Part shown: positions 1 through 64,000 of the stretch, in pieces
Position numbering within the stretch: position 1 is the first letter of the stretch
Layout: each line of letters starts with the position of its first letter
DNA from: a virus
Length of the DNA stretch: 64,000 nucleotides
Reading direction: 5' to 3' (one strand)
IMG/VR virus record: IMGVR_UViG_3300033149_003588
Coordinates: 1 to 64,000 of that record
The notes under the pieces: model-generated
The model's database searches: none
What the model was told of the DNA's origin: nothing
The model's input: only the letters and a program-made list of their open reading frames with translations
Program-made: the position numbers and the translations under genes

Positions 1-402
1 TGCTACCATACAAATCTCAGGAGTTTGTTCTCTCACATATCGGAGAGCAAAACCATTTCCTTTCACTGCTTCCAGACAGATTTCTGGGGTTTGTTCTCTT
101 ACAAATTGAAGGGCGAGACCATTTTGCCTTACAGCTTCTAAACAGATCTCTGGAGTTTGCTCTTTTACATAACAGAGAGCATGTGTATTCTCTTTTACTG
201 CTGCTAGACAAATCTCAGGTGTTTGCCTCTCCACATACCGAAGGGCATCTCCATCCTGTTTCACTGCTTCTAGGGCTTCACTCCCTTTTAGATTTATTAT
301 CTGATTACGCTTAGTTCCTGTATACTCCAGGAACTCCTTGAGAATAATCCTCTTTCCAGTCTGTAACTTGTGATCAATCTGTACTTCTTTGATGTTACCC
401 AT
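1..402 (-). CDS. DUF4116-like 22-aa repeat protein, paralog 4 (runs off the left edge of the window)
   Basis: Not in the ORF track. ATG at 402 follows AAGGAGGAGAA and reads MGNIKEVQIDHKLQTGKRIILKEFLEY... then QTPEICLxAVK repeats, open to base 1. Confidence 0.9.
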   Translation of the reverse strand, partial: MGNIKEVQIDHKLQTGKRIILKEFLEYTGTKRNQIINLKGSEALEAVKQDGDALRYVERQTPEICLAAVKENTHALCYVKEQTPEICLEAVRQNGLALQFVREQTPEICLEAVKGNGFALRYVREQTPEICMVA

Positions 403-463
403 TTCTCCTCCTTAGATTTAGGTTAATTGGTCCCATTCCGATTCTCCTGCCGATTACATTCAT
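395..463 (-). CDS. Leader mini-ORF (MNVIGRRIGMGPINLNLRRRNG) overlapping the RBS/start of the downstream gene
   Basis: Has its own SD (AAGGAGGTTAT-ATG); homologous to the mini-ORFs at 1396-1461 and 2062-2127. Confidence 0.6.
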   Translation of the reverse strand: MNVIGRRIGMGPINLNLRRRNG

Positions 464-476
464 ATAACCTCCTTTA

Positions 477-1403
477 TTATTTATGATAAGTAAATACACC
501 ACGGTTTACATATTGAATAGCATGCTTATTTTGCCTTACTGCTGTTATACAGATTTCGGGGGTTTGCTCTTTTACAAACTGAAGAGCAAGACCATCCTCT
601 TTCACTGCTTCTAAACATATTTCGGGAGTCTGCTTTTCCACATATTGTAAAGCACGGCCATTTTGTTTTACTGCCTCTAGGCAAATCTCTGGAGTTTGTT
701 CCCCCACATAACAAAGAGCACGTCCATCTCCTCTTACTGCTGCTAAACACAACTCTGAGGTTTGATTTCTTACATAGTAAAGAGCAAATACATTCTGTTT
801 TATGGCTTCTAAACAAATCTCGGGAGTTTGCTCTTTTACATATCGAAGGGCATAGCCATCTTCCTTCACCGCCTCTAAACAAATCTCAAAAGTTTGCTTC
901 TCTACATATTGGAGAGCAAAACCATTTTGTTTTACTGCTGTTATACAGATTTCAGGGGTTTGCTCTCTTACAAATTGAAGAGCGAGACCACCTTGTTTTA
1001 CGGCTTCTAAACAAATCTCGGGAGTCTGTTCTCTTACGAATTGGAGAACATCTCTATCATTTTCCACTGCTGCTAGACAAATCTCAGGAGTCTGTTTTCT
1101 TACATACACAAGGGCAAACCCAGTATCCTTCACTGCCTCTAAACAAATCCCGGGAGTCTGATCTTTTACAAATTTAAGGGCATCCCCATTCTCCTTTACT
1201 GCTGCTAGGCAAATCTCAGGGGTCTGCTTCTCTACATGCTGAAGTCTATATCCATTTTGTTTTACTGCCTTTAGAGCTTTGTCTCCCTTCAAATTTCTTA
1301 TCTGATCATATCTAACACCCACATACTCCAAGAATTCCTTGAGGGTAATCCTCTTTCCAGTCTGTAACTTGTGGTCGATTTGCACCCTTTTAATGTCATC
1401 CAT
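477..1403 (-). CDS. DUF4116-like repeat protein, paralog 3 (11 x 22-aa units)
   Basis: Conserved N-terminal domain plus QTPEICLEAVKQNGxALxYVxE repeats; SD AAGGAGGAG. Confidence 0.9.
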   Translation of the reverse strand: MDDIKRVQIDHKLQTGKRITLKEFLEYVGVRYDQIRNLKGDKALKAVKQNGYRLQHVEKQTPEICLAAVKENGDALKFVKDQTPGICLEAVKDTGFALVYVRKQTPEICLAAVENDRDVLQFVREQTPEICLEAVKQGGLALQFVREQTPEICITAVKQNGFALQYVEKQTFEICLEAVKEDGYALRYVKEQTPEICLEAIKQNVFALYYVRNQTSELCLAAVRGDGRALCYVGEQTPEICLEAVKQNGRALQYVEKQTPEICLEAVKEDGLALQFVKEQTPEICITAVRQNKHAIQYVNRGVFTYHK

Positions 1404-1461
1404 TTCTCCTCCTTAGATTTAGGTTGATTGATTCTCTAGTCCTCCCGCCGATTACATTCAT
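1396..1461 (-). CDS. Leader mini-ORF (MNVIGGRTRESINLNLRRRNG)
   Basis: SD AAGGAGGTCAC-ATG. Its ATG overlaps the upstream gene's TGA and its stop lies just inside the next gene. Confidence 0.65.
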   Translation of the reverse strand: MNVIGGRTRESINLNLRRRNG

Positions 1462-2069
1462 GTGACCTCCTTATTATTTTCTGGTAAAAATATACTAGAG
1501 TCTATATATCGGATAGCACGTTTATCTTCTTTTACTGCTTCTACGCAAATCTCAGGGGTCTGCCTTTCTATATAACGAAGAATATTTCCATTTTGCCTCA
1601 CTGCCTCTAAACAAATTTCAGGAGTTTGTTTTTCTACAAATCGGAGAGCATCACTATTCTGTTTTACCGCTGCTAAACAAATCTCAGAAGTTTGCTTCTT
1701 TACATACTGGAGAGTATCCCCATTCTGTTTTACAGCTTCTAAACAGATTTCTGGGGTCTGTTCTTTTACATAACAGAGAGCACGTGCATTCTGTTTTACT
1801 GCTGCTAGACAAATCTCAGGAGTCTGTTCTCTCACATATGGAAGAGCAAGACCGTTCTGTTTTACTGCCACTAGACAAATCTCGGGAATTTGCTTCTTTA
1901 TATACTGGAGAGCACGCCCATCCTGTTTTACTGCTGCTAGAGCTATGCTCCCCCTCAGGTTTTTCATGTGATTACGCTCAGCCCCTGTATATTCCAGGAA
2001 CTCCTTGAGAGTAATCCCCTTTCCAGTCTGTAACTTGTGATCGATTTGCACTTTTTTAATGTTATCCAT
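1458..2069 (-). CDS. DUF4116-like repeat protein, paralog 2 (6 units)
   Basis: Same N-terminal domain and repeats as its neighbours. Confidence 0.9.
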   Translation of the reverse strand: MDNIKKVQIDHKLQTGKGITLKEFLEYTGAERNHMKNLRGSIALAAVKQDGRALQYIKKQIPEICLVAVKQNGLALPYVREQTPEICLAAVKQNARALCYVKEQTPEICLEAVKQNGDTLQYVKKQTSEICLAAVKQNSDALRFVEKQTPEICLEAVRQNGNILRYIERQTPEICVEAVKEDKRAIRYIDSSIFLPENNKEVT

Positions 2070-2127
2070 TTCTCCTCCTTAGATTAAGGTTAATTGATTC
2101 TCTAGTTCTCCCATTGATTACGTTCAT
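2062..2127 (-). CDS. Leader mini-ORF (MNVINGRTRESINLNLRRRNG)
   Basis: SD AAGGAGGCCAT-ATG; 4 synonymous differences versus the 1396-1461 copy. Confidence 0.65.
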   Translation of the reverse strand: MNVINGRTRESINLNLRRRNG

Positions 2128-2139
2128 ATGGCCTCCTTA

Positions 2140-3219
2140 TTATTTTCTGGTAAATACCCCAGGATCTACATATTGAATAGCACGTTTATTTCCTTTTACT
2201 GCTTCTATACAGATCTCAGGGGTTTGCTCCTTTATGTAACGAAGAGTATTCCCATTTCGCCTCACTGCTTCTAAACAAATCTCGGGAGTTTGTTCATCTA
2301 CAAATTGGAGAGCATCACTATTCTCTTTTACTGCTGCTAGACAAATCTCAGGAGTCTGTTCTATTACATATTGAAGAGCAAGACCATATTCTTTCACTGC
2401 TGCTAGACAAATCTCAGGAGTCTGTTCTATTACATATTGAAGAGCATAGCCATCTCTTTTCACTGCTTCTAAGCAAATCTCGGGAGTTTGTTCTTTTACA
2501 AACTGAAGGGTATATCCATTTCGTTTTACAGCTTCTAGACAAATCTCGGGAGTCTGCTCTCTTACAAATTGGAGAATAAGCTCTTCTTCATTGACCATCT
2601 CTGCACAAATTTGTCTTACCGCTGCCAGGCAAATTTCTGGGGTTTGTTCCTCTACATACTGAAGAGAACGCACATCTTGTTTTACTGCTTCTAAACAGAT
2701 CTCTGGGGTCTGTTCCTTTACATACCGGAGAATACGCCCATTCTGTTTCACTGCTTCCATGCAGATCTCGGGAGTCTGCTTTTTTACAAATTGGAGAGCA
2801 TGACTATTCTGTTTCACTGCTTCCATGCAGATCTCGGGAGTCTGCTTTTTTACAAATTGGAGAACTAGTCCATCCTGCCTTACAGCTTCTAAACAAATCT
2901 CAGGAGTTTGCTTTTTTGCATAGGGGAGACGGATCGCCCTTTGTTTCACCGCTTCCATACAAATCTCGGGGGTTTGTTCCTTGACATAACCAAGAGCACG
3001 ACTATCCTTTTTCACCGCCTCCATGCAAATCTCAGGAGTCTGCTCCCTTACATACTGAAGGTCAAGACCATTTTGTTCTACTGCCTTTAGAGCCCTGTCT
3101 CCCTTTAGATTTCTTATCTGATTACGTTTAGTTCCTGTATATTCCAGGAACTCCTTGAGAGTAATCCCCTTTCCAGTTTGTAATTTGTGATCGATCTGCA
3201 CCTTTTTGATGTTATCCAT
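2140..3219 (-). CDS. DUF4116-like repeat protein, paralog 1 (13 units, one with an 8-aa insertion)
   Basis: Same N-terminal domain and repeats. Confidence 0.9.
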   Translation of the reverse strand: MDNIKKVQIDHKLQTGKGITLKEFLEYTGTKRNQIRNLKGDRALKAVEQNGLDLQYVREQTPEICMEAVKKDSRALGYVKEQTPEICMEAVKQRAIRLPYAKKQTPEICLEAVRQDGLVLQFVKKQTPEICMEAVKQNSHALQFVKKQTPEICMEAVKQNGRILRYVKEQTPEICLEAVKQDVRSLQYVEEQTPEICLAAVRQICAEMVNEEELILQFVREQTPEICLEAVKRNGYTLQFVKEQTPEICLEAVKRDGYALQYVIEQTPEICLAAVKEYGLALQYVIEQTPEICLAAVKENSDALQFVDEQTPEICLEAVRRNGNTLRYIKEQTPEICIEAVKGNKRAIQYVDPGVFTRK

Positions 3220-3248
3220 TTCTCCTCCTTAGATTTGGGTATTCTCCA

Positions 3249-3803
3249 CTAAGCAGTCTTCTTAGATGCGACAAATGCTCTAAGATCAGCTATTTGCTGT
3301 TTAATGTTCTTCTTTTGATCATCTGTCAATCTTGAACTATAGATATCCAGGACACCCTCAAGATGATCAATCTGATTCTCGACCCTGGTAGTGTCGAACC
3401 CCTTAAGCTTTGCTTTTGCGCGACGCTTACTAGCACGACTGGCCTTCATACAGGCTGGGCACATTCCGCACTGTTTTACATCTCCAGGATGGCGCATATG
3501 AATCTCTGTATGCCCCTCGGCGAATATCTGAGTACCTATAATTTTGTGCCCAGCCGTCACATTATGAGAGTCATTAAACATTACGCCACGCACTACAACC
3601 ACTTCTCCATCAACCACATCCCACTCTGACATCCCTAGACAAACACATGGAATGTCAGGTATTAATTGTGGATTTTTCTTCATGGTCACCTCCTTCGGTT
3701 GAGATTTAACTTTCTTGGTTACCTTCTGGGTTGTCTTCTTCATGACCACCTCCTTTGGTTGAGAATTAGTTCTCTTGGTTGCCTTTTGGACTGTCTTCTT
3801 CAT
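3249..3803 (-). CDS. Basic hypothetical protein with N-terminal 20-aa repeats and a CxxC motif; paralog of 6593-7078
   Basis: ATG at 3803 after AAGGAGGTGACC; contains CGMCPACMKAS. Confidence 0.8.
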   Translation of the reverse strand: MKKTVQKATKRTNSQPKEVVMKKTTQKVTKKVKSQPKEVTMKKNPQLIPDIPCVCLGMSEWDVVDGEVVVVRGVMFNDSHNVTAGHKIIGTQIFAEGHTEIHMRHPGDVKQCGMCPACMKASRASKRRAKAKLKGFDTTRVENQIDHLEGVLDIYSSRLTDDQKKNIKQQIADLRAFVASKKTA

Positions 3804-3815
3804 GGTCACCTCCTT
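3675..3815 (-). repeat. 60-nt tandem repeat; each unit carries an SD and an in-frame ATG
   Basis: AAGGAGGTG(AC/GT)C-ATG-AAG occurs with ATGs at 3803, 3743 and 3683. Confidence 0.85.
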
Positions 3816-3824
3816 ATTATGTTT

Positions 3825-5387
3825 TTATATCCGGTGCTCTATCATCGGTATAACATAGCCGAATGGAGGATGGAAATCCCTATCACCCTCTTCAGCTATA
3901 ATCCATATAACCTGAGCTGGATATGGATGTTGTAACTCATCTATATCACCTATACCACCATCAGTAAAGATGATATGAATATCCGCATCTTTGATAATAC
4001 TATTATCAGATGCGAAATATGGCGCAAACATGGTGCCACCCCTACCCTGGGCATAGCTTAACCCGTCACCCTTATTGTACTTATCTATCGCCTGTACCGC
4101 AGCATCTAGATGTACTATATGCAACTCGGTTGATATGGCGCAGATATCATCCAACATAGCACCAATCTGCTCAAGCTGATGCTTAGACATAGAACAACTG
4201 GTATCTACCGCAATGCAAATATTAGGCACTAACTCATTGATAGTGCCAGGGAAGCCACGCCCATACCTCCGACTGTACCGTGTGGTTGTGTTCCGTCTAA
4301 CTGGAGATAACACCGAGCATATGGTATGCATAAGTGCCTTCCTCCAGTCTATGCTATGCTCTTTGGCTATCTGGTCTAACATTTCTGTTAAACCCCCTGG
4401 AGTGTCACCTATAGCCTTGAGTTTCTGGGCAACATTATTAGCAGTTCCCCTGGTTAAATCCCATTCATCTTGATCCTTGGGATCTCCATGCGTATCAATG
4501 ATGCCTTTGTCTTTGAATTTCTTCCACCTACCATCGACCCCACCATTGCCATCGGACTGTCCATCACCAGACTGTTTGCCGCCAGATTGTTTATCACCAG
4601 ACTGTTTATCACCAGATTGCCCATCACCAGACTGTTTATCACCAGATTGCCCATCACCAGATTGCTTGCTGCCAGATTGCCCACCACTAGACCCACCACT
4701 TCCACATGTACCATCACAGGGGGCACCCAAGAGATCACTATAAGCTTCCAGAATTTGTTTTATCTGGGGCTTATTCTGATTCTTGTTGATTAGATCATAA
4801 TACTCTAGCATTGAGAGATTCTTGGGAAAGCCAAACGTCTCTGGGAGTAACACACCATCTGGAAATTCGATAGTGCAATCTTGTTTGATAGCACTAACAT
4901 ATTGCCCCACTTTACTCCCATATTCTGGGAACCCCCTTATCATGCAATTCACAGCTAGATCAGCAGCCATATTTCTCTTCAGAGGATCCATGTTTCTATA
5001 GGCAGTACAGAAGTGCTGGCATATAAAATGAAGATACTCATGTGTGAGCACGCATATGGCCTCTCCGATGGTTAGTGAATTAAGGAATCCGGGATGAACC
5101 CCTATCTCTGCTCTACCCCCATATGTGGGATAAATACCCATGGTAGGTATACTATGTCCCTCTGGTGAAGACAATCTATCCCTCCCTATTATTTTCTTGC
5201 TAATAAGGTCAGCCACAGGATAGATCCATCGGAACGCACATCTTGTAGCATAAGAAACCACATCCAATATCTGGCTAAGCTCGTTGAGATCATGCCGGGA
5301 TAGTTTCTCATTCATCTTGTTCTCACCTCCTTGATTAGAATTTGCGTGTGTCCCACGATTTTTGGTATGATCCTTGTTACTACTCAT
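3825..5387 (-). CDS. DUF2201-type metallopeptidase + vWA domain protein (probable start 5315)
   Basis: HEYLH zinc motif, NMAADLAVN, a G/S/Q/D low-complexity linker, and vWA motifs VDTSCSM...GGT...FTDG. Confidence 0.85.
   Translation of the reverse strand: MSSNKDHTKNRGTHANSNQGGENKMNEKLSRHDLNELSQILDVVSYATRCAFRWIYPVADLISKKIIGRDRLSSPEGHSIPTMGIYPTYGGRAEIGVHPGFLNSLTIGEAICVLTHEYLHFICQHFCTAYRNMDPLKRNMAADLAVNCMIRGFPEYGSKVGQYVSAIKQDCTIEFPDGVLLPETFGFPKNLSMLEYYDLINKNQNKPQIKQILEAYSDLLGAPCDGTCGSGGSSGGQSGSKQSGDGQSGDKQSGDGQSGDKQSGDKQSGGKQSGDGQSDGNGGVDGRWKKFKDKGIIDTHGDPKDQDEWDLTRGTANNVAQKLKAIGDTPGGLTEMLDQIAKEHSIDWRKALMHTICSVLSPVRRNTTTRYSRRYGRGFPGTINELVPNICIAVDTSCSMSKHQLEQIGAMLDDICAISTELHIVHLDAAVQAIDKYNKGDGLSYAQGRGGTMFAPYFASDNSIIKDADIHIIFTDGGIGDIDELQHPYPAQVIWIIAEEGDRDFHPPFGYVIPMIEHRI
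4555..4685 (-). repeat. 15-nt intragenic repeats encoding QSGDG/QSGDK
   Basis: Repeated atcaccaga(c/t)tg units on the plus strand. Confidence 0.85.
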
Positions 5388-6580
5388 TTTGCATCGTCCT
5401 CCTTAGTTAAGGTTTGTATACGCTTTGTAATACTAGAAGCACGATCAAATATCTTGTCGTGAGAAACGACAATCTTATACAAGTATTCTTTTTCAGACAT
5501 ACGTGCAAAGATACTTGATGTGCTCTCAACCTGCAGAATGTCCATTAGATTAGCTAGGTTTGTGCAAAACACATCCCTAGACAACCATTTCTTGCGGGAT
5601 ACCTTTATCTGGACATCTTTCCCATCCTTTTTGATATCAGCTGACGTTACACCAACAATCCAATCAGCGATTCTACCTGCTATCAGGGTAAGAGCATCTG
5701 GTCTCTTCTTCCACTTTTTCACTATCTCTGGATTAGATAGTATTGCCTCAGCAGTGGGTAACACGCCGATATTTAATACACCATCTATGATACTCGCACC
5801 CTCGGTACCGATATGTGCGGATATGAACCGCCTTAACAATGTTAGCTCGTTCTTAGACAGCCCAGGATCAATACGAATGTCCATACCTTTTATTACGGTG
5901 CCGAGTTTATCCAATGTTCTAGCGGTACATAATCCCTGCCCAACCATGTTGGGATTATGCCTTACAGCATCACGTATCACCTGATGGTGCCCCCTCTGGG
6001 CAGCATACTTGCACCAGACTTCGGCATCAAAGGCTATTTCAAACCATATCATCCTGGTAGCCTGGGCTATATCCATGTCTGCTACATGATACCTTTCTTC
6101 CCCCCAGCTTGGATTGCTAGTACACACGATCATCCACCCACGCGGTAACTCCCAAGAAATAGTCCTACCAAACTGCAATAACTGCATTACAGCTTGCATG
6201 ATATACCTATTCGCTCTGGTAATATCATCGAGCACCAGTATACCACCATCATACTTGGCGAATTCCTCCGTGAATTGAGGAGGCAAGAATACTGTCACAT
6301 TGTCACGCCTATCTGGCATGCCAATCATATCGCCTGCCTCTTGCCATTCACCTACTGGGAGAACCAATACACCGAAGGTCTTTTGATTCCCCAGAGATTC
6401 GTCAATTTCGTGAGCTACCTGAGAACATATGGCAGTTTTACCCACGCCAGCAGGTCCCACTATATTGAGCGTGATGAAATCGCTGCCGAATTTCCCATCC
6501 ATTACAGCCCGCGCCATGTCAGTGATGATATCGTGTGCTTCTTCGATGTTAATCGTTGGCGGGCTAACTTTTCTCTCCAT
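5384..6580 (-). CDS. MoxR-like AAA+ ATPase
   Basis: Walker A GPAGVGKT, Walker B LVLDDITR, sensor CTSN; adjacent to the vWA gene. Confidence 0.85.
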   Translation of the reverse strand: MERKVSPPTINIEEAHDIITDMARAVMDGKFGSDFITLNIVGPAGVGKTAICSQVAHEIDESLGNQKTFGVLVLPVGEWQEAGDMIGMPDRRDNVTVFLPPQFTEEFAKYDGGILVLDDITRANRYIMQAVMQLLQFGRTISWELPRGWMIVCTSNPSWGEERYHVADMDIAQATRMIWFEIAFDAEVWCKYAAQRGHHQVIRDAVRHNPNMVGQGLCTARTLDKLGTVIKGMDIRIDPGLSKNELTLLRRFISAHIGTEGASIIDGVLNIGVLPTAEAILSNPEIVKKWKKRPDALTLIAGRIADWIVGVTSADIKKDGKDVQIKVSRKKWLSRDVFCTNLANLMDILQVESTSSIFARMSEKEYLYKIVVSHDKIFDRASSITKRIQTLTKEDDAK

Positions 6581-6592
6581 GATGCCTCCTTT

Positions 6593-7078
6593 TTATTGGG
6601 TGACGTTTTCGAGTTCCTGGAGATATTTCTCCAGGGTTTTACGCGTTTTCTGACTAATTTTTCCTTTTAGCACCCCCTTTACTCTTTGGATTTCTTCTTG
6701 ACGATGTACCACCGACAAATTCCGTAACTTCCTTTTGGCATTTCGCCTACTCTTCTCACTCGCCTTCTGGCATGCCTTACACTGCCCTGTCTGGAATAAA
6801 TCTTGGGCATAGATCATCCTGGTATCTTCATGCCCTGGAGCATTGATACGTTGTCCAATAATCTCATACCCATGATTTTTAGCAGGATAATGAATAAACT
6901 TTACACCCTGCTTAACATAAAGCTCAGGCTGACCATCTTTACCAATTCTAACATCCCAGATAGTCATGCCAGGACAGGTGATCTCAATCGAGCGATCACT
7001 CTTGGTGTGGTTCCACCTGAATTTAGGGCCGCCCCAACGACCAGGCGAACCACGATTTACACCATTTTTCTTGATCAT
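6593..7078 (-). CDS. Basic hypothetical protein with a CxxC motif; paralog of 3249-3803
   Basis: ATG at 7078 after AAGGAGGTAAG; GYEIIGQRINAPGH...GQCKACQKAS. Confidence 0.8.
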   Translation of the reverse strand: MIKKNGVNRGSPGRWGGPKFRWNHTKSDRSIEITCPGMTIWDVRIGKDGQPELYVKQGVKFIHYPAKNHGYEIIGQRINAPGHEDTRMIYAQDLFQTGQCKACQKASEKSRRNAKRKLRNLSVVHRQEEIQRVKGVLKGKISQKTRKTLEKYLQELENVTQ

Positions 7079-7079
7079 C

Positions 7080-7139
7080 TTACCTCCTTGGATTTTGGGT
7101 AATCGATTTCCCAGCCCCCTCCACACTGATTAAATTCAT
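7080..7139 (-). CDS. Leader mini-ORF (MNLISVEGAGKSITQNPRR)
   Basis: SD TAAGGAGGACT-ATG; ends across the SD of the next gene. Confidence 0.5.
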   Translation of the reverse strand: MNLISVEGAGKSITQNPRR

Positions 7140-7196
7140 AGTCCTCCTTAGTTATTAGATTAGTGTTTCTCACAAGAATACAAGGTAATGATACCT

Positions 7197-7553
7197 CTAT
7201 TCCTTGTGAATAATCGTTATACCGAGCTCATGGGCATACTGAAGCTCGTATATCCTAAACACCCGCTTATAGTAAGATATATCAGCTTCCACTTGCGCAA
7301 GCTCCAGCTTGATATCGGCCACCTTTTGAGGTAGGCCAGTCTTAATGAGCTCCTCTTGTACATATGCCTTCCTCATTTCGGCATTTTTGAGATCTGGCAT
7401 CTGAGACGCTGCAAGTATTGCCACATACTCACGTTGAGAGATTTTTATCTCTTCACCGAAGATGTGGTTACGCAGTTTAGCCGCTTCTTCCAGCGACTTC
7501 TTGAGATTGTCAGCAGTGTCGATTAGCATCTGATTGAAACTCTTCTCGGCCAT
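7197..7553 (-). CDS. Coiled-coil hypothetical protein
   Basis: 118-aa helical ORF with a strong SD. Confidence 0.75.
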   Translation of the reverse strand: MAEKSFNQMLIDTADNLKKSLEEAAKLRNHIFGEEIKISQREYVAILAASQMPDLKNAEMRKAYVQEELIKTGLPQKVADIKLELAQVEADISYYKRVFRIYELQYAHELGITIIHKE

Positions 7554-7614
7554 TTTGCCTCCTTAGATTTTGATTAAATAGTTTCCTGGTCTCCACCATA
7601 CTGATTAGATTCAT
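7510..7614 (-). CDS. Leader mini-ORF (MNLISMVETRKLFNQNLRRQNG..., 34 aa)
   Basis: SD AAGGAGGTCT-ATG; same frame relative to the downstream SD as the other copies. Confidence 0.5.
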   Translation of the reverse strand: MNLISMVETRKLFNQNLRRQNGREEFQSDANRHC

Positions 7615-7629
7615 AGACCTCCTTGATTA

Positions 7630-7800
7630 TTAAATCGAGGTATTATTCTTTACCCACCTGTACTTCATTTGCCCACGGCGACCTCGAACTTTATATTTTC
7701 TCGGTGCCTTATCTGCCCTCTTGATTTTATTATTGTGCCTCCTTCTTTGGTGAGTGTGCTTTCTCTTAGACCGTTGTGGCCGTCTACCTCTCTTACTCAT
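7630..7800 (-). CDS. Small Arg/Lys-rich protein
   Basis: ATG at 7800 after AAGGAGGAAGAA; reads MSKRGRRPQRSKRK... Confidence 0.7.
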   Translation of the reverse strand: MSKRGRRPQRSKRKHTHQRRRHNNKIKRADKAPRKYKVRGRRGQMKYRWVKNNTSI

Positions 7801-7902
7801 TTCTTCCTCCTTAGGTTTAAATATTGGTTTTCTGCCCATCTGCACTCGCCCCCCATGATAGCCGCAGACTTTGCGTTTCTTTTGTACCTCCTTTAATTTT
7901 TT

Positions 7903-7949
7903 AATTTTATCACTATACTCACCACCCTTGTTTATTCATTCGCCTCCTT
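7903..7949. repeat. 47-bp exact direct repeat (second copy at 8737-8783)
   Basis: aattttatcactatactcaccacccttgtttattcattcgcctcctt at both sites. Confidence 0.9.
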
Positions 7950-8092
7950 CGTCTTAAGTAATACTTCCTCCGTAACCACCTTCGGATCTTCCCCCATGGA
8001 AGAACGACATATATTATCACTAGCCACACACCGATTAATACTGCCCAAGAACAGACCGATTGGGCCAGTGACATCTCACCGGTGATAATCAT
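7919..8092 (-). CDS. Small membrane protein (57 aa, not in the ORF track)
   Basis: SD AGGAGGTGAT-ATG; MIITGEMSLAQSVCSWAVLIGVWLVIIYVVLPWGKIRRWLRRK..., a hydrophobic helix followed by a basic tail. Confidence 0.7.
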   Translation of the reverse strand: MIITGEMSLAQSVCSWAVLIGVWLVIIYVVLPWGKIRRWLRRKYYLRRRRRMNKQGW

Positions 8093-8093
8093 A

Positions 8094-8285
8094 TCACCTC
8101 CTTTCGTTGAACATATCTACGACATCAACGTCTGCATCAACTTCTATATAATCAGTCATACAACTGACATAGAAGTTATCCTCAGAGTCAATATCATCTT
8201 CGATATGCTTTAATTGTGTGGCACTAAGGCTTACACAATAGGCGAGTGAGTCTACATCATAGTACACCCTTTCCACTTTATTCAC
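8094..8285 (-). CDS. Small acidic hypothetical protein
   Basis: 63 aa, SD AAGGAG directly upstream. Confidence 0.6.
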   Translation of the reverse strand: MNKVERVYYDVDSLAYCVSLSATQLKHIEDDIDSEDNFYVSCMTDYIEVDADVDVVDMFNERR

Positions 8286-8315
8286 CTCCTTTCATATGGT
8301 TAAAGATGAAAAATC

Positions 8316-8657
8316 CTATTTCCTTATGGCTGATTGGGTAGTTCTCAGGACTTTCATATCCCAAGAACCATGACCGGTGTCAAAGAGTACCACTGGCTCT
8401 GGAATATAAACATCACCGGCTGGCTGGATCGTAATCACAGTACCTTCCTGGTCATCATGATCAACACTGATCTCAACACTTAATATAGGAGTGCCGTTTA
8501 TACCGGTTACCCAACTCCTCGTCCATTCGCCACATGTAGAGGGGTAGAGACCACATATAACAGTCTTAGTCTCCTCGATAGATATATCGACTGTCAATGC
8601 GCCCACCCCATACATCGCGTTGCCTTGGACTACGATTAGTGTTCTTTCGTTTTTCAT
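8316..8657 (-). CDS. Hypothetical protein
   Basis: Preceded by the same AATCTAAGGAGGAGAAATG element as the DUF4116 genes. Confidence 0.75.
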   Translation of the reverse strand: MKNERTLIVVQGNAMYGVGALTVDISIEETKTVICGLYPSTCGEWTRSWVTGINGTPILSVEISVDHDDQEGTVITIQPAGDVYIPEPVVLFDTGHGSWDMKVLRTTQSAIRK

Positions 8658-8666
8658 TTCTCCTCC

Positions 8667-8717
8667 TTAGATTTTGGTTAACTGATTCCCCACTCTCCAC
8701 ACAAATTGTTTCGCCAT
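8667..8717 (-). CDS. Leader mini-ORF variant (MAKQFVWRVGNQLTKI)
   Basis: SD GAAGGAGGCCT-ATG; its stop is the TAA of TAAGGAGG, a different frame from the other copies. Confidence 0.4.
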   Translation of the reverse strand: MAKQFVWRVGNQLTKI

Positions 8718-8832
8718 AGGCCTCCTTCATGTCTTAAATTTTATCACTATACTCACCACCCTTGTTTATTCATTCGCCTCCTTTCATGATTAAATAGTTT
8801 ACACCAATCATGCAGGGTATTGTCAATATATC

Positions 8833-9045
8833 TTAACCTTCTACACTCTCATTGAGTAACCTGCAGGTTCGATGTGCATCATATCTTGCCCCGTGCACCG
8901 GATCACCAGGATCATCGGTATTGTGTGGATATTCGGGAAACACACAATAAACACTATGAGCAGCATCTCTCATCACGATTACATACGCATTGGGATATGC
9001 TTTTCTCCGAGACACGAAGAAGAAGTCATTGTGTTTCTTAGCCAC
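8833..9045 (-). CDS. Hypothetical protein
   Basis: GTG at 9045 after GAAGGAGGTGATAAA. Confidence 0.65.
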   Translation of the reverse strand: MAKKHNDFFFVSRRKAYPNAYVIVMRDAAHSVYCVFPEYPHNTDDPGDPVHGARYDAHRTCRLLNESVEG

Positions 9046-9234
9046 TTTATCACCTCCTTCATGTTTAAGGTTAAGTCTACAGATAGGCACATTGGATATA
9101 TAAAGTAGTTATATAGGGAATACATGTATAGGTACGAAGTAATTATATAAGGAATACGACTTTCACATAGATCATAATAATCCTGGGATCTTGGGTAATT
9201 CCTCATATCATTATAAATACCTCCTACAAAATTA

Positions 9235-9261
9235 TGGGCAGTTTAACGTCATGCCCAGGAC
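9235..9261 (-). promoter_or_regulatory. Intergenic hairpin / possible H-type pseudoknot
   Basis: GTC-CTGGGCA-T-GAC-GTTAAAC-TGCCCA, giving interleaved stems GTC/GAC and TGGGCA/TGCCCA. Confidence 0.45.
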
Positions 9262-9293
9262 AGTTACTGTAGTACCTCCTTAGTCGATTGTTC

Positions 9294-9734
9294 TTAATCA
9301 GTATAAAAACGAAGATAAGGAAGGTACATACGGAGGTCTACCATAGAGTTATAGTATAGCACTTCTACCTTGTGATCAGCAAAGCCAAACCACTCAACTA
9401 GTTGCTTCCAGTCAGCAGCCATATGGGATAACTTGTCAATCCATTCTTCTGTAGTCATGTCGTTGGGACAACACATATGACCATTTCTGGCTGCATCTAG
9501 TATCATATCAAGACCCCTAGCAATCATGCAAGTCAGGTAGTACTCAAATACTTTAGCATCGTCATAACCGCAACCGTAACGTGCACGTGCCACGTAATTC
9601 GGTATACGCTTAACCACTCTGCTGATACGCTGGAAGAATTTTGCTATCTTAGCAGCGGGCCTGATAATACCTAAGATAACTATCTCTGCTATCACGGTAA
9701 ACGGGATAGAAGCGATTTTGGCAAGCATGTTCAT
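9294..9734 (-). CDS. Hypothetical protein
   Basis: 146 aa, SD GAAGGGGGTG. Confidence 0.75.
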   Translation of the reverse strand: MNMLAKIASIPFTVIAEIVILGIIRPAAKIAKFFQRISRVVKRIPNYVARARYGCGYDDAKVFEYYLTCMIARGLDMILDAARNGHMCCPNDMTTEEWIDKLSHMAADWKQLVEWFGFADHKVEVLYYNSMVDLRMYLPYLRFYTD

Positions 9735-9913
9735 TATTCACCCCCTTCGTTGCCGTTAGATTGTTAAATAACCTCCTTTCGTTTTTACCGGTTATCCTAA
9801 CAAGCGTGAATTTATATATATGAAACGCAGTCCAAGTGGCAATTCTTGGATGCGGATTGTTGTCAAATTATAAGTACGAAGTAATTATATAAGGAATACG
9901 ACTTTCACATAGA

Positions 9914-10147
9914 TCATAATAATCCTGGAATCTTAGGTAATTCCTCATATTGTATAGCGCGAATTAACTTTTCCTTAAGTATAGCAGCACCCTTTTGACG
10001 CGCTCTCCTCAAAACCCAATTAGGCGGGTTGGGATTTTCTGGCCCATCATAGAAACAATAGAGTTCGCCATCGTAGAAAAATGACCACTTACTCCACTCC
10101 ATTGCTACTCCACTCGGGCCCGCTTCTAATACCTTGATGTCTTCCAT
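9914..10147 (-). CDS. Hypothetical protein
   Basis: 77 aa, SD TAAGGAGTG. Confidence 0.7.
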   Translation of the reverse strand: MEDIKVLEAGPSGVAMEWSKWSFFYDGELYCFYDGPENPNPPNWVLRRARQKGAAILKEKLIRAIQYEELPKIPGLL

Positions 10148-10216
10148 GATACACTCCTTATAGAATTTGGGTAATTTATTATAGGTACGTGGCTACAGGG
10201 AATTATTTACTAGAGA

Positions 10217-11164
10217 CTATATATGGCGCAGTGCCATATCAGCTAGTATATCAATAGGAATACCAGCATTCTCCAGTAACTCTAGATCATCAGCCATGCA
10301 TGTACCAAATACTCCGGCATCATCAGTACCAACAAGAATATCTATACCATGATCCAGAAATCTGTGTACATGATTCATATCCTCGATACTATTGAGAAGC
10401 ACATTGCTAACAGGACATACCTCGATAGCTATGCTGTTACCAGCAATGGCATCAAGAATGTCACGCGTAGCCTGTGTATTAATAGTACCCAGAACTAAGC
10501 CATGGCCAATACGATCAACGATATCTACGAGATACCAGAAATCCTGTATATATTTATCTAGCGGGATATCACATTCCTCACCCTGATGATAAAATATCAT
10601 CATCCCTCTCTCCTTCGCTAGAGCAAGCTGTTTTACCACTTTCTCCAATGGAAGTTGTACTGAGGCCCAGTCTACTGCATAGAAACCAGCATTAGCAGCA
10701 ATATCGAGCATGCTAGCAACCAGGTCATCACGATCTACAAACCTACTCCTGGATATCAAGAGTACAGGTCTGATTAGCATACTGGTTACATCACTACACC
10801 TTCTCACTGCTTTATAAAGATGACGTTCAACAGCCGAATACCAGCCATTGATATCGTCGTCCTTAGGAGGAGATGGTGGCGTAATACGGAGATCTGCTAT
10901 CCGTATACCCTGCTTAATCCACCAATCAACCACGCCCTCTAGTGCAGCATCGAAATGGTCTGCCTTATCAGCTATGCTAAAATATTGAGCATAAACTGAC
11001 AAGAAGCTACCGAGATCAACCACACTACTAACAGCTGTATCTATCTGGTCAACTAGAATATCAGTCAGCCTCGCGATAATTTCAGCCGGAGTAGTGCCAC
11101 CGAGATGAGCATGGAAGTCATAGGGATAAAGCTTGGTCGCCTCTCTCTGGAGTGGCTCTTTCAT
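10217..11164 (-). CDS. Adenosine deaminase family amidohydrolase
   Basis: DFHAHLGG, HQGE, RIGHG, EVCPVSN and GTDD catalytic motifs all intact. Confidence 0.9.
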   Translation of the reverse strand: MKEPLQREATKLYPYDFHAHLGGTTPAEIIARLTDILVDQIDTAVSSVVDLGSFLSVYAQYFSIADKADHFDAALEGVVDWWIKQGIRIADLRITPPSPPKDDDINGWYSAVERHLYKAVRRCSDVTSMLIRPVLLISRSRFVDRDDLVASMLDIAANAGFYAVDWASVQLPLEKVVKQLALAKERGMMIFYHQGEECDIPLDKYIQDFWYLVDIVDRIGHGLVLGTINTQATRDILDAIAGNSIAIEVCPVSNVLLNSIEDMNHVHRFLDHGIDILVGTDDAGVFGTCMADDLELLENAGIPIDILADMALRHI

Positions 11165-11321
11165 TATTCACCCCCTTCATGTTTAGGGTTAGGTCTACAG
11201 ACAGGCACATTGGATATGTGAGGTAGTTATATAGAGAATACATGTATAATTCGAGAAAAATCTTCTTTGGATGGAGCATGCTACACTATGGAATACGTCT
11301 ATTGCTTTACTATTTCTTACC

Positions 11322-11410
11322 TTCCTGTTATCCTGGTACCTCCCTGTTATTTTTTTATTCCTGTTATCCTGGTACCTCCCTGTTATTTTTTTATTCCTGT
11401 TATCCTGGTA
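11322..11410. repeat. 36-bp tandem repeat, about 2.5 copies, in the non-coding junction
   Basis: Units start at 11322, 11358 and 11394; CCTGTTAT occurs 5 times. Confidence 0.9.
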
Positions 11411-11779
11411 TTATATTTTAATATATACCCCTTTTTCTATCTCTTTTTTTTCTTCCTTTATACTTTATAAAAAAATATGTACTCATGTTTCCTCTATCAT
11501 TTCAATCTAAATACTACCTAACATACTTTTCTCTTTCCCCACGTCCATAAAAACACACCCTAGCGGGATGGGAAGAAGCCCCACTCGTCCCCACTGAGGT
11601 AAATATTGTCCCCACTTATAATTATGTACGATATCAGATAATTCTAAGAAAAATAGAAAATTTAAAGATAGGTAGAATTAAATTAGATTATAATATAGGT
11701 ATGTTTAATAGGTAAGAGAATTACTTATCTGGAATACGAGGGATCGTTCCAAATATAATTTAATGAATATCGATTATTT

Positions 11780-12031
11780 TTATTTATCATATACAAACAT
11801 ACAATTATCTCCGAATTCCCATTTTATATGGTCCTTCTCTAACTCTGGATATAATATACGAAGTTTGATCCAAAATAGATAATCCAGGTATTCTGCTTCA
11901 CATGCACACTTGGCAGCCTTATTATATCCAAATGGAAGAGCAGCATATACTTTCATTAAACGTCTATACGCATTACTCTCTAATTTAATCTTTATGATTT
12001 CTTGTGGGACATCATATCTCTTTTTATTCAT
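11780..12031 (-). CDS. Hypothetical protein
   Basis: 83 aa, SD AAGGAG. Confidence 0.65.
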   Translation of the reverse strand: MNKKRYDVPQEIIKIKLESNAYRRLMKVYAALPFGYNKAAKCACEAEYLDYLFWIKLRILYPELEKDHIKWEFGDNCMFVYDK

Positions 12032-12078
12032 TTTATACTCCCTTAATATAATCCTACGCTGATATTACTATATCCAAA

Positions 12079-12294
12079 TCAGCAACTATCTGGTGGAAAC
12101 ATAATATCAGCATCATAACTAAGCAACTGTTGATTTTCATTATCTACTGGAATATATAGATTTTTAAAAGCCCAATCCTCACACAAGTATTGCCTTCCAT
12201 TAATACTAGTAATGAGCCACCCATTAATAATTCCTTCATAATTAGTTACTCTTATAGCATCTACTATCGTCGATTCCCTGCGAAATTTAGCCAT
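12079..12294 (-). CDS. Small conserved-type phage protein (resembles the PGDYG-like family)
   Basis: MAKFRR...VDAI...WLITSINGRQYLC...FKNLY pattern. Confidence 0.6.
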   Translation of the reverse strand: MAKFRRESTIVDAIRVTNYEGIINGWLITSINGRQYLCEDWAFKNLYIPVDNENQQLLSYDADIMFPPDSC

Positions 12295-12308
12295 AATATA
12301 TACCTCCC

Positions 12309-12887
12309 TTATTTTATTCCTTTTTTCTTAAGATAAATATTAACCAATGCTAAAAATGTTGTTATATCTTCTTCGGATTCTAATATACTTGGCATTTGCG
12401 GGTGTCTTAATGCCCACCTTATGCCGCGATCTATCCAATACGAATTCGGTTTTATACCCCACAATCCTCGTCTATGTCGTCTAGCCTTAACTTCTGCCTT
12501 GACTAGATTCAACATTATAGAATCATTATATGAATATTTTACATATGCATATGCATAACCATCAGAAATGATCTTTTCATTGTATAGCTTTCCATCTATA
12601 TAAACATATCCTAATAGTCTGCCAAAAACATCAAGCGAATCATCTGCTAGCTGCAGATCTATAATTTTGCCTTCTAATGCATTCTGAGTATATCGATATG
12701 CTTCTTGACCATAATACTGAACGTCTTTTCTTGGGTCTTTAGTCTCTGGGGTATCAACACCTACAAGTCTTACTCTTTTTTTATCGTCAAGTATAAAGGT
12801 GTCACCATCTATAACTCTTACCACAGTTACCATACGTCCTAATGTTATTATAACAAATAGAAAAAATATTACCATAAATCTATTCAT
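12309..12887 (-). CDS. Thermonuclease (SNase-like) with an N-terminal hydrophobic anchor
   Basis: VIDGDT, VRLVGVDTPE, DVFGRLLGYVY and RGLW motifs. Confidence 0.93.
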   Translation of the reverse strand: MNRFMVIFFLFVIITLGRMVTVVRVIDGDTFILDDKKRVRLVGVDTPETKDPRKDVQYYGQEAYRYTQNALEGKIIDLQLADDSLDVFGRLLGYVYIDGKLYNEKIISDGYAYAYVKYSYNDSIMLNLVKAEVKARRHRRGLWGIKPNSYWIDRGIRWALRHPQMPSILESEEDITTFLALVNIYLKKKGIK

Positions 12888-12959
12888 AATACCTCCAGGC
12901 CAATATTACTATGAGTAATCTACGTGTTATCATGGTATCACCCAAATAATATATGCATG

Positions 12960-13490
12960 TTATTCTTGTACTTCCTCAATAGGCACTAATATAAGTGCTA
13001 TATAATTTTTAGATAAGAGGTTTTTAATTAATTTCTCGGCCCCACGTGTGTAAAATGGAGCATCATAACAAACGATTTTATTAATACCCACATGTAACAA
13101 CTCTAATATGCATTCTTTACATGGCGGGCCACAACTGCAATATAATGTGCCCCCCCTAACCGACACACCCATATCGATAGCATTCAGTATGGCAGCACGC
13201 TCGGCATGTACAGCCCAACACATATCTATTTTCTTACCATGACTATCTTTATTATCACGATAGCGCGGACAAACACTACTTCTTCTGAATCTGCCAGATA
13301 GTATTTGACCATCATCTGACCTATAACTACAATCTGGTAATGGTAATGGCGGACCATTGTATCCACTCGATATTATTTTGCCATTTTTAACAATGATAGC
13401 ACCTATATGACGCGATAAACATCTACTGTTCTGAGATATGGCCCTTGCAATCTGTAAATATGTAATATCTTGTTTTGTATACTTTGCCAT
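12960..13490 (-). CDS. dCMP deaminase family protein
   Basis: SRCLSRHIGA, GYNG, HAE and PCKEC motifs. Confidence 0.92.
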   Translation of the reverse strand: MAKYTKQDITYLQIARAISQNSRCLSRHIGAIIVKNGKIISSGYNGPPLPLPDCSYRSDDGQILSGRFRRSSVCPRYRDNKDSHGKKIDMCWAVHAERAAILNAIDMGVSVRGGTLYCSCGPPCKECILELLHVGINKIVCYDAPFYTRGAEKLIKNLLSKNYIALILVPIEEVQE

Positions 13491-13494
13491 CGAC

Positions 13495-14361
13495 CTACTC
13501 CTCTATTATATAATTAGCATGCTTATATAATTCACTATGATTACATATCCATTCTCTTAGTTCTGCTAACATCGTTGAATATGACGACACTACGTATTTC
13601 AATAATTTCCTGGTATCTACCATACTCTTATCACACACGGGCACAGCAACTGACTTAATATCCACATTCATCTTATTAAATGTATGCTGGATTATCCTTA
13701 ATAAATCGTCCTTACGTATAGTGAATGGAGATACCAGATGATATAATCCAGTAATATCCGGTTGCTGTATAAACTTATCTATGCATTTGGCCAACTCAAG
13801 TGTTGTAATCCCAGTCCATAATGCATTATGATATCCAGTTACAGTAGACTGTTGTTTCATAAACCAATGAAATAAACCAGTACCATTTTTCTTAAGTTCC
13901 GGCCCTATTATAGATAGTCTAAGGGTTAGATCTTTGTTATTTATAACTTCACCCAGGGCTTTAGTTTTGCCATACCAATCATCGGCATTGGGTATATCTT
14001 GTTCATCATAATATCCGCGAGACCCATTCCAAATACAGTCTGTCGAGAGATGTATAAGTTTTATTTCTGTATCGCTTAATATTTCTTCTAAAAGATGAGG
14101 GAAAAATGAATTAACATATACTGCCCTTGCACGCTGCTGTTCTGCTGCACCAGTGAGTACCCCAATACAGTTAATAACAATCATAGGTGATTCAGATAAT
14201 ATTGCCTGCCCGATCTCCTTTTTCGATGCTTCTTCAATATCCATAACAATATCAGCATTGTTGCGCGCTAGAGTTATTATATCATAACTAGTTTCCTCCT
14301 TTAAATACATACTAATCATATGTCCAGCCATACCATTTGATCCTAATACTAATATCTTCAT
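13495..14361 (-). CDS. rmlD: dTDP-4-dehydrorhamnose reductase-like SDR
   Basis: GSNGMAG, HLSTDC and YGKTKALGE motifs. Confidence 0.8.
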   Translation of the reverse strand: MKILVLGSNGMAGHMISMYLKEETSYDIITLARNNADIVMDIEEASKKEIGQAILSESPMIVINCIGVLTGAAEQQRARAVYVNSFFPHLLEEILSDTEIKLIHLSTDCIWNGSRGYYDEQDIPNADDWYGKTKALGEVINNKDLTLRLSIIGPELKKNGTGLFHWFMKQQSTVTGYHNALWTGITTLELAKCIDKFIQQPDITGLYHLVSPFTIRKDDLLRIIQHTFNKMNVDIKSVAVPVCDKSMVDTRKLLKYVVSSYSTMLAELREWICNHSELYKHANYIIEE

Positions 14362-15299
14362 CTTATACCCACCTCTGATAAATGTTTAAAGTTAATATAA
14401 TTACTGGCTAGTGGATTTTTTAATCTCGTGCTCTCTAGTAATTCCTTCAATTCTTTAATTCCCTCATCCATAGTTATATGCGGACAAAATCCCAAATCTT
14501 TTTTAGCCTTACTACTAGATACTCTATAATTACGGTTATCCTCAAACTTAGTATTAGTTATAATCATCTCTAGATCATGATAATATGTTGCTATCAGATC
14601 ACCTAATTCTCTGATAGTAACATTATTCGAGTGTATATTATATATCCCAGTCATATTAGATTTTATACTATTAATAATAGTCCTGGCTACATCTCTAACA
14701 TGTATCAATGGACGATATTGACGCCCGCCAAATATATGTATCTTATTATATATTGATGCGTGCATAACTAGTGTATTAAGTACAAGGTCTGCCCTAATCC
14801 TTGCAAACTGATCACTAATCCCGAATAATGTCCCAAGTCTGAATATTAGTGAATTTGGATACTCTGATAATATTTCTTCAGCCCATAATTTCGTCTGAGC
14901 ATAATGAGATAATGGATTCACTTCTGATTTCTCATCTAACAGAGTATTAGATGCACCATATACAGAACAACTACTTATAAATATTATTCTACCATTAAAA
15001 TTATTGATTAACCATTGTATGGTGTCTGTATTAATCTCTTTAGCAATATCTTTATTTAATGCACAGGCCTGATCACCAACTAGAGCTGCTAACCATATAA
15101 CTACGTCAGCCCATTCTAAATATTTATGCATTTTGTTAGTATCTCTAATATCACCATATATAAATGGCACAGCCTTTCTATAGTCTCTCTCATATACAAG
15201 ACTATCATATACTAGTATATCATGATCCGATGAACCTGCCAGTAAATCCGTAACAGCACCGCCTAAATATCCCGCTCCACCTGTTATAAGAATATTCAT
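14358..15299 (-). CDS. NAD-dependent nucleotide-sugar epimerase/dehydratase
   Basis: ITGGAGYLG, SSCSVYG and YAQTK (YxxxK) motifs. Confidence 0.9.
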   Translation of the reverse strand: MNILITGGAGYLGGAVTDLLAGSSDHDILVYDSLVYERDYRKAVPFIYGDIRDTNKMHKYLEWADVVIWLAALVGDQACALNKDIAKEINTDTIQWLINNFNGRIIFISSCSVYGASNTLLDEKSEVNPLSHYAQTKLWAEEILSEYPNSLIFRLGTLFGISDQFARIRADLVLNTLVMHASIYNKIHIFGGRQYRPLIHVRDVARTIINSIKSNMTGIYNIHSNNVTIRELGDLIATYYHDLEMIITNTKFEDNRNYRVSSSKAKKDLGFCPHITMDEGIKELKELLESTRLKNPLASNYINFKHLSEVGIR

Positions 15300-15592
15300 A
15301 ATATGCATCCTTTCTTAACTATGGAACAAACAAATAAAATAGTCCACATTATGCCCATTAATATATTTGATACAGCTATCCAGGGCATTTTTATTAAAAA
15401 GAATACTATTGCTACTGTAAACACTCCTGCTGCCATTAATGATGATGTAATCGGATTCGTATCTCTACGCCCTCTGATTGAATCTATAACCTGTGGTATT
15501 AATATCACTGCAAATAAAAACCCTATAATAGCTACAATTACATCTGCAAGATCTCTGGACACTATCTCTCCTTTATCTCCCAGCAATCCCAT
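15296..15592 (-). CDS. PQ-loop / SemiSWEET-like small transporter
   Basis: Three hydrophobic helices with LIPQ after the first. Confidence 0.65.
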   Translation of the reverse strand: MGLLGDKGEIVSRDLADVIVAIIGFLFAVILIPQVIDSIRGRRDTNPITSSLMAAGVFTVAIVFFLIKMPWIAVSNILMGIMWTILFVCSIVKKGCIL

Positions 15593-16002
15593 TTATCTTT
15601 AGACCACCTGTAATCATCGTCCTTACTTTCTTTAAGTGTACATGTCGAGAAGAATATGAGCTTAGTATCTACTGTCAAAGTTTTAAATCCATTAGCGTAT
15701 CCTGGTGGTATATATAATATAGCTGGCTTTTTAGATGACAGTATGTATATATCTGGTACTATATAACTAGGATCATCAAAATCATCTATCTTAACTATAC
15801 CAATCATTGCGACACCGTCCACAACCATAACATATTTAGCCTCATTCTTATGTCCGTGCCATGCTCGCACGAATCCAACTTGATGATTGGTAACTGTATA
15901 AAATCTTTTTATGGGTGACATGTTGAAATCATTAACAAATCCCAACTCCCCCCTACCATCTACGAACAGGCTGCCCTCAATTAGTTTTGGATTATCGTCC
16001 AT
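15562..16002 (-). CDS. rmlC: RmlC-like cupin (nucleotide-sugar 3,5-epimerase)
   Basis: FVDGRG, VRAWHGH and YIPPGYANGF motifs; probable ATG at 16002. Confidence 0.8.
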   Translation of the reverse strand: MDDNPKLIEGSLFVDGRGELGFVNDFNMSPIKRFYTVTNHQVGFVRAWHGHKNEAKYVMVVDGVAMIGIVKIDDFDDPSYIVPDIYILSSKKPAILYIPPGYANGFKTLTVDTKLIFFSTCTLKESKDDDYRWSKDKWDCWEIKER

Positions 16003-16127
16003 TGTTATACCCCATTCACCAGTGTAATTCACTTTAAACATCAAATATCTAGCAATCCTCTCATTTGTATCGGAAAATTTGCGTTTTTTAAATACCATAC
16101 GTTATTCTATTGCATAATAGAATAGCT

Positions 16128-17819
16128 CTAATCATTATAAATATATCGTATAATATTAGAAATAGTATTGTTCATTTGATTATAATTCTTATCTGTCACA
16201 AATGCTTCAAATTCATGGGACTTCTTGAAATCCTCGTGCCAACGAAAACCTATGATATCCTCAGATATAGAAGAAAGGACATCAATATTATCATCATACA
16301 TCATATCCTCCAGGCGGTCATGCTGATCGAGATAGCAAACACTATTGATTGGAATTTGTATTGAATTTAATTCCTTAAATTGTTGCTGGATATAGTTATT
16401 ATCTGGGAAATGTTTATCAAGAATCACAGCACCAGTATTTTGGTGTTTTTGAGGATCCAATCCCCTCACCACAAGGGTATAAATGTGTGCAAAAAATGGA
16501 GACAGTCCAGATGACATAAGAAACCCAACCATATTTTTACGTGCATTTGTTTTTTGATCTCTATACCTGCATAGCCCTATATCAATACCCTTATTGATAT
16601 CTTTATTAATGGATAAATTTTCTATCGAATTTACATACAATATATCCATATCTGACCACACACCCCCTGTTGTTGCAAGCACTATCCACCTTATTATATC
16701 AGATTTTATATTCTCAGGAATATTGTTAGAAAGACGATAAGCAGTCATGTCATGTTGCTTTATCTCTACACCAAGATCTAATAGTCTTTCTCGATAATCT
16801 AGCTCTAAACAAGTCGATGAATCACAGTGTAATGATGCGTTTTCATCAATATATGGAAATTTAGGGCAATGGAATACCATCCTCCAGTCAGGATTATACT
16901 TTCTAAAGGAACACAAAGTAAGGTACCTAAGAAATGACAATTTTGCTCCACCCCAATAAAAATGAGCAATCCTAGGAATTTTAGCAAGTCTCCAATTTCC
17001 ATATGGTATTTTATTGCTATTACGTAAAGTATCAATTAGGGGTATTACACTTTCTATCTGTCCCCAATTTTTCTCGGTATTTCTTTCAATTTGATCAATC
17101 CTCTCATCTAGCAATGACATATTGTACAACCATTTCATCTTAACATCAGGATCATGATAATGTAGTCTGGGATGATATAAATGAACAGCTAAACTATCTG
17201 TGTCTACAAAGTGACACCCATATCTTTCTAGCCTTTGTATTATATCGCGATCCTCGGCTGCAAAACCTATAAAATCCTCATCATATCCACCCACAGCCAA
17301 AAATGCATCTTTATGCATGGCCATTAAAAAAGGAAGTCTATTATTAAGGGGCGGTAACTCATGGGCCAATTCTTTCAACTGCTGAATTTGATCAACTCCT
17401 AGAGAAATGACAGATTTTAAAAAGTCCCCCGATCGATCATCTCTACCAGTAGGACTTACTAATGCCATATGATCATGTTCTACAACATCAGCGAGTGTAT
17501 CTATTACATTATCTAGGTGATACATCTCAGCGCAAGACAATATAATGATATCACCTGTCGCTTGCTTTACACCGATATTTAGAGCAAATCCGGGCATACG
17601 AAGCATGTCTTTACCCTGTAAATTACGTTGTCCAGTGAATATATATTTAATATTTAGTTTTTGCGCATATCTCTTTGTTATATTTTCAGTCTCGTCCTCT
17701 ATGCCATCATTTAAAACTATAATTTCATATGGATGTGTTATACCATGTTTATATATAGACTCCAATCCTAGATTTAAAAGCTGAGAACGTTTATAAGAGG
17801 TTATAATAATTGATATCAT
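16128..17819 (-). CDS. Two-domain glycosyltransferase (GT2 + GT32-like DxD domain)
   Basis: ISIIITSYKR...NDG...GGYDEDF...ED, then KIPRIAHFYW...SDIIRW...GGVWSDMD. Confidence 0.88.
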   Translation of the reverse strand: MISIIITSYKRSQLLNLGLESIYKHGITHPYEIIVLNDGIEDETENITKRYAQKLNIKYIFTGQRNLQGKDMLRMPGFALNIGVKQATGDIIILSCAEMYHLDNVIDTLADVVEHDHMALVSPTGRDDRSGDFLKSVISLGVDQIQQLKELAHELPPLNNRLPFLMAMHKDAFLAVGGYDEDFIGFAAEDRDIIQRLERYGCHFVDTDSLAVHLYHPRLHYHDPDVKMKWLYNMSLLDERIDQIERNTEKNWGQIESVIPLIDTLRNSNKIPYGNWRLAKIPRIAHFYWGGAKLSFLRYLTLCSFRKYNPDWRMVFHCPKFPYIDENASLHCDSSTCLELDYRERLLDLGVEIKQHDMTAYRLSNNIPENIKSDIIRWIVLATTGGVWSDMDILYVNSIENLSINKDINKGIDIGLCRYRDQKTNARKNMVGFLMSSGLSPFFAHIYTLVVRGLDPQKHQNTGAVILDKHFPDNNYIQQQFKELNSIQIPINSVCYLDQHDRLEDMMYDDNIDVLSSISEDIIGFRWHEDFKKSHEFEAFVTDKNYNQMNNTISNIIRYIYND

Positions 17820-17839
17820 AATGTCACCCCATTTATGTC

Positions 17840-18730
17840 TTAAACACATGAATCCACCAATTGCAATGTACCATCCCAATCATCTAATTTATCAGAAAAA
17901 ACTAAATAATCATTATATTGTTTGGATTGTGTCATTTCATAGAATTTATTTCCATTTATTATATCCCGCATATTCTGCAATCGCTCATTATAACTGTTAC
18001 CAGGTAAACTACCACCCCTATTACTTCCATAATATCCTATATGCATTTGCCTGTTCACCTCCGGTACAATGGTAAACATACCCTCTTCTATCATGGCAAT
18101 ATCTACCAATCTGCTAATTAGTCCAGCTTGCTCATTGTGCGCAAGGGATCTTCTATATTTATATATAGGATTATCGGCATACTTATTATTGATTTCCTGG
18201 ATGGTCTTGTGTCTATTATTAACGCTACCATAATATGCATCAGTTATGTACTGTTGTACATAGTGCATAAAAAAATTCTTATTAATCAATGTTCCAAGCG
18301 ACGAATACGCATGTGCCCTTCTAACTCGATGCACATCCCCATCATTATTCGAACTATATGATAATATAGCACTATAATGAGATGTATTCAACAATATATC
18401 CATGTACTGGAAAAAAGTCTTATGGATTAATACATCGTCTTCAATGTGTATTATATAATTATCTGCTATATCAAATGCTCTACACATACCCTTTAGTATG
18501 TTTTTACTAAGACCATATTTATGTTGCCTACTTATAATACGATGATCATATGGATATTTGTCTATTATATTAAGATTATCTTGAGAACTTCCATATTCGA
18601 CAACAAACAGTGTAGTAAATTCTCCAGGAATCATGTAGTGTTCTCTGGCAGCTATTTCATATTCAATAGAAATAGCTAACATCTCGGGACGATTATACAC
18701 TGGACGTAGTATTGTATTCACTCTTATCAA
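17840..18730 (-). CDS. GT-A fold glycosyltransferase-like protein
   Basis: PVYNRPE, GLSKNI, HIEDDVLI and HIG motifs. Confidence 0.7.
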   Translation of the reverse strand: MIRVNTILRPVYNRPEMLAISIEYEIAAREHYMIPGEFTTLFVVEYGSSQDNLNIIDKYPYDHRIISRQHKYGLSKNILKGMCRAFDIADNYIIHIEDDVLIHKTFFQYMDILLNTSHYSAILSYSSNNDGDVHRVRRAHAYSSLGTLINKNFFMHYVQQYITDAYYGSVNNRHKTIQEINNKYADNPIYKYRRSLAHNEQAGLISRLVDIAMIEEGMFTIVPEVNRQMHIGYYGSNRGGSLPGNSYNERLQNMRDIINGNKFYEMTQSKQYNDYLVFSDKLDDWDGTLQLVDSCV

Positions 18731-20081
18731 ATCCTATTAATTCATTTTGTTTTATTTTGTGTACTATAGTCTCGGCTAATTTAATAGGATCACGTACATT
18801 AATTATTGGATTTTTTAACATTATTATAAATTTTTCGACCATTGCCATTGACATTCTGCCCTTCAATAATATATCAATTACTTTTTCCTGTGTACCTCGT
18901 TTCAATGATATATTATGAACATCCATGAATCTACTAATCTGGTCAGCATCTGGATTATCAAAAAAATAAGTTTCATCTATTCTTCCAGATTTCTGGATAA
19001 TAAAATCAGGGATTCGATCTGCATTACTTGTCGTTGCTATAAATAATAAATCATCAATTGTATTAACTCCTTCAAGTGTGTTATTTATTGCACTCTTTGA
19101 TACCGAAGAAAAGCCATAATCATCATCAAGAAGTAAATCTAAGTCTTCAGCATATATTAGAACAGGTTTATTGGAACTATTACCATATATAAAGTCATAT
19201 AAAGAATATATAGAAGTTTTATAACACTTCATTGTTACTGAATCTGCAAATGTCTTGGGCAATAAGATATTACTCCTATTATCAAGCCTATCACACATAT
19301 CATCATATGCCAACCCAAAATACTTAATAATAGTGCGAATTGTCATGGTTTTACCATTCCCTGATGGCCCCTCAAATAATATACCAAGTTTCCATGGTAA
19401 TTTTAATTCTTTTTTGTAAAGATCTTCTGACAATATAAAATTATTAATATAATTAAACAACTTTTCCTTGACACCAGTTCTTAGTATTAATTTATCCAAT
19501 ATGCCTTTAGATAATGTTATTCTTCTTTTCTCAAGCTTACAAACCCTATCATGCCATAACTGGATTATTTTGGTTAAAAAATCTAATATCTGCTTCTTGT
19601 ATTTTTTAACATTTGTGGGAAACACTAACACATCTATAGCACTAACATCACCACCCATAGTAGCTGTGCCACAAAAAACACTAACAAGGGGTATACCCTT
19701 CACCATAAACTTAATTACAGAATTTTGTGTCTTATCAGCATAATATATAAAATCAGGAATATCTTCATCATCTAAATTCAACCATCCATCTATCTTATTA
19801 TATAATCGTAAACTCCCGACAATTGGTTTCATTTGAACAAGGTCGGGATATAGTACATGTAATGTCAACATAAACTTGGCAAGCTGAGATATTACAACAT
19901 AACTCATCTCAACATCTTCAATTTCTTCATATTCTGTATAGAGAGCACCATTAATAAGCCATTGGGGTGATTGATCGCCCTTCATAATATAAGCGCGCTT
20001 ATATTGAATCAATCTATTAATATCTAAAGCAACATCTATAGCCTCTGCCACATCCTTGTTTTTCATTCTAGGTACTATCAA
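18693..20081 (-). CDS. AAA+ ATPase
   Basis: GILFEGPSGNGKT, YAEDLD, ATTS and SGRID motifs. Confidence 0.85.
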   Translation of the reverse strand: MIVPRMKNKDVAEAIDVALDINRLIQYKRAYIMKGDQSPQWLINGALYTEYEEIEDVEMSYVVISQLAKFMLTLHVLYPDLVQMKPIVGSLRLYNKIDGWLNLDDEDIPDFIYYADKTQNSVIKFMVKGIPLVSVFCGTATMGGDVSAIDVLVFPTNVKKYKKQILDFLTKIIQLWHDRVCKLEKRRITLSKGILDKLILRTGVKEKLFNYINNFILSEDLYKKELKLPWKLGILFEGPSGNGKTMTIRTIIKYFGLAYDDMCDRLDNRSNILLPKTFADSVTMKCYKTSIYSLYDFIYGNSSNKPVLIYAEDLDLLLDDDYGFSSVSKSAINNTLEGVNTIDDLLFIATTSNADRIPDFIIQKSGRIDETYFFDNPDADQISRFMDVHNISLKRGTQEKVIDILLKGRMSMAMVEKFIIMLKNPIINVRDPIKLAETIVHKIKQNELIGFDKSEYNTTSSV

Positions 20082-20089
20082 AACAGCCC

Positions 20090-20803
20090 CTATTCGATAT
20101 CATTATGAAAATTATGTATTATACCAACCCCAATAAAACCACATTCATCTACGTACCCACCAGACAACCCCATACCCCAATTATCACCAATATAATATGA
20201 TATGCAACAATCAATATAATAACTTGTATTACTAGTAACCAGATCATGACGCATACTACCGCTTATTGCCACCATCGATTTATTTACTAATTTAGGTACC
20301 CATTCAGTATTAAAATGTTGTACTACCCTATGATGACCATTATAATCATAAATCACTGAATAACGTATATATATATGTTTGAATGTACGTATAAATATGC
20401 TGGATGATTCCATAAACGGGAACGTCCTTGCCATTGTGGCAAACCCAACACCTACATGAAATCTATTAACATCTATATTATATAACTTCTCATATCCTAT
20501 ATCAGATATGATAAAAATAGATGGATTGTGATGATATATAGTAACACCAGGATATAGTGAAATATCGGTAAACACATCACTTAAATGTCTGGCATTCATA
20601 TATGCAGATATTGATTTAACACATATATCAATACTATTAGCAGTGTATGCTCCCATACCACCACTATATGAACACGAGAGAGATAAATTCTCATGTGGAA
20701 TAAGCCCAGCAGCAATTAATTTACCAAGATTTGGATCATCCGCATTAACAATAGTGCTGAGTATAATAAACAACATCACCATAGTGAAAATCATTAATTT
20801 CAT
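20090..20803 (-). CDS. Secreted / putative outer-membrane beta-barrel protein
   Basis: Signal peptide ending VNA-D; alternating aromatic/Gly beta-strand pattern. Confidence 0.5.
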   Translation of the reverse strand: MKLMIFTMVMLFIILSTIVNADDPNLGKLIAAGLIPHENLSLSCSYSGGMGAYTANSIDICVKSISAYMNARHLSDVFTDISLYPGVTIYHHNPSIFIISDIGYEKLYNIDVNRFHVGVGFATMARTFPFMESSSIFIRTFKHIYIRYSVIYDYNGHHRVVQHFNTEWVPKLVNKSMVAISGSMRHDLVTSNTSYYIDCCISYYIGDNWGMGLSGGYVDECGFIGVGIIHNFHNDIE

Positions 20804-20810
20804 AGTGCTC

Positions 20811-21419
20811 CTAGTTAATAGAAGTAATTAATATCTTAAGAAATAACCAATCACCCAAATATGGAGAAATAGATGCCTCGGGAGATATCTTAACTCCCAA
20901 TTTTAGATAGGAATCAGGAGCTATATCACAAAGCTCTATCGGGGAACTCAAGCTAAGACTTTGAAATGTGCCATCGTTCACATTATACTCAAGCGATATG
21001 TGTTCAAGCGCATCTTCTGAATTATTATTATAAGGGACAAACCACAACCTCAACCCAGATGCGACTGTAGCAGTCGGGTTAGCCATTTCATTCCATATGT
21101 AAAAATATTTTATCCTGTCCTCACCGATACTAACAAAATCAGCAAATGCTGCAAAATTATTCGCTAATTCTGGGCAAATTACCCTAGTATTGGCAGCCAG
21201 AAATGATGCACCCACTTCTTCAGTTAACTCAATTATATTGGTATTCTTATCAACACTATTAATAACCCTAGTAACAATATTAGTATCATCTTTAAATTGC
21301 AGCGTGAAACCAGCTACCAATCTCGTAATTCTATCTAACTCAAATTGAGTATCAGTGGCATCTAAATTACTTTGTAAAACAAATGGAGCGGTAACCCTTA
21401 TAATTATACTATTATTCAT
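20811..21419 (-). CDS. Putative tail-associated structural protein
   Basis: Beta-rich and acidic, at the end of the tail module; shares a module with 21421-23475. Confidence 0.55.
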   Translation of the reverse strand: MNNSIIIRVTAPFVLQSNLDATDTQFELDRITRLVAGFTLQFKDDTNIVTRVINSVDKNTNIIELTEEVGASFLAANTRVICPELANNFAAFADFVSIGEDRIKYFYIWNEMANPTATVASGLRLWFVPYNNNSEDALEHISLEYNVNDGTFQSLSLSSPIELCDIAPDSYLKLGVKISPEASISPYLGDWLFLKILITSIN

Positions 21420-21420
21420 A

Positions 21421-23475
21421 TTATCCTGCTCCTATCTCTATATCTCCAGATGCCACAACGCTTTGTGTGGGATCCCATTCTTCACGCCAATCTTTCTTAT
21501 TTTGGAATATATATATCATCGGGTGTTCCCTCTTATCTTCAACCCATAATACATGTGTTATCGCATTAACCTGCGGAGGCAGGGTAGATACGGTATAATG
21601 GCCAGGATTAAAATATAAAAATATCGTAACATGTCCCATGGGAGATTGGTATCCCATAGCCTCGGCAACCTTCTGATTAAATCTTAACGAATTCCTAATA
21701 GCATCCTCTATAATCAAGTTGTTAGCTGCCTGTGAATCATAATATCCCCAATCTATAGGCAAACGTTGTACCCAATATGCATCCCACCATACCATGTCCT
21801 GAAAATGAAACGGTATACCACTCGCACTATAAAATATGACCCAATAGTAAGCTACAAATCCCACGTGAAAATATGCCATCTTAGGCCTAGCAAATACTGA
21901 CATTCTTGCAGTTTCACCACGATTAGTTAACATTAGTGGGTAATTATATGCAGGATCTGCCATAGTGCCCGGTTTACCAATGCCATCTGATTCTTCTACA
22001 TACTCAAACATACTAAAAACCCTATCATTATCACCCTCATTAATTAACGAATTAACTGCTGATCGAGGTATATACATAGCTCTGGCCAATTCAGTCGCAC
22101 ATGTTATCTCACTATATTTACTAAGTTTTACACCAATTGGTTCATCAAAATAAACCACATTACCCTCAATGTCTGACACCACGAGAGTATTAGAATCCCC
22201 ATCAACTCCGTTCAATGTTATAGACATGCCGATAGCCAGTTCACCCGTTCCCCTGCCACCAAGATCCCCATCAGTAACCGTACCAGGAGCAGAAGCATCT
22301 AATATAATATAATTTTGCGCGGGATTAGCCGCGGCTGCCAGCCTTAACCCACTTGCCCGCTCTCTAAACAATTGTGGATCTATACTTTTTACTATATATT
22401 CATCACTTTCGGTTGCCTTACTACCAATGGTAAACTTATCGAAATCAAGATCATAATATCTTTCATCCGCTTTCATAATAAAATATAATGCCATGGGTTG
22501 ATGCATCGGTATATTAATTTCAATAGGAGCATATTTTACCAATTTATCTATAACACCATGTTCTTCTGGAGTAATTATTTCACTACCTTCATAGTGTCTC
22601 AACAAAAAATTATCAAATATATAACCACACTTTAAATATTTGATTAGTGCGCCCAAATTAGTCCTATATACTCTATTATGTATATCACCCAAATTAGTAT
22701 CATAAGCATTCATCATTTTATCTAATGCACCACGAGTATCAATAGCACTATCGACATCACCCTCCTGTACCAATATATCCGCTTTATTCAATAATGATAC
22801 TACAGTCAAAATCTTATGCGGTTGGATTATGGTTTCTTGTCCATAATCAGTGCATCGATAAAATGTATCTCTTGTGGCAAATGCAAAATAATGCGGAATA
22901 AGCCAACTATCCTCTTCCCAGCTATTTAAAACAACATTATCACCTATTAGTGGACTAGAAATTTTACATGGATGGTCATTATTCACTACACATAATGCAA
23001 AATACATTCTACTCATATGTATCTGCTTATTAAGTATGGGCAACTTATGTTCCGACATTAACATATTATAATTGTAATTGTGTGGCATCCACCTATTTAT
23101 GCTATTATAATATTCTTGTAACGAGGATTTATATGTATTATAGCAATACCTATGATATACTGTATCGCCAACACTATAATAATAGTCATAATCAGCCCCG
23201 ATAACTGCAGCATCACCTGATGATTCATCATCTGCCAATCTATCTTCACAATCATGAGCTGTATTCTCCAATGTAAACCACAACATATACTTATTACCAT
23301 CCCAAGGGTTATCCCAGTATTGACTAGTACTTACGAAAAAATCCCAGGCAGATCGATCTACCCAACGTATGCCATCATTACCAGCATCAGGCATATATCC
23401 CCAGCCATCATACAATCTTACGATAGCACATATCTTCTGGTCATCAGCATCTGGTATTATAGTAAGCTGCTGCAT
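21421..23475 (-). CDS. Putative tail structural protein
   Basis: 684-aa acidic ORF within the tail module. Confidence 0.55.
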   Translation of the reverse strand: MQQLTIIPDADDQKICAIVRLYDGWGYMPDAGNDGIRWVDRSAWDFFVSTSQYWDNPWDGNKYMLWFTLENTAHDCEDRLADDESSGDAAVIGADYDYYYSVGDTVYHRYCYNTYKSSLQEYYNSINRWMPHNYNYNMLMSEHKLPILNKQIHMSRMYFALCVVNNDHPCKISSPLIGDNVVLNSWEEDSWLIPHYFAFATRDTFYRCTDYGQETIIQPHKILTVVSLLNKADILVQEGDVDSAIDTRGALDKMMNAYDTNLGDIHNRVYRTNLGALIKYLKCGYIFDNFLLRHYEGSEIITPEEHGVIDKLVKYAPIEINIPMHQPMALYFIMKADERYYDLDFDKFTIGSKATESDEYIVKSIDPQLFRERASGLRLAAAANPAQNYIILDASAPGTVTDGDLGGRGTGELAIGMSITLNGVDGDSNTLVVSDIEGNVVYFDEPIGVKLSKYSEITCATELARAMYIPRSAVNSLINEGDNDRVFSMFEYVEESDGIGKPGTMADPAYNYPLMLTNRGETARMSVFARPKMAYFHVGFVAYYWVIFYSASGIPFHFQDMVWWDAYWVQRLPIDWGYYDSQAANNLIIEDAIRNSLRFNQKVAEAMGYQSPMGHVTIFLYFNPGHYTVSTLPPQVNAITHVLWVEDKREHPMIYIFQNKKDWREEWDPTQSVVASGDIEIGAG

Positions 23476-23510
23476 TTATTATGTACTTATCTTAATACTA
23501 ATCAATTAAA

Positions 23511-23744
23511 TTAGATTTCTGAGTATCCACGGTTTGTTATGGTAGTAATTATGCCACCCTGGTTATACATTGATGTATCAATAGAACTACCCTTAGTATC
23601 CCTAACATAACCAAATGGGTCACATATATAACCATTGGATATGTGTCTTTGTCTAATCCCGCCCAATCTTTTGGCTATCTCTCTGGCCATTTTCTGTATA
23701 GCCATAACCAGTCTTGCATCAGCATCTGCTGTTTTCATAATCAC
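23511..23744 (-). CDS. Hypothetical protein
   Basis: 77 aa, tightly packed in the operon, SD GAGGTG. Confidence 0.6.
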   Translation of the reverse strand: MIMKTADADARLVMAIQKMAREIAKRLGGIRQRHISNGYICDPFGYVRDTKGSSIDTSMYNQGGIITTITNRGYSEI

Positions 23745-23748
23745 CTCA

Positions 23749-25680
23749 CTATAAATAACGTCTAAAAGTTATTATGTTTACTGAAGTAGAGCTTGATAAG
23801 TCTACATTGTATTGCATGCCACCACCACCACTGCTGCCCATGTAATGTAAAGCAAGTGTTGGCTCACGCAGTTTGTAAACAGTCTCTTCATAGGTGGTGT
23901 CCAACCTCATTCTTATTGCATCAACTAATTCTCTGACATCATGCATATTTAACATATCGGTATCAACAGTGTATATTCTATTATTAAATGGATTAATGGT
24001 AATATCCAAAATCTTTCTTCTGGCTGGGTCCTTCATAGCGTCTAACTCTATCTGCATATCTGCATGTGATATAAATTCAGTTTCAAATATATCAAAATCT
24101 TGAACAATACCATCATATCCAGAGACCACCTTTATAAACCCATGTTTACATCTTACAAATTTCTCGGTAACATCCTTTATCGTTACCCAATGTAACATAT
24201 TAGTTGTTAAACCAGCAGTAATATAATCATATGATTCCACCGATTTATTCACAACTTCCACAGATTTTAATTTACCACTCTCCAGAGGTTTAATACCAAC
24301 CACATATCCATTAATAATATTATGCTGTTCTGATATCCACCCCTTGTTATAATGGATAGTTTTGTGTGTACCCCAGGTATCTTCGGGTACAGTAATTCTC
24401 CTATAGCTATATAAACTTTCTTCTTCTCTTATTTTCATAAAACTTAGCGCAATACCATCAGCACTTTTCAATTTTACTAATTGATATATTGTTTTCTCAA
24501 TGGAATACGGCTTGCCTAATCCAGTATATTTATAGCAAACTATTTCCTTGAATATCGGACCAATACTTGAATAATACCCATCAGGCGCATCGTCAAGAAC
24601 ACTGCCAACACGCTCGTCACCACTATTAGACATAAATTGACCGAATAAAGATGTTGCTATAGTACCTGTGGTATCTGATAATCCTACAATTGGTTTATCA
24701 GACCACACAGTAGTAGTTACCCTTACTGGATATTCCTTATCATCATACTTATCATAATATAACTCTGTAATAGTGCGGGTCCAATTATGAACAAAAGCAT
24801 CTTCACCCTTCCATGGTGCCTTGATTTTCACAGTGGATACCACCATACCACTATCTATTGTATGATTAGCCTCAAGATGTATGGGTGTATTCCGGTCCCA
24901 TATAGCCCTATCGCTATGAAAAGGACTATTAACAAACTCTTCATCTAGACTTAAAAATCCATTTACAATAAGCCTACCATAAGGATTCTTTTTATCTACC
25001 AACCTAGTATCTAGTTGCTCTATAAACTTATTACTTGTTATACTATAGATACCATCTGCTTCGTCTTCACCTGGCATAGTAATCTGTAAAACATGTACTC
25101 CATCACTAAGTATTACAGGATTATACATGCTACACAGTGTCTCAATGGCATTTACCAGTGTCATTGTAGAATCAAACCTAAATTCTCGTACATCAAATGC
25201 AGGCAATGTATATATTATAGTAACATTAATACCACATATATCGGCAAGATCATCAATTATTTGATCAGATCTCCATCCACCAGCACCATATGATGATGTA
25301 GTCTGTTTCCAATGTATTACGGGTCTCTCCTCTTCATTATCTTCCTCATCATTAAATACCATATAATCCTCAGGATTGACTGGTGACGATATCCAAATAT
25401 GTGTTCTTGATGGTGCGCTTGTCTCTATGTCATGTACTAATCTAGATGTCGCATTAATACTATAAGTGATATCAACGGCAGATTCTGATTCACTTATCTC
25501 AGTTATAATACATGGTATACCACCAATTGTAATGGCATCACCAACCGTTGGACGATTCTTAAGACCATTAACAACAATATCAAAACCTATTTGTTCGGGG
25601 GTTTTACTAATATTAACTGATTTTACTAGTGGTAAACCCGAGCTAGGTAATACTATTTCTTGTAGTGTTTTCTCATTCAT
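23749..25680 (-). CDS. Putative tail-tip / hub protein
   Basis: 643 aa; hub-like segment IIDDLADICGI...F...TLVNAIETLC; position in the tail module. Confidence 0.55.
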   Translation of the reverse strand: MNEKTLQEIVLPSSGLPLVKSVNISKTPEQIGFDIVVNGLKNRPTVGDAITIGGIPCIITEISESESAVDITYSINATSRLVHDIETSAPSRTHIWISSPVNPEDYMVFNDEEDNEEERPVIHWKQTTSSYGAGGWRSDQIIDDLADICGINVTIIYTLPAFDVREFRFDSTMTLVNAIETLCSMYNPVILSDGVHVLQITMPGEDEADGIYSITSNKFIEQLDTRLVDKKNPYGRLIVNGFLSLDEEFVNSPFHSDRAIWDRNTPIHLEANHTIDSGMVVSTVKIKAPWKGEDAFVHNWTRTITELYYDKYDDKEYPVRVTTTVWSDKPIVGLSDTTGTIATSLFGQFMSNSGDERVGSVLDDAPDGYYSSIGPIFKEIVCYKYTGLGKPYSIEKTIYQLVKLKSADGIALSFMKIREEESLYSYRRITVPEDTWGTHKTIHYNKGWISEQHNIINGYVVGIKPLESGKLKSVEVVNKSVESYDYITAGLTTNMLHWVTIKDVTEKFVRCKHGFIKVVSGYDGIVQDFDIFETEFISHADMQIELDAMKDPARRKILDITINPFNNRIYTVDTDMLNMHDVRELVDAIRMRLDTTYEETVYKLREPTLALHYMGSSGGGGMQYNVDLSSSTSVNIITFRRYL

Positions 25681-25688
25681 TGTGGCAC

Positions 25689-27590
25689 CTAATATAAATG
25701 ACAGTACATATTTATATCCTTATATATATATAAGTAATCTACACAAATAATTCTAAGTGTTGTTTGAGCCTTCAATTCTTCTAGTTCAAAATATCCCTCA
25801 ACAATTCTAGAAGTATCAATAGCTAGATCACCACATGCTTCCACATGAGTAAATGTCTCTATTTTAAATTCGAATGTTCCTTCGCATTCGTCACTGGTTT
25901 CATCACCACTTATATAGATCATATCAACATCAAAATAAGCTACTGCTGCGACACCCTGTATTATACTTATATCTATAAATCCTTCGTTATCATTAAGAGC
26001 ATTATCAAGATATATGTCTATATCTATGTATTCATGGCCAGCATCATAATATACGTCTATAAACTCATCAACATCCCTGGTATCCAAATAAATGCCAATA
26101 TCCTCAAAGGCATCATTAGGAATACCAAGTATTATATTGATATCCTTAAACGCTTCATTCTCTAAATATGCATACAAAACAGTGTCACAATATGGCTTGT
26201 CATGACAATAATATATATTTATATCTATAGCATGTGCGGACAACCATGTTATATCTATATCAGACGCTACTACATCTGCTTCGGGCATGCACGATACGAA
26301 TTTAATCTCATGTTCATAGCCATAGACAAAATTGCGCTCACCTATTAAAGTGTCAAAACTAATATCTAATATACCACCAGCCGATTTAATATCATCATCA
26401 AATACTGGAATAAATTTAGCTTCAAATTGCCCACCATATACAATATTTACATCATTATAAATACCTACCGCATATAAACCAACATTATTAGTATCATCTC
26501 CAGCATCAAATACTATTTTAACACCAGTAACTAATTGTTTATGTATGCCAAATGATATCCATTCGCCATGTGCATATTTATTACTAACAACCGGGTTGAC
26601 CATAAGTGAATCTGTTTCGCTCACAAATATGTCATTTACCTTCGCATATATAATATTTATAGGTTTCCACGAATCAGTATTGTATGGCATAACATAAATC
26701 GTGAAATCGTTAGCAGCATATACCTCGTGGAATCTGAATTCTATAGTATTAATATACTTGGCCTGGTCGAACACACATTCTAATTCGTGTGCCCATGTAT
26801 CGTTAGATAACCAATATGTATCACTATCCCTATTTATATATCTACATTCATCATGGTTCAATAGTAAATTGTTAACTCGATGCTCAGGATCCTCACTAGT
26901 GGCAGATATTGTGGTTAGCGGTACAATAGACTCACGTGATTTGTTTTTACATGCAGCTATTAAACTAATGTCTTCCCAAAACATGTTCATCGCACCAGAT
27001 AATACTAGTGTCTCACTATATAATGGCTCAGACATAACAGTATCATCAAGTGCAATTGCCTCTATATGTGTGGGTATAAATGAACCTATATTTGTTAACT
27101 TGTATACATTATAAAAATATGGTTGTATAAATTCTAATTCTATATCCTTATAATTATATATAGGTGGGAAATCTAATAATATATCTTTATACTCTAAATC
27201 TGTGACAGTTATGACTATATCAACGTCAGAATATGCTATATTAGACCCATTAAAATATATATCAGTGTCATCATATGATGCGCCAACTACAGACAAAAAT
27301 ACATTGGTATCTTCAACAGAAGTTGTTTCCAATGTAAGTATAATACCAGTATCACTTGCACCAGCTTCAAAGAAGCCTGGAATTATCAATCGCGCATACT
27401 CATCTATACTAACTGTACTTGCAGCATAAATGATCTTGCCATATTCAGCAATACCAACTCCACTGGGTAATACTATACGCGCATATTCTAAATATTCAGT
27501 AATACCAGGTATTACTATACGTCCATACTCGACGCGTTCACTATGCGCGAGAATCGTAATTCTTGCATATTCCTCAGCATATGGAGCCAT
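25689..27590 (-). CDS. Tail protein with EYARI repeats, YxDxDIxF repeats and a discoidin-like domain
   Basis: Five N-terminal EY(A/G)(R/K)(I/L) units; ATSED...YWLS...LECVFD jelly-roll pattern. Confidence 0.6.
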   Translation of the reverse strand: MAPYAEEYARITILAHSERVEYGRIVIPGITEYLEYARIVLPSGVGIAEYGKIIYAASTVSIDEYARLIIPGFFEAGASDTGIILTLETTSVEDTNVFLSVVGASYDDTDIYFNGSNIAYSDVDIVITVTDLEYKDILLDFPPIYNYKDIELEFIQPYFYNVYKLTNIGSFIPTHIEAIALDDTVMSEPLYSETLVLSGAMNMFWEDISLIAACKNKSRESIVPLTTISATSEDPEHRVNNLLLNHDECRYINRDSDTYWLSNDTWAHELECVFDQAKYINTIEFRFHEVYAANDFTIYVMPYNTDSWKPINIIYAKVNDIFVSETDSLMVNPVVSNKYAHGEWISFGIHKQLVTGVKIVFDAGDDTNNVGLYAVGIYNDVNIVYGGQFEAKFIPVFDDDIKSAGGILDISFDTLIGERNFVYGYEHEIKFVSCMPEADVVASDIDITWLSAHAIDINIYYCHDKPYCDTVLYAYLENEAFKDINIILGIPNDAFEDIGIYLDTRDVDEFIDVYYDAGHEYIDIDIYLDNALNDNEGFIDISIIQGVAAVAYFDVDMIYISGDETSDECEGTFEFKIETFTHVEACGDLAIDTSRIVEGYFELEELKAQTTLRIICVDYLYIYKDINMYCHLY

Positions 27591-27597
27591 TTATATT

Positions 27598-28173
27598 TTA
27601 ACTATCATTATTCCCATTAAATACTAAATCAACGTCACCACCCCATGCTACCCTAAAATATGTATACGCCGAAATCTTCATTACACCGGTTCTAACAATA
27701 GATTCTGGCATAGTGCCATCCGTGCGAACCTGAAATATGTATGCTCTCGGACCATCGGAGGCACCCACTCTAACATAGCTATCCATGTGTACATCTATCG
27801 ATGTTGCCCAAGGTGTCCACTCAGTAACAATAATAGGAACATTACTACTAAAGTTAATAGCTTGCCTAAATTCTATATAACTCGAACCACCTTGAACTTC
27901 AATACCACTCTCATTTTTAGTATCACGTGTTATACTCATCTCATATAATCTAATGCCTTCTATTCCTTGATATATAACGAATGTTACCATATCTTCACTG
28001 GGTGAATCGATGGGCGCATCTAATAATATTTCACCATCAGAATCTGGGGTTATACCATTTAATGGGTATGCACCATGATACAAAGAAAGCCCAGATTCTT
28101 CATCAAGTATATTAATGTAGACTGTATTATCTAATATATCACTGGCATACTCAGCATCATAATAATTTGGCAT
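27598..28173 (-). CDS. Putative structural protein
   Basis: 191 aa with an SD, in the tail module. Confidence 0.6.
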   Translation of the reverse strand: MPNYYDAEYASDILDNTVYINILDEESGLSLYHGAYPLNGITPDSDGEILLDAPIDSPSEDMVTFVIYQGIEGIRLYEMSITRDTKNESGIEVQGGSSYIEFRQAINFSSNVPIIVTEWTPWATSIDVHMDSYVRVGASDGPRAYIFQVRTDGTMPESIVRTGVMKISAYTYFRVAWGGDVDLVFNGNNDS

Positions 28174-28183
28174 TATCTCCTCC

Positions 28184-29215
28184 TTATATTATATTAACCA
28201 TTATATTTATATCACTATGTGTCAACTCCGATAAATATAGGACATTATCTATTATGTTTATTATCTTATAGGCTCCACCATAATTATCAAACGTGATCCA
28301 TGTACCAATCACTAAATCATCAGGGACTTCATCAACAATGACCTCATGATCAGAACCATCCTCCCACCCTGCAACATGAGCTACAATATCTTTTTGACCT
28401 AATGGATTGTACCCAGCTGTTGATAGTGCTCGAAGTATTTGAATATTATCTATTAACGATCCGCCCAATACTCCACTTAATTCTTCTCTAGTACTATCAG
28501 GATGAGTAATCGCTACCCTAAAATTTCCCGTAACTACAAAAACCTCTTGATAATTGACTATATTAATAATAGCATCTATGTCATGATAACTACTTGTATA
28601 TTTAGAATAAAAACAGAAATCAATATCATTATAAAAATACTCATTGTCATTACTATATAATAAATCAGTATCTCTATGGCTGATTTCTAAACTACCCCCG
28701 AATGGAGCATTCTCTAAATATATATCTATATCATGTGTAGTACCAATATTAGCATACCCAACAACAATATCAAGTTTATATATGTGTGTATCTAAACCAG
28801 CGTTTAATGTAGTATAACCGTCCCCTCTAAATCGCAATAATCTATTACCAGGAGTAATCTTGATCCATCTTTGAATAGAAAGATCAAGGTTAAATTTATT
28901 TAATTCCACTGTCATGGCAGTCCACTCGTCAGATAGCTCATATGTAATTATACCAATAGTGCCCAATGGGCTATCCGGCATTCCATCACTATCAGAATAT
29001 ATATCACATATAGCATCAGAATATACGTTAGGCGCATTTTTCATGTAAACAGTTATCGATAATAAAATACTTGAGTCTATTATTGGTAATTTAACATATG
29101 CAGCCTCATCTAATGCAAAAGTACCACCAGAAGATGCCGAGATAAACTGAGGCTCTCCCCAAGCGCCCTCGATATGAGTATCCAAATCTATATTATGTTC
29201 AGAATTAAATATCAT
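28184..29215 (-). CDS. Putative structural protein with YxDID motifs
   Basis: 343-aa acidic, beta-rich ORF. Confidence 0.55.
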   Translation of the reverse strand: MIFNSEHNIDLDTHIEGAWGEPQFISASSGGTFALDEAAYVKLPIIDSSILLSITVYMKNAPNVYSDAICDIYSDSDGMPDSPLGTIGIITYELSDEWTAMTVELNKFNLDLSIQRWIKITPGNRLLRFRGDGYTTLNAGLDTHIYKLDIVVGYANIGTTHDIDIYLENAPFGGSLEISHRDTDLLYSNDNEYFYNDIDFCFYSKYTSSYHDIDAIINIVNYQEVFVVTGNFRVAITHPDSTREELSGVLGGSLIDNIQILRALSTAGYNPLGQKDIVAHVAGWEDGSDHEVIVDEVPDDLVIGTWITFDNYGGAYKIINIIDNVLYLSELTHSDINIMVNII

Positions 29216-29840
29216 ACGGAATACATGATAAGATGGTATCAGTTTTGGATACTACTCTATAATGTCTACCAGTCTGCATTAACCAAATTACAGTACCGTT
29301 ACACACACCCATAGTAGTATCTAGATATATTTCTACACGGTCATTTTGTGATATAGCTATATCAATAACATGGAGAGGCGTAACAGCTTTATCAGTTTCA
29401 TCAATAACATTAACCTCTATACCATTATTTTGAATACCTGGCAAAATTGCTTGAATTTTTACATTACTATGCATAATGGCATGAGCATGTATCCTATCAA
29501 ACTCCCATTCGGACCCAAAACAAATATTGATATCATTATATGCTATAGTCTCATCAATAACATCGGCACTACCGCCAATAATTAGTCTGCGCGCCGAAGT
29601 AAACTCTACCACTGGGAAATCTGTCCTATATATTATCGTTGTATCTTCTGACGCTGATGGATAATCAGTACCATCAAAATAAAGAATTATATCTTCATAT
29701 GAGTCAACTACCGATAATCCCAAATGCGCGTTTAAATATGTATATGCTAGTGTTGTCGAAACATAATCTATTATATCAACACCATTAGCATCATGGCCTA
29801 TACATAGTATACAGTCGGTATCTTCGTAATGTAGACCCAT
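29205..29840 (-). CDS. Putative structural protein with YxDxD motifs
   Basis: 211 aa; N-terminus resembles that of 46405-48180. Confidence 0.55.
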   Translation of the reverse strand: MGLHYEDTDCILCIGHDANGVDIIDYVSTTLAYTYLNAHLGLSVVDSYEDIILYFDGTDYPSASEDTTIIYRTDFPVVEFTSARRLIIGGSADVIDETIAYNDINICFGSEWEFDRIHAHAIMHSNVKIQAILPGIQNNGIEVNVIDETDKAVTPLHVIDIAISQNDRVEIYLDTTMGVCNGTVIWLMQTGRHYRVVSKTDTILSCIPYDI

Positions 29841-29981
29841 TAGAATTTACTATTAATGTAATTAAATATATTTTGTACTACGACACAACATAATACAAAA
29901 TATACTCTTGTAGCATTCTATTATGTTTGTATATTAAACTTGCATTAAGCAAGATATATGGTAAGATATTTTGAGGTGCCA

Positions 29982-32900
29982 TCATAAAACATCACCATCT
30001 ATATCAACTAGTGATGTGCTTGAAAGCGCTGGGGTAGAAGCATCATTATATTGACGAAGAAAACTCATCGCATTCCAATTAAACAAACAGACACCAGCAT
30101 CTGTTCCCGTGGTTGCCACACCAATAATCCCATTTCTACTGTGTAACTCTGACCACCTGCTTCGAACATTATCAGCTGACATAATGGTATTGGATAATCT
30201 TACTTGATATGGCATCTTTTTGACATAACTAGACTCCCCTATCACATTGGTAGGACAATAATCAGTCTTAATACAGTGACCCAATGCTCCACCAGTACTA
30301 TTAAGTGCGCCAATACTGCTAATACTGGTACTATCAACTAATCGCCCATTGTGATATAATTTTATATCACCGGAACTATCCCAGGTAACGACAATATACA
30401 TTAACCCATACCCATATGACTCGGTTCCATTCCTAAATATGCCCCCATTATAAAGTCTATGCGTATTTAAAACCTCGAAATTACTATTATCTTTATAATA
30501 AATTACATATACCCTATGACCAATTAATGTACTATGTCCAGTTAAACTAGTTTCTACAGTACCAAACGGCATTAAACAATATATATTAACAGCCTTCGAT
30601 CCTAGCCTGAAAAGAGTCAGGAGTTGCTCAGTGCTATCATTGGCGATGTTAGATGCCCTCCTACCTATCCACTCAATAGATCCCGAAGACGGTATTGAAT
30701 AGCCAGATGGTATTATCCATTCTTCTTGAAAACAAATGCCACCCATACCATGTCTGGTTTTACTAATTTGTTTTACACTAGAACTACTAGACAAAGTAAG
30801 ATCAAGAGAATTGCCCGATTGGTCATGTATGGTATAAAAATATTTATCACTATCAGATACATAACGAGCCCCATCGAACCTCCATAAAGCCTGGGTATCT
30901 GTAGTATTGGGCAACACCCTTCTCATATTTGTAAACCGTGCATTATCTGACACTACAGAAGCCACAGGATTATCACCATCTATATCACCACACAACTCAG
31001 AATCAGTAACAGTAACATCATAGTTTTTAAGAATAATACCAGCCCCAATCATCCTATATGTTATACTTCTGGGCATAACCAGCGCCTTGTCAGTTTCAGA
31101 GGTTAATGTGAGTTCACTACTTTCCTCAATAAGAGTTATTCCGTCACTCTGATATATGGCTATTTTAAATGTAGTATCACTATATGTAATTTTAACAACA
31201 ATGCGATCACCACCATTATAAAATACCCAATCATTATATGCTGGCTCACTATCAACCCAGGTACCACTAGTAGCATTCCAATATCTCGTGGTGCCATCTG
31301 ATATTTTGTGATATATGCGCATATAATCATTCTTCTCATCAGCCCCGCTTCCATACCAACGAAGCTCAAAAACTGTAGAAAAATGTGTTGCCTGCGGCCA
31401 TAGATGATGACCAAGTCTAAGTTTCCGATCTCTATCTGAATACTGTGTGTCAATATCAAATGTAATTACACCACGCGTAGGAACAATGTAATAGCTAACA
31501 TTCCATTCATTCCATGGAAATGTTCTATTAGGGGCATCAGAATATATATATGGGCCATAATGCTCGCCATGCGAGCAAGCATGATTTAATTCTAATAATA
31601 TAACACCCTGGTCTGTCGATAACAATGCGCCAATAGAATTATATAAGTTTTCTATAGTGCAGATCTTATGTACATAAAATTTACCAACATTCGCTGGTAA
31701 CCACCCTATCTTCTGATATGCACCCATATGTTCTAAATAAGTCATTGTAAAATTATCAGCACTAATAGTATCATATGCATGCTTGTACCATATAATATTA
31801 AGATCTCGATGTTCAGCGGCTGTATCACCACCAAGAGCTATAATCATTATAGGAAGCATGGCAGCGTCAACTTTAAGAATATCAAAACCGCCAGATAAAT
31901 GAATGGCATCTATATGTGCGTCACCAGATATCGGAGTATATAAATTATTTTTAGAACTATAATTATTACCTGTAGTACGATCATTGGTTATAAGATCAAC
32001 ATACACATTACCAGCTGCAATGTATTCTATATTATCATATATTCTCATATGTATACATCTTATATGGGCATTACCAACAGTTACATCGTTATAGCTTGAC
32101 CAAGATATTGTATCATTCCTTTCACTAAAATCTGATGTAGTAGATTCTTGTTCAGAGGTACCTATTACAAAAAACGCGTCATTCCTCATATCAATAATGC
32201 GTATCCCACCAGTTTCTGTACCAATAGAAATTACTCCATTAGCTGCAGAAATACACTTCATGCCACCATCTAATACATAGTCAGAACCAGTTTCAAATCT
32301 CATCCACAAACTGTTATCTTGAGCATCAATAATATCAAGCCCACCACTAGACAAAATAAGAAACGCAACGGTCGGAAATACACCGGATATATTTTGCCAA
32401 CTAGCAATATCATCCGGAGAATCCTTTACACCATTTGTATATTTGAATCCATCGGAAGCATATCCAGAAAATTTATATCCACGAAACCCATATATGTAGT
32501 CTATATTAACTACTGAAGTAATCTCGGACCCCCACCCCTTCACACCTAATAATATATTATTCTCATTAGTTGCATCTGTAATCCATACAGTAGAGTCGCT
32601 AAGTATCTCCTCGCCATCCCTATATACCGTGACAACATGATTAACTTTATCAAAATCAATTCGGTATTCTGGCATTTCTGTGGGATAACAATCAGTGGAA
32701 ACAACATTAACACCAGTAGCACCATTAACGATTGATATCTTGCCCTCAGTCCATATAATATACACACACTTAGTACCACTGTAATATGCTAATCTAAATC
32801 CACCGCTATTATATGATGTTGGTTCATTAATATTAAGAGCAACAGCACGAAATTTTATAACTATTGAAAATAAATCTTGGTTTTCTAATAACTCTTTCTT

Positions 32901-33161
32901 AATACTAGCTTCGCCAGACTGTGCTGTAGTTAAATAATAATAGGAATCTTCTAAATATACATCACCATCACCAACCTTAGATATGGTCCAATACTCACTC
33001 GGATCTATGGTGCAATCGCATGTAAGCAAGTAAGGTCTATCACTATATGACATACTAGTAGGGTTGCCCCAAGCCTCCGATCTTATATCATAACTCTGAA
33101 CATCTATCACTGAATCGCTTACCAAATGACCACTAGCCACACTTAATTGTGCATTAGGCAT
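29982..33161 (-). CDS. Receptor-binding / tail fibre protein with a C-terminal LamG (ConA-like) domain
   Basis: ALWRFD...HDQSGN...YIVVTWD...LYHNG...VRLSN LamG signature; 1059 aa. Confidence 0.75.
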   Translation of the reverse strand: MPNAQLSVASGHLVSDSVIDVQSYDIRSEAWGNPTSMSYSDRPYLLTCDCTIDPSEYWTISKVGDGDVYLEDSYYYLTTAQSGEASIKKELLENQDLFSIVIKFRAVALNINEPTSYNSGGFRLAYYSGTKCVYIIWTEGKISIVNGATGVNVVSTDCYPTEMPEYRIDFDKVNHVVTVYRDGEEILSDSTVWITDATNENNILLGVKGWGSEITSVVNIDYIYGFRGYKFSGYASDGFKYTNGVKDSPDDIASWQNISGVFPTVAFLILSSGGLDIIDAQDNSLWMRFETGSDYVLDGGMKCISAANGVISIGTETGGIRIIDMRNDAFFVIGTSEQESTTSDFSERNDTISWSSYNDVTVGNAHIRCIHMRIYDNIEYIAAGNVYVDLITNDRTTGNNYSSKNNLYTPISGDAHIDAIHLSGGFDILKVDAAMLPIMIIALGGDTAAEHRDLNIIWYKHAYDTISADNFTMTYLEHMGAYQKIGWLPANVGKFYVHKICTIENLYNSIGALLSTDQGVILLELNHACSHGEHYGPYIYSDAPNRTFPWNEWNVSYYIVPTRGVITFDIDTQYSDRDRKLRLGHHLWPQATHFSTVFELRWYGSGADEKNDYMRIYHKISDGTTRYWNATSGTWVDSEPAYNDWVFYNGGDRIVVKITYSDTTFKIAIYQSDGITLIEESSELTLTSETDKALVMPRSITYRMIGAGIILKNYDVTVTDSELCGDIDGDNPVASVVSDNARFTNMRRVLPNTTDTQALWRFDGARYVSDSDKYFYTIHDQSGNSLDLTLSSSSSVKQISKTRHGMGGICFQEEWIIPSGYSIPSSGSIEWIGRRASNIANDSTEQLLTLFRLGSKAVNIYCLMPFGTVETSLTGHSTLIGHRVYVIYYKDNSNFEVLNTHRLYNGGIFRNGTESYGYGLMYIVVTWDSSGDIKLYHNGRLVDSTSISSIGALNSTGGALGHCIKTDYCPTNVIGESSYVKKMPYQVRLSNTIMSADNVRSRWSELHSRNGIIGVATTGTDAGVCLFNWNAMSFLRQYNDASTPALSSTSLVDIDGDVL

Positions 33162-33177
33162 ATTACAATCTCCTATT

Positions 33178-35295
33178 TTAACTAGCTACTACAGCCCAGC
33201 ATAATATTTTCGCTGTTTTATCACCTGCTGATATATCAGTAGCATGAAATCTTGTGTATAAATATGCATAGTCACCAGCTGCAACATTGGATAATGTTAA
33301 AGTAGTGCCAACTCCATACCATGTGCTCCCATCTGTAGAGATTTCTATACTATCATCAGCATCTGTATTATCATCCTTTATTATAGTGCAATAAATATCA
33401 GCCACATTAGCTGTATTATTATAAACTCTTACTGGCTCTGCCTCATTGGTTATCCCCACGTATGACTCATAAAGATAATTGACTGTGGTATATATATTTT
33501 GATCCACCGCAAACGCCATATTATATCTCAGTGTAATACAATCGGCATCATATATTCGGGTTGCATCGGAATCCACCAAACTACTTAGTATTCTTTGCAC
33601 AGTACCATATTCTCTGGTACTAAATGTAAACGTGTCACCAACAACCCATTCATTGGGAGCATCATAATATATAATGAATGTTATAGCACCATTATCATTA
33701 GTATACTCGATATTAGATGTGACCTCTGCAGTTTGTACGCCAGATATCGACCCTGTCACCCTAAACTTTGCTACATTAGCACCACCACCGACTATACATT
33801 CAACAGTCCAATCTTCAGTATCAACTAGCTCATTTTCTAATATTATATCTGACATATATCCACTGCCCACATTATCATCAGCAGCTACTGGCGATGTTGC
33901 AGTGGCCACCCTATCCATAGCTATGTCGACATCATTAATACCACGTATGGCTATATAATCGCCTGCCATAACCCTTAAGGGAGTGGCTAACTTGATAGAA
34001 TAGTCATAATATCCAACATGAGGTTCTATACTCTCAGTCATCGACCTACCTATTATATTAAGATAGTCACCCTCATCTCGTAATACAAAAACTTCAAATA
34101 TAGCAGATTCATGCACATGTGCATACATACCTATTCCATATATATAACCATTGGTTGATACAGGAATAGTGCGCTCGATCCATATATAATTATTAACATT
34201 GACACTATTTGATCTTGCTACTACGGCATTGCCAGCCAACACATTAAAATCTGATGGCTTAAATAATATATAGTCCTCGTCAGATAATATCTCGATCTCT
34301 GCTGGACTAATATTACGCGTAACGTCTCCATTTGATATCTCAATTTTTACATATTTGGCTCCCTGAGCAAGCTCAAAATCATACCTATATATATTAGCAG
34401 TAGCATCAACAAGTGACTCATTATAAGTAGAAAATTCTAGCCAGCTCGAATCATCATCAGATAGATAGACAGACAAATCACTCAGGTCATTCAATCTTTC
34501 ACAATATACTCTAATATCTGATAAATATGTAAAATTATCAAATTCTATGTGTGTTATTAATTGACCATGCTCTATACCGGTTAACCTCATGCCAACCTTA
34601 GTATTAGCATCACCATAGTCACCAGACCATATAGATGATTCAGTATCACTTTGTACATCCATGGAAATATAAATACCCAAATCAGTATTGTCAGGACAAC
34701 ATACAGACATGTGTTGTACTGTTGATGAATCAATATCACCAACTCGTGTTATATATAATCCTATGAGTACATCTGGATCTATAGCTCTATTTATATTAAA
34801 ATCTTGTAACTTTGTCTGTCCCTGGTATACTTTAACATGCCCAAGATCATCTTCAGCAATATAATGAATAGTACTACCATCTATTGTAAAATATTTAATT
34901 TTAACATTGATTTCTCTATATATTCCATCTGTATCCACAGATGCATACATATCTGCACCCACGAAATTACAAAACAAGGATAAAGTAACCTTCTTAAGAA
35001 TGCCATCAGATGAAGATATATAATCAGTAGCAGGTCCCAATATAAAGGTTTTATTTTTAGGGACTAAATTATTATCTGCTATACCATATATTGCCGGTGC
35101 GTCCCCTATAATGGGTGCTATTTCTACAGCGCCTACATCCACATCAATAGTTGTATTGGTAACAGCGTTATGTAGTGCATCAAGATCACTTTCTGATAAT
35201 GACGCACTACCCCCACCGTCTGTCCAAGTACCGGTCAATCCAATATTATAATTATTGCTCATATGCTTCCCCGCTATAACAAGCTTTTGGGACAA
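33178..35295 (-). CDS. Tail protein with a carbohydrate-binding-like domain
   Basis: VYLSDD...W...AKYVKIEI...EIEI discoidin-like pattern; EISTDGSTW. Confidence 0.65.
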   Translation of the reverse strand: MSQKLVIAGKHMSNNYNIGLTGTWTDGGGSASLSESDLDALHNAVTNTTIDVDVGAVEIAPIIGDAPAIYGIADNNLVPKNKTFILGPATDYISSSDGILKKVTLSLFCNFVGADMYASVDTDGIYREINVKIKYFTIDGSTIHYIAEDDLGHVKVYQGQTKLQDFNINRAIDPDVLIGLYITRVGDIDSSTVQHMSVCCPDNTDLGIYISMDVQSDTESSIWSGDYGDANTKVGMRLTGIEHGQLITHIEFDNFTYLSDIRVYCERLNDLSDLSVYLSDDDSSWLEFSTYNESLVDATANIYRYDFELAQGAKYVKIEISNGDVTRNISPAEIEILSDEDYILFKPSDFNVLAGNAVVARSNSVNVNNYIWIERTIPVSTNGYIYGIGMYAHVHESAIFEVFVLRDEGDYLNIIGRSMTESIEPHVGYYDYSIKLATPLRVMAGDYIAIRGINDVDIAMDRVATATSPVAADDNVGSGYMSDIILENELVDTEDWTVECIVGGGANVAKFRVTGSISGVQTAEVTSNIEYTNDNGAITFIIYYDAPNEWVVGDTFTFSTREYGTVQRILSSLVDSDATRIYDADCITLRYNMAFAVDQNIYTTVNYLYESYVGITNEAEPVRVYNNTANVADIYCTIIKDDNTDADDSIEISTDGSTWYGVGTTLTLSNVAAGDYAYLYTRFHATDISAGDKTAKILCWAVVAS

Positions 35296-35858
35296 CGTAA
35301 ATTCTTAAAATCGAACACTTCATGAGAAAGCTTCATCCTGAATATATTGTCAAGCATTATTAATATTTTATTACTAATAATATTGTGATATATTACAATA
35401 GAAGTTCCCCAATTATTAATTACCATCCCATATACTTGCGCACTGGGTTTATGTTCAGGGCACCCACCCACCAAATCTGCCTCGGCTTCATAATATCTCC
35501 ATATCTGATTAATTTCTTCATGTTTAGTAAGCCGTATAACATCAATGTCTTTAACAGATATGCGTAGCATATTGCTATCATTATCTATGGTCGTGGGTTC
35601 AGACGTGGGCCTAAATGTCATTACATCGGCCACAGTGCCATGAGTTACGATACCAAGTATTACATCGTCGTTATCTCTAACAAGTGTACCTGCTGCACCA
35701 TCAAACACTCTAAATCCGTGCTTTGATGGAATAATAATCTCTACCTTGTCATCTATATCAAATGATATACTTTCGATGTCTTGAATGGATTTAACATTGC
35801 CAGACCACCCATCTTCTTCCGTAATAATCGAGCCATCTTTCATATCAAGTTTCCACAT
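35274..35858 (-). CDS. Hypothetical protein
   Basis: 194 aa, SD AAGGAG. Confidence 0.7.
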   Translation of the reverse strand: MWKLDMKDGSIITEEDGWSGNVKSIQDIESISFDIDDKVEIIIPSKHGFRVFDGAAGTLVRDNDDVILGIVTHGTVADVMTFRPTSEPTTIDNDSNMLRISVKDIDVIRLTKHEEINQIWRYYEAEADLVGGCPEHKPSAQVYGMVINNWGTSIVIYHNIISNKILIMLDNIFRMKLSHEVFDFKNLRCPKSLL

Positions 35859-35882
35859 TACTTGTCTCTCCTTATAAGAATA

Positions 35883-36287
35883 TTATTTTAAACGACTAAA
35901 CGGCATCACTTCAGTCATCACAATCGGTTTCATGTCCTCATCAAACCAAGAATGAGAACGAAAAACCCAGCGATTTAGCACATACACTGTAAGAATAATT
36001 AGCGAATCGATGATAGGATTAATAACCCAACTTAGTGGCCAGCCAACTTTAATTACAGACATAACAATTGTCTTGGCCCACTTAAACTTGTCCTGTTTCA
36101 TAATAAGATCCTGGACCACACAGGCTTCTTCCACCTCAATAACAACTGATTTAATTAAATTAAATATTTCTATGACCCCATCCAAGAAACCGCGTATCGA
36201 ACGTATCTTGCCAACACCTTCGAATACCACCTTATATATATCGCAGATCTCTTTAAACCATTTTTCTAAAGCTTGTGCCCTGGTCAT
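35883..36287 (-). CDS. Hypothetical membrane-associated protein
   Basis: Hydrophobic C-terminal helices. Confidence 0.6.
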   Translation of the reverse strand: MTRAQALEKWFKEICDIYKVVFEGVGKIRSIRGFLDGVIEIFNLIKSVVIEVEEACVVQDLIMKQDKFKWAKTIVMSVIKVGWPLSWVINPIIDSLIILTVYVLNRWVFRSHSWFDEDMKPIVMTEVMPFSRLK

Positions 36288-36508
36288 GATTGCCCCTTCC
36301 TTTCAGCCCTTATAGATAATATGGTCTTTCTAAGTGATAGGGCTAGTTTTTTTATATTACCCAGTCCATTCCGAGCTCTAGTACTTGCTGCCCGGTTATT
36401 CTCATTAACATAGTCTATAGTATCATTAACTACTTCCTGCATTATTCTCGCCATCTCTTCAATACCATTCATTAACTCTTCTTCTAATTCTGTAATTTGA
36501 TTATCCAT
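36284..36508 (-). CDS. Histone H1-like (Hc1-family) small DNA-binding protein
   Basis: NRAASTRARNGLGNIKKLALSLRK matches the recalled Hc1-like NKAAxxRARK...LRK motif. Confidence 0.7.
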   Translation of the reverse strand: MDNQITELEEELMNGIEEMARIMQEVVNDTIDYVNENNRAASTRARNGLGNIKKLALSLRKTILSIRAERKGQS

Positions 36509-36531
36509 TTTTACTCCTTGATTATCATATA

Positions 36532-36747
36532 TTATTTCCTACACCCCTCACATCCTTTTTTACTTAATACATATGCTCTTACATTCATTATTTTTGCATT
36601 TATATCACGGAATAAAGCTATAGCGCGCGCTATCTGTACATTAGAATTATCAGATTTTGTCTCTATCGAGGGAATCAACAATCCCAGCTCATCAATAGAA
36701 GCTCTAATATTCTTTAGTATTTCCTGGTAATTACAAGTCATATACAC
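36532..36747 (-). CDS. Hypothetical protein
   Basis: 71 aa, C-terminal CEGC. Confidence 0.55.
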   Translation of the reverse strand: MYMTCNYQEILKNIRASIDELGLLIPSIETKSDNSNVQIARAIALFRDINAKIMNVRAYVLSKKGCEGCRK

Positions 36748-36750
36748 TGC

Positions 36751-37380
36751 CTATACCCATGTATAGCGGAATGTAAAACGACATTGATACTGTGCCGGTG
36801 GCAAATGCTCTCCCGTATAAAACACACATGCTAGTGTCTGTTCACCTGCGCTGCCAAATCCTGAGGATATCTCAAGATACTGGGTATCTCCCTGCATACT
36901 TTGCCATGTGTCTGATGTAACTTCTGCACCATCCTTACCATCTGTAGGTGATGGCTCACCCGCCCCACTACTAGACAATGACGCCTTTAAATAACTAGTA
37001 TTCTTCCCAATGCTTTCATTCCAAGTATCCTCAGTACCATTCAATAGGGCTGATTCGTGTGTTCTAGCCCCAGAATCATAGCAAGTAATTCTTGGAGCGC
37101 TTGCACATGCGCCGGACCATATCACTTTGAACATATTTACATTCGAATATGTTCCATAAGTATTTATACGATAGTAATCTCCACTAGACCCTATCCATAC
37201 TTCTTCTATCTCTGCAGTACCAGTTACGGGTCTCTGTTGATTTGGAATAGTTGTCATCCCAGACGTTCCACCTGTACCGCACAGTACAATGCGTTCACCT
37301 GAAGCACCCTCAATAGTTCTCCAGTTAGGAACATCTTCTGTACCAATATTACCCTGGACTGTTATAGTTGGTTGTGCCAT
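36751..37380 (-). CDS. Putative tail structural protein
   Basis: G/S/T-rich beta protein, SD AAGAGG. Confidence 0.6.
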   Translation of the reverse strand: MAQPTITVQGNIGTEDVPNWRTIEGASGERIVLCGTGGTSGMTTIPNQQRPVTGTAEIEEVWIGSSGDYYRINTYGTYSNVNMFKVIWSGACASAPRITCYDSGARTHESALLNGTEDTWNESIGKNTSYLKASLSSSGAGEPSPTDGKDGAEVTSDTWQSMQGDTQYLEISSGFGSAGEQTLACVFYTGEHLPPAQYQCRFTFRYTWV

Positions 37381-37436
37381 ATTTCCTCCTTATATTTTTA
37401 TACTATATATAGTTTGCATTTGATTTAATTACTATT

Positions 37437-38351
37437 TCAAACCTCATATCCCCAACACTTTATCCTAAATGACCGAGGATTTAATTCTACTGTTGCTGAA
37501 TCCGATATATTCGTCCTAATCCAAAAGAAAACCTCTCCACTGCTCGTTATAACACCCGTAGACTGTCCCACTTCTGTTATATTTTTCGTCGTATTCGAAT
37601 AAGCCAATGGCGTACCCTCTGAATCTAGTGCAGATTGTATATATTGATAACCATCTGCTATCGTAATTATTGCAATATCGTCATCCGTTACATTGCTCCC
37701 AAACGCAACACTAATACCACTAACAATATTGTCATACATAGTACCATCTAGTGCAGCATTTTCTTGCATCAAAAACCCATTTGAATATATATCTGCAGTA
37801 GCCGGGCTCCCTGGTGTATAATTATCTATTGTAATATTATATGTACCAGGTAATATTGTATCGGTAGGATCAATTATCCCAGCGACCAATTCCCCACTAG
37901 TCAGGTTCACATAATATGCGTCTGGCAATACTCTCAATTGGGCACCTATCACCGTACGGCTAGAATCGTTAAATACCTTTAATCTCAATCCATCGCCAGT
38001 ACCAGCAAGCACTAATCCTAAATCTAAATCCTCATGTACTACAATTTGTACCATATCACCATTACTAGCACCAGCATGAAATACCATATCAAAACACGCA
38101 ACTTCATTAATCGTTTCACTATCTATAATAATAGTAAATGCCCTCGCATCATGAGGATTATTATATGCATTAGGACATGATATAGTGGCAACGGCAGTAT
38201 CACCACTAACATTACTAATTGTTATATCATAAGTACCAGCCAGCAAATCTCCGCGGGCACCATTAATACAGGATATTGCTGGTGTGCCAACAGTATTAGT
38301 AAACGTTACTGTCTGTGTGTTGTTATCTATATCTTTAATAATTAATGGCAT
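37437..38351 (-). CDS. Putative distal tail protein
   Basis: Directly after the tape measure; internal duplication of (L/P)GTY(D/N)ITI. Confidence 0.55.
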   Translation of the reverse strand: MPLIIKDIDNNTQTVTFTNTVGTPAISCINGARGDLLAGTYDITISNVSGDTAVATISCPNAYNNPHDARAFTIIIDSETINEVACFDMVFHAGASNGDMVQIVVHEDLDLGLVLAGTGDGLRLKVFNDSSRTVIGAQLRVLPDAYYVNLTSGELVAGIIDPTDTILPGTYNITIDNYTPGSPATADIYSNGFLMQENAALDGTMYDNIVSGISVAFGSNVTDDDIAIITIADGYQYIQSALDSEGTPLAYSNTTKNITEVGQSTGVITSSGEVFFWIRTNISDSATVELNPRSFRIKCWGYEV

Positions 38352-38354
38352 ATC

Positions 38355-41300
38355 CTAGTCACCACTAATCGGTAAATTAGTTGTTGTTATATGTAACTCC
38401 GTAGCACCGAGTTGATTGCCTCGTTCATCTTTTAATATGATTTCTGCGGAGCCAGTAATATTTATATCATTTGTATATTGGGCAACAAGATTTTTCACTG
38501 CATTGGCTAATTCGATATTAGATTCAGATTGTTCAGATATTGAATGAATTAATTCAGGCATATCATTCAATTTATTTAATGCTTCTTCCCTGCCTATACC
38601 AATAGCAGGAGGAAGTTGCTTACGTATAGTCTGAGTGGCCTCATCAATTACCTTGCTCAATTTTTCAGCGGCCTCCCCAAATTTAATTCCTTCAGTAGCT
38701 TTTTTAAAAGCCTCACTAGTAAAAATATCTTGAAATACACCTATTGTTTTTTCTAAGCCTGGTATTACGTCGGCAAAGTGTTTTGCCGCCAAATCTAATG
38801 AATCTGCTACCGAGGCGCCTTGTGCAAACGCACCAGTTAATAGAAACGTTGCATCATGCATTTTATCTATGACGGGCTTGGCAACATCTTCATATACTGC
38901 GCGTAAATTAACTAGATATTGTGCTTGCTTGCCCAACTTAGTAGTACCAGTAATTTCAAGTATATCGGCAACTGCAAGCATGTCTCTTTTAATGTCATCC
39001 ATCGGCATCCCAAGCTCAAATCCGCGCTCATAAACCTCAGATAATGCAGACAATAATGATTGACCACGCTCAATTATATGTTCACCTAACATGGGGTCAC
39101 CAAATATATTTTTCTCCATTACCTCTCTGGCTCGATCCCCCATGGTAGCAAACTCTTTAATGGGAGTACCCATTATAGCTTCAAATGCTTGCCTTTTTTC
39201 TTCTAATTGCATTATTAATGTTTCATATTCATAGAATGGATCTTCAAAACCCGGGAACAACTTACCAGTAATATATCCCTTTGCCTTTCTAACAAGCCCT
39301 ATAATCTCGGCCATCGTATCATGCGTCTTAATAACAACAGTAAGTACTGCATTATAGGCATTAGCAAGTGTTTTCGCAGCCTCTGTTCGCTTTTTAGTTA
39401 TCTCGGCAAAGCTTTCTTCTGCCGCTCTGATTTCAGCTAATTTTTCTGATTCTTCATCTAAAAGTCGCCCACGTTCTGCTTCATGTTTTAAAACGTCATT
39501 CTGCCTATCAGCTATCGTTGCCACTTGCTTACCATATTTAACATAGCCCTGAACTATTTCTGCAACACTAATACCTATCTTCCCATGAGCTGTACCAACA
39601 TTTTGAAGCGCCTGTCCATGCTCTTCGTATATGCGTTTAAGTTCTCGTCCCATTGCTAAATTAGCTTTTTGCCTTCTGGTAATACCCATCCCTATCTGGC
39701 CCACCTCATGACTCGTATATGCAATCATAGCCTCATTATAATTAAAAAGCTTGGGATCTATGCCTCTTAAATTTTTATTCATACTTTCCCAAATGTCAGC
39801 CATCATTTTGGCATCGCGCTCAGAAAAATCTATGCCAAATTCAACACGACCCCAATCCTTGACAGCCCTGTGAAATTCATCATATGTAGCTTGAGCATCT
39901 TTTTCATCTATCTCTACTTCAGCATCAATCTCTAATTGTCTCTCTCTAATCCTCGATAAATCTTTGTGTAATTTTTCTATGGTCTCTGGTATACCCTTTA
40001 TCTCGTCCTTATAGGTTTTAAGAGTTATAATAGCACCAATAACCTCATCAACCCCAAGTGCTGCCATCCAATCTGATATTTTGGCACCGCTAAGCGCAGT
40101 TTGAATATTTTTTATCTCTGACGTAATGCTTCGCCAAAACTTCACCATTTGTGCTCTTTGCTTTGGAAGATCCAAATAAGTAAATAATGCAATTAGCGTC
40201 CGGGCTATTGTTTCTTGTTGTCTAAGGGACGATATCCCGGGCACATCATGAAGACTAACAAGTGCCCTTTGTAATATATTAATCTGGTTAACAGCTGTTC
40301 CAGTTACTATCCGGGGTTCAACCTCCATCATCTGCTCATACTCACGTTGAAATCCCTGAAATTGCATCGTAAACCTGCTAAATCCTAGCTTAAACTTTTC
40401 TGCGATATTGAAGCCACCCTGAAAAATCCCTCCCCTCTCTTGGCGTATTAATATATCATACATATCATCCATAGACTTGCCCAATACCTTAGAAGCAGCA
40501 ACTACTTTAGAAAATTCTTCGGGAGTCATCCCCATTAGTATTCTTCGTCTTTCTAAAGGAATAAGCTTCGTATCGCCTATCGTCTTCTTTAATACGGCTG
40601 CTTCTTCTTCGGCATTTTTAAATCCTCGCTTAACTGCAGCAAGGTCTTCTTTCATCTTTTTAATAGTGTCAGATTCTTTCTTGGAATAGTAACTCCATAT
40701 ACCAAAGGCAATGCGCAATGCAGCCATAAATATAACCATCTTGCCTAAAGACCATAATATAGCATTAAATGCTTTCACTACGCCCCAGGCACCAGTTGCA
40801 AGAATACCTAATGTACGTTTGAAATATTCCATGCCTTTACCCTTGGCAACATGGATCATCATTTGATCAACTTCTTGCCAGGCACTTACTATATTAGATA
40901 TCGGTTGCAAAAATTCCTTAGCAGCTGCTCTCATCTCCTGCATCGGTTTAATAGATTTTTGAGTAGCAACTCTAAGTTCTAACATTTTGTTTCTTACACC
41001 TTCAGCTGCCCTCCGAATATCCTCTTGGGCCTTGACAGGGTCATCAGCTGTTCTCTGTGCCTCTATCGCCTTATCATAGTCATCTATGGCTTCTGCCAAT
41101 GCTTTATAACCAACCTTGAATTCCGGACTAAGTTCACCTATAGCCTTAAATGCCGTATCAGTTACCATGGCACGTATATTACTTATAGTATCCTCAATCT
41201 TTATGAACCCTTTGGTATCTATACCCTCCCCAAGTCTGGTTATATATTTACCCATTAATTGATAATTAGTAGACGCACTAGTTATATTTTTAATAATATT

Positions 41301-43454
41301 ATCTAGAAACCCTCGCAAATGCGCAGACATGTCACTAACGCGCATCCCCATCTTAGTAAATATATCATTAATACTTTCAGCCTCAGTTTTTATAGATTTT
41401 ACATAATCCCTGTATTCTTTCGTTCCCTTCGTCGGCATGGGCTTAGATAATAATTCTTGTATTTTTTTAGTATGCTCCATTGCCTCATCTAAACCCTCTG
41501 GCATCATATCAAGTCTCTCATACATAGAACCAAATAATCTACTTAATACTTCCGGAGCACCCTCAGCACCTAAAACCTTGCCAAATATACCACCGGCAGC
41601 TGTAATCTTATCTTGTAAAGCAGTAATCTCTTTCATGTAGTCCTGGGGGGTACCACCCATAAATGCTGCTATCTGTTCTTTATTAACTGGCATAAACCTG
41701 CCGGTAAGTGTCATACCCAATTGAGATCTAAGTTTTTTACCCCTTGCAAAATTAATGATACCCTGCCATCCTCCTACAAAGCCACTCTTAATACCCTTAG
41801 CAACACCTCCAGCAATTTCTCTAGTGAGCCCCCATGTCACACGATTAACAAAATCACTATATAAATCGGGACCCAAAAGTCTAGACATCTTTGTACCTTC
41901 ACGGAATAACCTAGACTCACCTAATGGTCTGGGTTTTCTTTTAAATATGGTATCCCAGAATCTGGGCATCTCACTTACTTCGGCCATCATACCACGTATA
42001 GCAGGTTCGGCAGATCTAATGTACTCAGCACCCATATGCTCCATACCAATACCACCAGCTATCTTGGCAATTCTGCTTAATGTTGTCTTATCAATTTTCC
42101 CCTTAAATCCCTTCTTAGCAACATCATACATGGACCTTCTATAATTCATTAGTGCATCATAGGTCTCAGCTTCTGCAGATATCTCAAGTTGTTGTTCCAA
42201 GAACGCCCCAATAGCAGCACCCCTGCCACCAACAGTTGGTCCGCCCCGACCAGCACCAGTAAGAAAACCACGTCCTAGCCCCGCAAGTGTCGGTGACATT
42301 CTACCAAGACCAGACAATGCAATCTTAAGCTTATCAGTAGCAGCAGTCCATTTTTCTACACCAAATACAGCAGTCCCCATATAATTAGTTAAACGAGCCA
42401 TAAATGCCAAAAATCCCACAAGCATAACACCCTTCAAAAGCATTGTAAATCCCTTTAACGGCGAAATTAATAATCCAAGAGCAATTACAATACTAAACAA
42501 TATACTCTGTAGTTTAACAAGCCATTTTATCACTAATTGCATCATAGGAGACGAAACGATTTCGTATAAAAGTTCCCATAATTTAGATAAATTATTATAT
42601 AAATCCTGGAATCCTGGAGCAGCTGCTGCACCTATGGACTGGATTATTTTTTCACGAATACGACTAAATCTTTCCCATCCAAGTAGATTCTCTTCCAACA
42701 ACATAGATTGTATGCCTTGATATGATAATCCTTGTTTAACCATCTCATTAAATACCGCTTGTTCTTTGGCAGTATTATCTAATTCCCTAGCGGTCTTCCC
42801 AAGCCTTCGTGCCGCAGAATTAAGTACCTGATCTAATCTAAAGTTTACACCGATATTATCTAATATATTAGGATTTAACTGACGGAATCCACGTGACACT
42901 AATTGTATAGCATCATTAAAATCATATCCCATAACTCTGCTACCATCTTTGACTTGTTTAATAAATGTTTCTATCTGTTCAGTAGACAATGATGTACCAA
43001 GCAATCTCATAGTACCCTGCATTAAATCCATCTTCTTGGTAGTAGCGTCAACATTGCGCTCGATCATCGATAGAATGCTAGACACATTTCTACCAGTAGT
43101 CATCGATATATGTTCTATCGATTTTTGCAATACCATCATTTTGCGTGCTCTGCTTTCAGCATAAGCAAAAAAACCGCCCAGAACTCCCTGTAATGTTAGT
43201 ATTTTTCTTTGTAAACGACGTATAGGCCTGATAGTAAATCTTGTAAGTAGTCGATCGAATGATCGGATATCTTGCTTTAAATCATTAGATACACTTCCAA
43301 ATATTTGTCCTAGTTTATGAGCATGTCGCCTGGCATTTTTCTCGTTGCGTAGCATAGCACCACGAGAGGCTATTTCAAGTTCCTCAGCGTAATGTTGCAT
43401 AGCTTCTATACCCTCAGGATATATCGATCCTTCAAATATTTCTCTGCCTGGCAT
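38355..43454 (-). CDS. Tail tape measure protein
   Basis: 1699 aa, helical, ILDNIG motif and a central hydrophobic stretch; follows the chaperone pair. Confidence 0.9.
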   Translation of the reverse strand: MPGREIFEGSIYPEGIEAMQHYAEELEIASRGAMLRNEKNARRHAHKLGQIFGSVSNDLKQDIRSFDRLLTRFTIRPIRRLQRKILTLQGVLGGFFAYAESRARKMMVLQKSIEHISMTTGRNVSSILSMIERNVDATTKKMDLMQGTMRLLGTSLSTEQIETFIKQVKDGSRVMGYDFNDAIQLVSRGFRQLNPNILDNIGVNFRLDQVLNSAARRLGKTARELDNTAKEQAVFNEMVKQGLSYQGIQSMLLEENLLGWERFSRIREKIIQSIGAAAAPGFQDLYNNLSKLWELLYEIVSSPMMQLVIKWLVKLQSILFSIVIALGLLISPLKGFTMLLKGVMLVGFLAFMARLTNYMGTAVFGVEKWTAATDKLKIALSGLGRMSPTLAGLGRGFLTGAGRGGPTVGGRGAAIGAFLEQQLEISAEAETYDALMNYRRSMYDVAKKGFKGKIDKTTLSRIAKIAGGIGMEHMGAEYIRSAEPAIRGMMAEVSEMPRFWDTIFKRKPRPLGESRLFREGTKMSRLLGPDLYSDFVNRVTWGLTREIAGGVAKGIKSGFVGGWQGIINFARGKKLRSQLGMTLTGRFMPVNKEQIAAFMGGTPQDYMKEITALQDKITAAGGIFGKVLGAEGAPEVLSRLFGSMYERLDMMPEGLDEAMEHTKKIQELLSKPMPTKGTKEYRDYVKSIKTEAESINDIFTKMGMRVSDMSAHLRGFLDNIIKNITSASTNYQLMGKYITRLGEGIDTKGFIKIEDTISNIRAMVTDTAFKAIGELSPEFKVGYKALAEAIDDYDKAIEAQRTADDPVKAQEDIRRAAEGVRNKMLELRVATQKSIKPMQEMRAAAKEFLQPISNIVSAWQEVDQMMIHVAKGKGMEYFKRTLGILATGAWGVVKAFNAILWSLGKMVIFMAALRIAFGIWSYYSKKESDTIKKMKEDLAAVKRGFKNAEEEAAVLKKTIGDTKLIPLERRRILMGMTPEEFSKVVAASKVLGKSMDDMYDILIRQERGGIFQGGFNIAEKFKLGFSRFTMQFQGFQREYEQMMEVEPRIVTGTAVNQINILQRALVSLHDVPGISSLRQQETIARTLIALFTYLDLPKQRAQMVKFWRSITSEIKNIQTALSGAKISDWMAALGVDEVIGAIITLKTYKDEIKGIPETIEKLHKDLSRIRERQLEIDAEVEIDEKDAQATYDEFHRAVKDWGRVEFGIDFSERDAKMMADIWESMNKNLRGIDPKLFNYNEAMIAYTSHEVGQIGMGITRRQKANLAMGRELKRIYEEHGQALQNVGTAHGKIGISVAEIVQGYVKYGKQVATIADRQNDVLKHEAERGRLLDEESEKLAEIRAAEESFAEITKKRTEAAKTLANAYNAVLTVVIKTHDTMAEIIGLVRKAKGYITGKLFPGFEDPFYEYETLIMQLEEKRQAFEAIMGTPIKEFATMGDRAREVMEKNIFGDPMLGEHIIERGQSLLSALSEVYERGFELGMPMDDIKRDMLAVADILEITGTTKLGKQAQYLVNLRAVYEDVAKPVIDKMHDATFLLTGAFAQGASVADSLDLAAKHFADVIPGLEKTIGVFQDIFTSEAFKKATEGIKFGEAAEKLSKVIDEATQTIRKQLPPAIGIGREEALNKLNDMPELIHSISEQSESNIELANAVKNLVAQYTNDINITGSAEIILKDERGNQLGATELHITTTNLPISGD

Positions 43455-43881
43455 CCTTCCCTCGATCTTTTAGTATCTTTTTACACAATACAGCCCTAAA
43501 TAAATCTTCTTTGGCTGCAACATTGTATCCATCATATCTTATATTATTATTATCTAGTAATTCTTTGAGCGCTTCAACATCGCCCTCTGGAAACCCAAGT
43601 GTATTCTTAATTAATTGTTTATCTAATCCCCTGAATCCTTTTATTCCAAACGTATCCCTACTGTCACCCTTATTATCTTTTTTATCGTCTTCACTACCAC
43701 CCAACATAGCAATCCAGAATTCGGCCTGTTGTAACTGCTTATTTAAAGAATATACATAAAACGATGTAACCTGGTCAATTGTTAATGCTAATGCTCTATC
43801 TATATCATAATTATACGCATGTATAATCTCTAGAATTATTAAACCTAATATTTGTTTGACAGCAAATAATGTCTGACCCAC
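43432..43881 (-). CDS. Tail assembly chaperone C-terminal (T-like) segment, probably reached by a -1 frameshift
   Basis: The frame is open continuously from the slippery site at 43980-43986. Confidence 0.75.
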   Translation of the reverse strand: MGQTLFAVKQILGLIILEIIHAYNYDIDRALALTIDQVTSFYVYSLNKQLQQAEFWIAMLGGSEDDKKDNKGDSRDTFGIKGFRGLDKQLIKNTLGFPEGDVEALKELLDNNNIRYDGYNVAAKEDLFRAVLCKKILKDRGKDARQRNI

Positions 43882-44375
43882 TAATCCTCTTTGGGGATGT
43901 CGAGATTCGTAATCTTCGGACTTGATATTTGGGGTGTGCCTCGTATTTGTTTGAAAATATCGAAGCCTACACCCAAATCTAAAAAATTTAGTTCATATAC
44001 CACCTTAGCCGCATATATAGCCTCCGAAATAGTTATAGTGCCAACTATCTGATCTGAAGATAAATCTATACCATCATGCTGAGCAAGAATATCACCTATG
44101 TTCTCTTTAATTATATCTATAAAGGTCAATTCTGGGCATTGTGGTATGGTATCTGCTTGTCCATCTTTGGCATCTCTATACCGTGTATAGGCATCCCAAT
44201 AGTCGAATATACTATCAACCATGGCACCAATATTCTTAATCAAATCTAACACTATACCTATTGGAAGTGGTTTAATATAATAAGACTTACCACCAATTAA
44301 TATTTCTGATGCCTCTTTTCTAATATCTTCTAGTGTTATCGTCCCCAATAACTCCTTAATTTTTTCCTTGTCCAT
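43881..44375 (-). CDS. Tail assembly chaperone (G-like)
   Basis: Lies between the tail tube and tape measure; contains T-TTT-TTA near its 3' end. Confidence 0.8.
   Translation of the reverse strand: MDKEKIKELLGTITLEDIRKEASEILIGGKSYYIKPLPIGIVLDLIKNIGAMVDSIFDYWDAYTRYRDAKDGQADTIPQCPELTFIDIIKENIGDILAQHDGIDLSSDQIVGTITISEAIYAAKVVYELNFLDLGVGFDIFKQIRGTPQISSPKITNLDIPKED
43980..43986 (-). promoter_or_regulatory. -1 programmed ribosomal frameshift heptamer T TTT TTA
   Basis: X XXY YYZ in the correct frame; the -1 frame has no stop until it joins the ORF at 43881. Confidence 0.8.
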
Positions 44376-44416
44376 TGTATCTCCTTATCTCATATATTTA
44401 TATACATTTACTAATC

Positions 44417-44524
44417 TTATTTATTAAACAAGACTAGAATAGTTAATACAACCAGCACTATAATCATTAGAGCAAGAAATTGGCTGTCGCCAAGGAATGC
44501 CTTGATTTCCTCATATATTTTCAT
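44417..44524 (-). CDS. Small single-pass membrane protein (35 aa, not in the ORF track)
   Basis: MKIYEEIKAFLGDSQFLALMIIVLVVLTILVLFNK; no clear SD. Confidence 0.45.
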   Translation of the reverse strand: MKIYEEIKAFLGDSQFLALMIIVLVVLTILVLFNK

Positions 44525-44541
44525 ATGTCATCATGTACTAC

Positions 44542-44573
44542 AATGATAATAGGGGACAAACCCTATCATCACT
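44542..44573 (-). terminator. Hairpin after the tail tube gene (terminator or mRNA stabiliser)
   Basis: GTGATGATAGGG-loop-CCCTATTATCAT; weak U-tract. Confidence 0.55.
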
Positions 44574-44583
44574 AATCTAATAA

Positions 44584-45369
44584 TTAACTAGGTGCTTCAA
44601 CCTTTTCAATTGTAATATCATAGGTTACCCAATCTGTTTTGCTCTCTCTTTTTTCAAGGGAAGTGATAATACCAGTAAGACTCTGGGTAACAGGAGTATC
44701 TGCTGGCAACATACTGGTAGCAGTAAGTTTTACTTCTCCGCCAATAGCTATACCAGTGTCAGGTGTAACAGCTTCAATATAAGCAGTTTCTCCACTAACG
44801 CCACTGGGAATCTCACCTTCGAATGTAGCAGTCATGGTCTTGGTTAACCTAACACCTCTAATGCCAACAACCTGAATAAGCGGATCATTATAAACGCCAG
44901 TACCACTAACACGTTCTACTTCATCAACATCCAGTCTCTCAGTATAAGTGGCAGTTGTCATGGGGCCAAGCAGACCATACGCAGGACATGCATCCGAAGT
45001 AAATGCCGTTAATTCGTTAGCAGTGCCACATTCACCGCTAGCATAAAGGGTATATGCAGCTCTAAATTGCACATCGTCTTCTCGATTCCACGTGATTTCT
45101 CGTTCATTTAAGAACCAACTCACAGTGCCAAGAAATTCTGTGGGATCAAATCCTCCAGAAGTAAATGTATCTGTATCCGGGACGCCATCAAGAGCATCAT
45201 ATGTACAATCTGCAGTGATATTGATTTTTTGAACAGCTTCTACATCTTGTACAAGAATATGCTGTGTTGGATCACCAAATTCGTGCCTAAGCACATCAAC
45301 ATTGGCAGACACAGTAAGATCTATAACTCCTCCATCTGTACCAAAGGCTAGGCCATCTATCACGGGCAT
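44584..45369 (-). CDS. Major tail (tube) protein
   Basis: Acidic, T/G-rich, 261 aa with a strong SD; lies between neck genes and chaperones and is followed by a hairpin. Confidence 0.7.
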   Translation of the reverse strand: MPVIDGLAFGTDGGVIDLTVSANVDVLRHEFGDPTQHILVQDVEAVQKINITADCTYDALDGVPDTDTFTSGGFDPTEFLGTVSWFLNEREITWNREDDVQFRAAYTLYASGECGTANELTAFTSDACPAYGLLGPMTTATYTERLDVDEVERVSGTGVYNDPLIQVVGIRGVRLTKTMTATFEGEIPSGVSGETAYIEAVTPDTGIAIGGEVKLTATSMLPADTPVTQSLTGIITSLEKRESKTDWVTYDITIEKVEAPS

Positions 45370-45393
45370 AATAACCTCCTTCTATTATCTATA

Positions 45394-45888
45394 CTACTCT
45401 ATTGAAACAGTTTGACAAAATACCAATCTAACAAGTATGTGACCACACCAACAATTATATCTATCACCTAATCTACCTCTATTTAAAACAGAAAAACCAA
45501 GAGTACCAACAGCATCACCATCTGGTACCGTAGAACCCTCCTCACGCCTAAATCCAGGATATCTATCGTATTCCACAATAACATTGTTAGGATCATCATT
45601 TACAAAAATCTCTGTAACTTTATCTAGAGCTTCATAAAGCGGCCAAATATATCGATATTCTTCTTGCTTCATAAAGACCAAAATATCAAAAGAACTATTA
45701 ATACCCCTATCCTCCCCACTAATAACACCCATATTAATAGACATCCACTTGTTAATCTTGGTCTTGTCAAACTTGGCATCACCCATATCCAATTCCCAAT
45801 CGGGCATATGACTAGATATGATATACCCTAGATTTTCCAATAAATTTCTATAGCTTAACTTATTATTAAGAGCCATGATAATATCCAC
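45394..45888 (-). CDS. Putative tail terminator / completion protein
   Basis: Size and position. Confidence 0.55.
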   Translation of the reverse strand: MDIIMALNNKLSYRNLLENLGYIISSHMPDWELDMGDAKFDKTKINKWMSINMGVISGEDRGINSSFDILVFMKQEEYRYIWPLYEALDKVTEIFVNDDPNNVIVEYDRYPGFRREEGSTVPDGDAVGTLGFSVLNRGRLGDRYNCWCGHILVRLVFCQTVSIE

Positions 45889-45931
45889 ATATAGAACACT
45901 TATTATAATAATACATTGTGAATGTCCTCAT

Positions 45932-46348
45932 CTAATCAAAATCAATGCTACGACAATATGCAACATAATTACCCATAGGACTAGGAACAATCCTATATAT
46001 ACGTAATGTCACAATCGCCTCATCGGACTTTCCGATTAAAATACCTTCTACATCAAGATGCTCACCAACATATATTGCTTCACGCGTGGTAATTAACCAG
46101 TCCCCACTCTGTATTAGTCCTCCGCTCTTATCTATGTCCTCTAAACTAGTAGCGGCTATATCACAATCCATGGTTACACTGGCATCTTCAAATGTGGGTT
46201 CTATTCCAGCAGCAGGATCACCAGCATCAATTATGGTTTTACGCTTTACAATGACTTCTGGATTACCATGAATACTTCGTGATAATTCCCAGACAATGCG
46301 CTCGGCTCTAATTAAATTATTTATTTGTGCCTGTGTAAACCCACTCAA
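45932..46348 (-). CDS. Putative head-closure (stopper) protein
   Basis: GGLIQSGDWLIT motif and position. Confidence 0.55.
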   Translation of the reverse strand: MSGFTQAQINNLIRAERIVWELSRSIHGNPEVIVKRKTIIDAGDPAAGIEPTFEDASVTMDCDIAATSLEDIDKSGGLIQSGDWLITTREAIYVGEHLDVEGILIGKSDEAIVTLRIYRIVPSPMGNYVAYCRSIDFD

Positions 46349-46404
46349 TATATATCCCCATAAATTCCAATATAGTCTTCCATCTTAAACTAGTCTTATA
46401 ATAT

Positions 46405-48180
46405 CTAATCATCAGGCAAAATAATTATATCGTCATCATAATCACCTATCTGCCAATCATCATACCAACGATTCGTTACATCAATACTATGAATATTATC
46501 AAGTAGCTCTCCATACTCCTCAATGTGCCATTCAATAGTGTCAAAGAAATCAACATCACACACTGGCGGGGCATTAGTCCATAGTCCTTTATCTTCCAAT
46601 TTCCCTTGAATATTTCGTTTAAATTTCTTATCATAATAATTGTCAAATATTTGTCTAATACGTCTTAATATTTTAGATGACATTAAACTAGTAATTTGAG
46701 TATTGTCCTCAGTTCCAAATATAGGCACCAGTATATAATTAGATAATACAGCTATTAATGCATATGCTGCGGCTATTTTAATAATCCACAAGACATCGAG
46801 CGAGTCATTATACGTAAGATATATGTCCTCCCAATCAGTAACAATTGCAGCAGCAAAATCTAAAGCATCCAGTAGTGCCCGATCGGTAGTAAAATCAGCA
46901 CATTCACCAAGTTCACGTTTCAACATCATAATCAGCCATGAAGTAGTAACCCTAGTACTTAAGCATGCAGACAATAACAAATCACTAAATGACACAGCAG
47001 AAATGTATAATGTTATATCAGGAGATTCCAACCCTACATTGCCATCAACTCCAAGCGCACTCAATATATCTGGCGCATCATAATATATACGTATCATATC
47101 ACAACCATTATGGGTATCATAATATAATTTACTACCATTATAAACAAAAAGATAGGGAGTATATGTATCTACATCGTATCTTATCTCAAAATCTCTATAC
47201 TGTTCATAATCAGAACCATGATCAGTTTCTACTGTTATGGTTCTTTCTAATTCATCATACGCAGCTATATCCCAATGATAGGGAGGATATTGCCTCCAAT
47301 AAGGAATCGGATAGTTCTGACACGATTGTATATAGCATCCACCTCTATATTGTCTTTTTACCCTACGTAGAGGCATTCCGTCTTCCCTATATCCACCAGG
47401 CCCTAATAAATTCCCCCACGATATGCCAAATCTATATTCATCTGGTGACACCCAACCATAATCGTCATCCCACATTTCCCATTGATCAATAGTATATACT
47501 CTATTACCTGGCACTAATTCTGGATGTAGCTCAATACATCTACGCTCATCAATATCACCGTCAGTGTCAGGGGCAAATATATCACCGCCATCACCCCAAT
47601 CAACACCACCAGCACCACCTCCACCACCCATACCACCTCCTCCAATAGGACACCAATCACCATTACCACCCCCCTCCCAATCTTCTGGACTATTAGGATC
47701 TATATCAATCCAACCACTAAATGTATTATAAAAATGAAATAATATATTAGTATCACTATAGACAGTCTCTGGTTGAATACTTTCAAACTCTACATATATG
47801 TCATGGTGTGATACTGTAAGTGCTATTACTTTATGATAAATATTAACATCATAACAATTAACCGCAGTCGCAGGATAATAGATATTAGCATCATTATAGC
47901 TTAATATGCTTTGGCCAAACTGTACATCTACATCATAATAACCAGGAACACTTACCGGTAAGTAAACATCTATATCATCGTAGCCCTCTATTATATCACA
48001 ATGTGCTTCTATAACAATATCGTGATATACCTCAGTCTGAAAAAATATATCAATACTTGTTTCACTATCATAGCAACACAGGGCAGCAGTTATAGCGGTA
48101 TCACTGTAATCCGTAACCACGTGGATTACATCAACACCGCTAGAATTATGTCCTATTATTATGTGCATGTTTATATACAA
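46405..48180 (-). CDS. Structural protein with N-terminal YxDxD repeats, a Gly-rich linker and a C-terminal adaptor-like domain
   Basis: C-terminus aligns by eye with 48859-49671. Confidence 0.55.
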   Translation of the reverse strand: MYINMHIIIGHNSSGVDVIHVVTDYSDTAITAALCCYDSETSIDIFFQTEVYHDIVIEAHCDIIEGYDDIDVYLPVSVPGYYDVDVQFGQSILSYNDANIYYPATAVNCYDVNIYHKVIALTVSHHDIYVEFESIQPETVYSDTNILFHFYNTFSGWIDIDPNSPEDWEGGGNGDWCPIGGGGMGGGGGAGGVDWGDGGDIFAPDTDGDIDERRCIELHPELVPGNRVYTIDQWEMWDDDYGWVSPDEYRFGISWGNLLGPGGYREDGMPLRRVKRQYRGGCYIQSCQNYPIPYWRQYPPYHWDIAAYDELERTITVETDHGSDYEQYRDFEIRYDVDTYTPYLFVYNGSKLYYDTHNGCDMIRIYYDAPDILSALGVDGNVGLESPDITLYISAVSFSDLLLSACLSTRVTTSWLIMMLKRELGECADFTTDRALLDALDFAAAIVTDWEDIYLTYNDSLDVLWIIKIAAAYALIAVLSNYILVPIFGTEDNTQITSLMSSKILRRIRQIFDNYYDKKFKRNIQGKLEDKGLWTNAPPVCDVDFFDTIEWHIEEYGELLDNIHSIDVTNRWYDDWQIGDYDDDIIILPDD

Positions 48181-48232
48181 ATGGCGCTCATTACAAGCGC
48201 CAATCAGTGTTAGTAAGTACTTTTATAAACTA

Positions 48233-48421
48233 CTATTTGCCCAAGAATTTGGCAGAAATTTGTTTTAATCTTTTTAAATACTTCCTCCATGATTGAGGCA
48301 CGCCACCCATTAATGGATATCTAGAAGGCAACACCTTGGTATTTATACCCACCGAGTGAGGCATTTCAACAGTACTCATTAGCTCTTGAATATGTTCTTT
48401 ATTCACAATAGGTATAATCAT
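48233..48421 (-). CDS. IPI..IQE-leader small basic protein
   Basis: N-terminus MIIPIVNKEHIQE. Confidence 0.75.
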   Translation of the reverse strand: MIIPIVNKEHIQELMSTVEMPHSVGINTKVLPSRYPLMGGVPQSWRKYLKRLKQISAKFLGK

Positions 48422-48747
48422 TTTATATTTCTAATCTGTTTGAGTATATTTTTACCAAGCTTTTTATATGTCTTGCCAAGATTAATACGATGAGCTATCT
48501 TCTGGGTTAATATAGGGATCCTGTTACCCAAATATTTCTGGTGAAACATGGGTTCACTAATACTTTTCCCACTATAAAATCTGCCCAGCATAGTACCTAT
48601 ATATTTCTCTCTATTAGTCCATCTTTTAAGTGGAGATTTTATCACTGCAAGCGCACCAGCCACAGGATCACCACCACCCATATATGTAGCATATCTCCTC
48701 AACGAGCCTGGCAGCCTTTCCTGTATACTCATAATTGGAATAATCAT
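48418..48747 (-). CDS. IPI..IQE-leader small basic protein
   Basis: N-terminus MIIPIMSIQE. Confidence 0.8.
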   Translation of the reverse strand: MIIPIMSIQERLPGSLRRYATYMGGGDPVAGALAVIKSPLKRWTNREKYIGTMLGRFYSGKSISEPMFHQKYLGNRIPILTQKIAHRINLGKTYKKLGKNILKQIRNIK

Positions 48748-48770
48748 AATATTGTTATCATTAGATATAA

Positions 48771-48847
48771 TGGAGGTGTGGGCATCGAAGCCCAGTCCAT
48801 GAATTACCTATATAAGGTCTTAATTCATGTCGAAACCTTTCACCCCC
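48771..48847 (-). ncRNA. Minimal tmRNA-like RNA (tRNA-like domain only)
   Basis: GGGGGTG/CACCTCC-A acceptor stem with G3-U70; stemless D-loop AAAGGTTTCGAC; 8-bp helix ATGAATTA/TAATTCAT; GGAC; T-arm TGGGC-TTCGAT-GCCCA; intergenic. Confidence 0.75.
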
Positions 48848-48858
48848 ATACTTGTATA

Positions 48859-49671
48859 CTATATTGCACTGTACCACCATTTACTATAAGTAGTAACAAG
48901 ATCATCCTCTGTCTCGTGACTACCAATTTTATATTGCGTACTATCTATCCCCGTATCTCTTTCCACATCATATTGTACACTTGTAAAGTCCGCCACCGCT
49001 GATTCTTCTATCTTTCGCCAATATACTACACCATCTATAATCTCACGATACATACGCTGCTGCTCTCTTTCCCAATGAGAATCGAATACCCTTATGGCAT
49101 CCATAATTTTTGTACTTAAATTTCCTGCGCCAATATTTGATCCAGGTTGACTTATACTAGGAATTAATAACCACTGATTTAATATTATCTGATAACAATG
49201 TCTCACGGCTCTATTGGTCAACCAACTTATATCCCACTTATTTAATTCAGATAAATCTGATGGAATTTCTTTAACATCAGCTTCTGAGTGCATAAGGGCA
49301 TCCCCGATTGCAGCACTTGATAATGAATCTGCCAAAGGGCCCAACTGTCTTATAACTCTACCTAATAAACTATTACCCGTGTCCTCTTCTACTATAAATA
49401 TTCTTTCAAATGTGGTATCACCAGCGGTCCATATATCTTTGTATATACCAGCAGTGTTGATTGTTATAGTAATAGTATATTGACCAATTATGACCTCAGT
49501 AATGTCAGAAACATTAAGTGATATATCTGTATATTCTACCCAACCAGTTTCACCATCTAAATGATATATAGCAACATCAGTAAATCCAGGGTTATACAGT
49601 TCACCATCTTGATTATATGTAACCAAAGTTAGAGTTATAGGCTCGTCTATCGTATTATTATAACGACTCAC
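48859..49671 (-). CDS. Putative head-tail adaptor with an N-terminal Ig-like domain
   Basis: GQYT...AGIYKDIW beta domain plus a helical C-terminal domain; position. Confidence 0.55.
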   Translation of the reverse strand: MSRYNNTIDEPITLTLVTYNQDGELYNPGFTDVAIYHLDGETGWVEYTDISLNVSDITEVIIGQYTITITINTAGIYKDIWTAGDTTFERIFIVEEDTGNSLLGRVIRQLGPLADSLSSAAIGDALMHSEADVKEIPSDLSELNKWDISWLTNRAVRHCYQIILNQWLLIPSISQPGSNIGAGNLSTKIMDAIRVFDSHWEREQQRMYREIIDGVVYWRKIEESAVADFTSVQYDVERDTGIDSTQYKIGSHETEDDLVTTYSKWWYSAI

Positions 49672-49704
49672 AGTCCATTCTCCCTAAATCTACATGATAA
49701 CCCA

Positions 49705-49971
49705 TTATAAACGTGGTCTTTTTGCCTTTAAGTATATCTGTCCTATATTTTTATATATTTTCCCAGCATCTGTGCCCACATTTCGAGCTGCCATATAACC
49801 ATAGAATTTCTTCTTCAATAATTTGGCTACATGTGGATTCTTGATATTGCCAAATGACGGAAGTATGAGGGCGTATTTACCACCATACGACGGGCTAGAT
49901 ATTAATTTCCTAAACATACCCATAACAGCAGACGGTGGAGTTTCTTGAATATGTATAATAGGTATCAACAC
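49705..49971 (-). CDS. IPI..IQE-leader small basic protein
   Basis: N-terminus MLIPIIHIQE. Confidence 0.8.
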   Translation of the reverse strand: MLIPIIHIQETPPSAVMGMFRKLISSPSYGGKYALILPSFGNIKNPHVAKLLKKKFYGYMAARNVGTDAGKIYKNIGQIYLKAKRPRL

Positions 49972-50201
49972 TACGACTTCCTCTTCTTACCTAGACCCTT
50001 TCCTTCGCCCTCACCAAAACCGGGACCCTCTTCACACGGCTCAGTGTTCTTATTTCTTCTCAGACCACCAGGCATACCTTTACCCTTGCCTGCTCCGGCC
50101 TTCTGTCCATAAATTACTGATTTTCCTCTACCACGTCTGAATAATCTGGCAAATAGATCACCAATTTTCGTTTCCTGAATTATAATCGGTATTACCATCA
50201 T
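49971..50201 (-). CDS. IPI..IQE-leader small basic Gly-rich protein
   Basis: N-terminus MMVIPIIIQE. Confidence 0.8.
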   Translation of the reverse strand: MMVIPIIIQETKIGDLFARLFRRGRGKSVIYGQKAGAGKGKGMPGGLRRNKNTEPCEEGPGFGEGEGKGLGKKRKS

Positions 50202-50827
50202 TCCTCCATCTTTCTATATGATTTTTTAAACTTGCGTTTTCTTATCCATTTTTTATAGGCTGCTTTAGCTTTATTTATATACCCGTGCGGTACTACATCA
50301 TCCTTATATGTGCCAGAATTATAACCATCAAATATATCATCTATACTTTTAGGATTATACTTAAGCACCCTGTTATTCAAAAACTTAATCACATAAATAA
50401 TGGCAATCTCATCATTATCTAGTTCCTCTGGTGTGCCACGAAATCCTAATTCCCAGGCAACAACAAATAATATTTGCCATGATGAATAGCTTTTTGCAGC
50501 GGCTCTTCCGAACCTCTTCACTAAATCTCGAACTTGTTTAGATTTCTTATAATAATACCCACCTTTATAATATGATTTTTCAAAAAGTGGCTTTGTATTT
50601 TTACCATAATTGCTTTCGACGCATGCTATAGCCTTCAATAATATCTCTGGATCAACATTGATTCTTTTCAAATTTCTTAGATGTGGGGCATATTCCTCAA
50701 TTAGCAACCCCAGTCTATTCTGCCTGGTTGTTGCTGCTACCCACCGTCGCATTTTTATAGTTTCAAGCATTTTATTTAAATTCCAGTGCAATATAATATA
50801 TCTCCATGTTTCGACAATAACATTCAA
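50198..50827 (-). CDS. Lysozyme-like / lytic transglycosylase (probable endolysin); true start probably downstream
   Basis: AIACVES catalytic Glu, SYSSWQI and YNSG motifs. Confidence 0.75.
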   Translation of the reverse strand: MNVIVETWRYIILHWNLNKMLETIKMRRWVAATTRQNRLGLLIEEYAPHLRNLKRINVDPEILLKAIACVESNYGKNTKPLFEKSYYKGGYYYKKSKQVRDLVKRFGRAAAKSYSSWQILFVVAWELGFRGTPEELDNDEIAIIYVIKFLNNRVLKYNPKSIDDIFDGYNSGTYKDDVVPHGYINKAKAAYKKWIRKRKFKKSYRKMEE

Positions 50828-50883
50828 ATTATTTTATATCGTAGAATTCTTAAATATGCCCCACATGTAATCATCTGATTATA

Positions 50884-51318
50884 CTATTTATTTTTCTTCT
50901 TGAATGTTTTAGCGCCCTTCTTTAACGTCCCAAACAAATCACTAACTGAGCCCCATGCCTTTAATACATCTTTAACTGCCTCAACTGCTTCTTGATACTC
51001 TTTAATAATGGCTACCCGTTCTTCTTTGGTTATTTTCTTATCTTCAAGTGCTCCTATGGCTGATACCCCAACCTCTTGAGCTGCAATAATAGCTTCACCA
51101 ACCTCCTTCATCAGTACACAAACACCAAGAATAATAGTTTTAACCTTGACAAATATTACTGCAACAGCGCTAATACCTAGAACAATGGCAATAATCCAAT
51201 TTATCAGTGACCATTGATCTATTCCTGGTATTAGATCTTCTATACCATCGGCCATGATGGTAGTCGTCGATACTGTCAATAATAACAATATCATATAAAT
51301 TAGTGTACTCCATTTCAT
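50884..51318 (-). CDS. Membrane protein, holin/spanin candidate
   Basis: Signal/TM segment plus a second TM and a basic tail; adjacent to the lysin. Confidence 0.55.
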   Translation of the reverse strand: MKWSTLIYMILLLLTVSTTTIMADGIEDLIPGIDQWSLINWIIAIVLGISAVAVIFVKVKTIILGVCVLMKEVGEAIIAAQEVGVSAIGALEDKKITKEERVAIIKEYQEAVEAVKDVLKAWGSVSDLFGTLKKGAKTFKKKNK

Positions 51319-51332
51319 ATTATCCTTCCTTT

Positions 51333-51962
51333 CTATGGTGTCGATCTCAACATCTCATCAGAATACGACACATTAAATATTGGCACACCATTTTGGATAG
51401 AATTATAAGAAATATCCTTTATTCCAGTAATCCCGCCCAATGCTGTCAAAATAGTAGGTAATTTAGTTATCAATATAAGATCATTTTTATAGTCAATAGT
51501 CTCCGAAATTAATATCTTGGGTACTTCCATTTCAACAATGCCGCCTACATCTACAAATGATAATACGCCAATATTCTTGTCAAATCTAGACAATGGCATG
51601 GGATCATGAACATTATCTAAAAATGTAGCATCACTACCAATCTCATTTAATGTAAAACTCCTTATATAACTAATATCAATACTATCATTGCTCTCAACAA
51701 CCAGACTATAATCATATGTCAAATCCTGTATAAGGGTAGTCGCGCTATCTTCTACTATATTAATGGCTTTATCAACAGATAATGCAACCAATTCATCTCT
51801 AATTGATTCAATATCAAATATTGTCAGATATCGCATATACCACACAGTTACAACTATATTACACGCAACTTGTCTTACAATATTGCCATCTATCGTATGT
51901 GTCTCGCTATAGTGGGGCTTTATATACTCAAATTTGTAATATGTTTTACAAGGATTGGCCAT
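51333..51962 (-). CDS. Hypothetical protein
   Basis: 209-aa ORF in the operon. Confidence 0.65.
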   Translation of the reverse strand: MANPCKTYYKFEYIKPHYSETHTIDGNIVRQVACNIVVTVWYMRYLTIFDIESIRDELVALSVDKAINIVEDSATTLIQDLTYDYSLVVESNDSIDISYIRSFTLNEIGSDATFLDNVHDPMPLSRFDKNIGVLSFVDVGGIVEMEVPKILISETIDYKNDLILITKLPTILTALGGITGIKDISYNSIQNGVPIFNVSYSDEMLRSTP

Positions 51963-51985
51963 TATAATTATGACAACAAAATAAT

Positions 51986-53176
51986 TTACATACTCACCCT
52001 ATAATCACCATCAGGATATATCCAGCATGCTATTAACCCCTTTGCAGGTGGCGCATAACCAAGTTCGCTACCATAACTGTCGAAATAATTTAAAAAAGAA
52101 CTACAAATGACAATGTATTGTTTTTTAATATCCAACGTAAAATCTATGGGATTTCTCACTATTCTATTCTTCTTTTTGTCTGTCGCATCATGCACATGAC
52201 CACTTAAAAAGAAACAACAATGCTCTGTAAACATTAACGGAGATAATGCCGCATTAAGTTTGCCCCCTTCAGATCTAGCACTAGAACGACCATGCCAAGC
52301 ATAAAATGTAAATGTGTGCTCCCCATATATTACATCTATAAATGCTGGTTCTCTGTAATAAGGAATTTCTAGTTTGCTAGCTATTACCTCACCCATATCT
52401 ATGCCAACACTATTTGCCGAACGTCTTTCGTGATTGCCTCTTACATATGCCAATATTTTATGTTGTATTGGTGCTAATTTAGATATCATCTGGGCAGCTT
52501 GCGCCTGTGGTGACATGGATTGTCTATATACTGAATCTGCAACACTATACTTAGAACTGTTTTCTATCATGTCCCCCAACAATATTACATACACACCATC
52601 CGTATCGGCAATCCATTTTATACTCGTATCAAATAGCTCTTCATCAAAACTCGGTTCAGCATAGTGGACATCACCAAGTGGTATGATTTTTACTTTATCA
52701 AGTTCAAGATCTGAAGATGGTAATTGTACTCTTAAGTATGGGCAATTATCATTTTCATTAATAAATAATTTAAACTTCCTTGGTATAAAATCTAAATGCT
52801 TATTAAATTCCTTGAGTAGTGCAACTACTTTCCCGGTTGATCTAGTATTAAATTTAAATACTTCATATCCAAGTACACTCCCCAATATCTTATCTACTTC
52901 TTCTTCATTAATCCCATATTTATTATATAGCGCACGATATGATAATGCCCTTAATTTTGCCCAGCCAATAAGCGTAGCATGATCTAATTCCTTGACACTT
53001 TTTCTGCTAGCTAGCATGCCTCTTATTGGAGTAAGCCCCATCGCCATAGCCTTATTATATACAGCGCTAGCTGTTCTTAGGGGTAACATATCTGCAATAT
53101 TATTCAAAGACAAAATACCCCAATTATCTCTTATTACATTTTCTTCATCTACTGTCCAACGTATATTACCAGCCAT
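51986..53176 (-). CDS. Calcineurin-like metallophosphoesterase with an N-terminal Myb/HTH-like domain
   Basis: GDVH, GDMIE, GNHE, WHG and GHVH motifs; N-terminal WTVDEE...LRTASAV. Confidence 0.88.
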   Translation of the reverse strand: MAGNIRWTVDEENVIRDNWGILSLNNIADMLPLRTASAVYNKAMAMGLTPIRGMLASRKSVKELDHATLIGWAKLRALSYRALYNKYGINEEEVDKILGSVLGYEVFKFNTRSTGKVVALLKEFNKHLDFIPRKFKLFINENDNCPYLRVQLPSSDLELDKVKIIPLGDVHYAEPSFDEELFDTSIKWIADTDGVYVILLGDMIENSSKYSVADSVYRQSMSPQAQAAQMISKLAPIQHKILAYVRGNHERRSANSVGIDMGEVIASKLEIPYYREPAFIDVIYGEHTFTFYAWHGRSSARSEGGKLNAALSPLMFTEHCCFFLSGHVHDATDKKKNRIVRNPIDFTLDIKKQYIVICSSFLNYFDSYGSELGYAPPAKGLIACWIYPDGDYRVSM

Positions 53177-53487
53177 TATCCACCTCTTTTAAAAAAATTG
53201 AGCAAATTGGCCAATCTACTTTTACCAATTTTGGTAAAATTAGCAGAATGTTTACCACGCGCGGACTTGACAATAGATTTAAGTCTTTTCCTCATGAATT
53301 CCCTAGAATCGAAGATAGTAACATTAGGATGCCTGTACTCATTTTTTAGAAAGCGACCTTGTTGTAGTAAACCGCCCATCCTGCCCGCGATATTTGACCG
53401 CTTTAAAAAATCAAGCCCACTGTCTCTTTCCTGCGTTATCGGAACAGCACAATGGGCACCAGAAATATTTACAATGGGCACTAACAT
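53176..53487 (-). CDS. IPI..IQE-leader small basic protein (extended leader)
   Basis: N-terminus MLVPIVNISGAHCAVPITQE. Confidence 0.75.
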   Translation of the reverse strand: MLVPIVNISGAHCAVPITQERDSGLDFLKRSNIAGRMGGLLQQGRFLKNEYRHPNVTIFDSREFMRKRLKSIVKSARGKHSANFTKIGKSRLANLLNFFKRGG

Positions 53488-53504
53488 ATATTATTTACCC
53501 ACCA

Positions 53505-53843
53505 TTACCCAGACAATATGCCAATCATACTAACTACAATACTTATAGAAATATATAAAACCCCAAGCACTATATGAGTTCTCTTTAATACAAATCCTGT
53601 TTGCTCTCTCATGGCTTTCATAATATTGAGTTCTAATTTGTTGTTTTCTATTTGATCTCTTATTATTCTAAACTCGTCATCAATATTCTTCTGTTGACTA
53701 TTCATAAATTCTTTAACTTCATCAATACTCTTTACCACTGCTCCTATTTCTTTCCACATCTTGGTAATAATAATAGCAAGACGGCCCTCAATAAGCTTGC
53801 CATCATCATCATAGAGATTACTAAGATTATTATTATCTGCCAT
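53505..53843 (-). CDS. Coiled-coil protein with a C-terminal TM helix (holin-like)
   Basis: Heptad region followed by a hydrophobic C-terminus. Confidence 0.55.
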   Translation of the reverse strand: MADNNNLSNLYDDDGKLIEGRLAIIITKMWKEIGAVVKSIDEVKEFMNSQQKNIDDEFRIIRDQIENNKLELNIMKAMREQTGFVLKRTHIVLGVLYISISIVVSMIGILSG

Positions 53844-53852
53844 TATCGCTCA

Positions 53853-54140
53853 CTAATATTTAAATTTTTTATATGTGTCACTCGATTCCATAATCATCAT
53901 TGAAATAGAATGTTTTAGTTGTCTTATCGCATCAAGAAAAGCTTGCGGTTCAACCATGGCTTCAAGATTATAAAATCTTACAATATCTTCACGATTAACA
54001 TTTTCAAAAATAAATTCTGCCTTATTATTATTTAAAAGAGCCTTCTTAACACCTACATATTTGGCCCCGTTCAATAAATATAAATAGGCCGCCAAACAAA
54101 TATCGCTAGTCGTACCACTATGCTTATCATAATGAGGCAT
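53853..54140 (-). CDS. DUF5659-like phage protein
   Basis: TSDICLAAYL...KAEFIFE...FLDAIRQLK; the ATG at 54140 avoids overlap with the upstream gene. Confidence 0.65.
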   Translation of the reverse strand: MPHYDKHSGTTSDICLAAYLYLLNGAKYVGVKKALLNNNKAEFIFENVNREDIVRFYNLEAMVEPQAFLDAIRQLKHSISMMIMESSDTYKKFKY

Positions 54141-54150
54141 TATTGTGCCC

Positions 54151-54435
54151 CTATTCTTTCTTGAATGGCCCCAATCCCAGTCTCTTCTGAATGGCTTCTG
54201 CCTTTTTATATACATCAGGACGATTATGTTGACGAGCTCTCGTTTTAGCAGCGCTCAACATTCTACTAGATATATTCCCAGCCTTATCACGATAAGGATA
54301 TTTTCTATCAGATGGTGATAAAAACGAACTAGCAGGCATTTCTCGTCTCACAGCTGGACGATGAAGCCATTTCTTCCCTGATAACCTGGCTCTCGTAATT
54401 TTTTGCTCTTGTATATTCACAATAGGTATTAACAT
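54151..54435 (-). CDS. IPI..IQE-leader small basic protein
   Basis: N-terminus MLIPIVNIQE; core RxxMPxSxFLxPxxRKYP. Confidence 0.8.
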   Translation of the reverse strand: MLIPIVNIQEQKITRARLSGKKWLHRPAVRREMPASSFLSPSDRKYPYRDKAGNISSRMLSAAKTRARQHNRPDVYKKAEAIQKRLGLGPFKKE

Positions 54436-54488
54436 TAGAAAATCACCTCACTTATACAACCATAAAATTAATTTACTTTTCTTTTTCG

Positions 54489-54803
54489 TTATCTATATGG
54501 ATACACATATGGATATGGACGCATTTGTCTAGACAATTGAGGCTGACTACTCTGTTTCTTTATAGATCTTTTAGTAGCAATCTTCCCTCCTATCTTATAA
54601 CCAGTATACCCAGCCAGCGGCACAGTACTAACAGCAGCACCACCCATGACTTTCGCTAAAACAGGATGTTTTCTCACAAATGTGGTAATCTTAGGCCCTC
54701 CCATACGTGCAATAAGCTCACCCATGCCACGCATAGCATGTAATGCTCTACTCCTAAAAGAACCTATAGGAACTTCTTGAATATGTACAATGGGTATAAT
54801 CAC
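54489..54803 (-). CDS. IPI..IQE-leader small basic protein
   Basis: N-terminus MIIPIVHIQE. Confidence 0.8.
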   Translation of the reverse strand: MIIPIVHIQEVPIGSFRSRALHAMRGMGELIARMGGPKITTFVRKHPVLAKVMGGAAVSTVPLAGYTGYKIGGKIATKRSIKKQSSQPQLSRQMRPYPYVYPYR

Positions 54804-54812
54804 TATATAATT

Positions 54813-55163
54813 TTATATTATTTTAAATACTTTATTTTTTCTTTGTTTTTTTCTTAATTTTTCTATATTTTTTATAGCTCCCACACTGTTTGTGGGAATA
54901 GCAGCAATATCATGTGTGTCCACTCCCCTAATCTTTACATCTATAATATGTCTCTTGGGAATGCGACCCAATAAATAACCTGCCGGACCAGCCCCAAGAA
55001 CACCAAGTCCTAATACCTTTTTATATTTACGAGTAGTTTTCCCAGAAGCACCCAATGATTTTAATATAGCATGCCCCATTTTGCCAGGAATACTGCCAAT
55101 CCTATTCATAGCTTTTATCTTATTAAATATACTTTCTCTTATGTTGATAACCGGTATAAACAT
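54813..55163 (-). CDS. IPI..IQE-leader small basic protein
   Basis: N-terminus MFIPVINIRE. Confidence 0.8.
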   Translation of the reverse strand: MFIPVINIRESIFNKIKAMNRIGSIPGKMGHAILKSLGASGKTTRKYKKVLGLGVLGAGPAGYLLGRIPKRHIIDVKIRGVDTHDIAAIPTNSVGAIKNIEKLRKKQRKNKVFKII

Positions 55164-55196
55164 ATTAATATAGTTTTCTGTATTTACTACATAAAT

Positions 55197-55424
55197 TTAT
55201 ATTATCTTAAATACTTTCCGTAGTAAATTAAGTTTAGTAGCATTAACACCAAATGGTTTGGTACTTCCCATTATAGCTCGTGATAATCTTTTACGTATAT
55301 TTAATCTCTTTGCTGCCTGAGCTAACTGCGCCATTACAAGCGGATCATGAACCCTCGGGATAGATTTAGCATAGGTGCCCCCAACCTCTTGTATAATCTT
55401 CGCATTTGCTATAGGTATCAACAC
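55197..55424 (-). CDS. IPI..IQE-leader small basic protein
   Basis: N-terminus MLIPIANAKIIQE. Confidence 0.8.
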   Translation of the reverse strand: MLIPIANAKIIQEVGGTYAKSIPRVHDPLVMAQLAQAAKRLNIRKRLSRAIMGSTKPFGVNATKLNLLRKVFKII

Positions 55425-55768
55425 TATTTCTTTTTCTTTCCTAATTTTTCTCTTATCTTGGATTCAATTTTATATTTCTCAAGCCCACGCGCGTATTTTG
55501 TTTTAAGGTATGGCTGCAAAAGAGCAGAAAGCCCACCCAACGCGCCAGCACCAAAAGTAGCACCCATAAGACCCCTGGTAATTGCCTTGCTACCTTTGGG
55601 ACCGAAAAAACCCATTAGACCTCCCACACCACCCAATACGGCACCCCTCTTAAGCCCCGTATATGCTGCAGTAGGTCTTGTACGTATATATGCTAAACGA
55701 CGTTTATATTTTTGAATTTGTTTATCAGGATCATCCGCTTCCTGTATATTTACAATTGGTATAATCAT
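55424..55768 (-). CDS. IPI..IQE-leader protein with glycine-zipper helices
   Basis: N-terminus MIIPIVNIQE; GAVLGGVGGLMG and GATFGAGALGG segments. Confidence 0.8.
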   Translation of the reverse strand: MIIPIVNIQEADDPDKQIQKYKRRLAYIRTRPTAAYTGLKRGAVLGGVGGLMGFFGPKGSKAITRGLMGATFGAGALGGLSALLQPYLKTKYARGLEKYKIESKIREKLGKKKK

Positions 55769-56295
55769 TATACGCTCTTCTTTTTCTTTTTATTTTTTCT
55801 AGACAACGCACCTAAACCATAACCAACACCATAACCACTGGCCGCATACCCCGCATAAGGTATAATAAAACCTAGCATATCATGGGGGTGTTTAGATCGC
55901 CACATCCAATTTTTAATTATTCGGGTACCCCTGCCACCATGAACCCTCGTTACATATTTTTTAATAGCGCTAGCACCACTCTCTTGTACTTTGCCCACCT
56001 TCATCGGTATTTTATGCTTACGACGTGTAGGAGACACCTTACGACGAGTCTTACGCGCTTTACCACCATGATACAAACCACTGAGACCCGCCATAGCAGC
56101 AGTATAATGCATTAGCGAACGTGAAAATCGGTCTTGATATGGATAACCCAATATCCACAAACTACGACGTGGATTAATAGATTTTGTATGTCCTATACTA
56201 AAATGCCCAAATAGATCAGGTTTCATAGCAATAGCACGTTTCCCAAATTTATAAAATCTACCAGCCTCGCTTATATGCAGAATAGGTATAACCAT
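55768..56295 (-). CDS. IPI..IQE-leader basic protein, possible two-unit polyprotein
   Basis: N-terminus MVIPILHISE; internal VQE-S. Confidence 0.8.
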   Translation of the reverse strand: MVIPILHISEAGRFYKFGKRAIAMKPDLFGHFSIGHTKSINPRRSLWILGYPYQDRFSRSLMHYTAAMAGLSGLYHGGKARKTRRKVSPTRRKHKIPMKVGKVQESGASAIKKYVTRVHGGRGTRIIKNWMWRSKHPHDMLGFIIPYAGYAASGYGVGYGLGALSRKNKKKKKSV

Positions 56296-56312
56296 TGTGT
56301 GTCTGCTCCTTA

Positions 56313-56348
56313 TTTAAAAGGGGTGCCAGATCTTACGCCTGGCACCCC
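56313..56348 (-). terminator. Rho-independent terminator after the capsid genes
   Basis: GGGGTGCCAG-loop-CTGGCACCCC followed by TTTTAAAT. Confidence 0.85.
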
Positions 56349-56418
56349 ATGTATTTCCAATTAATATAACCAACCCAGCGCAAGAAGACACAGACTACTA
56401 GTCTATATGAAAAATCAT

Positions 56419-56985
56419 CTACTTCTCGCCCTTCTTCTTCCTAATCTTCTTAAGTAGTGCAGCAGTACCAGCACCAGCACCAGCAAGACCAGTGCCCATA
56501 ATACCATAACCTACTTTTCTAGGATTCCTAAGCATAGCGTATAGGGGCTTTCTGGTTAAATTACCAACACTAAGTCCCGCCCTCTGAACACCACCATAGG
56601 CACCACGAGCACCGGCAGTAGCACCTTTGGCTATGCCCGCACCGGCTTTCTTTAGACCACCGTAAACACCAGTAGCACCTTTAGCTACACCACGAGCACC
56701 GGCGGCAACACCTTTAGCTACACCACGAGCACCAACGGTAGCACCTTTAGCTACACCACGAGCACCAACGGTAGCACCTTTAGCTACACCACGAGCACCA
56801 GCGGTAGCACCTTTAGCTATAGTTGCGCCGATTTTTCTTAAAAACGTAAGTATATTGGCACCGGCAGCTTCTTGAAGTGCTTCAACATCCAATTGACAGC
56901 CTGATAGTGATCCCTCCTGGATAACACCATCTTCATCAGCAGTGAACCACGATTCACCTATCCTAATAAGATAAACTCTAGACAT
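56419..56985 (-). CDS. Basic Gly/Ala-rich 11-aa repeat protein (putative internal head protein)
   Basis: GVAKGATVGAR repeats (33 nt); acidic N-terminus with IQE-G and LQE-A; directly after the major capsid gene. Confidence 0.75.
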   Translation of the reverse strand: MSRVYLIRIGESWFTADEDGVIQEGSLSGCQLDVEALQEAAGANILTFLRKIGATIAKGATAGARGVAKGATVGARGVAKGATVGARGVAKGVAAGARGVAKGATGVYGGLKKAGAGIAKGATAGARGAYGGVQRAGLSVGNLTRKPLYAMLRNPRKVGYGIMGTGLAGAGAGTAALLKKIRKKKGEK

Positions 56986-56994
56986 AATCTCTCC

Positions 56995-58089
56995 TTAAGA
57001 ATTATTAGATCCCTTATACCAGGGGCGATAATCAAGAATTATCTTACCCCAGATGTGACGAATTTTATAACGAATTTCATCGCGATTAAAAGCATTACCA
57101 CTAGTGCTATTCTCAACGTACATCTCCGGTTCCCTATGTCCTCTCAAGAAACCAACTTCGAGAGTATCATATTGTTTGGGATCTGCTATAAGATACCACT
57201 CATCAGAACCCAACCAATTGGAAATTCTAATTTCCAATTTACCACCGATTTGGAAAAAGTTTGGCTCGTTCGGAGTATGAGTTCTAGCAACACCATCGGT
57301 ATGATACATGTGCGTGCCAGGATCAATACCAGCAGCTGTAATGGTACCATCGGTAATCGGAACAGTTCTTGCATTGAGAACTTTTAGGACCCTAACTTCC
57401 TGTTCAGGACCAATAAGTAGATACCTCGGTGTCATACCAATAACATTCTCATTACGCAGGTCTTTCTGTGTTCTTATGGCTTTATAACCATCAGCTAGCT
57501 TAGCCTCAGTAATAACATTAACACCAGTATCTACATTACCATGATCTGACGCAAAAAGTGTCGCACCATCATAAATAGTGGGATTGCCAGTAATATAGGT
57601 TATGATGTCTTTATCAAGACTACGCTTGGCGGCCCTGCCCATCTTGATAGGTTGCTGCCTCAAAACATGTAGGTCGTCATTTATGATACATTCCCATGAG
57701 ATACCAAAAATGCGCCCGTACTTCTGAACATTATACTTAATCTCTTCTTCGGCGAGTGCACTATCTCTATATTCACCGTGCTCAATAACTGCCTCTAGAA
57801 GATCAGCTTCACTTACACGTTCCCTGTATTGATCTTTGAAATCATTAACATCATTAATTGCCGAAGCAAGATCCTGCCATGTGCTAGGGAGTTCCTTGTA
57901 TTCTTTGAGTAGTTGTTTAAACATCGTATTCCTAAGAATATAAGGAAAATCAGCAGAACTTGCAGCTTCTTGCAATAACAGATTGTAATGACCGCGTTCG
58001 ATCTCATCAAGAGCTATCTCTTGAATAGGAGTCAAATGGCCTTCATTTTCAGCCCTGAATTGCGTCGCCCATGTTTTAGGATCGTACAT
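56995..58089 (-). CDS. Major capsid protein (HK97 fold, Mu gpT-like)
   Basis: SSADFPYIL, VNDFK, KYGRIFGISWECIINDD, PRYLLIGP, WYLIAD and LEVGFL motifs. Confidence 0.92.
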   Translation of the reverse strand: MYDPKTWATQFRAENEGHLTPIQEIALDEIERGHYNLLLQEAASSADFPYILRNTMFKQLLKEYKELPSTWQDLASAINDVNDFKDQYRERVSEADLLEAVIEHGEYRDSALAEEEIKYNVQKYGRIFGISWECIINDDLHVLRQQPIKMGRAAKRSLDKDIITYITGNPTIYDGATLFASDHGNVDTGVNVITEAKLADGYKAIRTQKDLRNENVIGMTPRYLLIGPEQEVRVLKVLNARTVPITDGTITAAGIDPGTHMYHTDGVARTHTPNEPNFFQIGGKLEIRISNWLGSDEWYLIADPKQYDTLEVGFLRGHREPEMYVENSTSGNAFNRDEIRYKIRHIWGKIILDYRPWYKGSNNS

Positions 58090-58169
58090 ATCATCCTCCT
58101 ATGATTTTCTTATATTGTATTGTTTTCTAATTAATAGTGATAATACCCTATCCATATTTCTTCAAAATT

Positions 58170-58211
58170 GGCTACCCCACAAGTTTAATGGGCACCTACT
58201 ATGGGGTAACC
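58170..58211 (-). promoter_or_regulatory. Intergenic hairpin upstream of the major capsid gene
   Basis: GGTTACCCCAT...GTGGGGTAGCC stem with G-U pairs. Confidence 0.45.
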
Positions 58212-58233
58212 ATGTTAATAATGTCGAATATAC

Positions 58234-58611
58234 TTAAACCGCCCACTCCCTCAAGAGTATGATAGCTTCAGTATCAGCAGTAGTATAAGCAGCCGTAAAG
58301 CAACCTATTTCTACACCCGTAGTATTAACAACCTTGCTCTCGCCACTATCCCAATACGCAGTGCTCCAGGCTGCTACGGTACCAGTATCACTAGTAATAG
58401 AACAAGGAAGCGTCCAGCTACCACCACGGTATACTGCGCCAGTATCAGTAATATTGTATTCCTGCGAATCCGAACCCTTGGGCAGGATCTTACTCAAAGC
58501 AATACCGATTAATTCACCATCTAGCACAAGATCGCCACTATTAATAGTGTCGGTATCGCTCGGATTAGTATAATCTACAACCCTTCCATCCTTTACTTTA
58601 ATTTTGGCCAC
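58234..58611 (-). CDS. Capsid cement / decoration protein (DUF2190-like)
   Basis: INSGDLV...LIGIAL...G...LP...AYWD pattern; lies between the protease and major capsid genes. Confidence 0.75.
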   Translation of the reverse strand: MAKIKVKDGRVVDYTNPSDTDTINSGDLVLDGELIGIALSKILPKGSDSQEYNITDTGAVYRGGSWTLPCSITSDTGTVAAWSTAYWDSGESKVVNTTGVEIGCFTAAYTTADTEAIILLREWAV

Positions 58612-58655
58612 AATAACCTCCTATTATGATAGTTTCAAGTTCTTGTCACTAATAC

Positions 58656-60092
58656 CTAGGCTGTAGCCGTATCAGTTTCAAAACCAATATAAGCGGCAAG
58701 CCTTTTTTCGGGCGTGACTTCTTCATCATCACCAACTGTCACACCAACAGGCGGAGTCGCGAGCCCCTCGGTAATGTGCTGAATATAAGTAGCCTCGTCA
58801 TTAATTATGTCCACCATATCATCAACGGATTCACAAGCTAGCATAGCCGGGAAAATCCGTTCTTTAGATTCATCAGAAAGGTTACTCTCCTGAAGCAGCT
58901 GCTCAGCTAATCTAGTGGTCTCGTTCTTAACCACGCCATTGGTTAATTCCTCAATCTTGGCCCGAGTAGCAGCAATATCTTCATTCTGAGCGATTATAGT
59001 ATTAGTAAGCTGTTCAATAGTCTGCTGCTGCTCTAAGAATGCAGGATGCTGAGTAATGTCAATGAGCTGATCGCCTTCCTGAACTGGCTCAACACCAACC
59101 TGTTCAGTGTCTCCATACTCACCCTCATCATACTCATCCCCGTACTCATCTTCAACTATATAAACTTCATCAATATCAAGCCCCAAACTACCATCAGAAC
59201 TTTCCTGAATATAGTTTAAAATGGGGTCAAGCTGCATAATCTCGCCAGTCTCTTCATCCATAACATAACCATCGCTTTCCATAATGCTAACAAGATTAGT
59301 TATAAGCTCATCCCTTTCAGCAAGCTCAGCGTCATAATCAACCTTAGCATTAGTAATGATGGCTTCCACCAAATCGGGGCGCGATTCAGTAAGTTGTTCA
59401 ATGGTAACTTTATCTAGGCCTTCCATTGTAACCTCCTCAATGTTATTATCAATTATCTTCTTGTTGTCTATTCCACCATCAACATTGGTATTAATCATAC
59501 CTAATTCAGCCTCGGTCAAGCGCCTTATTTTACCGCCAGCAGAGGCCTCACTAACAAAATCAGCACACCTTACTGTATGTACATGCTGTACTACCTTTGT
59601 GGGTACACCATTAATATCTTTATCTTCTGTCTGGGCAATAATATCAATACTGATACCCAAGTCATCAAGAGCAGAATTGGCATGTAAATCTTTAATAAAA
59701 TTCTTAAAATCATCACGCACAAATTTAGCATCGGCCTCAATTACTTGTTTAGGACGTCCCATTATATCAACCCCGCCATCTGGATGATCTATAACCCTGG
59801 GATTCCTAATTAAAGCCACCCAATTATCAATGGGATGAGCAAGTCTACCTACATCATTGGGATCTTGATGATCTCTATACATCTTCTTACCGTCAAACAT
59901 CGGGGCCAATTGAGCAAGTATTTCAGGAGAATAATATATCCCTTGTTTGGATCTGCCCGATTCCATAAGAATAACAGTGGCGTCACTATCTTTATTAGAA
60001 CTAGCCTTTACTCGGCGGCCTAATCCGGCTTCTCTTATAAGATTTATATCATCGTTATTCATAAATCTGCTCATTAAATAGTGTTTAATCAA
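58656..60092 (-). CDS. Prohead protease fused to an acidic scaffold domain
   Basis: GRSKQGIYYSPE, MYRDH, GISI and ADFVSEASAGG protease motifs, then an acidic coiled coil. Confidence 0.85.
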   Translation of the reverse strand: MIKHYLMSRFMNNDDINLIREAGLGRRVKASSNKDSDATVILMESGRSKQGIYYSPEILAQLAPMFDGKKMYRDHQDPNDVGRLAHPIDNWVALIRNPRVIDHPDGGVDIMGRPKQVIEADAKFVRDDFKNFIKDLHANSALDDLGISIDIIAQTEDKDINGVPTKVVQHVHTVRCADFVSEASAGGKIRRLTEAELGMINTNVDGGIDNKKIIDNNIEEVTMEGLDKVTIEQLTESRPDLVEAIITNAKVDYDAELAERDELITNLVSIMESDGYVMDEETGEIMQLDPILNYIQESSDGSLGLDIDEVYIVEDEYGDEYDEGEYGDTEQVGVEPVQEGDQLIDITQHPAFLEQQQTIEQLTNTIIAQNEDIAATRAKIEELTNGVVKNETTRLAEQLLQESNLSDESKERIFPAMLACESVDDMVDIINDEATYIQHITEGLATPPVGVTVGDDEEVTPEKRLAAYIGFETDTATA

Positions 60093-60745
60093 CTAGATTC
60101 GTTCACATCTTCTTCTGTATTACCTATATCAGTAATCTGTTTGCGCAATAGCTCTATAAACTTGGTCACATCATCCTTATGCTTCAAAATAATAACTCTA
60201 TTAGGTGTAACCCACATACCATCTATCAATATTTTTTCATGAGGACCAGGATTTAATAAATGCTCAGATACGCTAAATACCGGATAATGTGCGGGACTAA
60301 GTATATGTTCTATAACATCATCTAACACGACATCACGAAGATTACCATTGTTATCACTAGTTTTAACCCCCATTATGCCAGACATATAAACATGAGCCAA
60401 CACTAATGGCCACAAATAAATTGGTATTTTATTAAGATCCACATCTAATAATGGTTTATCTAGCCTTTCATCAAGGTACTGACCCTTTATACCCTCTTGC
60501 GGTAAATCTGCTGCATTAGTCATAGATGTCTTCGATATCTCCCCAAGAGTCTTATCATCGCTAACCGCAGCTTCACATAGTGGATGTAAATCAACTGCCG
60601 ATATCAAAGAGCGAGCAAATAATATAGATTCTGTTACACGTTTTTTCTTATTCATATTATGCTTACTGTGTTTAACAAATTTGCGTGCAATATCGGGCTT
60701 TTGCGCCCACAAAAATCTACGTTGCTTCTCACTAACAAAAGGCAT
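60089..60745 (-). CDS. Hypothetical head-associated protein
   Basis: N-terminal MPFVSEKQRRFLWA motif; stop overlaps the protease start. Confidence 0.65.
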   Translation of the reverse strand: MPFVSEKQRRFLWAQKPDIARKFVKHSKHNMNKKKRVTESILFARSLISAVDLHPLCEAAVSDDKTLGEISKTSMTNAADLPQEGIKGQYLDERLDKPLLDVDLNKIPIYLWPLVLAHVYMSGIMGVKTSDNNGNLRDVVLDDVIEHILSPAHYPVFSVSEHLLNPGPHEKILIDGMWVTPNRVIILKHKDDVTKFIELLRKQITDIGNTEEDVNESS

Positions 60746-60826
60746 AATGTCGAATATGATATAACATAATTAAAACTATACTCTTTCATGGAAGACAAAC
60801 ACTATAATTATATATTATATTGCTAA

Positions 60827-63800
60827 TTACATCTTTGTTATTATGTGTTTAATCATCTCTAACTCCTCTTTTAATGCATTTAATACATCTTTGCTAAGAG
60901 GATATTCAGGATTTTGTAGAGTGTCGATTATTCTATTACCCCTATTGATAAGTAGTGCTTTTTTCAACTCCTCCTTACTAATCTTTCTTTTCCACCCACC
61001 GACACGCTTATACATAATACCATATCCCTTTCCAGCATCATCCAGCCATGCCCTAGATATCTGTTCGCTAGATAATTTCTTGGGTTTACCACGATATACC
61101 CTATCATGTGCATCAACATTAATATTCAATTTATCAATTAATTCTGGGTTATCACGAACCATGTCTATCAATGTATTAGTGGTGGCCCTATCATTTAATG
61201 TAATATCCACTATATCATGAGCTGCAGTATGTATATCATTAGCATGAGGCATCCTACGTAATGCACCAAAATCGTATCCGCTCATAAATATAGTATCTAA
61301 TGGATCCCATGGATTATAATAAAATAACTGCCATATAGTAAATTTTTCACCAGATTCAGTAGCTATGGGGGTAAGACCAATACGCCTAGCGTCAACAAAC
61401 GCATCACTCTGAAATACATAAGAACCAATTCTATATGTATTTTCAGTATTTGGGCGTCCTATGGGAATAGCTAATCGCATTATAGATTTAAATTGGGATA
61501 TATCAATGGGCATACCAAGCTGTGTTTCTATATCATGTCTAGCTTGTAAAACACTTTTCAAAAATTCTTGTGCTACTATAGAATATTCACTACTAGCTTC
61601 CATAGAATTAAATGAAAACGAGTTAATAACACCACCCAGAAAATCAGCACGATCACCAACATTTTTAACAGTGCCAATCCAGGGCTGTGCACCATGTATT
61701 CTTAGTGATGCATCAAGTAACAATCTACTGGGCATGTCAAGATCTGGATCTACATCAATACGAGTAAAGGCATTATTAACATTGGTTTCTACCCTAAATT
61801 TTATCGGAGCGGTACCCATATTTATATCTGCAAGTGCCGTGGCATCATCTATCCCTGCTTCTGCTGGCATATAAAATATCCTGCCATTCTGATAACAATA
61901 TCCAATCCATTTATGCTCGGTTATACCAGGCTGAGCGCCAGGGGCCCATGCGGTACCCAATATTAACTCACGTAATACGGTTTTCTTGCCAGTTACTGGA
62001 CTAATCACACTAGTATATGGACCACGCCACGCAGTCATAGTGAGACGTCCAATAACCTCGCGCGCCCTAGGAGTCAGTTTGCTCTTTATAAAATCTTGCC
62101 TAACAGTATCAAGTTTTCTCCATTGCCTAAGAAATTCTAATACACCAGGAGAACCAGTATTTTTCAATATGTCAACTAGTGACATATTCCAAAACTCAAG
62201 ATTGTGATCACTAACAGATATGTGACCAATCTTTTCTATTAATTTAGCTATTGCGGCACTTATCTTTTCTATATTGTTAGATACCCTGTCAGCAATATGG
62301 GCCGACATAGTACTCGTAATTTTCCATCTTAAATAAGATAATTCCTTTCCACCCAATTCACTAAATGATGGCCATTTATCAACAGCCCCCTTTAGTGGCA
62401 CACCACTAGGGTTAAACCCACCATATATCATATCATATATTTCCTTATTAGTATATAAACCTGTATCTTTCAACTCTTGTACAACTTTACCTACGGCCTC
62501 GACACCATAAAATTCCACACCACTAGGATCAGTATATAAATACTTGTCAAACAAAGCGATATTAAACGCTTCACATATCTTATCTTGCTCGGCATTCAGA
62601 ACAGACTTAATATCAAGTCCCAAAGAATCAACGAGTTCGGTTATAACCGAGTCAGCTGCTATTATACGTCCATTCACTATGTTCCTCGCCATAAGATCTA
62701 TGGCCATACTAATATCGCCAGACTCATAAAACATTTTTAGCGCGTCTTCAATTTCCCGAAGAGTTAATTCCTTGTGCCTTTCCGCAAGCTCTTCGGCACT
62801 AAGCCCTTCGTCACGATGTTCCTTAAATAAAGTAAACAATCTATCATATATATGATCGTGTGAAATACTACCCAATAAAACACGTATATCAGATGTCACA
62901 CCCCCATCTACCAATGAAACAGTATTATCTACTGCAATCTTTTGAATAGTCCGGACAATATCTGTGTTACCCTTGCTAAAATTTATCGCTGCATCAATAG
63001 AATCTGGTCCATACACAATTCTAGATATAAGACTTCTATTATATTTATCTTTAAACTCAGACCATAATTCGTCCCCACGTTTAACCGGCATAGCCTCCTT
63101 CCACTCATATATCTTATCATGGACAACCCGTGGAGATAACCCATTAGTAAATACCCCTTCCATATATAGTACACCATAATTAGAATTAACATTAAATCTG
63201 CCCCCCAAATCATCAGGCGAGGTTACAGCTAATTCAAACAAAGACTGCTGATATTCCACCTCACCAGCACTTCCAATCTTATCCCGTATTCTTGATAACC
63301 TTTTTCTATCTATCTCGACAGTAGAACGATTAGCCATTACAGCAGTGGGGAGGAATATTGGTGTATAAGTACACCTACATCTTCTATGACGTGGTAGAAC
63401 TGGCATTATGTGCCACTTTTCTTGTGGATAAATCTTGCCAGCATCAGCCAGGCAAACCGGACAAGTCATATTATCCATTACAACAGTAATCATAATGCCT
63501 TGCAATAAATCAGCATTGTCATTCATAAGCTGCTTTACAGCCGTGTTCACATATACACGCGCAAAATCCTGATATACAGCATATCTCCCAACCATCTTAT
63601 CTTTGCCACTATATTGCCCCCTCAATATACCATATATATTATCTTCTAATCTATTAAAATTAGTACCAAGATAGGCCTCTGGATTATTCTTAACCCTCAT
63701 TTCTAAATCATCAAGATCTTTATACATATCTAATAATAAACGCCTATCATAGTGTGACAATGTTAATTTATTATCTTTAAACCCAATCTTACTATATATC

Positions 63801-64000
63801 CTCCTCATCGTGGCCATAGTCTTACGATTATCAACAGTTACACCGATATCAGAATACATGGTATTAACAAGAGCCGAATTAGAAACTATAGTATCATGTA
63901 TACTCTTATCAATCTCACTAGACAATATACTGTTCCCAACTATCGAATCTATAACTTCCAAACCCCAATCATGCCCAATCCTCCCAAGTAATTTTTTAAT
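60827..64000 (-). CDS. MuF / SPP1 gp7-like head morphogenesis protein with a long C-terminal extension (5' end outside the window)
   Basis: DNMTCPVC...G...PRHRRCRCT motif; the frame is open to base 64000. Confidence 0.8.
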   Translation of the reverse strand: MKKLLGRIGHDWGLEVIDSIVGNSILSSEIDKSIHDTIVSNSALVNTMYSDIGVTVDNRKTMATMRRIYSKIGFKDNKLTLSHYDRRLLLDMYKDLDDLEMRVKNNPEAYLGTNFNRLEDNIYGILRGQYSGKDKMVGRYAVYQDFARVYVNTAVKQLMNDNADLLQGIMITVVMDNMTCPVCLADAGKIYPQEKWHIMPVLPRHRRCRCTYTPIFLPTAVMANRSTVEIDRKRLSRIRDKIGSAGEVEYQQSLFELAVTSPDDLGGRFNVNSNYGVLYMEGVFTNGLSPRVVHDKIYEWKEAMPVKRGDELWSEFKDKYNRSLISRIVYGPDSIDAAINFSKGNTDIVRTIQKIAVDNTVSLVDGGVTSDIRVLLGSISHDHIYDRLFTLFKEHRDEGLSAEELAERHKELTLREIEDALKMFYESGDISMAIDLMARNIVNGRIIAADSVITELVDSLGLDIKSVLNAEQDKICEAFNIALFDKYLYTDPSGVEFYGVEAVGKVVQELKDTGLYTNKEIYDMIYGGFNPSGVPLKGAVDKWPSFSELGGKELSYLRWKITSTMSAHIADRVSNNIEKISAAIAKLIEKIGHISVSDHNLEFWNMSLVDILKNTGSPGVLEFLRQWRKLDTVRQDFIKSKLTPRAREVIGRLTMTAWRGPYTSVISPVTGKKTVLRELILGTAWAPGAQPGITEHKWIGYCYQNGRIFYMPAEAGIDDATALADINMGTAPIKFRVETNVNNAFTRIDVDPDLDMPSRLLLDASLRIHGAQPWIGTVKNVGDRADFLGGVINSFSFNSMEASSEYSIVAQEFLKSVLQARHDIETQLGMPIDISQFKSIMRLAIPIGRPNTENTYRIGSYVFQSDAFVDARRIGLTPIATESGEKFTIWQLFYYNPWDPLDTIFMSGYDFGALRRMPHANDIHTAAHDIVDITLNDRATTNTLIDMVRDNPELIDKLNINVDAHDRVYRGKPKKLSSEQISRAWLDDAGKGYGIMYKRVGGWKRKISKEELKKALLINRGNRIIDTLQNPEYPLSKDVLNALKEELEMIKHIITKM

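Follow-up and report, generated by a model that had tools for sequence, protein, structure and literature searches.

We found that an uncultured virus, IMGVR_UViG_3300033149_003588 (144,798 bases, ~145 kb), encodes eleven small basic proteins with a common N-terminal leader, which probably make up a system that targets and cleaves internal head proteins in the manner of T4; the leader is not that of T4, and the capsid is of the Mu-gpT type. Positions refer to the window, the first 64,000 nucleotides of this genome, and all features given below by coordinates lie on the minus strand. According to this model, the leader would dock each basic protein in the assembling prohead, and the phage's own protease, with a predicted gp21 fold, would remove it after a Glu. 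The freed short, very basic chains would then act as counter-ions lying on the packaged DNA, with which they may exit the head.

All eleven originally predicted ORFs were found with their leaders: 55768..56295 (175 aa), 55424..55768 (114 aa), 55197..55424 (75 aa), 54813..55163 (116 aa), 54489..54803 (104 aa), 54151..54435 (94 aa), 53176..53487 (103 aa), 49971..50201 (76 aa), 49705..49971 (88 aa), 48418..48747 (109 aa) and 48233..48421 (62 aa). The leader had been described as 10 aa long, which holds for eight proteins, including the first (Glu10), but not for 55197..55424 and 48233..48421, with 13 aa, or for 53176..53487, with 20 aa and two Pro-Ile motifs. The motif M-(I/L/V/F)-(I/V)-P-(I/V)...x-x-E opens 11 of 177 called genes (minus-strand genes tiled across the first 142,624 bases), with ~0.1 expected from N-terminal residue frequencies, the motif for this post hoc count being taken from the finding itself. 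All eleven genes are located within 8 kb past the capsid gene. Moreover, when M{1,2}[ILVF][ILV]P[ILV] was searched at all starts of all ORFs of at least 35 aa in the 144,798-base genome, 12 of 14 rows belonged to the leader ORFs (one has two Met); the other two were an internal TTG of an AAA ATPase and a 39-aa ORF on the opposite strand. Similar to T4-type tags, the leaders are short common N-terminal sequences, predicted to be propeptides, on otherwise divergent small proteins and end in (I/L)-x-E: the residue two before the Glu is Ile in ten of them and Thr in the 20-aa leader.

The original prediction placed the constraint on the peptide rather than the DNA. All four Pro codons do occur (CCT 5, CCA 2, CCG 2, CCC 2), but the DNA is not fully free, with the Ile before Pro encoded by ATA in 9 of 10 cases (p 0.012) and the Ile after Pro by ATT in 9 of 10 (p 0.003), both relative to context-specific codon usage of the genome. 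This bias suggests that the leaders are copies of one ancestral cassette, and new cargo genes would likely arise when a copy of this cassette is joined to a new basic module. The same bias, together with 77 of 144 same-codon pairs (63.5 expected; one row was offset by a codon), might also point to a DNA or RNA element, such as a translation-start cassette or a recombination or regulatory site, with the peptide as a by-product. We consider this very improbable: besides the four Pro codons, both Glu codons are used, substitutions in the leader are conservative and insertions are in frame, DNA upstream of the leaders lacks conservation, no common RNA fold was detected among 8 start regions (z -1.3 to +1.1), and every leader carrier is basic.

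With regard to net positive charge, all eleven proteins were among the top 17 of 177. Their post-Glu parts had been called very Lys/Arg-rich, and this was borne out, as 990 residues in sum contained 220 Lys+Arg and 38 Asp+Glu (pI 10.5–12.0). These parts had also been regarded as mutually unrelated. This is correct for homology (the best pair in an all-against-all BLASTP was no better than E 0.12) but less so for composition: 55424..55768, 54813..55163, 54489..54803 and 55768..56295, as well as a further protein at 56419..56985, have a moderately hydrophobic stretch that is rich in Gly/Ala and precedes a Lys-rich tail. The stretch is Gly-zipper-like in 55424..55768, and some leader proteins contain GxxxG runs; no Gly-zipper Pfam match was found for them. 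Protein 55768..56295 has a second site, Val-Gln-Glu at residue 105, and thus contains two modules in one chain; no relative besides itself was present among 1.84 billion representatives.

Could the Gly-zipper members be membrane-active ejection (pilot) proteins, which, after their release, help to breach the host membrane for genome entry? Modules with such a stretch and Lys tail are numerous in two relatives, G004 and G001, and one Atlas cluster had the PF13441 Gly-zipper on 53% of members with a score of 0.76, a lead only; Atlas scores below 0.9, as were all those of 55424..55768, often arise by chance. However, the best 19-residue hydropathy of the Gly/Ala-rich proteins was just 1.0–1.4, the stretch was missing in 7 of the 11, and relatives showed no sequence conservation, unlike an essential channel. 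This role appears rather doubtful.

It had been proposed that the cargo is either an arsenal of injected effectors or a set of DNA-condensing peptides. The first option found no support in family searches: none of the eleven had a match in Pfam, NCBIfam or PADLOC (libraries that are no anti-defence catalogue), and the only PHROG matched, by one protein, has no known function. DNA binding, and likewise charge neutralization, fits the sequences better. Lysine residues of T4 internal proteins are in contact with phosphates of the DNA (PMC3012670). For most of the cargo, we give about even odds to a job that is mainly non-specific DNA binding. Alternatively, loading and cutting may be alike while the cargo consists of specific counter-defence or take-over effectors similar to T4 IPI*, each with a host target, the charge being only an adaptation to sitting in DNA. 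T-even internal proteins have been described as diverse defence proteins of which the tag alone is conserved (PMC3012670), and cargo turnover between our phage and G004 is complete, both of which would agree with effectors. Yet the extreme basicity is uniform over all eleven, and several are low-complexity Gly/Lys chains, e.g., 49971..50201, for which tblastn against cultured phages gave no match. On balance, we consider specific effectors unlikely.

The leader genes were thought to lie between the capsid and neck genes. They do follow the capsid gene, but seven non-leader genes are interleaved and two leader genes are located downstream of the putative head-tail adaptor (48859..49671; G004 homologue, E 5e-12), whose "neck" label is by position only, with no family match. 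The block also contains a metallophosphoesterase (51986..53176) and the gene 50198..50827, the product of which we read as lysozyme-like from motifs, with no family match; a 38%-identical homologue occurs inside the basic cluster of G004. A strong terminator-like hairpin (56320..56348; z -5.1, 0 of 200 shuffles as good) separates the capsid operon from the first leader gene, and another (48182..48202; z -3.0, 4 of 200) is directly past the last one. Because all eleven genes are behind the strong terminator and four have no Shine-Dalgarno match, some leader proteins may be scarce or not made. The gene at 56419..56985, overlooked previously, directly follows the capsid gene and has a strong ribosome site, suggesting that this twelfth basic protein is likely the abundant internal protein. 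It lacks the Pro-containing leader and has instead an acidic 39-aa propeptide ending in Leu-Gln-Glu, followed by an Ala/Gly/Lys/Arg chain with a pI of 12, encoded with 33-nt repeats. Other structural genes include that of a head cement/decoration protein (58234..58611; PF09956, phrog_122). With regard to the siphovirus-like morphology proposed earlier, which would entail a tape measure and a tube but no sheath, there was a tape measure match, the tube-position gene of G004 matched phrog_807, and no tail-sheath match was observed among the genes scanned, which covered part of the tail genes.

Several features can be read directly from the sequence: the leader, its restriction to these genes, their charge, and the hydrophobic-x-Glu site, which is the same in front of the capsid domain and throughout the scaffold as in the leaders. 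The major capsid protein (56995..58089; PF25209/PF10124) is Mu gpT-like, its nearest solved chains being Mu gpT-domain capsids. Its Pfam domain begins at Glu41, within Leu-Gln-Glu-Ala, where the maturation cut is predicted, and Leu39 and Glu41 are invariant across 22 homologues. The prohead protease (~59511-60029, conserved His and Ser) is fused to an acidic scaffold (58656..60092), which likely has an internal start at 59426 behind GAGGAGG. This fusion contains 12 [ILV]xE[ASG] sites (2.1 in shuffles). Sites were also enriched in the capsid (4 vs 1.1), in the 56419..56985 protein (3 vs 0.5) and in a 218-aa protein (60089..60745; 3 vs 0.6), which has a short basic N-terminal peptide, common to a G004 basic-cluster gene, then Glu sites and an acidic domain. 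They were not enriched in the putative tail tube (0 vs 1.0) or the tape measure (7 vs 6.9). Every site pattern was chosen with the sequences already seen.

The protease domain, modelled by AlphaFold from a 56-row alignment (pLDDT 91), is predicted to have the T4 gp21/herpesvirus protease fold. In Foldseek, T4 gp21 (5jbl) had the highest probability (0.97; TM 0.52/0.54, rmsd 3.9 over 150 columns) and herpesvirus proteases were also listed, with no E-value significant. PF03420 (Peptidase_S77) was present in 21 of 30 Atlas matches (score 0.95), and the protease matched the PHROG head maturation protease (E 1e-4). Because the Pfam S77/S80 HMM had no match in the 56 members, we assigned the protease to the gp21 fold and not to the family; the 5 closest proteases all retain the catalytic His, but it varies among the 56. 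Maturation of the HK97 type was rejected, as there was no S78 (PF04586) match and profile comparison with S78-fused proteins gave a probability of 1.8%. Hydrophobic-x-Glu-[ASG] preceded the capsid domain in 65 of 72 capsids paired with our protease type, but in only 1 of 15 for S78-fused proteins, where Arg-[AS] was found in 12; the 15 sequences form a single clade, so this contrast counts as one independent change.

T4 gp21 cleaves after L/I-X-E (PMC9026906), and cleavage after the leader Glu is quite probable in our phage. However, when capsid sites were scored by the [ASG] pattern, 70 of 70 fit (50 Ala, 19 Ser, 1 Gly), whereas only 3 of 11 leaders had Ala or Ser after the Glu. One of these three best-case leaders, the first 36 residues of 55424..55768, was used in a complex prediction with the protease domain. 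The score was 0.57 (best of 3 controls, 0.02), with runs agreeing in at least 80% of contacts and a partner pLDDT of at least 53. Of 157 solved complexes, 116 passed this mark, as did 2 of 215 mismatches; at scores of 0.60 or less, however, there were only 18 of the 157 along with both mismatches. The prediction thus lends weak support to protease-leader contact. In SPN3US, ~80% of head proteins are uncleaved (PMC10052503), indicating that cleavage and head location are separable. We judge it likely that the leader proteins are inside the head, and see roughly equal chances for and against their ejection into the host.

The relative G004 (178 kb, capsid 46% identical) offers an additional view of cargo and leader. 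In its 31.8-42.4 kb region, 14 of 21 genes are basic, none of the basic-cluster genes is homologous to the eleven proteins, and a different leader, ending in Leu-[LIV]-Glu, occurs on 8 of 21 genes compared with 4 of 257 elsewhere. This tight leader is absent from 13 of the 21 genes; a looser, less tuned pattern was found in 17 of 45 basic and 50 of 233 other genes (p 0.02). One leader-bearing cluster gene encodes a LigD-type phosphoesterase and ATP-dependent ligase, a cargo that would suit effectors. Besides, a basic, Gly-rich polyprotein with Glu joints is encoded after the capsid gene in G001, G004 and G005. That the leader is wholly different in G004 despite homologous capsid and protease, that the 56419..56985 protein and several basic G004 genes have no leader, and that no binding partner of the leader has been identified could mean that the leader is a mere cleavable mask or assembly handle and no address. 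Basic chains would then reach the head interior through their affinity for DNA or scaffold, or would function outside the head, being activated or destroyed by the protease. We find this rather improbable. Ile-Pro-Ile is located 5-8 residues ahead of the Glu and its distance from the start is constant even when the Glu moves to residue 13 or 20, which argues for a separate recognition element. Similarly, the N-terminal part of the T4 tag is responsible for targeting, and its residues 8 and 10 for processing (PMC9026906). The first half of our leader, which is hydrophobic and contains the Pro, is somewhat favoured as the targeting element.

The mature part of 54151..54435 is a mobile module (phrog_16160, E 4e-5), found again in the Thermus phages phiMa, Cumys and Lalka; for example, it has 52% identity over 64 aa with the C-terminus of phiMa_19 and is also in Lalka8_4. 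The Thermus copies are preceded by hydrophobic-x-Lys-Ala, and a conserved Trp is the 13th residue past the joint in both Glu-type and Lys-type settings. In Lalka8, Lys-type sites exceeded shuffles in the scaffold-like gp57 (4 vs 0.6), the protease gp58 (7 vs 0.8) and the portal (4 vs 0.8), and no Glu-type sites were present in these three proteins. Lalka phage thus seemingly cuts at Lys sites. Because Glu-type sites were nevertheless above shuffles in other Lalka8 proteins (DarB-like, 24 vs 11.1; helicase, 17 vs 10.8; MuF, 5 vs 2.0), Glu-site enrichment alone may reflect helical composition. The Lalka8 module is two genes from the DarB-like gene, and a DarB homologue is present in Lalka27a virions, which again would agree with effectors; in phiMa, however, the module adjoins a MuF head gene and not an anti-restriction gene.

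The idea of a T4-like tag-loading system was thus strengthened by the site grammar of the phage's own head proteins, the predicted gp21-type fold, the different cargo and leader in G004 and the recurrence of a module behind a Lys site, but not its effector arsenal. More tentatively, a short protease-cut head-loading tag might serve large tailed phages in general, well beyond T4, as a plug-in standard. Every lineage would have its own leader, and cargo modules would move between unrelated phages and be re-tagged with the local protease site (Glu here, Lys in Thermus Lalka/phiMa). Membrane-active peptides might be among the cargo, as might enzymes, for example a ligase carried in the virion to mend or circularize the incoming genome, and the leader of 10 residues together with the protease/scaffold might be an orthogonal loading kit. 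With eleven natural leader variants, another leader family in a relative and a head module of three genes (protease-scaffold, cement, capsid), the system is compact, and mutations could separate targeting from cutting. If the model is correct, capsid cargo of uncultured phages would be predictable from sequence, with the protease site read off the capsid gene, and tags orthogonal to that of T4 may serve protein delivery. The principle of tag-loaded head cargo is already known, and a conserved tag with highly diverse cargo has been published for T-even phages (PMC3012670, PMC9026906), although the means by which T4 proteins reach the scaffolding core continue to be called mysterious (PMC9958956). 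What differs here, in an uncultured phage, is the Mu-gpT-type capsid setting and the non-T4 leader.

Several known systems resemble the one described here. The P1 Dar proteins and the DarB-like protein in virions of Thermus Lalka phages are also head-packaged accessory proteins (packaging is predicted for ours), but no Dar homologue is among the eleven, and Lalka head proteins have Lys-type rather than Glu-type sites. Adenovirus pVII and pX are basic core proteins that bind DNA and lose their propeptides to the virion protease; virus, protease and sequence are unrelated, and the likeness is an analogy only. In the maturation systems of phiKZ (gp175) and SPN3US (gp245), N-terminal propeptides are removed after Glu from many head and ejection proteins. 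However, they are cut at (S/A)-x-E or A-x-E, the propeptides of SPN3US are 20-254 residues long, and the portions of the sources available on these giant myoviruses describe no shared short leader. The closest parallel is T4, where IPI, IPII and IPIII have a ~10-residue N-terminal propeptide ending in (I/L)-x-E on divergent small proteins, the system of capsid targeting sequence (CTS) and gp21 has a protease of the same predicted fold, and cargo varies among relatives. In T4, the tag has a Lys/aromatic pattern, which is missing from our hydrophobic leader with its fixed Pro, and there are three such genes compared with eleven candidates here. Membership of the T4 CTS system proper is excluded by the PF25209/Mu gpT-like rather than gp23 capsid, by the fusion of protease and scaffold (gp21 and gp22 are separate in T4), and by the lack of any family match linking the cargo to IPI-III. 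Thus, the leader system works like that of T4 but is not a member of it.

The leader feature is real. The window makes up the opening 64 kb of a virus record of 144,798 bases. On the minus strand, the head module runs from terminase and portal through a 5,279-aa protein, the 60089 protein (60089-60745), protease-scaffold (58656-60092), cement (58234-58611), capsid (56995-58089) and a twelfth basic protein (the 56419 protein, 56419-56985) to the leader block at 56295-48233, which has one terminator-like hairpin on each side. The 11 leader sequences of the original prediction were confirmed as written, and a scan of every start codon in the record located the motif in these ORFs and twice more, at a TTG internal to an ATPase gene and in a 39-aa ORF of the opposite strand. 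Among 177 tiled genes in the first 142,624 bases, 11 had the leader, compared with ~0.1 expected, and all 11 were within the top 17 for net positive charge. The cargo, i.e., the part following the Glu, was strongly basic (pI 10.5–12.0) and mutually unrelated (best pairwise BLASTP E 0.12), as had been claimed. The block follows the capsid gene as predicted, but seven genes without the leader are interspersed in it. Similarly, the proposed 10-aa length held for 8 leaders, whereas two had 13 residues and one had 20. The Ile-Pro-Ile core keeps its place beside the start while the Glu shifts, which points to a recognition core and a separate cut site; an additional internal Val-Gln-Glu joint was found in the 55768 ORF (55768-56295). 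Constraint on the peptide rather than the DNA had been argued from the Pro, which indeed uses all four codons; the Ile codons on either side of it, however, show a bias (ATA in 9 of 10 and ATT in 9 of 10). This bias is best read as descent of the leaders from a single copied cassette. No common RNA fold was found among eight start regions of the leader genes.

Other loci of the record were also inspected. Twelve paralogues with a common N-terminus of ~28 aa (Ile-Asp-His-Lys-Leu-Gln-Thr-Gly core) form arrays at both record ends (window 477-3219 and G000:C1:136436-142962 on the whole record, minus strand), and the one member scanned was a DUF4116 repeat protein (E 6e-62). An AAA_5 ATPase gene adjoins a DUF2201 VWA/metallopeptidase gene (window 3825-6580, minus), and the N-termini of a gene cluster at window 13495-20081 (minus) resemble, as judged by eye, nucleotide-sugar/glycosyltransferase enzymes.

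The capsid protein is PF25209/Mu gpT-like and not T4 gp23. Its Pfam domain starts at Glu41, a residue that, like Leu39, is invariant across 22 homologues. The protease-scaffold gene upstream has conserved His and Ser, with the Ser at about window 59650; the predicted model of its protease domain (pLDDT 91) had T4 gp21 as the highest-probability Foldseek match (0.97, TM 0.52; E-value not significant). PF03420 was an Atlas feature in 21 of 30 protease matches, and a Pfam HMM search of 56 aligned protease members gave zero matches. When 196 distinct capsid homologues were sorted by protease, hydrophobic-x-Glu-[ASG] just before the capsid domain was present in 65 of 72 that could be linked to this protease type, 1 of 15 linked to the HK97-type S78 class and 82 of 109 linked to neither, although the 15 S78 sequences form one clade and the comparison is therefore a single independent contrast. 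In this genome, Glu-type sites (hydrophobic-x-Glu-[ASG], a pattern defined post hoc after the sequences were seen) were in excess in four proteins of the head module (protease-scaffold, capsid, 56419 and 60089), whereas four neck/tail proteins tested showed no enrichment; an enrichment of similar kind in three proteins of the Thermus phage Lalka8 counts against over-reading. Among the 11 leaders, only 3 have Ala or Ser immediately following the Glu. Modeling the protease domain together with one leader gave a complex that offers weak support, with a score of 0.57 against 0.02 for the best control, contact agreement of at least 80% and partner pLDDT of at least 53. Of 157 solved pairs, 116 reached the mark for this score, as did 2 of 215 mismatched ones; those that did so at 0.60 or below were just 18 of the solved pairs and both mismatches.

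Further observations bear on the head module. An in-frame ATG behind GAGGAGG within the protease gene (window 59426, minus) is a likely internal start of a free scaffold protein. Distant from the module, a 115-aa gene (G000:C1:116178-116525, minus) has 18 N-terminal residues that are 72% identical to the scaffold-domain start (E 2e-5), possibly a second kind of tag mimicking the scaffold. The 5,279-aa ORF between portal and protease (window 60827-64000 on to G000:C1:76666, minus) carries a Cys/His motif of the MuF type around residue 4400, and genes of 4,600–5,800 aa occupy its slot in relatives. Its residues 9–12, Ile-Pro-Ile-Ile, loosely resemble the leader core, perhaps by chance.

The closest capsid homologues showed 41–49% identity. 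In the relative virus G004 (178 kb), 14 of 21 genes in a cluster at 31.8–42.4 kb are basic, and a helix-like leader ending in Leu-[LIV]-Glu is present in 8 of these 21 genes compared with 4 of 257 elsewhere (a post hoc pattern; p 0.02 for a looser one). A search of G004 genes found neither the leader of our phage nor cargo in common with the 11. The cluster contains a homologue of the interleaved leaderless gene 50198-50827, and the basic peptide at the N-terminus of the 60089 protein recurs in one G004 gene. Another (L018:12890-14503) encodes a basic LigD-type phosphoesterase and ATP-dependent DNA ligase after a Leu-Leu-Glu leader, a candidate virion-borne end-repair enzyme. G004 and two further relatives (G001 and G005) also encode, a few kb past the capsid gene, a basic polyprotein that is rich in Gly and has Glu at its joints. 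The capsid site is also kept in distant, smaller relatives and in the cultured phage Satis, and no basic leader cluster was found in the regions of these genomes examined.

The mature part of one leader protein (54151-54435) had matches in five Thermus phage records (52% over 64 aa with phiMa_19). There the module makes up the C-terminal domain of a longer protein, encoded after a MuF-motif gene in phiMa and near a DarB-like gene in Lalka8. In both it is preceded by hydrophobic-x-Lys-Ala, with a conserved Trp 13 residues on, the same spacing as after the Glu here. Lys-type sites (hydrophobic-x-Lys) were enriched and Glu-type sites were zero in Lalka8 gp57, gp58 and portal; in the published description, gp58 is the prohead protease by position (bioRxiv 10.64898/2026.04.20.719267; for Thermus phages see also PMC11437467). 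Head proteins of this cultured phage (L145:12363-13944, L144:912-2675 and L143:7933-9216) are rich in hydrophobic-x-Lys-Ala, and the many sites suggest a putative Lys-specific maturation protease. The Glu/Lys joint would be a processing site fitted to the local protease, for which the module is the most direct, if thin, sign (three sequences and a putative Lys specificity).

Most likely, the leader core would bind some prohead component, the protease would cut after the leader Glu during maturation, just as it would process the propeptides of scaffold and capsid, and the released basic chains would remain with DNA. The abundant one is likely the 56419 protein, whose gene has a strong ribosome site and precedes the terminator; 33-nt tandem repeats in this gene (window 56601-56840, minus) encode an 11-residue Ala/Gly/Lys/Arg unit. 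The 11 leader proteins are likely minor, being encoded behind the terminator, with four genes lacking a Shine-Dalgarno match and several stops overlapping the next starts. Effectors or DNA-condensing peptides had both been proposed as cargo. Complete cargo turnover between this phage and G004, as well as the G004 leader on a ligase, would fit specific effectors; however, cargo charge is uniform and searches of Pfam, NCBIfam, PADLOC and PHROGs gave no family match to assign function (the one PHROG match was to a family of unknown function), which makes effectors less probable, and we favor DNA binding. Gly-rich members could instead indicate that some cargo act on membranes, which we consider more doubtful still. 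DNA binding has a parallel in T4, where lysines of internal proteins are described as touching DNA phosphates (PMC3012670).

In T4, internal proteins are reported to be directed to the core by propeptides of 10–19 residues, with cleavage following L/I-X-E; the tag can package foreign proteins, and T-even internal cargo is diverse with the tag alone conserved (PMC9026906, PMC3012670, PMC9958956). Head proteins of phiKZ and SPN3US are likewise reported to be cut after Glu, with different motifs (PMC9026906, PMC10052503). Our literature searches turned up no description of such a system in this phage lineage. The likeness to T4 lies in the way of working, as read here from sequence, whereas head type and cargo homology differ and place the present system outside the T4 one. 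The principle is known from T4, and the variant in this lineage appears to be new.

Follow-up and report, generated by a model that had tools for sequence, protein, structure and literature searches.

The closest described counterpart of the RNA gene reported here belongs to phage DS6A, whose tmRNA is listed as "TLD only" (PMC4131195), the TLD being the tRNA-like domain. The primary source cited for this form is Mao et al. 2009 (as cited in PMC4131195 and PMC11915505). A DS6A-like RNA is described as an inhibitor of tmRNA in E. coli (PMC4131195, PMC11915505); according to the first of these papers, inhibition by such a similar molecule is strong whether or not it can be charged, and it perhaps works through titrating SmpB (PMC4131195). 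Tag-less tmRNAs are also reported from jakobid and oomycete mitochondria, and from two plastids, with plastid genes of about 65 nt in Mallomonadaceae, and some bacteria have tags of two amino acids, Ala-Ala (PMC11915505).

It has been reported that the TLD together with SmpB carries out template-free polyalanine synthesis in vitro (PMC3929946, PMC2481249), and for this reason ribosome entry and peptidyl transfer by a TLD RNA can be regarded as established chemistry. RqcH and RqcP likewise place template-free alanine on stalled chains (PMC8373112). However, RqcH acts on split 50S with ordinary tRNA-Ala, and no such protein is implicated for the element described below; the likeness would be one of functional analogy, not of membership.

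The window, that is, the whole stretch of 64,000 nucleotides analyzed here, is part of a complete virus record of 144,798 bp with direct terminal repeats, coded on the minus strand. A 77-nt TLD-only element can be read in it on the minus strand at 48771..48847, with G1 at 48847 and the discriminator A73 at 48771. The 5' strand of a 7-bp acceptor stem (48841..48847) contains G3 of the G3.U70 alanine determinant, and it is followed by a stemless D-loop (48829..48840). Next comes helix P2a (7-8 bp) with a purine bulge and a short CC/GG hairpin (48799..48828), standing in place of the pseudoknot/tag region, so that only 30 nt lie between the D-loop and the GGAC connector (48795..48798). The T-arm (48779..48794) has a 5-bp stem and a 6-nt loop, and the 3' strand of the acceptor stem with U70, plus A73, occupies 48771..48778. 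TTA directly follows A73, and CCA is not encoded. The original prediction had given the same coordinates, strand, sequence parts, G3-U70 pair, A discriminator, 6-nt T-loop and absence of CCA, and all of these match the sequence. It had not remarked that the T-stem ends in a C53-G61 pair, versus the usual G53-C61.

Several of these positions correspond to known contacts. G3.U70 is the determinant for AlaRS, and RNase P is the 5' nuclease of tmRNA (PMC3985003). SmpB contacts E. coli tmRNA at U17, C18, G19, A334 and A15 (PMC8363625); predicted equivalents of the first three are present in the D-loop and that of A334, part of the SmpB pocket, in the GGAC connector, while the A15 position is U, as it also is in 53/105 full-length viral tmRNAs.

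The Rfam tmRNA model RF00023 matches the element with 55.2 bits (gathering threshold 47; E 5.9e-19) in an alignment that replaces 302 model positions by 10 nt. This is the best match of its clan and the sole Rfam match at E<=1 within the 64-kb window. Its minimum-free-energy structure reproduces the TLD expected from the sequence (-30.5 kcal/mol, z -4.07), and 1 of 200 shuffles folded as well. Both results place the element well outside chance expectation. Together with covariation across the viral family (see below), the model match and the fold agree with the initial description of a tmRNA tRNA-like domain without its message. That description had come with a proposal to run Infernal and ARAGORN: the Infernal-type comparison gives the 55.2-bit match, and ARAGORN with default settings misses the element and calls no tRNA in the whole genome. 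At a low threshold, ARAGORN calls the element as a tRNA among 50 noise calls, and the permuted-tmRNA calls returned at that setting were rejected as noise. One structural point had to be revised. The supposed open 14-nt loop folds, as predicted, into a 3-nt purine bulge and a 4-bp hairpin with a 5-nt loop, and judging from the aligned relatives this bulge and short hairpin is the conserved apical element of a family of mini-tmRNAs (minis), in which the bulge is A-rich.

Other classes of RNA gene fit poorly. Like one-piece tmRNA (SsrA, RF00023), the element has a whole tRNA-like domain; unlike SsrA, it is without pseudoknots, resume codon, tag frame and stop codon, and it cannot tag. A full one-piece tmRNA was rejected, as the tag frame in its ring of pseudoknots is absent from the 30 nt available. 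A two-piece (permuted) tmRNA was rejected because the halves stand in standard order and the genome has no RF04321-type match, and an ordinary tRNA because a D-stem and an anticodon arm with a 7-nt loop are absent and ARAGORN by default calls none. The CDS-less organellar tmRNAs are also without a tag reading frame and are thought to be SmpB-dependent (PMC11915505). However, those are the organelle's own tmRNA, whereas the window copy is encoded by a virus and would be present alongside a full host tmRNA.

The DS6A gene (JN698994, about 28478-28560; "TLD only" in the tmRNA Website) resembles the window copy much more closely. Both are about 80 nt long with G3.U70, A73, a stemless D-loop, P2a, an A-rich bulge plus CC/GG hairpin, a T-arm and no encoded CCA, and both are intergenic, the DS6A mini being unannotated in its record. 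DS6A deviates in the GGAC connector and the D-loop, whereas the window copy is canonical in both; the T-loop has 7 nt in DS6A and 6 nt, with C53-G61, in the window copy. Unlike DS6A, the window copy has an AU-rich apical loop and belongs to a 145-kb phage in which a tyrosine integrase was not detected. Because the DS6A record has the same bulge-and-hairpin build, the window element is, on structural comparison, a member of the DS6A-type TLD-only tmRNAs.

The form extends well beyond these two phages. A strict pattern scan of viral sequences found 19 stretches, and a looser pattern returned 120 loci, from which about 230 viral stretches are estimated. The exact patterns require four leading G and therefore undercount, since DS6A and the minis of phages LuckySocke and BRock do not fit them. 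The looser pattern ends in the T-loop, leaving the 3' acceptor strand free with the 5' G fixed at positions 2, 3 and 4. D-loop and GGAC bases were fixed by the patterns, so their conservation in the family is not independent evidence. The pattern matches plus the window copy give 97 distinct sequences, or 96 after a misregistered match (L040) was dropped. The length is 75-82 nt in 94/97. A G.U pair occurs at 3.70 in 95/96, versus 1/96 at 2.71 and 8/96 at 4.69; A73 is present in 95/96 and C74 in 87/96, and CCA is encoded in 27/96.

Helix P2a is paired in 605/672 cells, compared with 300 +/- 11 in 1000 shuffles. In a MAFFT alignment of 93 minis (L012, L040, L083 and L122 left out; acceptor stem unscored owing to misaligned 5' ends), 91.2% of cells pair, against 58.2% when shuffled and 40-50% with slid partners. 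On these counts, helix P2a is a covarying helix across the viral family; pairing of the apical hairpin is weaker, at 68% in the same alignment. With a middle of 46-76 nt the pattern finds 11 stretches and with 288-318 nt about 1100, so the short forms, at about 230 stretches, cluster at one size and do not form a smear of deletions. For every mini in viral contigs there are about five full-length tmRNA matches, counting those of the commonest size. Within this family the window copy is an outlier: C53-G61 is found in 1/96 viral minis, and the base after A73 is U where 87/96 have C.

The rarer, longer tag-less TLD genes with the 46-76 nt middle (L223-L233) parse as complete in 10/11 cases, and in four of them (L227, L228, L229 and L231) a longer stem bears the same A-rich bulge and CC cap as in the minis. 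Many mini caps contain a GCAUG-type 5-mer (GCATG in 18/96, GCACG in 12/96), whose distance to the D-loop is 8-10 nt shorter than in full-length tmRNA genes. An origin by a single deletion between two GCAUG-type copies of helix 2 was considered, but would leave this spacing unexplained.

Cultured phages also have the gene. Unannotated minis of the same build, with G3.U70, lie in the tRNA regions of the Streptomyces phages LuckySocke and BRock (L378:1501-1581 and L402:492-573), and GiJojo, pSt2308 and Alone3 were also matched over at least 80% of the query. Blast matches in Niklas and QDWS359 are 3' fragments and were rejected as minis. For the window element itself, blastn against cultured phages gave one 19-nt chance match.

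In a search of one genome per prokaryotic species, 47 short-pattern matches were found, of which 15 are fully paired; most of the others are chance matches. Of the bacterial genomes with a pattern match, 19 were checked for a full-length tmRNA, and 15/19 have one elsewhere. One small MAG labelled Saccharibacteria (G004) has a 70-nt TLD-only gene (L156:3324-3396, on G004:C12) that is surrounded by housekeeping genes, with smpB about 570 nt away, and this gene is the sole tmRNA match over the cut-off in that MAG. Among the relatives searched, 23/25 have a long tmRNA match (278-420 nt), and 184 nt downstream of the short gene the assembly has a gap. A cellular TLD-only lineage around this MAG is unsupported, given the long matches in its relatives.

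The T-arm variant is not confined to the window copy. A metagenome scan that forced a 6-nt T-loop gave 20 matches, 15 of them complete TLDs (12 distinct), and in all 12 distinct ones the part that the scan left free has G3.U70 and A73. The same variant, with the C53-G61 closing pair, occurs in 3/105 distinct full-length viral tmRNAs. The TLD nearest to the window copy among 223 distinct ones compared is that of a full-length viral tmRNA (L351; 45/47 positions), which shares the variant. By this comparison the T-arm variant is stable, compensated and recurring, and decay as an explanation of the 6-nt loop was rejected because it recurs, with compensation, in metagenomic minis and full-length viral tmRNAs. 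This suggests that the window copy derives from a lineage of full-length viral tmRNAs or has exchanged sequence with one. The recurrence also shows that viral tmRNAs can do without the canonical end of the T-arm.

The element is intergenic and lies between head and tail genes. Profile searches placed the major capsid protein at 56995-58089 and the tape measure at 38355-43454, and also found DnaE, RecA and NrdD. Upstream, a 270-aa ORF of no known family (48859..49671, minus) ends with its stop codon 11 nt before G1 and is likely on the same transcript. Downstream, a basic 109-aa ORF (48418..48747, minus), one of a set of small ORFs with a shared N-terminal leader, starts 23 nt past A73 and has no PHROG or Pfam match. 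A 153-aa plus-strand ORF spanning the element (48541-49002) was dismissed as a shadow, since coding is on the minus strand throughout. A promoter/terminator scan of 44000-58000 gave counts as in shuffles (59 vs 64 and 7 vs 6.5), with no promoter-like site directly upstream of the element. DnaE, NrdD and Shine-Dalgarno use point to a bacterial, likely anaerobic, host. RecA is <40% identical to the 15 cultured-phage matches listed. In the viral contigs searched, neither a relative of the 270-aa protein nor, via the major capsid protein, a close relative of the phage was found. One DNA sequencing run contains two identical 151-nt contigs nearby, with the element outside both.

The rest of the genome was searched for partners. 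SmpB, tyrosine integrase (PF00589), the RF-1 domain and Pth gave no match, and no serine recombinase was seen among the general PHROG/Pfam matches. Outside the element there is no second tmRNA-family match at E<=1 (1-64000 and 60001-144798), and the genome has no second copy of either half of the element and no tag-like peptide in its non-coding gaps. The separate coding piece that the original prediction had suggested looking for was thus not detected in the 144,798 bp, in a search that could miss a very divergent one.

Among the 50 longest records chosen from carriers of a mini, 20 of which are at least 90% complete, SmpB occurs in 0/50 (0/20 of the near-complete ones), Pth in 0/50, an RF-1 domain in 2/50, a tyrosine integrase in 7/50 and a full-length tmRNA in 1/50. 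An SmpB partner must therefore be the host's, as there is none in this genome or in the carrier records. A tRNA gene lies within 1 kb in 17/67 loci with long flanks, and an upstream ORF lies within 30 nt in 19/66 family copies. The scan of flanking ORFs (85/126 ORFs) found varied neighbors and no fixed partner gene: one group of minis lies between head protease and capsid genes, another after an exonuclease, and several copies, the window copy likewise, lie in head-gene operons. Since carriers are without SmpB and Pth and the neighbors vary, the mini is a stand-alone gene that would rely on host proteins.

A few carriers deserve separate mention. Two large ones (L399 and L400) encode short RF-1-domain proteins (123 and 136 aa, the size of ArfB) away from the mini. 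One viral genome (G022) has two different minis (L048 and L071) 67 kb apart, and another (G023) has a mini (L025) together with a 392-nt full-length tmRNA.

The explanation that we favor, at about even confidence, is a mini-tmRNA that the host processes and alanylates and that, by means of host SmpB, gets into non-stop ribosomes, where it adds alanine but no tag and so dampens host tagging. Host enzymes would likely cut the RNA out of a late transcript; we infer this because of the head/tail setting, the 11-nt and 23-nt spacing and the absence of its own promoter-like site. CCA and alanine would then likely be added. With host SmpB and EF-Tu, the charged RNA would compete with host tmRNA for ribosomes that have stalled on non-stop messages, enter them, accept the nascent chain and add alanine, more of it in repeated rounds, while supplying neither tag nor stop codon. 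Back-up routes of the host would have to provide release, and on balance SsrA tagging would fall during infection. Release factors do not accompany the mini, so a productive outcome would depend on the host. The full-length tmRNA in 1/50 carriers is also awkward for pure inhibition. The analysis establishes the structure, its conservation across the viral family and the lack of a detected phage SmpB or coding piece, while expression, processing, charging, SmpB binding, ribosome entry and benefit to the phage are inferred. Inhibition of host trans-translation would agree with the published DS6A-like result. It had also been suggested that the RNA protects late proteins under mRNA- or tRNA-cleaving defenses. 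Nothing found here speaks for this: there is no fixed partner gene, and non-stop products would presumably be truncated whether tagged or not.

The foremost rival, which we consider unlikely, is that the RNA is purely a sponge: it would sequester host SmpB and destabilize host tmRNA, ribosome action being unneeded and charging incidental. The published inhibition by a similar molecule, chargeable or not and perhaps by titrating SmpB (PMC4131195), fits well and is the main argument against a charged RNA acting on ribosomes. SmpB is in none of the 50 carriers, and copies in head-gene operons, the window copy included, would likely be abundant. But U70 and A73 are each kept in 95/96 distinct minis and in 12/12 distinct complete copies with the six-nt loop, which is more than a sponge needs, and in vitro the ribosome accepts a charged TLD with SmpB as substrate (PMC3929946, PMC2481249). 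This strict alanine identity would be the main argument for ribosome action over a pure sponge, with the qualification that G3.U70 could have been kept for the stability of a charged 3' end and not for ribosome entry.

A quite improbable reading is that of a streamlined factor for template-free alanine tailing and rescue, which would keep ribosomes cycling, with alanine tails as a degron or release route. The same has been proposed for the tag-less mitochondrial and plastid tmRNAs; such forms exist, as do the Ala-Ala tags (PMC11915505), and the in vitro polyalanine synthesis (PMC3929946, PMC2481249) shows the chemistry it calls for. The 70-nt gene near smpB in the Saccharibacteria-labelled MAG, its only tmRNA match over the cut-off, would also fit, but that state is not common to the relatives searched (23/25 with a long match) and a gap lies 184 nt downstream. 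Moreover, the mini supplies no stop codon, no release factor co-occurs, and the sole published in vivo result is inhibition (PMC4131195, PMC11915505).

It is very improbable that the RNA serves as a decoy for defense enzymes or sensors that recognize the elbows of tmRNA or tRNA, so that translation of host and phage would be spared. Defense systems with SmpB-like domains and RNases have been predicted, and only predicted, to target tmRNA (PMC11090510), and the T-loop and D-loop variants that recur in viral copies could reflect escape; yet there is no link to any defense system, and strict alanine identity is explained no better than by the favored reading. Barely credible is a cis-acting processing signal, by which RNase P and 3' trimming would punctuate or stabilize a late message and leave the small RNA as a by-product. 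In its favor, a stop codon lies 11 nt ahead of the element, a start codon follows after 23 nt and no promoter-like site is nearby, and 19/66 copies are <=30 nt from an upstream ORF. But any tRNA-like fold would suffice, the tmRNA D-loop, P2a cap and alanine identity being unneeded, and 17/67 copies are <=1 kb from tRNA genes with gene neighbors that vary.

A non-functional relic, be it what is left of an att site or a tmRNA or tRNA in decay, has a next to negligible chance and is largely refuted at the family level: phages often integrate at tmRNA genes (PMC11915505) and the window copy deviates in its T-arm and 3' trailer, but both halves are present and pair perfectly where the true attP of phage Niklas has the 3' end only, beside an integrase, no tyrosine integrase (PF00589) is in the genome and 7/50 carriers have one, lengths cluster at 75-82 nt (about 230 stretches vs 11 with a 46-76 nt middle), and the T-arm variant is compensated and recurrent. 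An attP remnant was rejected on the same grounds, and the att-site and degenerate-tRNA origins named in the original prediction as possible better explanations find no footing in these results.

A broader and rather improbable proposition sees in the tag-less mini-tmRNAs a widespread family of phage genes, so far unannotated, by which host SmpB would be made into a template-free machine for alanine tailing on 70S ribosomes. If so, they would be an RNA-only counterpart of RqcH, rewiring which stalled proteins are degraded during infection, and the apical bulge-hairpin and the 6-nt T-loop variant would be selected features. If the RNA acts on ribosomes, it would serve phages against the quality control of bacteria and would offer a natural way to learn what a message-less tmRNA does in vivo, with a bearing on the mitochondrial and plastid forms. 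The form had already been published as a curiosity of one phage, DS6A; added here are its breadth (about 230 viral stretches), narrow size, strict alanine identity and the lack of a phage SmpB. In the literature searched, mostly without subscription papers, no paper describing this breadth was found, and the database supplements of PMC11915505 may list more. The unannotated copies in the cultured phages LuckySocke and BRock make the family testable.

Some other features of the genome were recorded. The two longest gaps between minus-strand ORFs of at least 55 aa are at window 11165-11779 and G000:C1 124061-124453, neither with an Rfam match over the cut-off. A 5279-aa ORF with a metallo-beta-lactamase-fold domain lies on the minus strand at G000:C1 60827-76666 (window 60827-64000). 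DUF4116-repeat genes form a tandem array at both genome ends (window 477-3219 and G000:C1 136436-142460), partly inside the direct terminal repeat of 2.17 kb. Eleven small, mostly basic minus-strand ORFs follow the capsid genes closely on the downstream side, in 48233-55768, with starts at 48421, 48747, 49971, 50201, 53487, 54435, 54803, 55163, 55424, 55768 and 56295. Those scanned gave no informative PHROG or Pfam match. The eleven have in common a hydrophobic N-terminal leader of about 10 residues that ends in or near Glu, which we take to resemble the capsid-targeting leaders of internal head proteins that are removed by the prohead protease.
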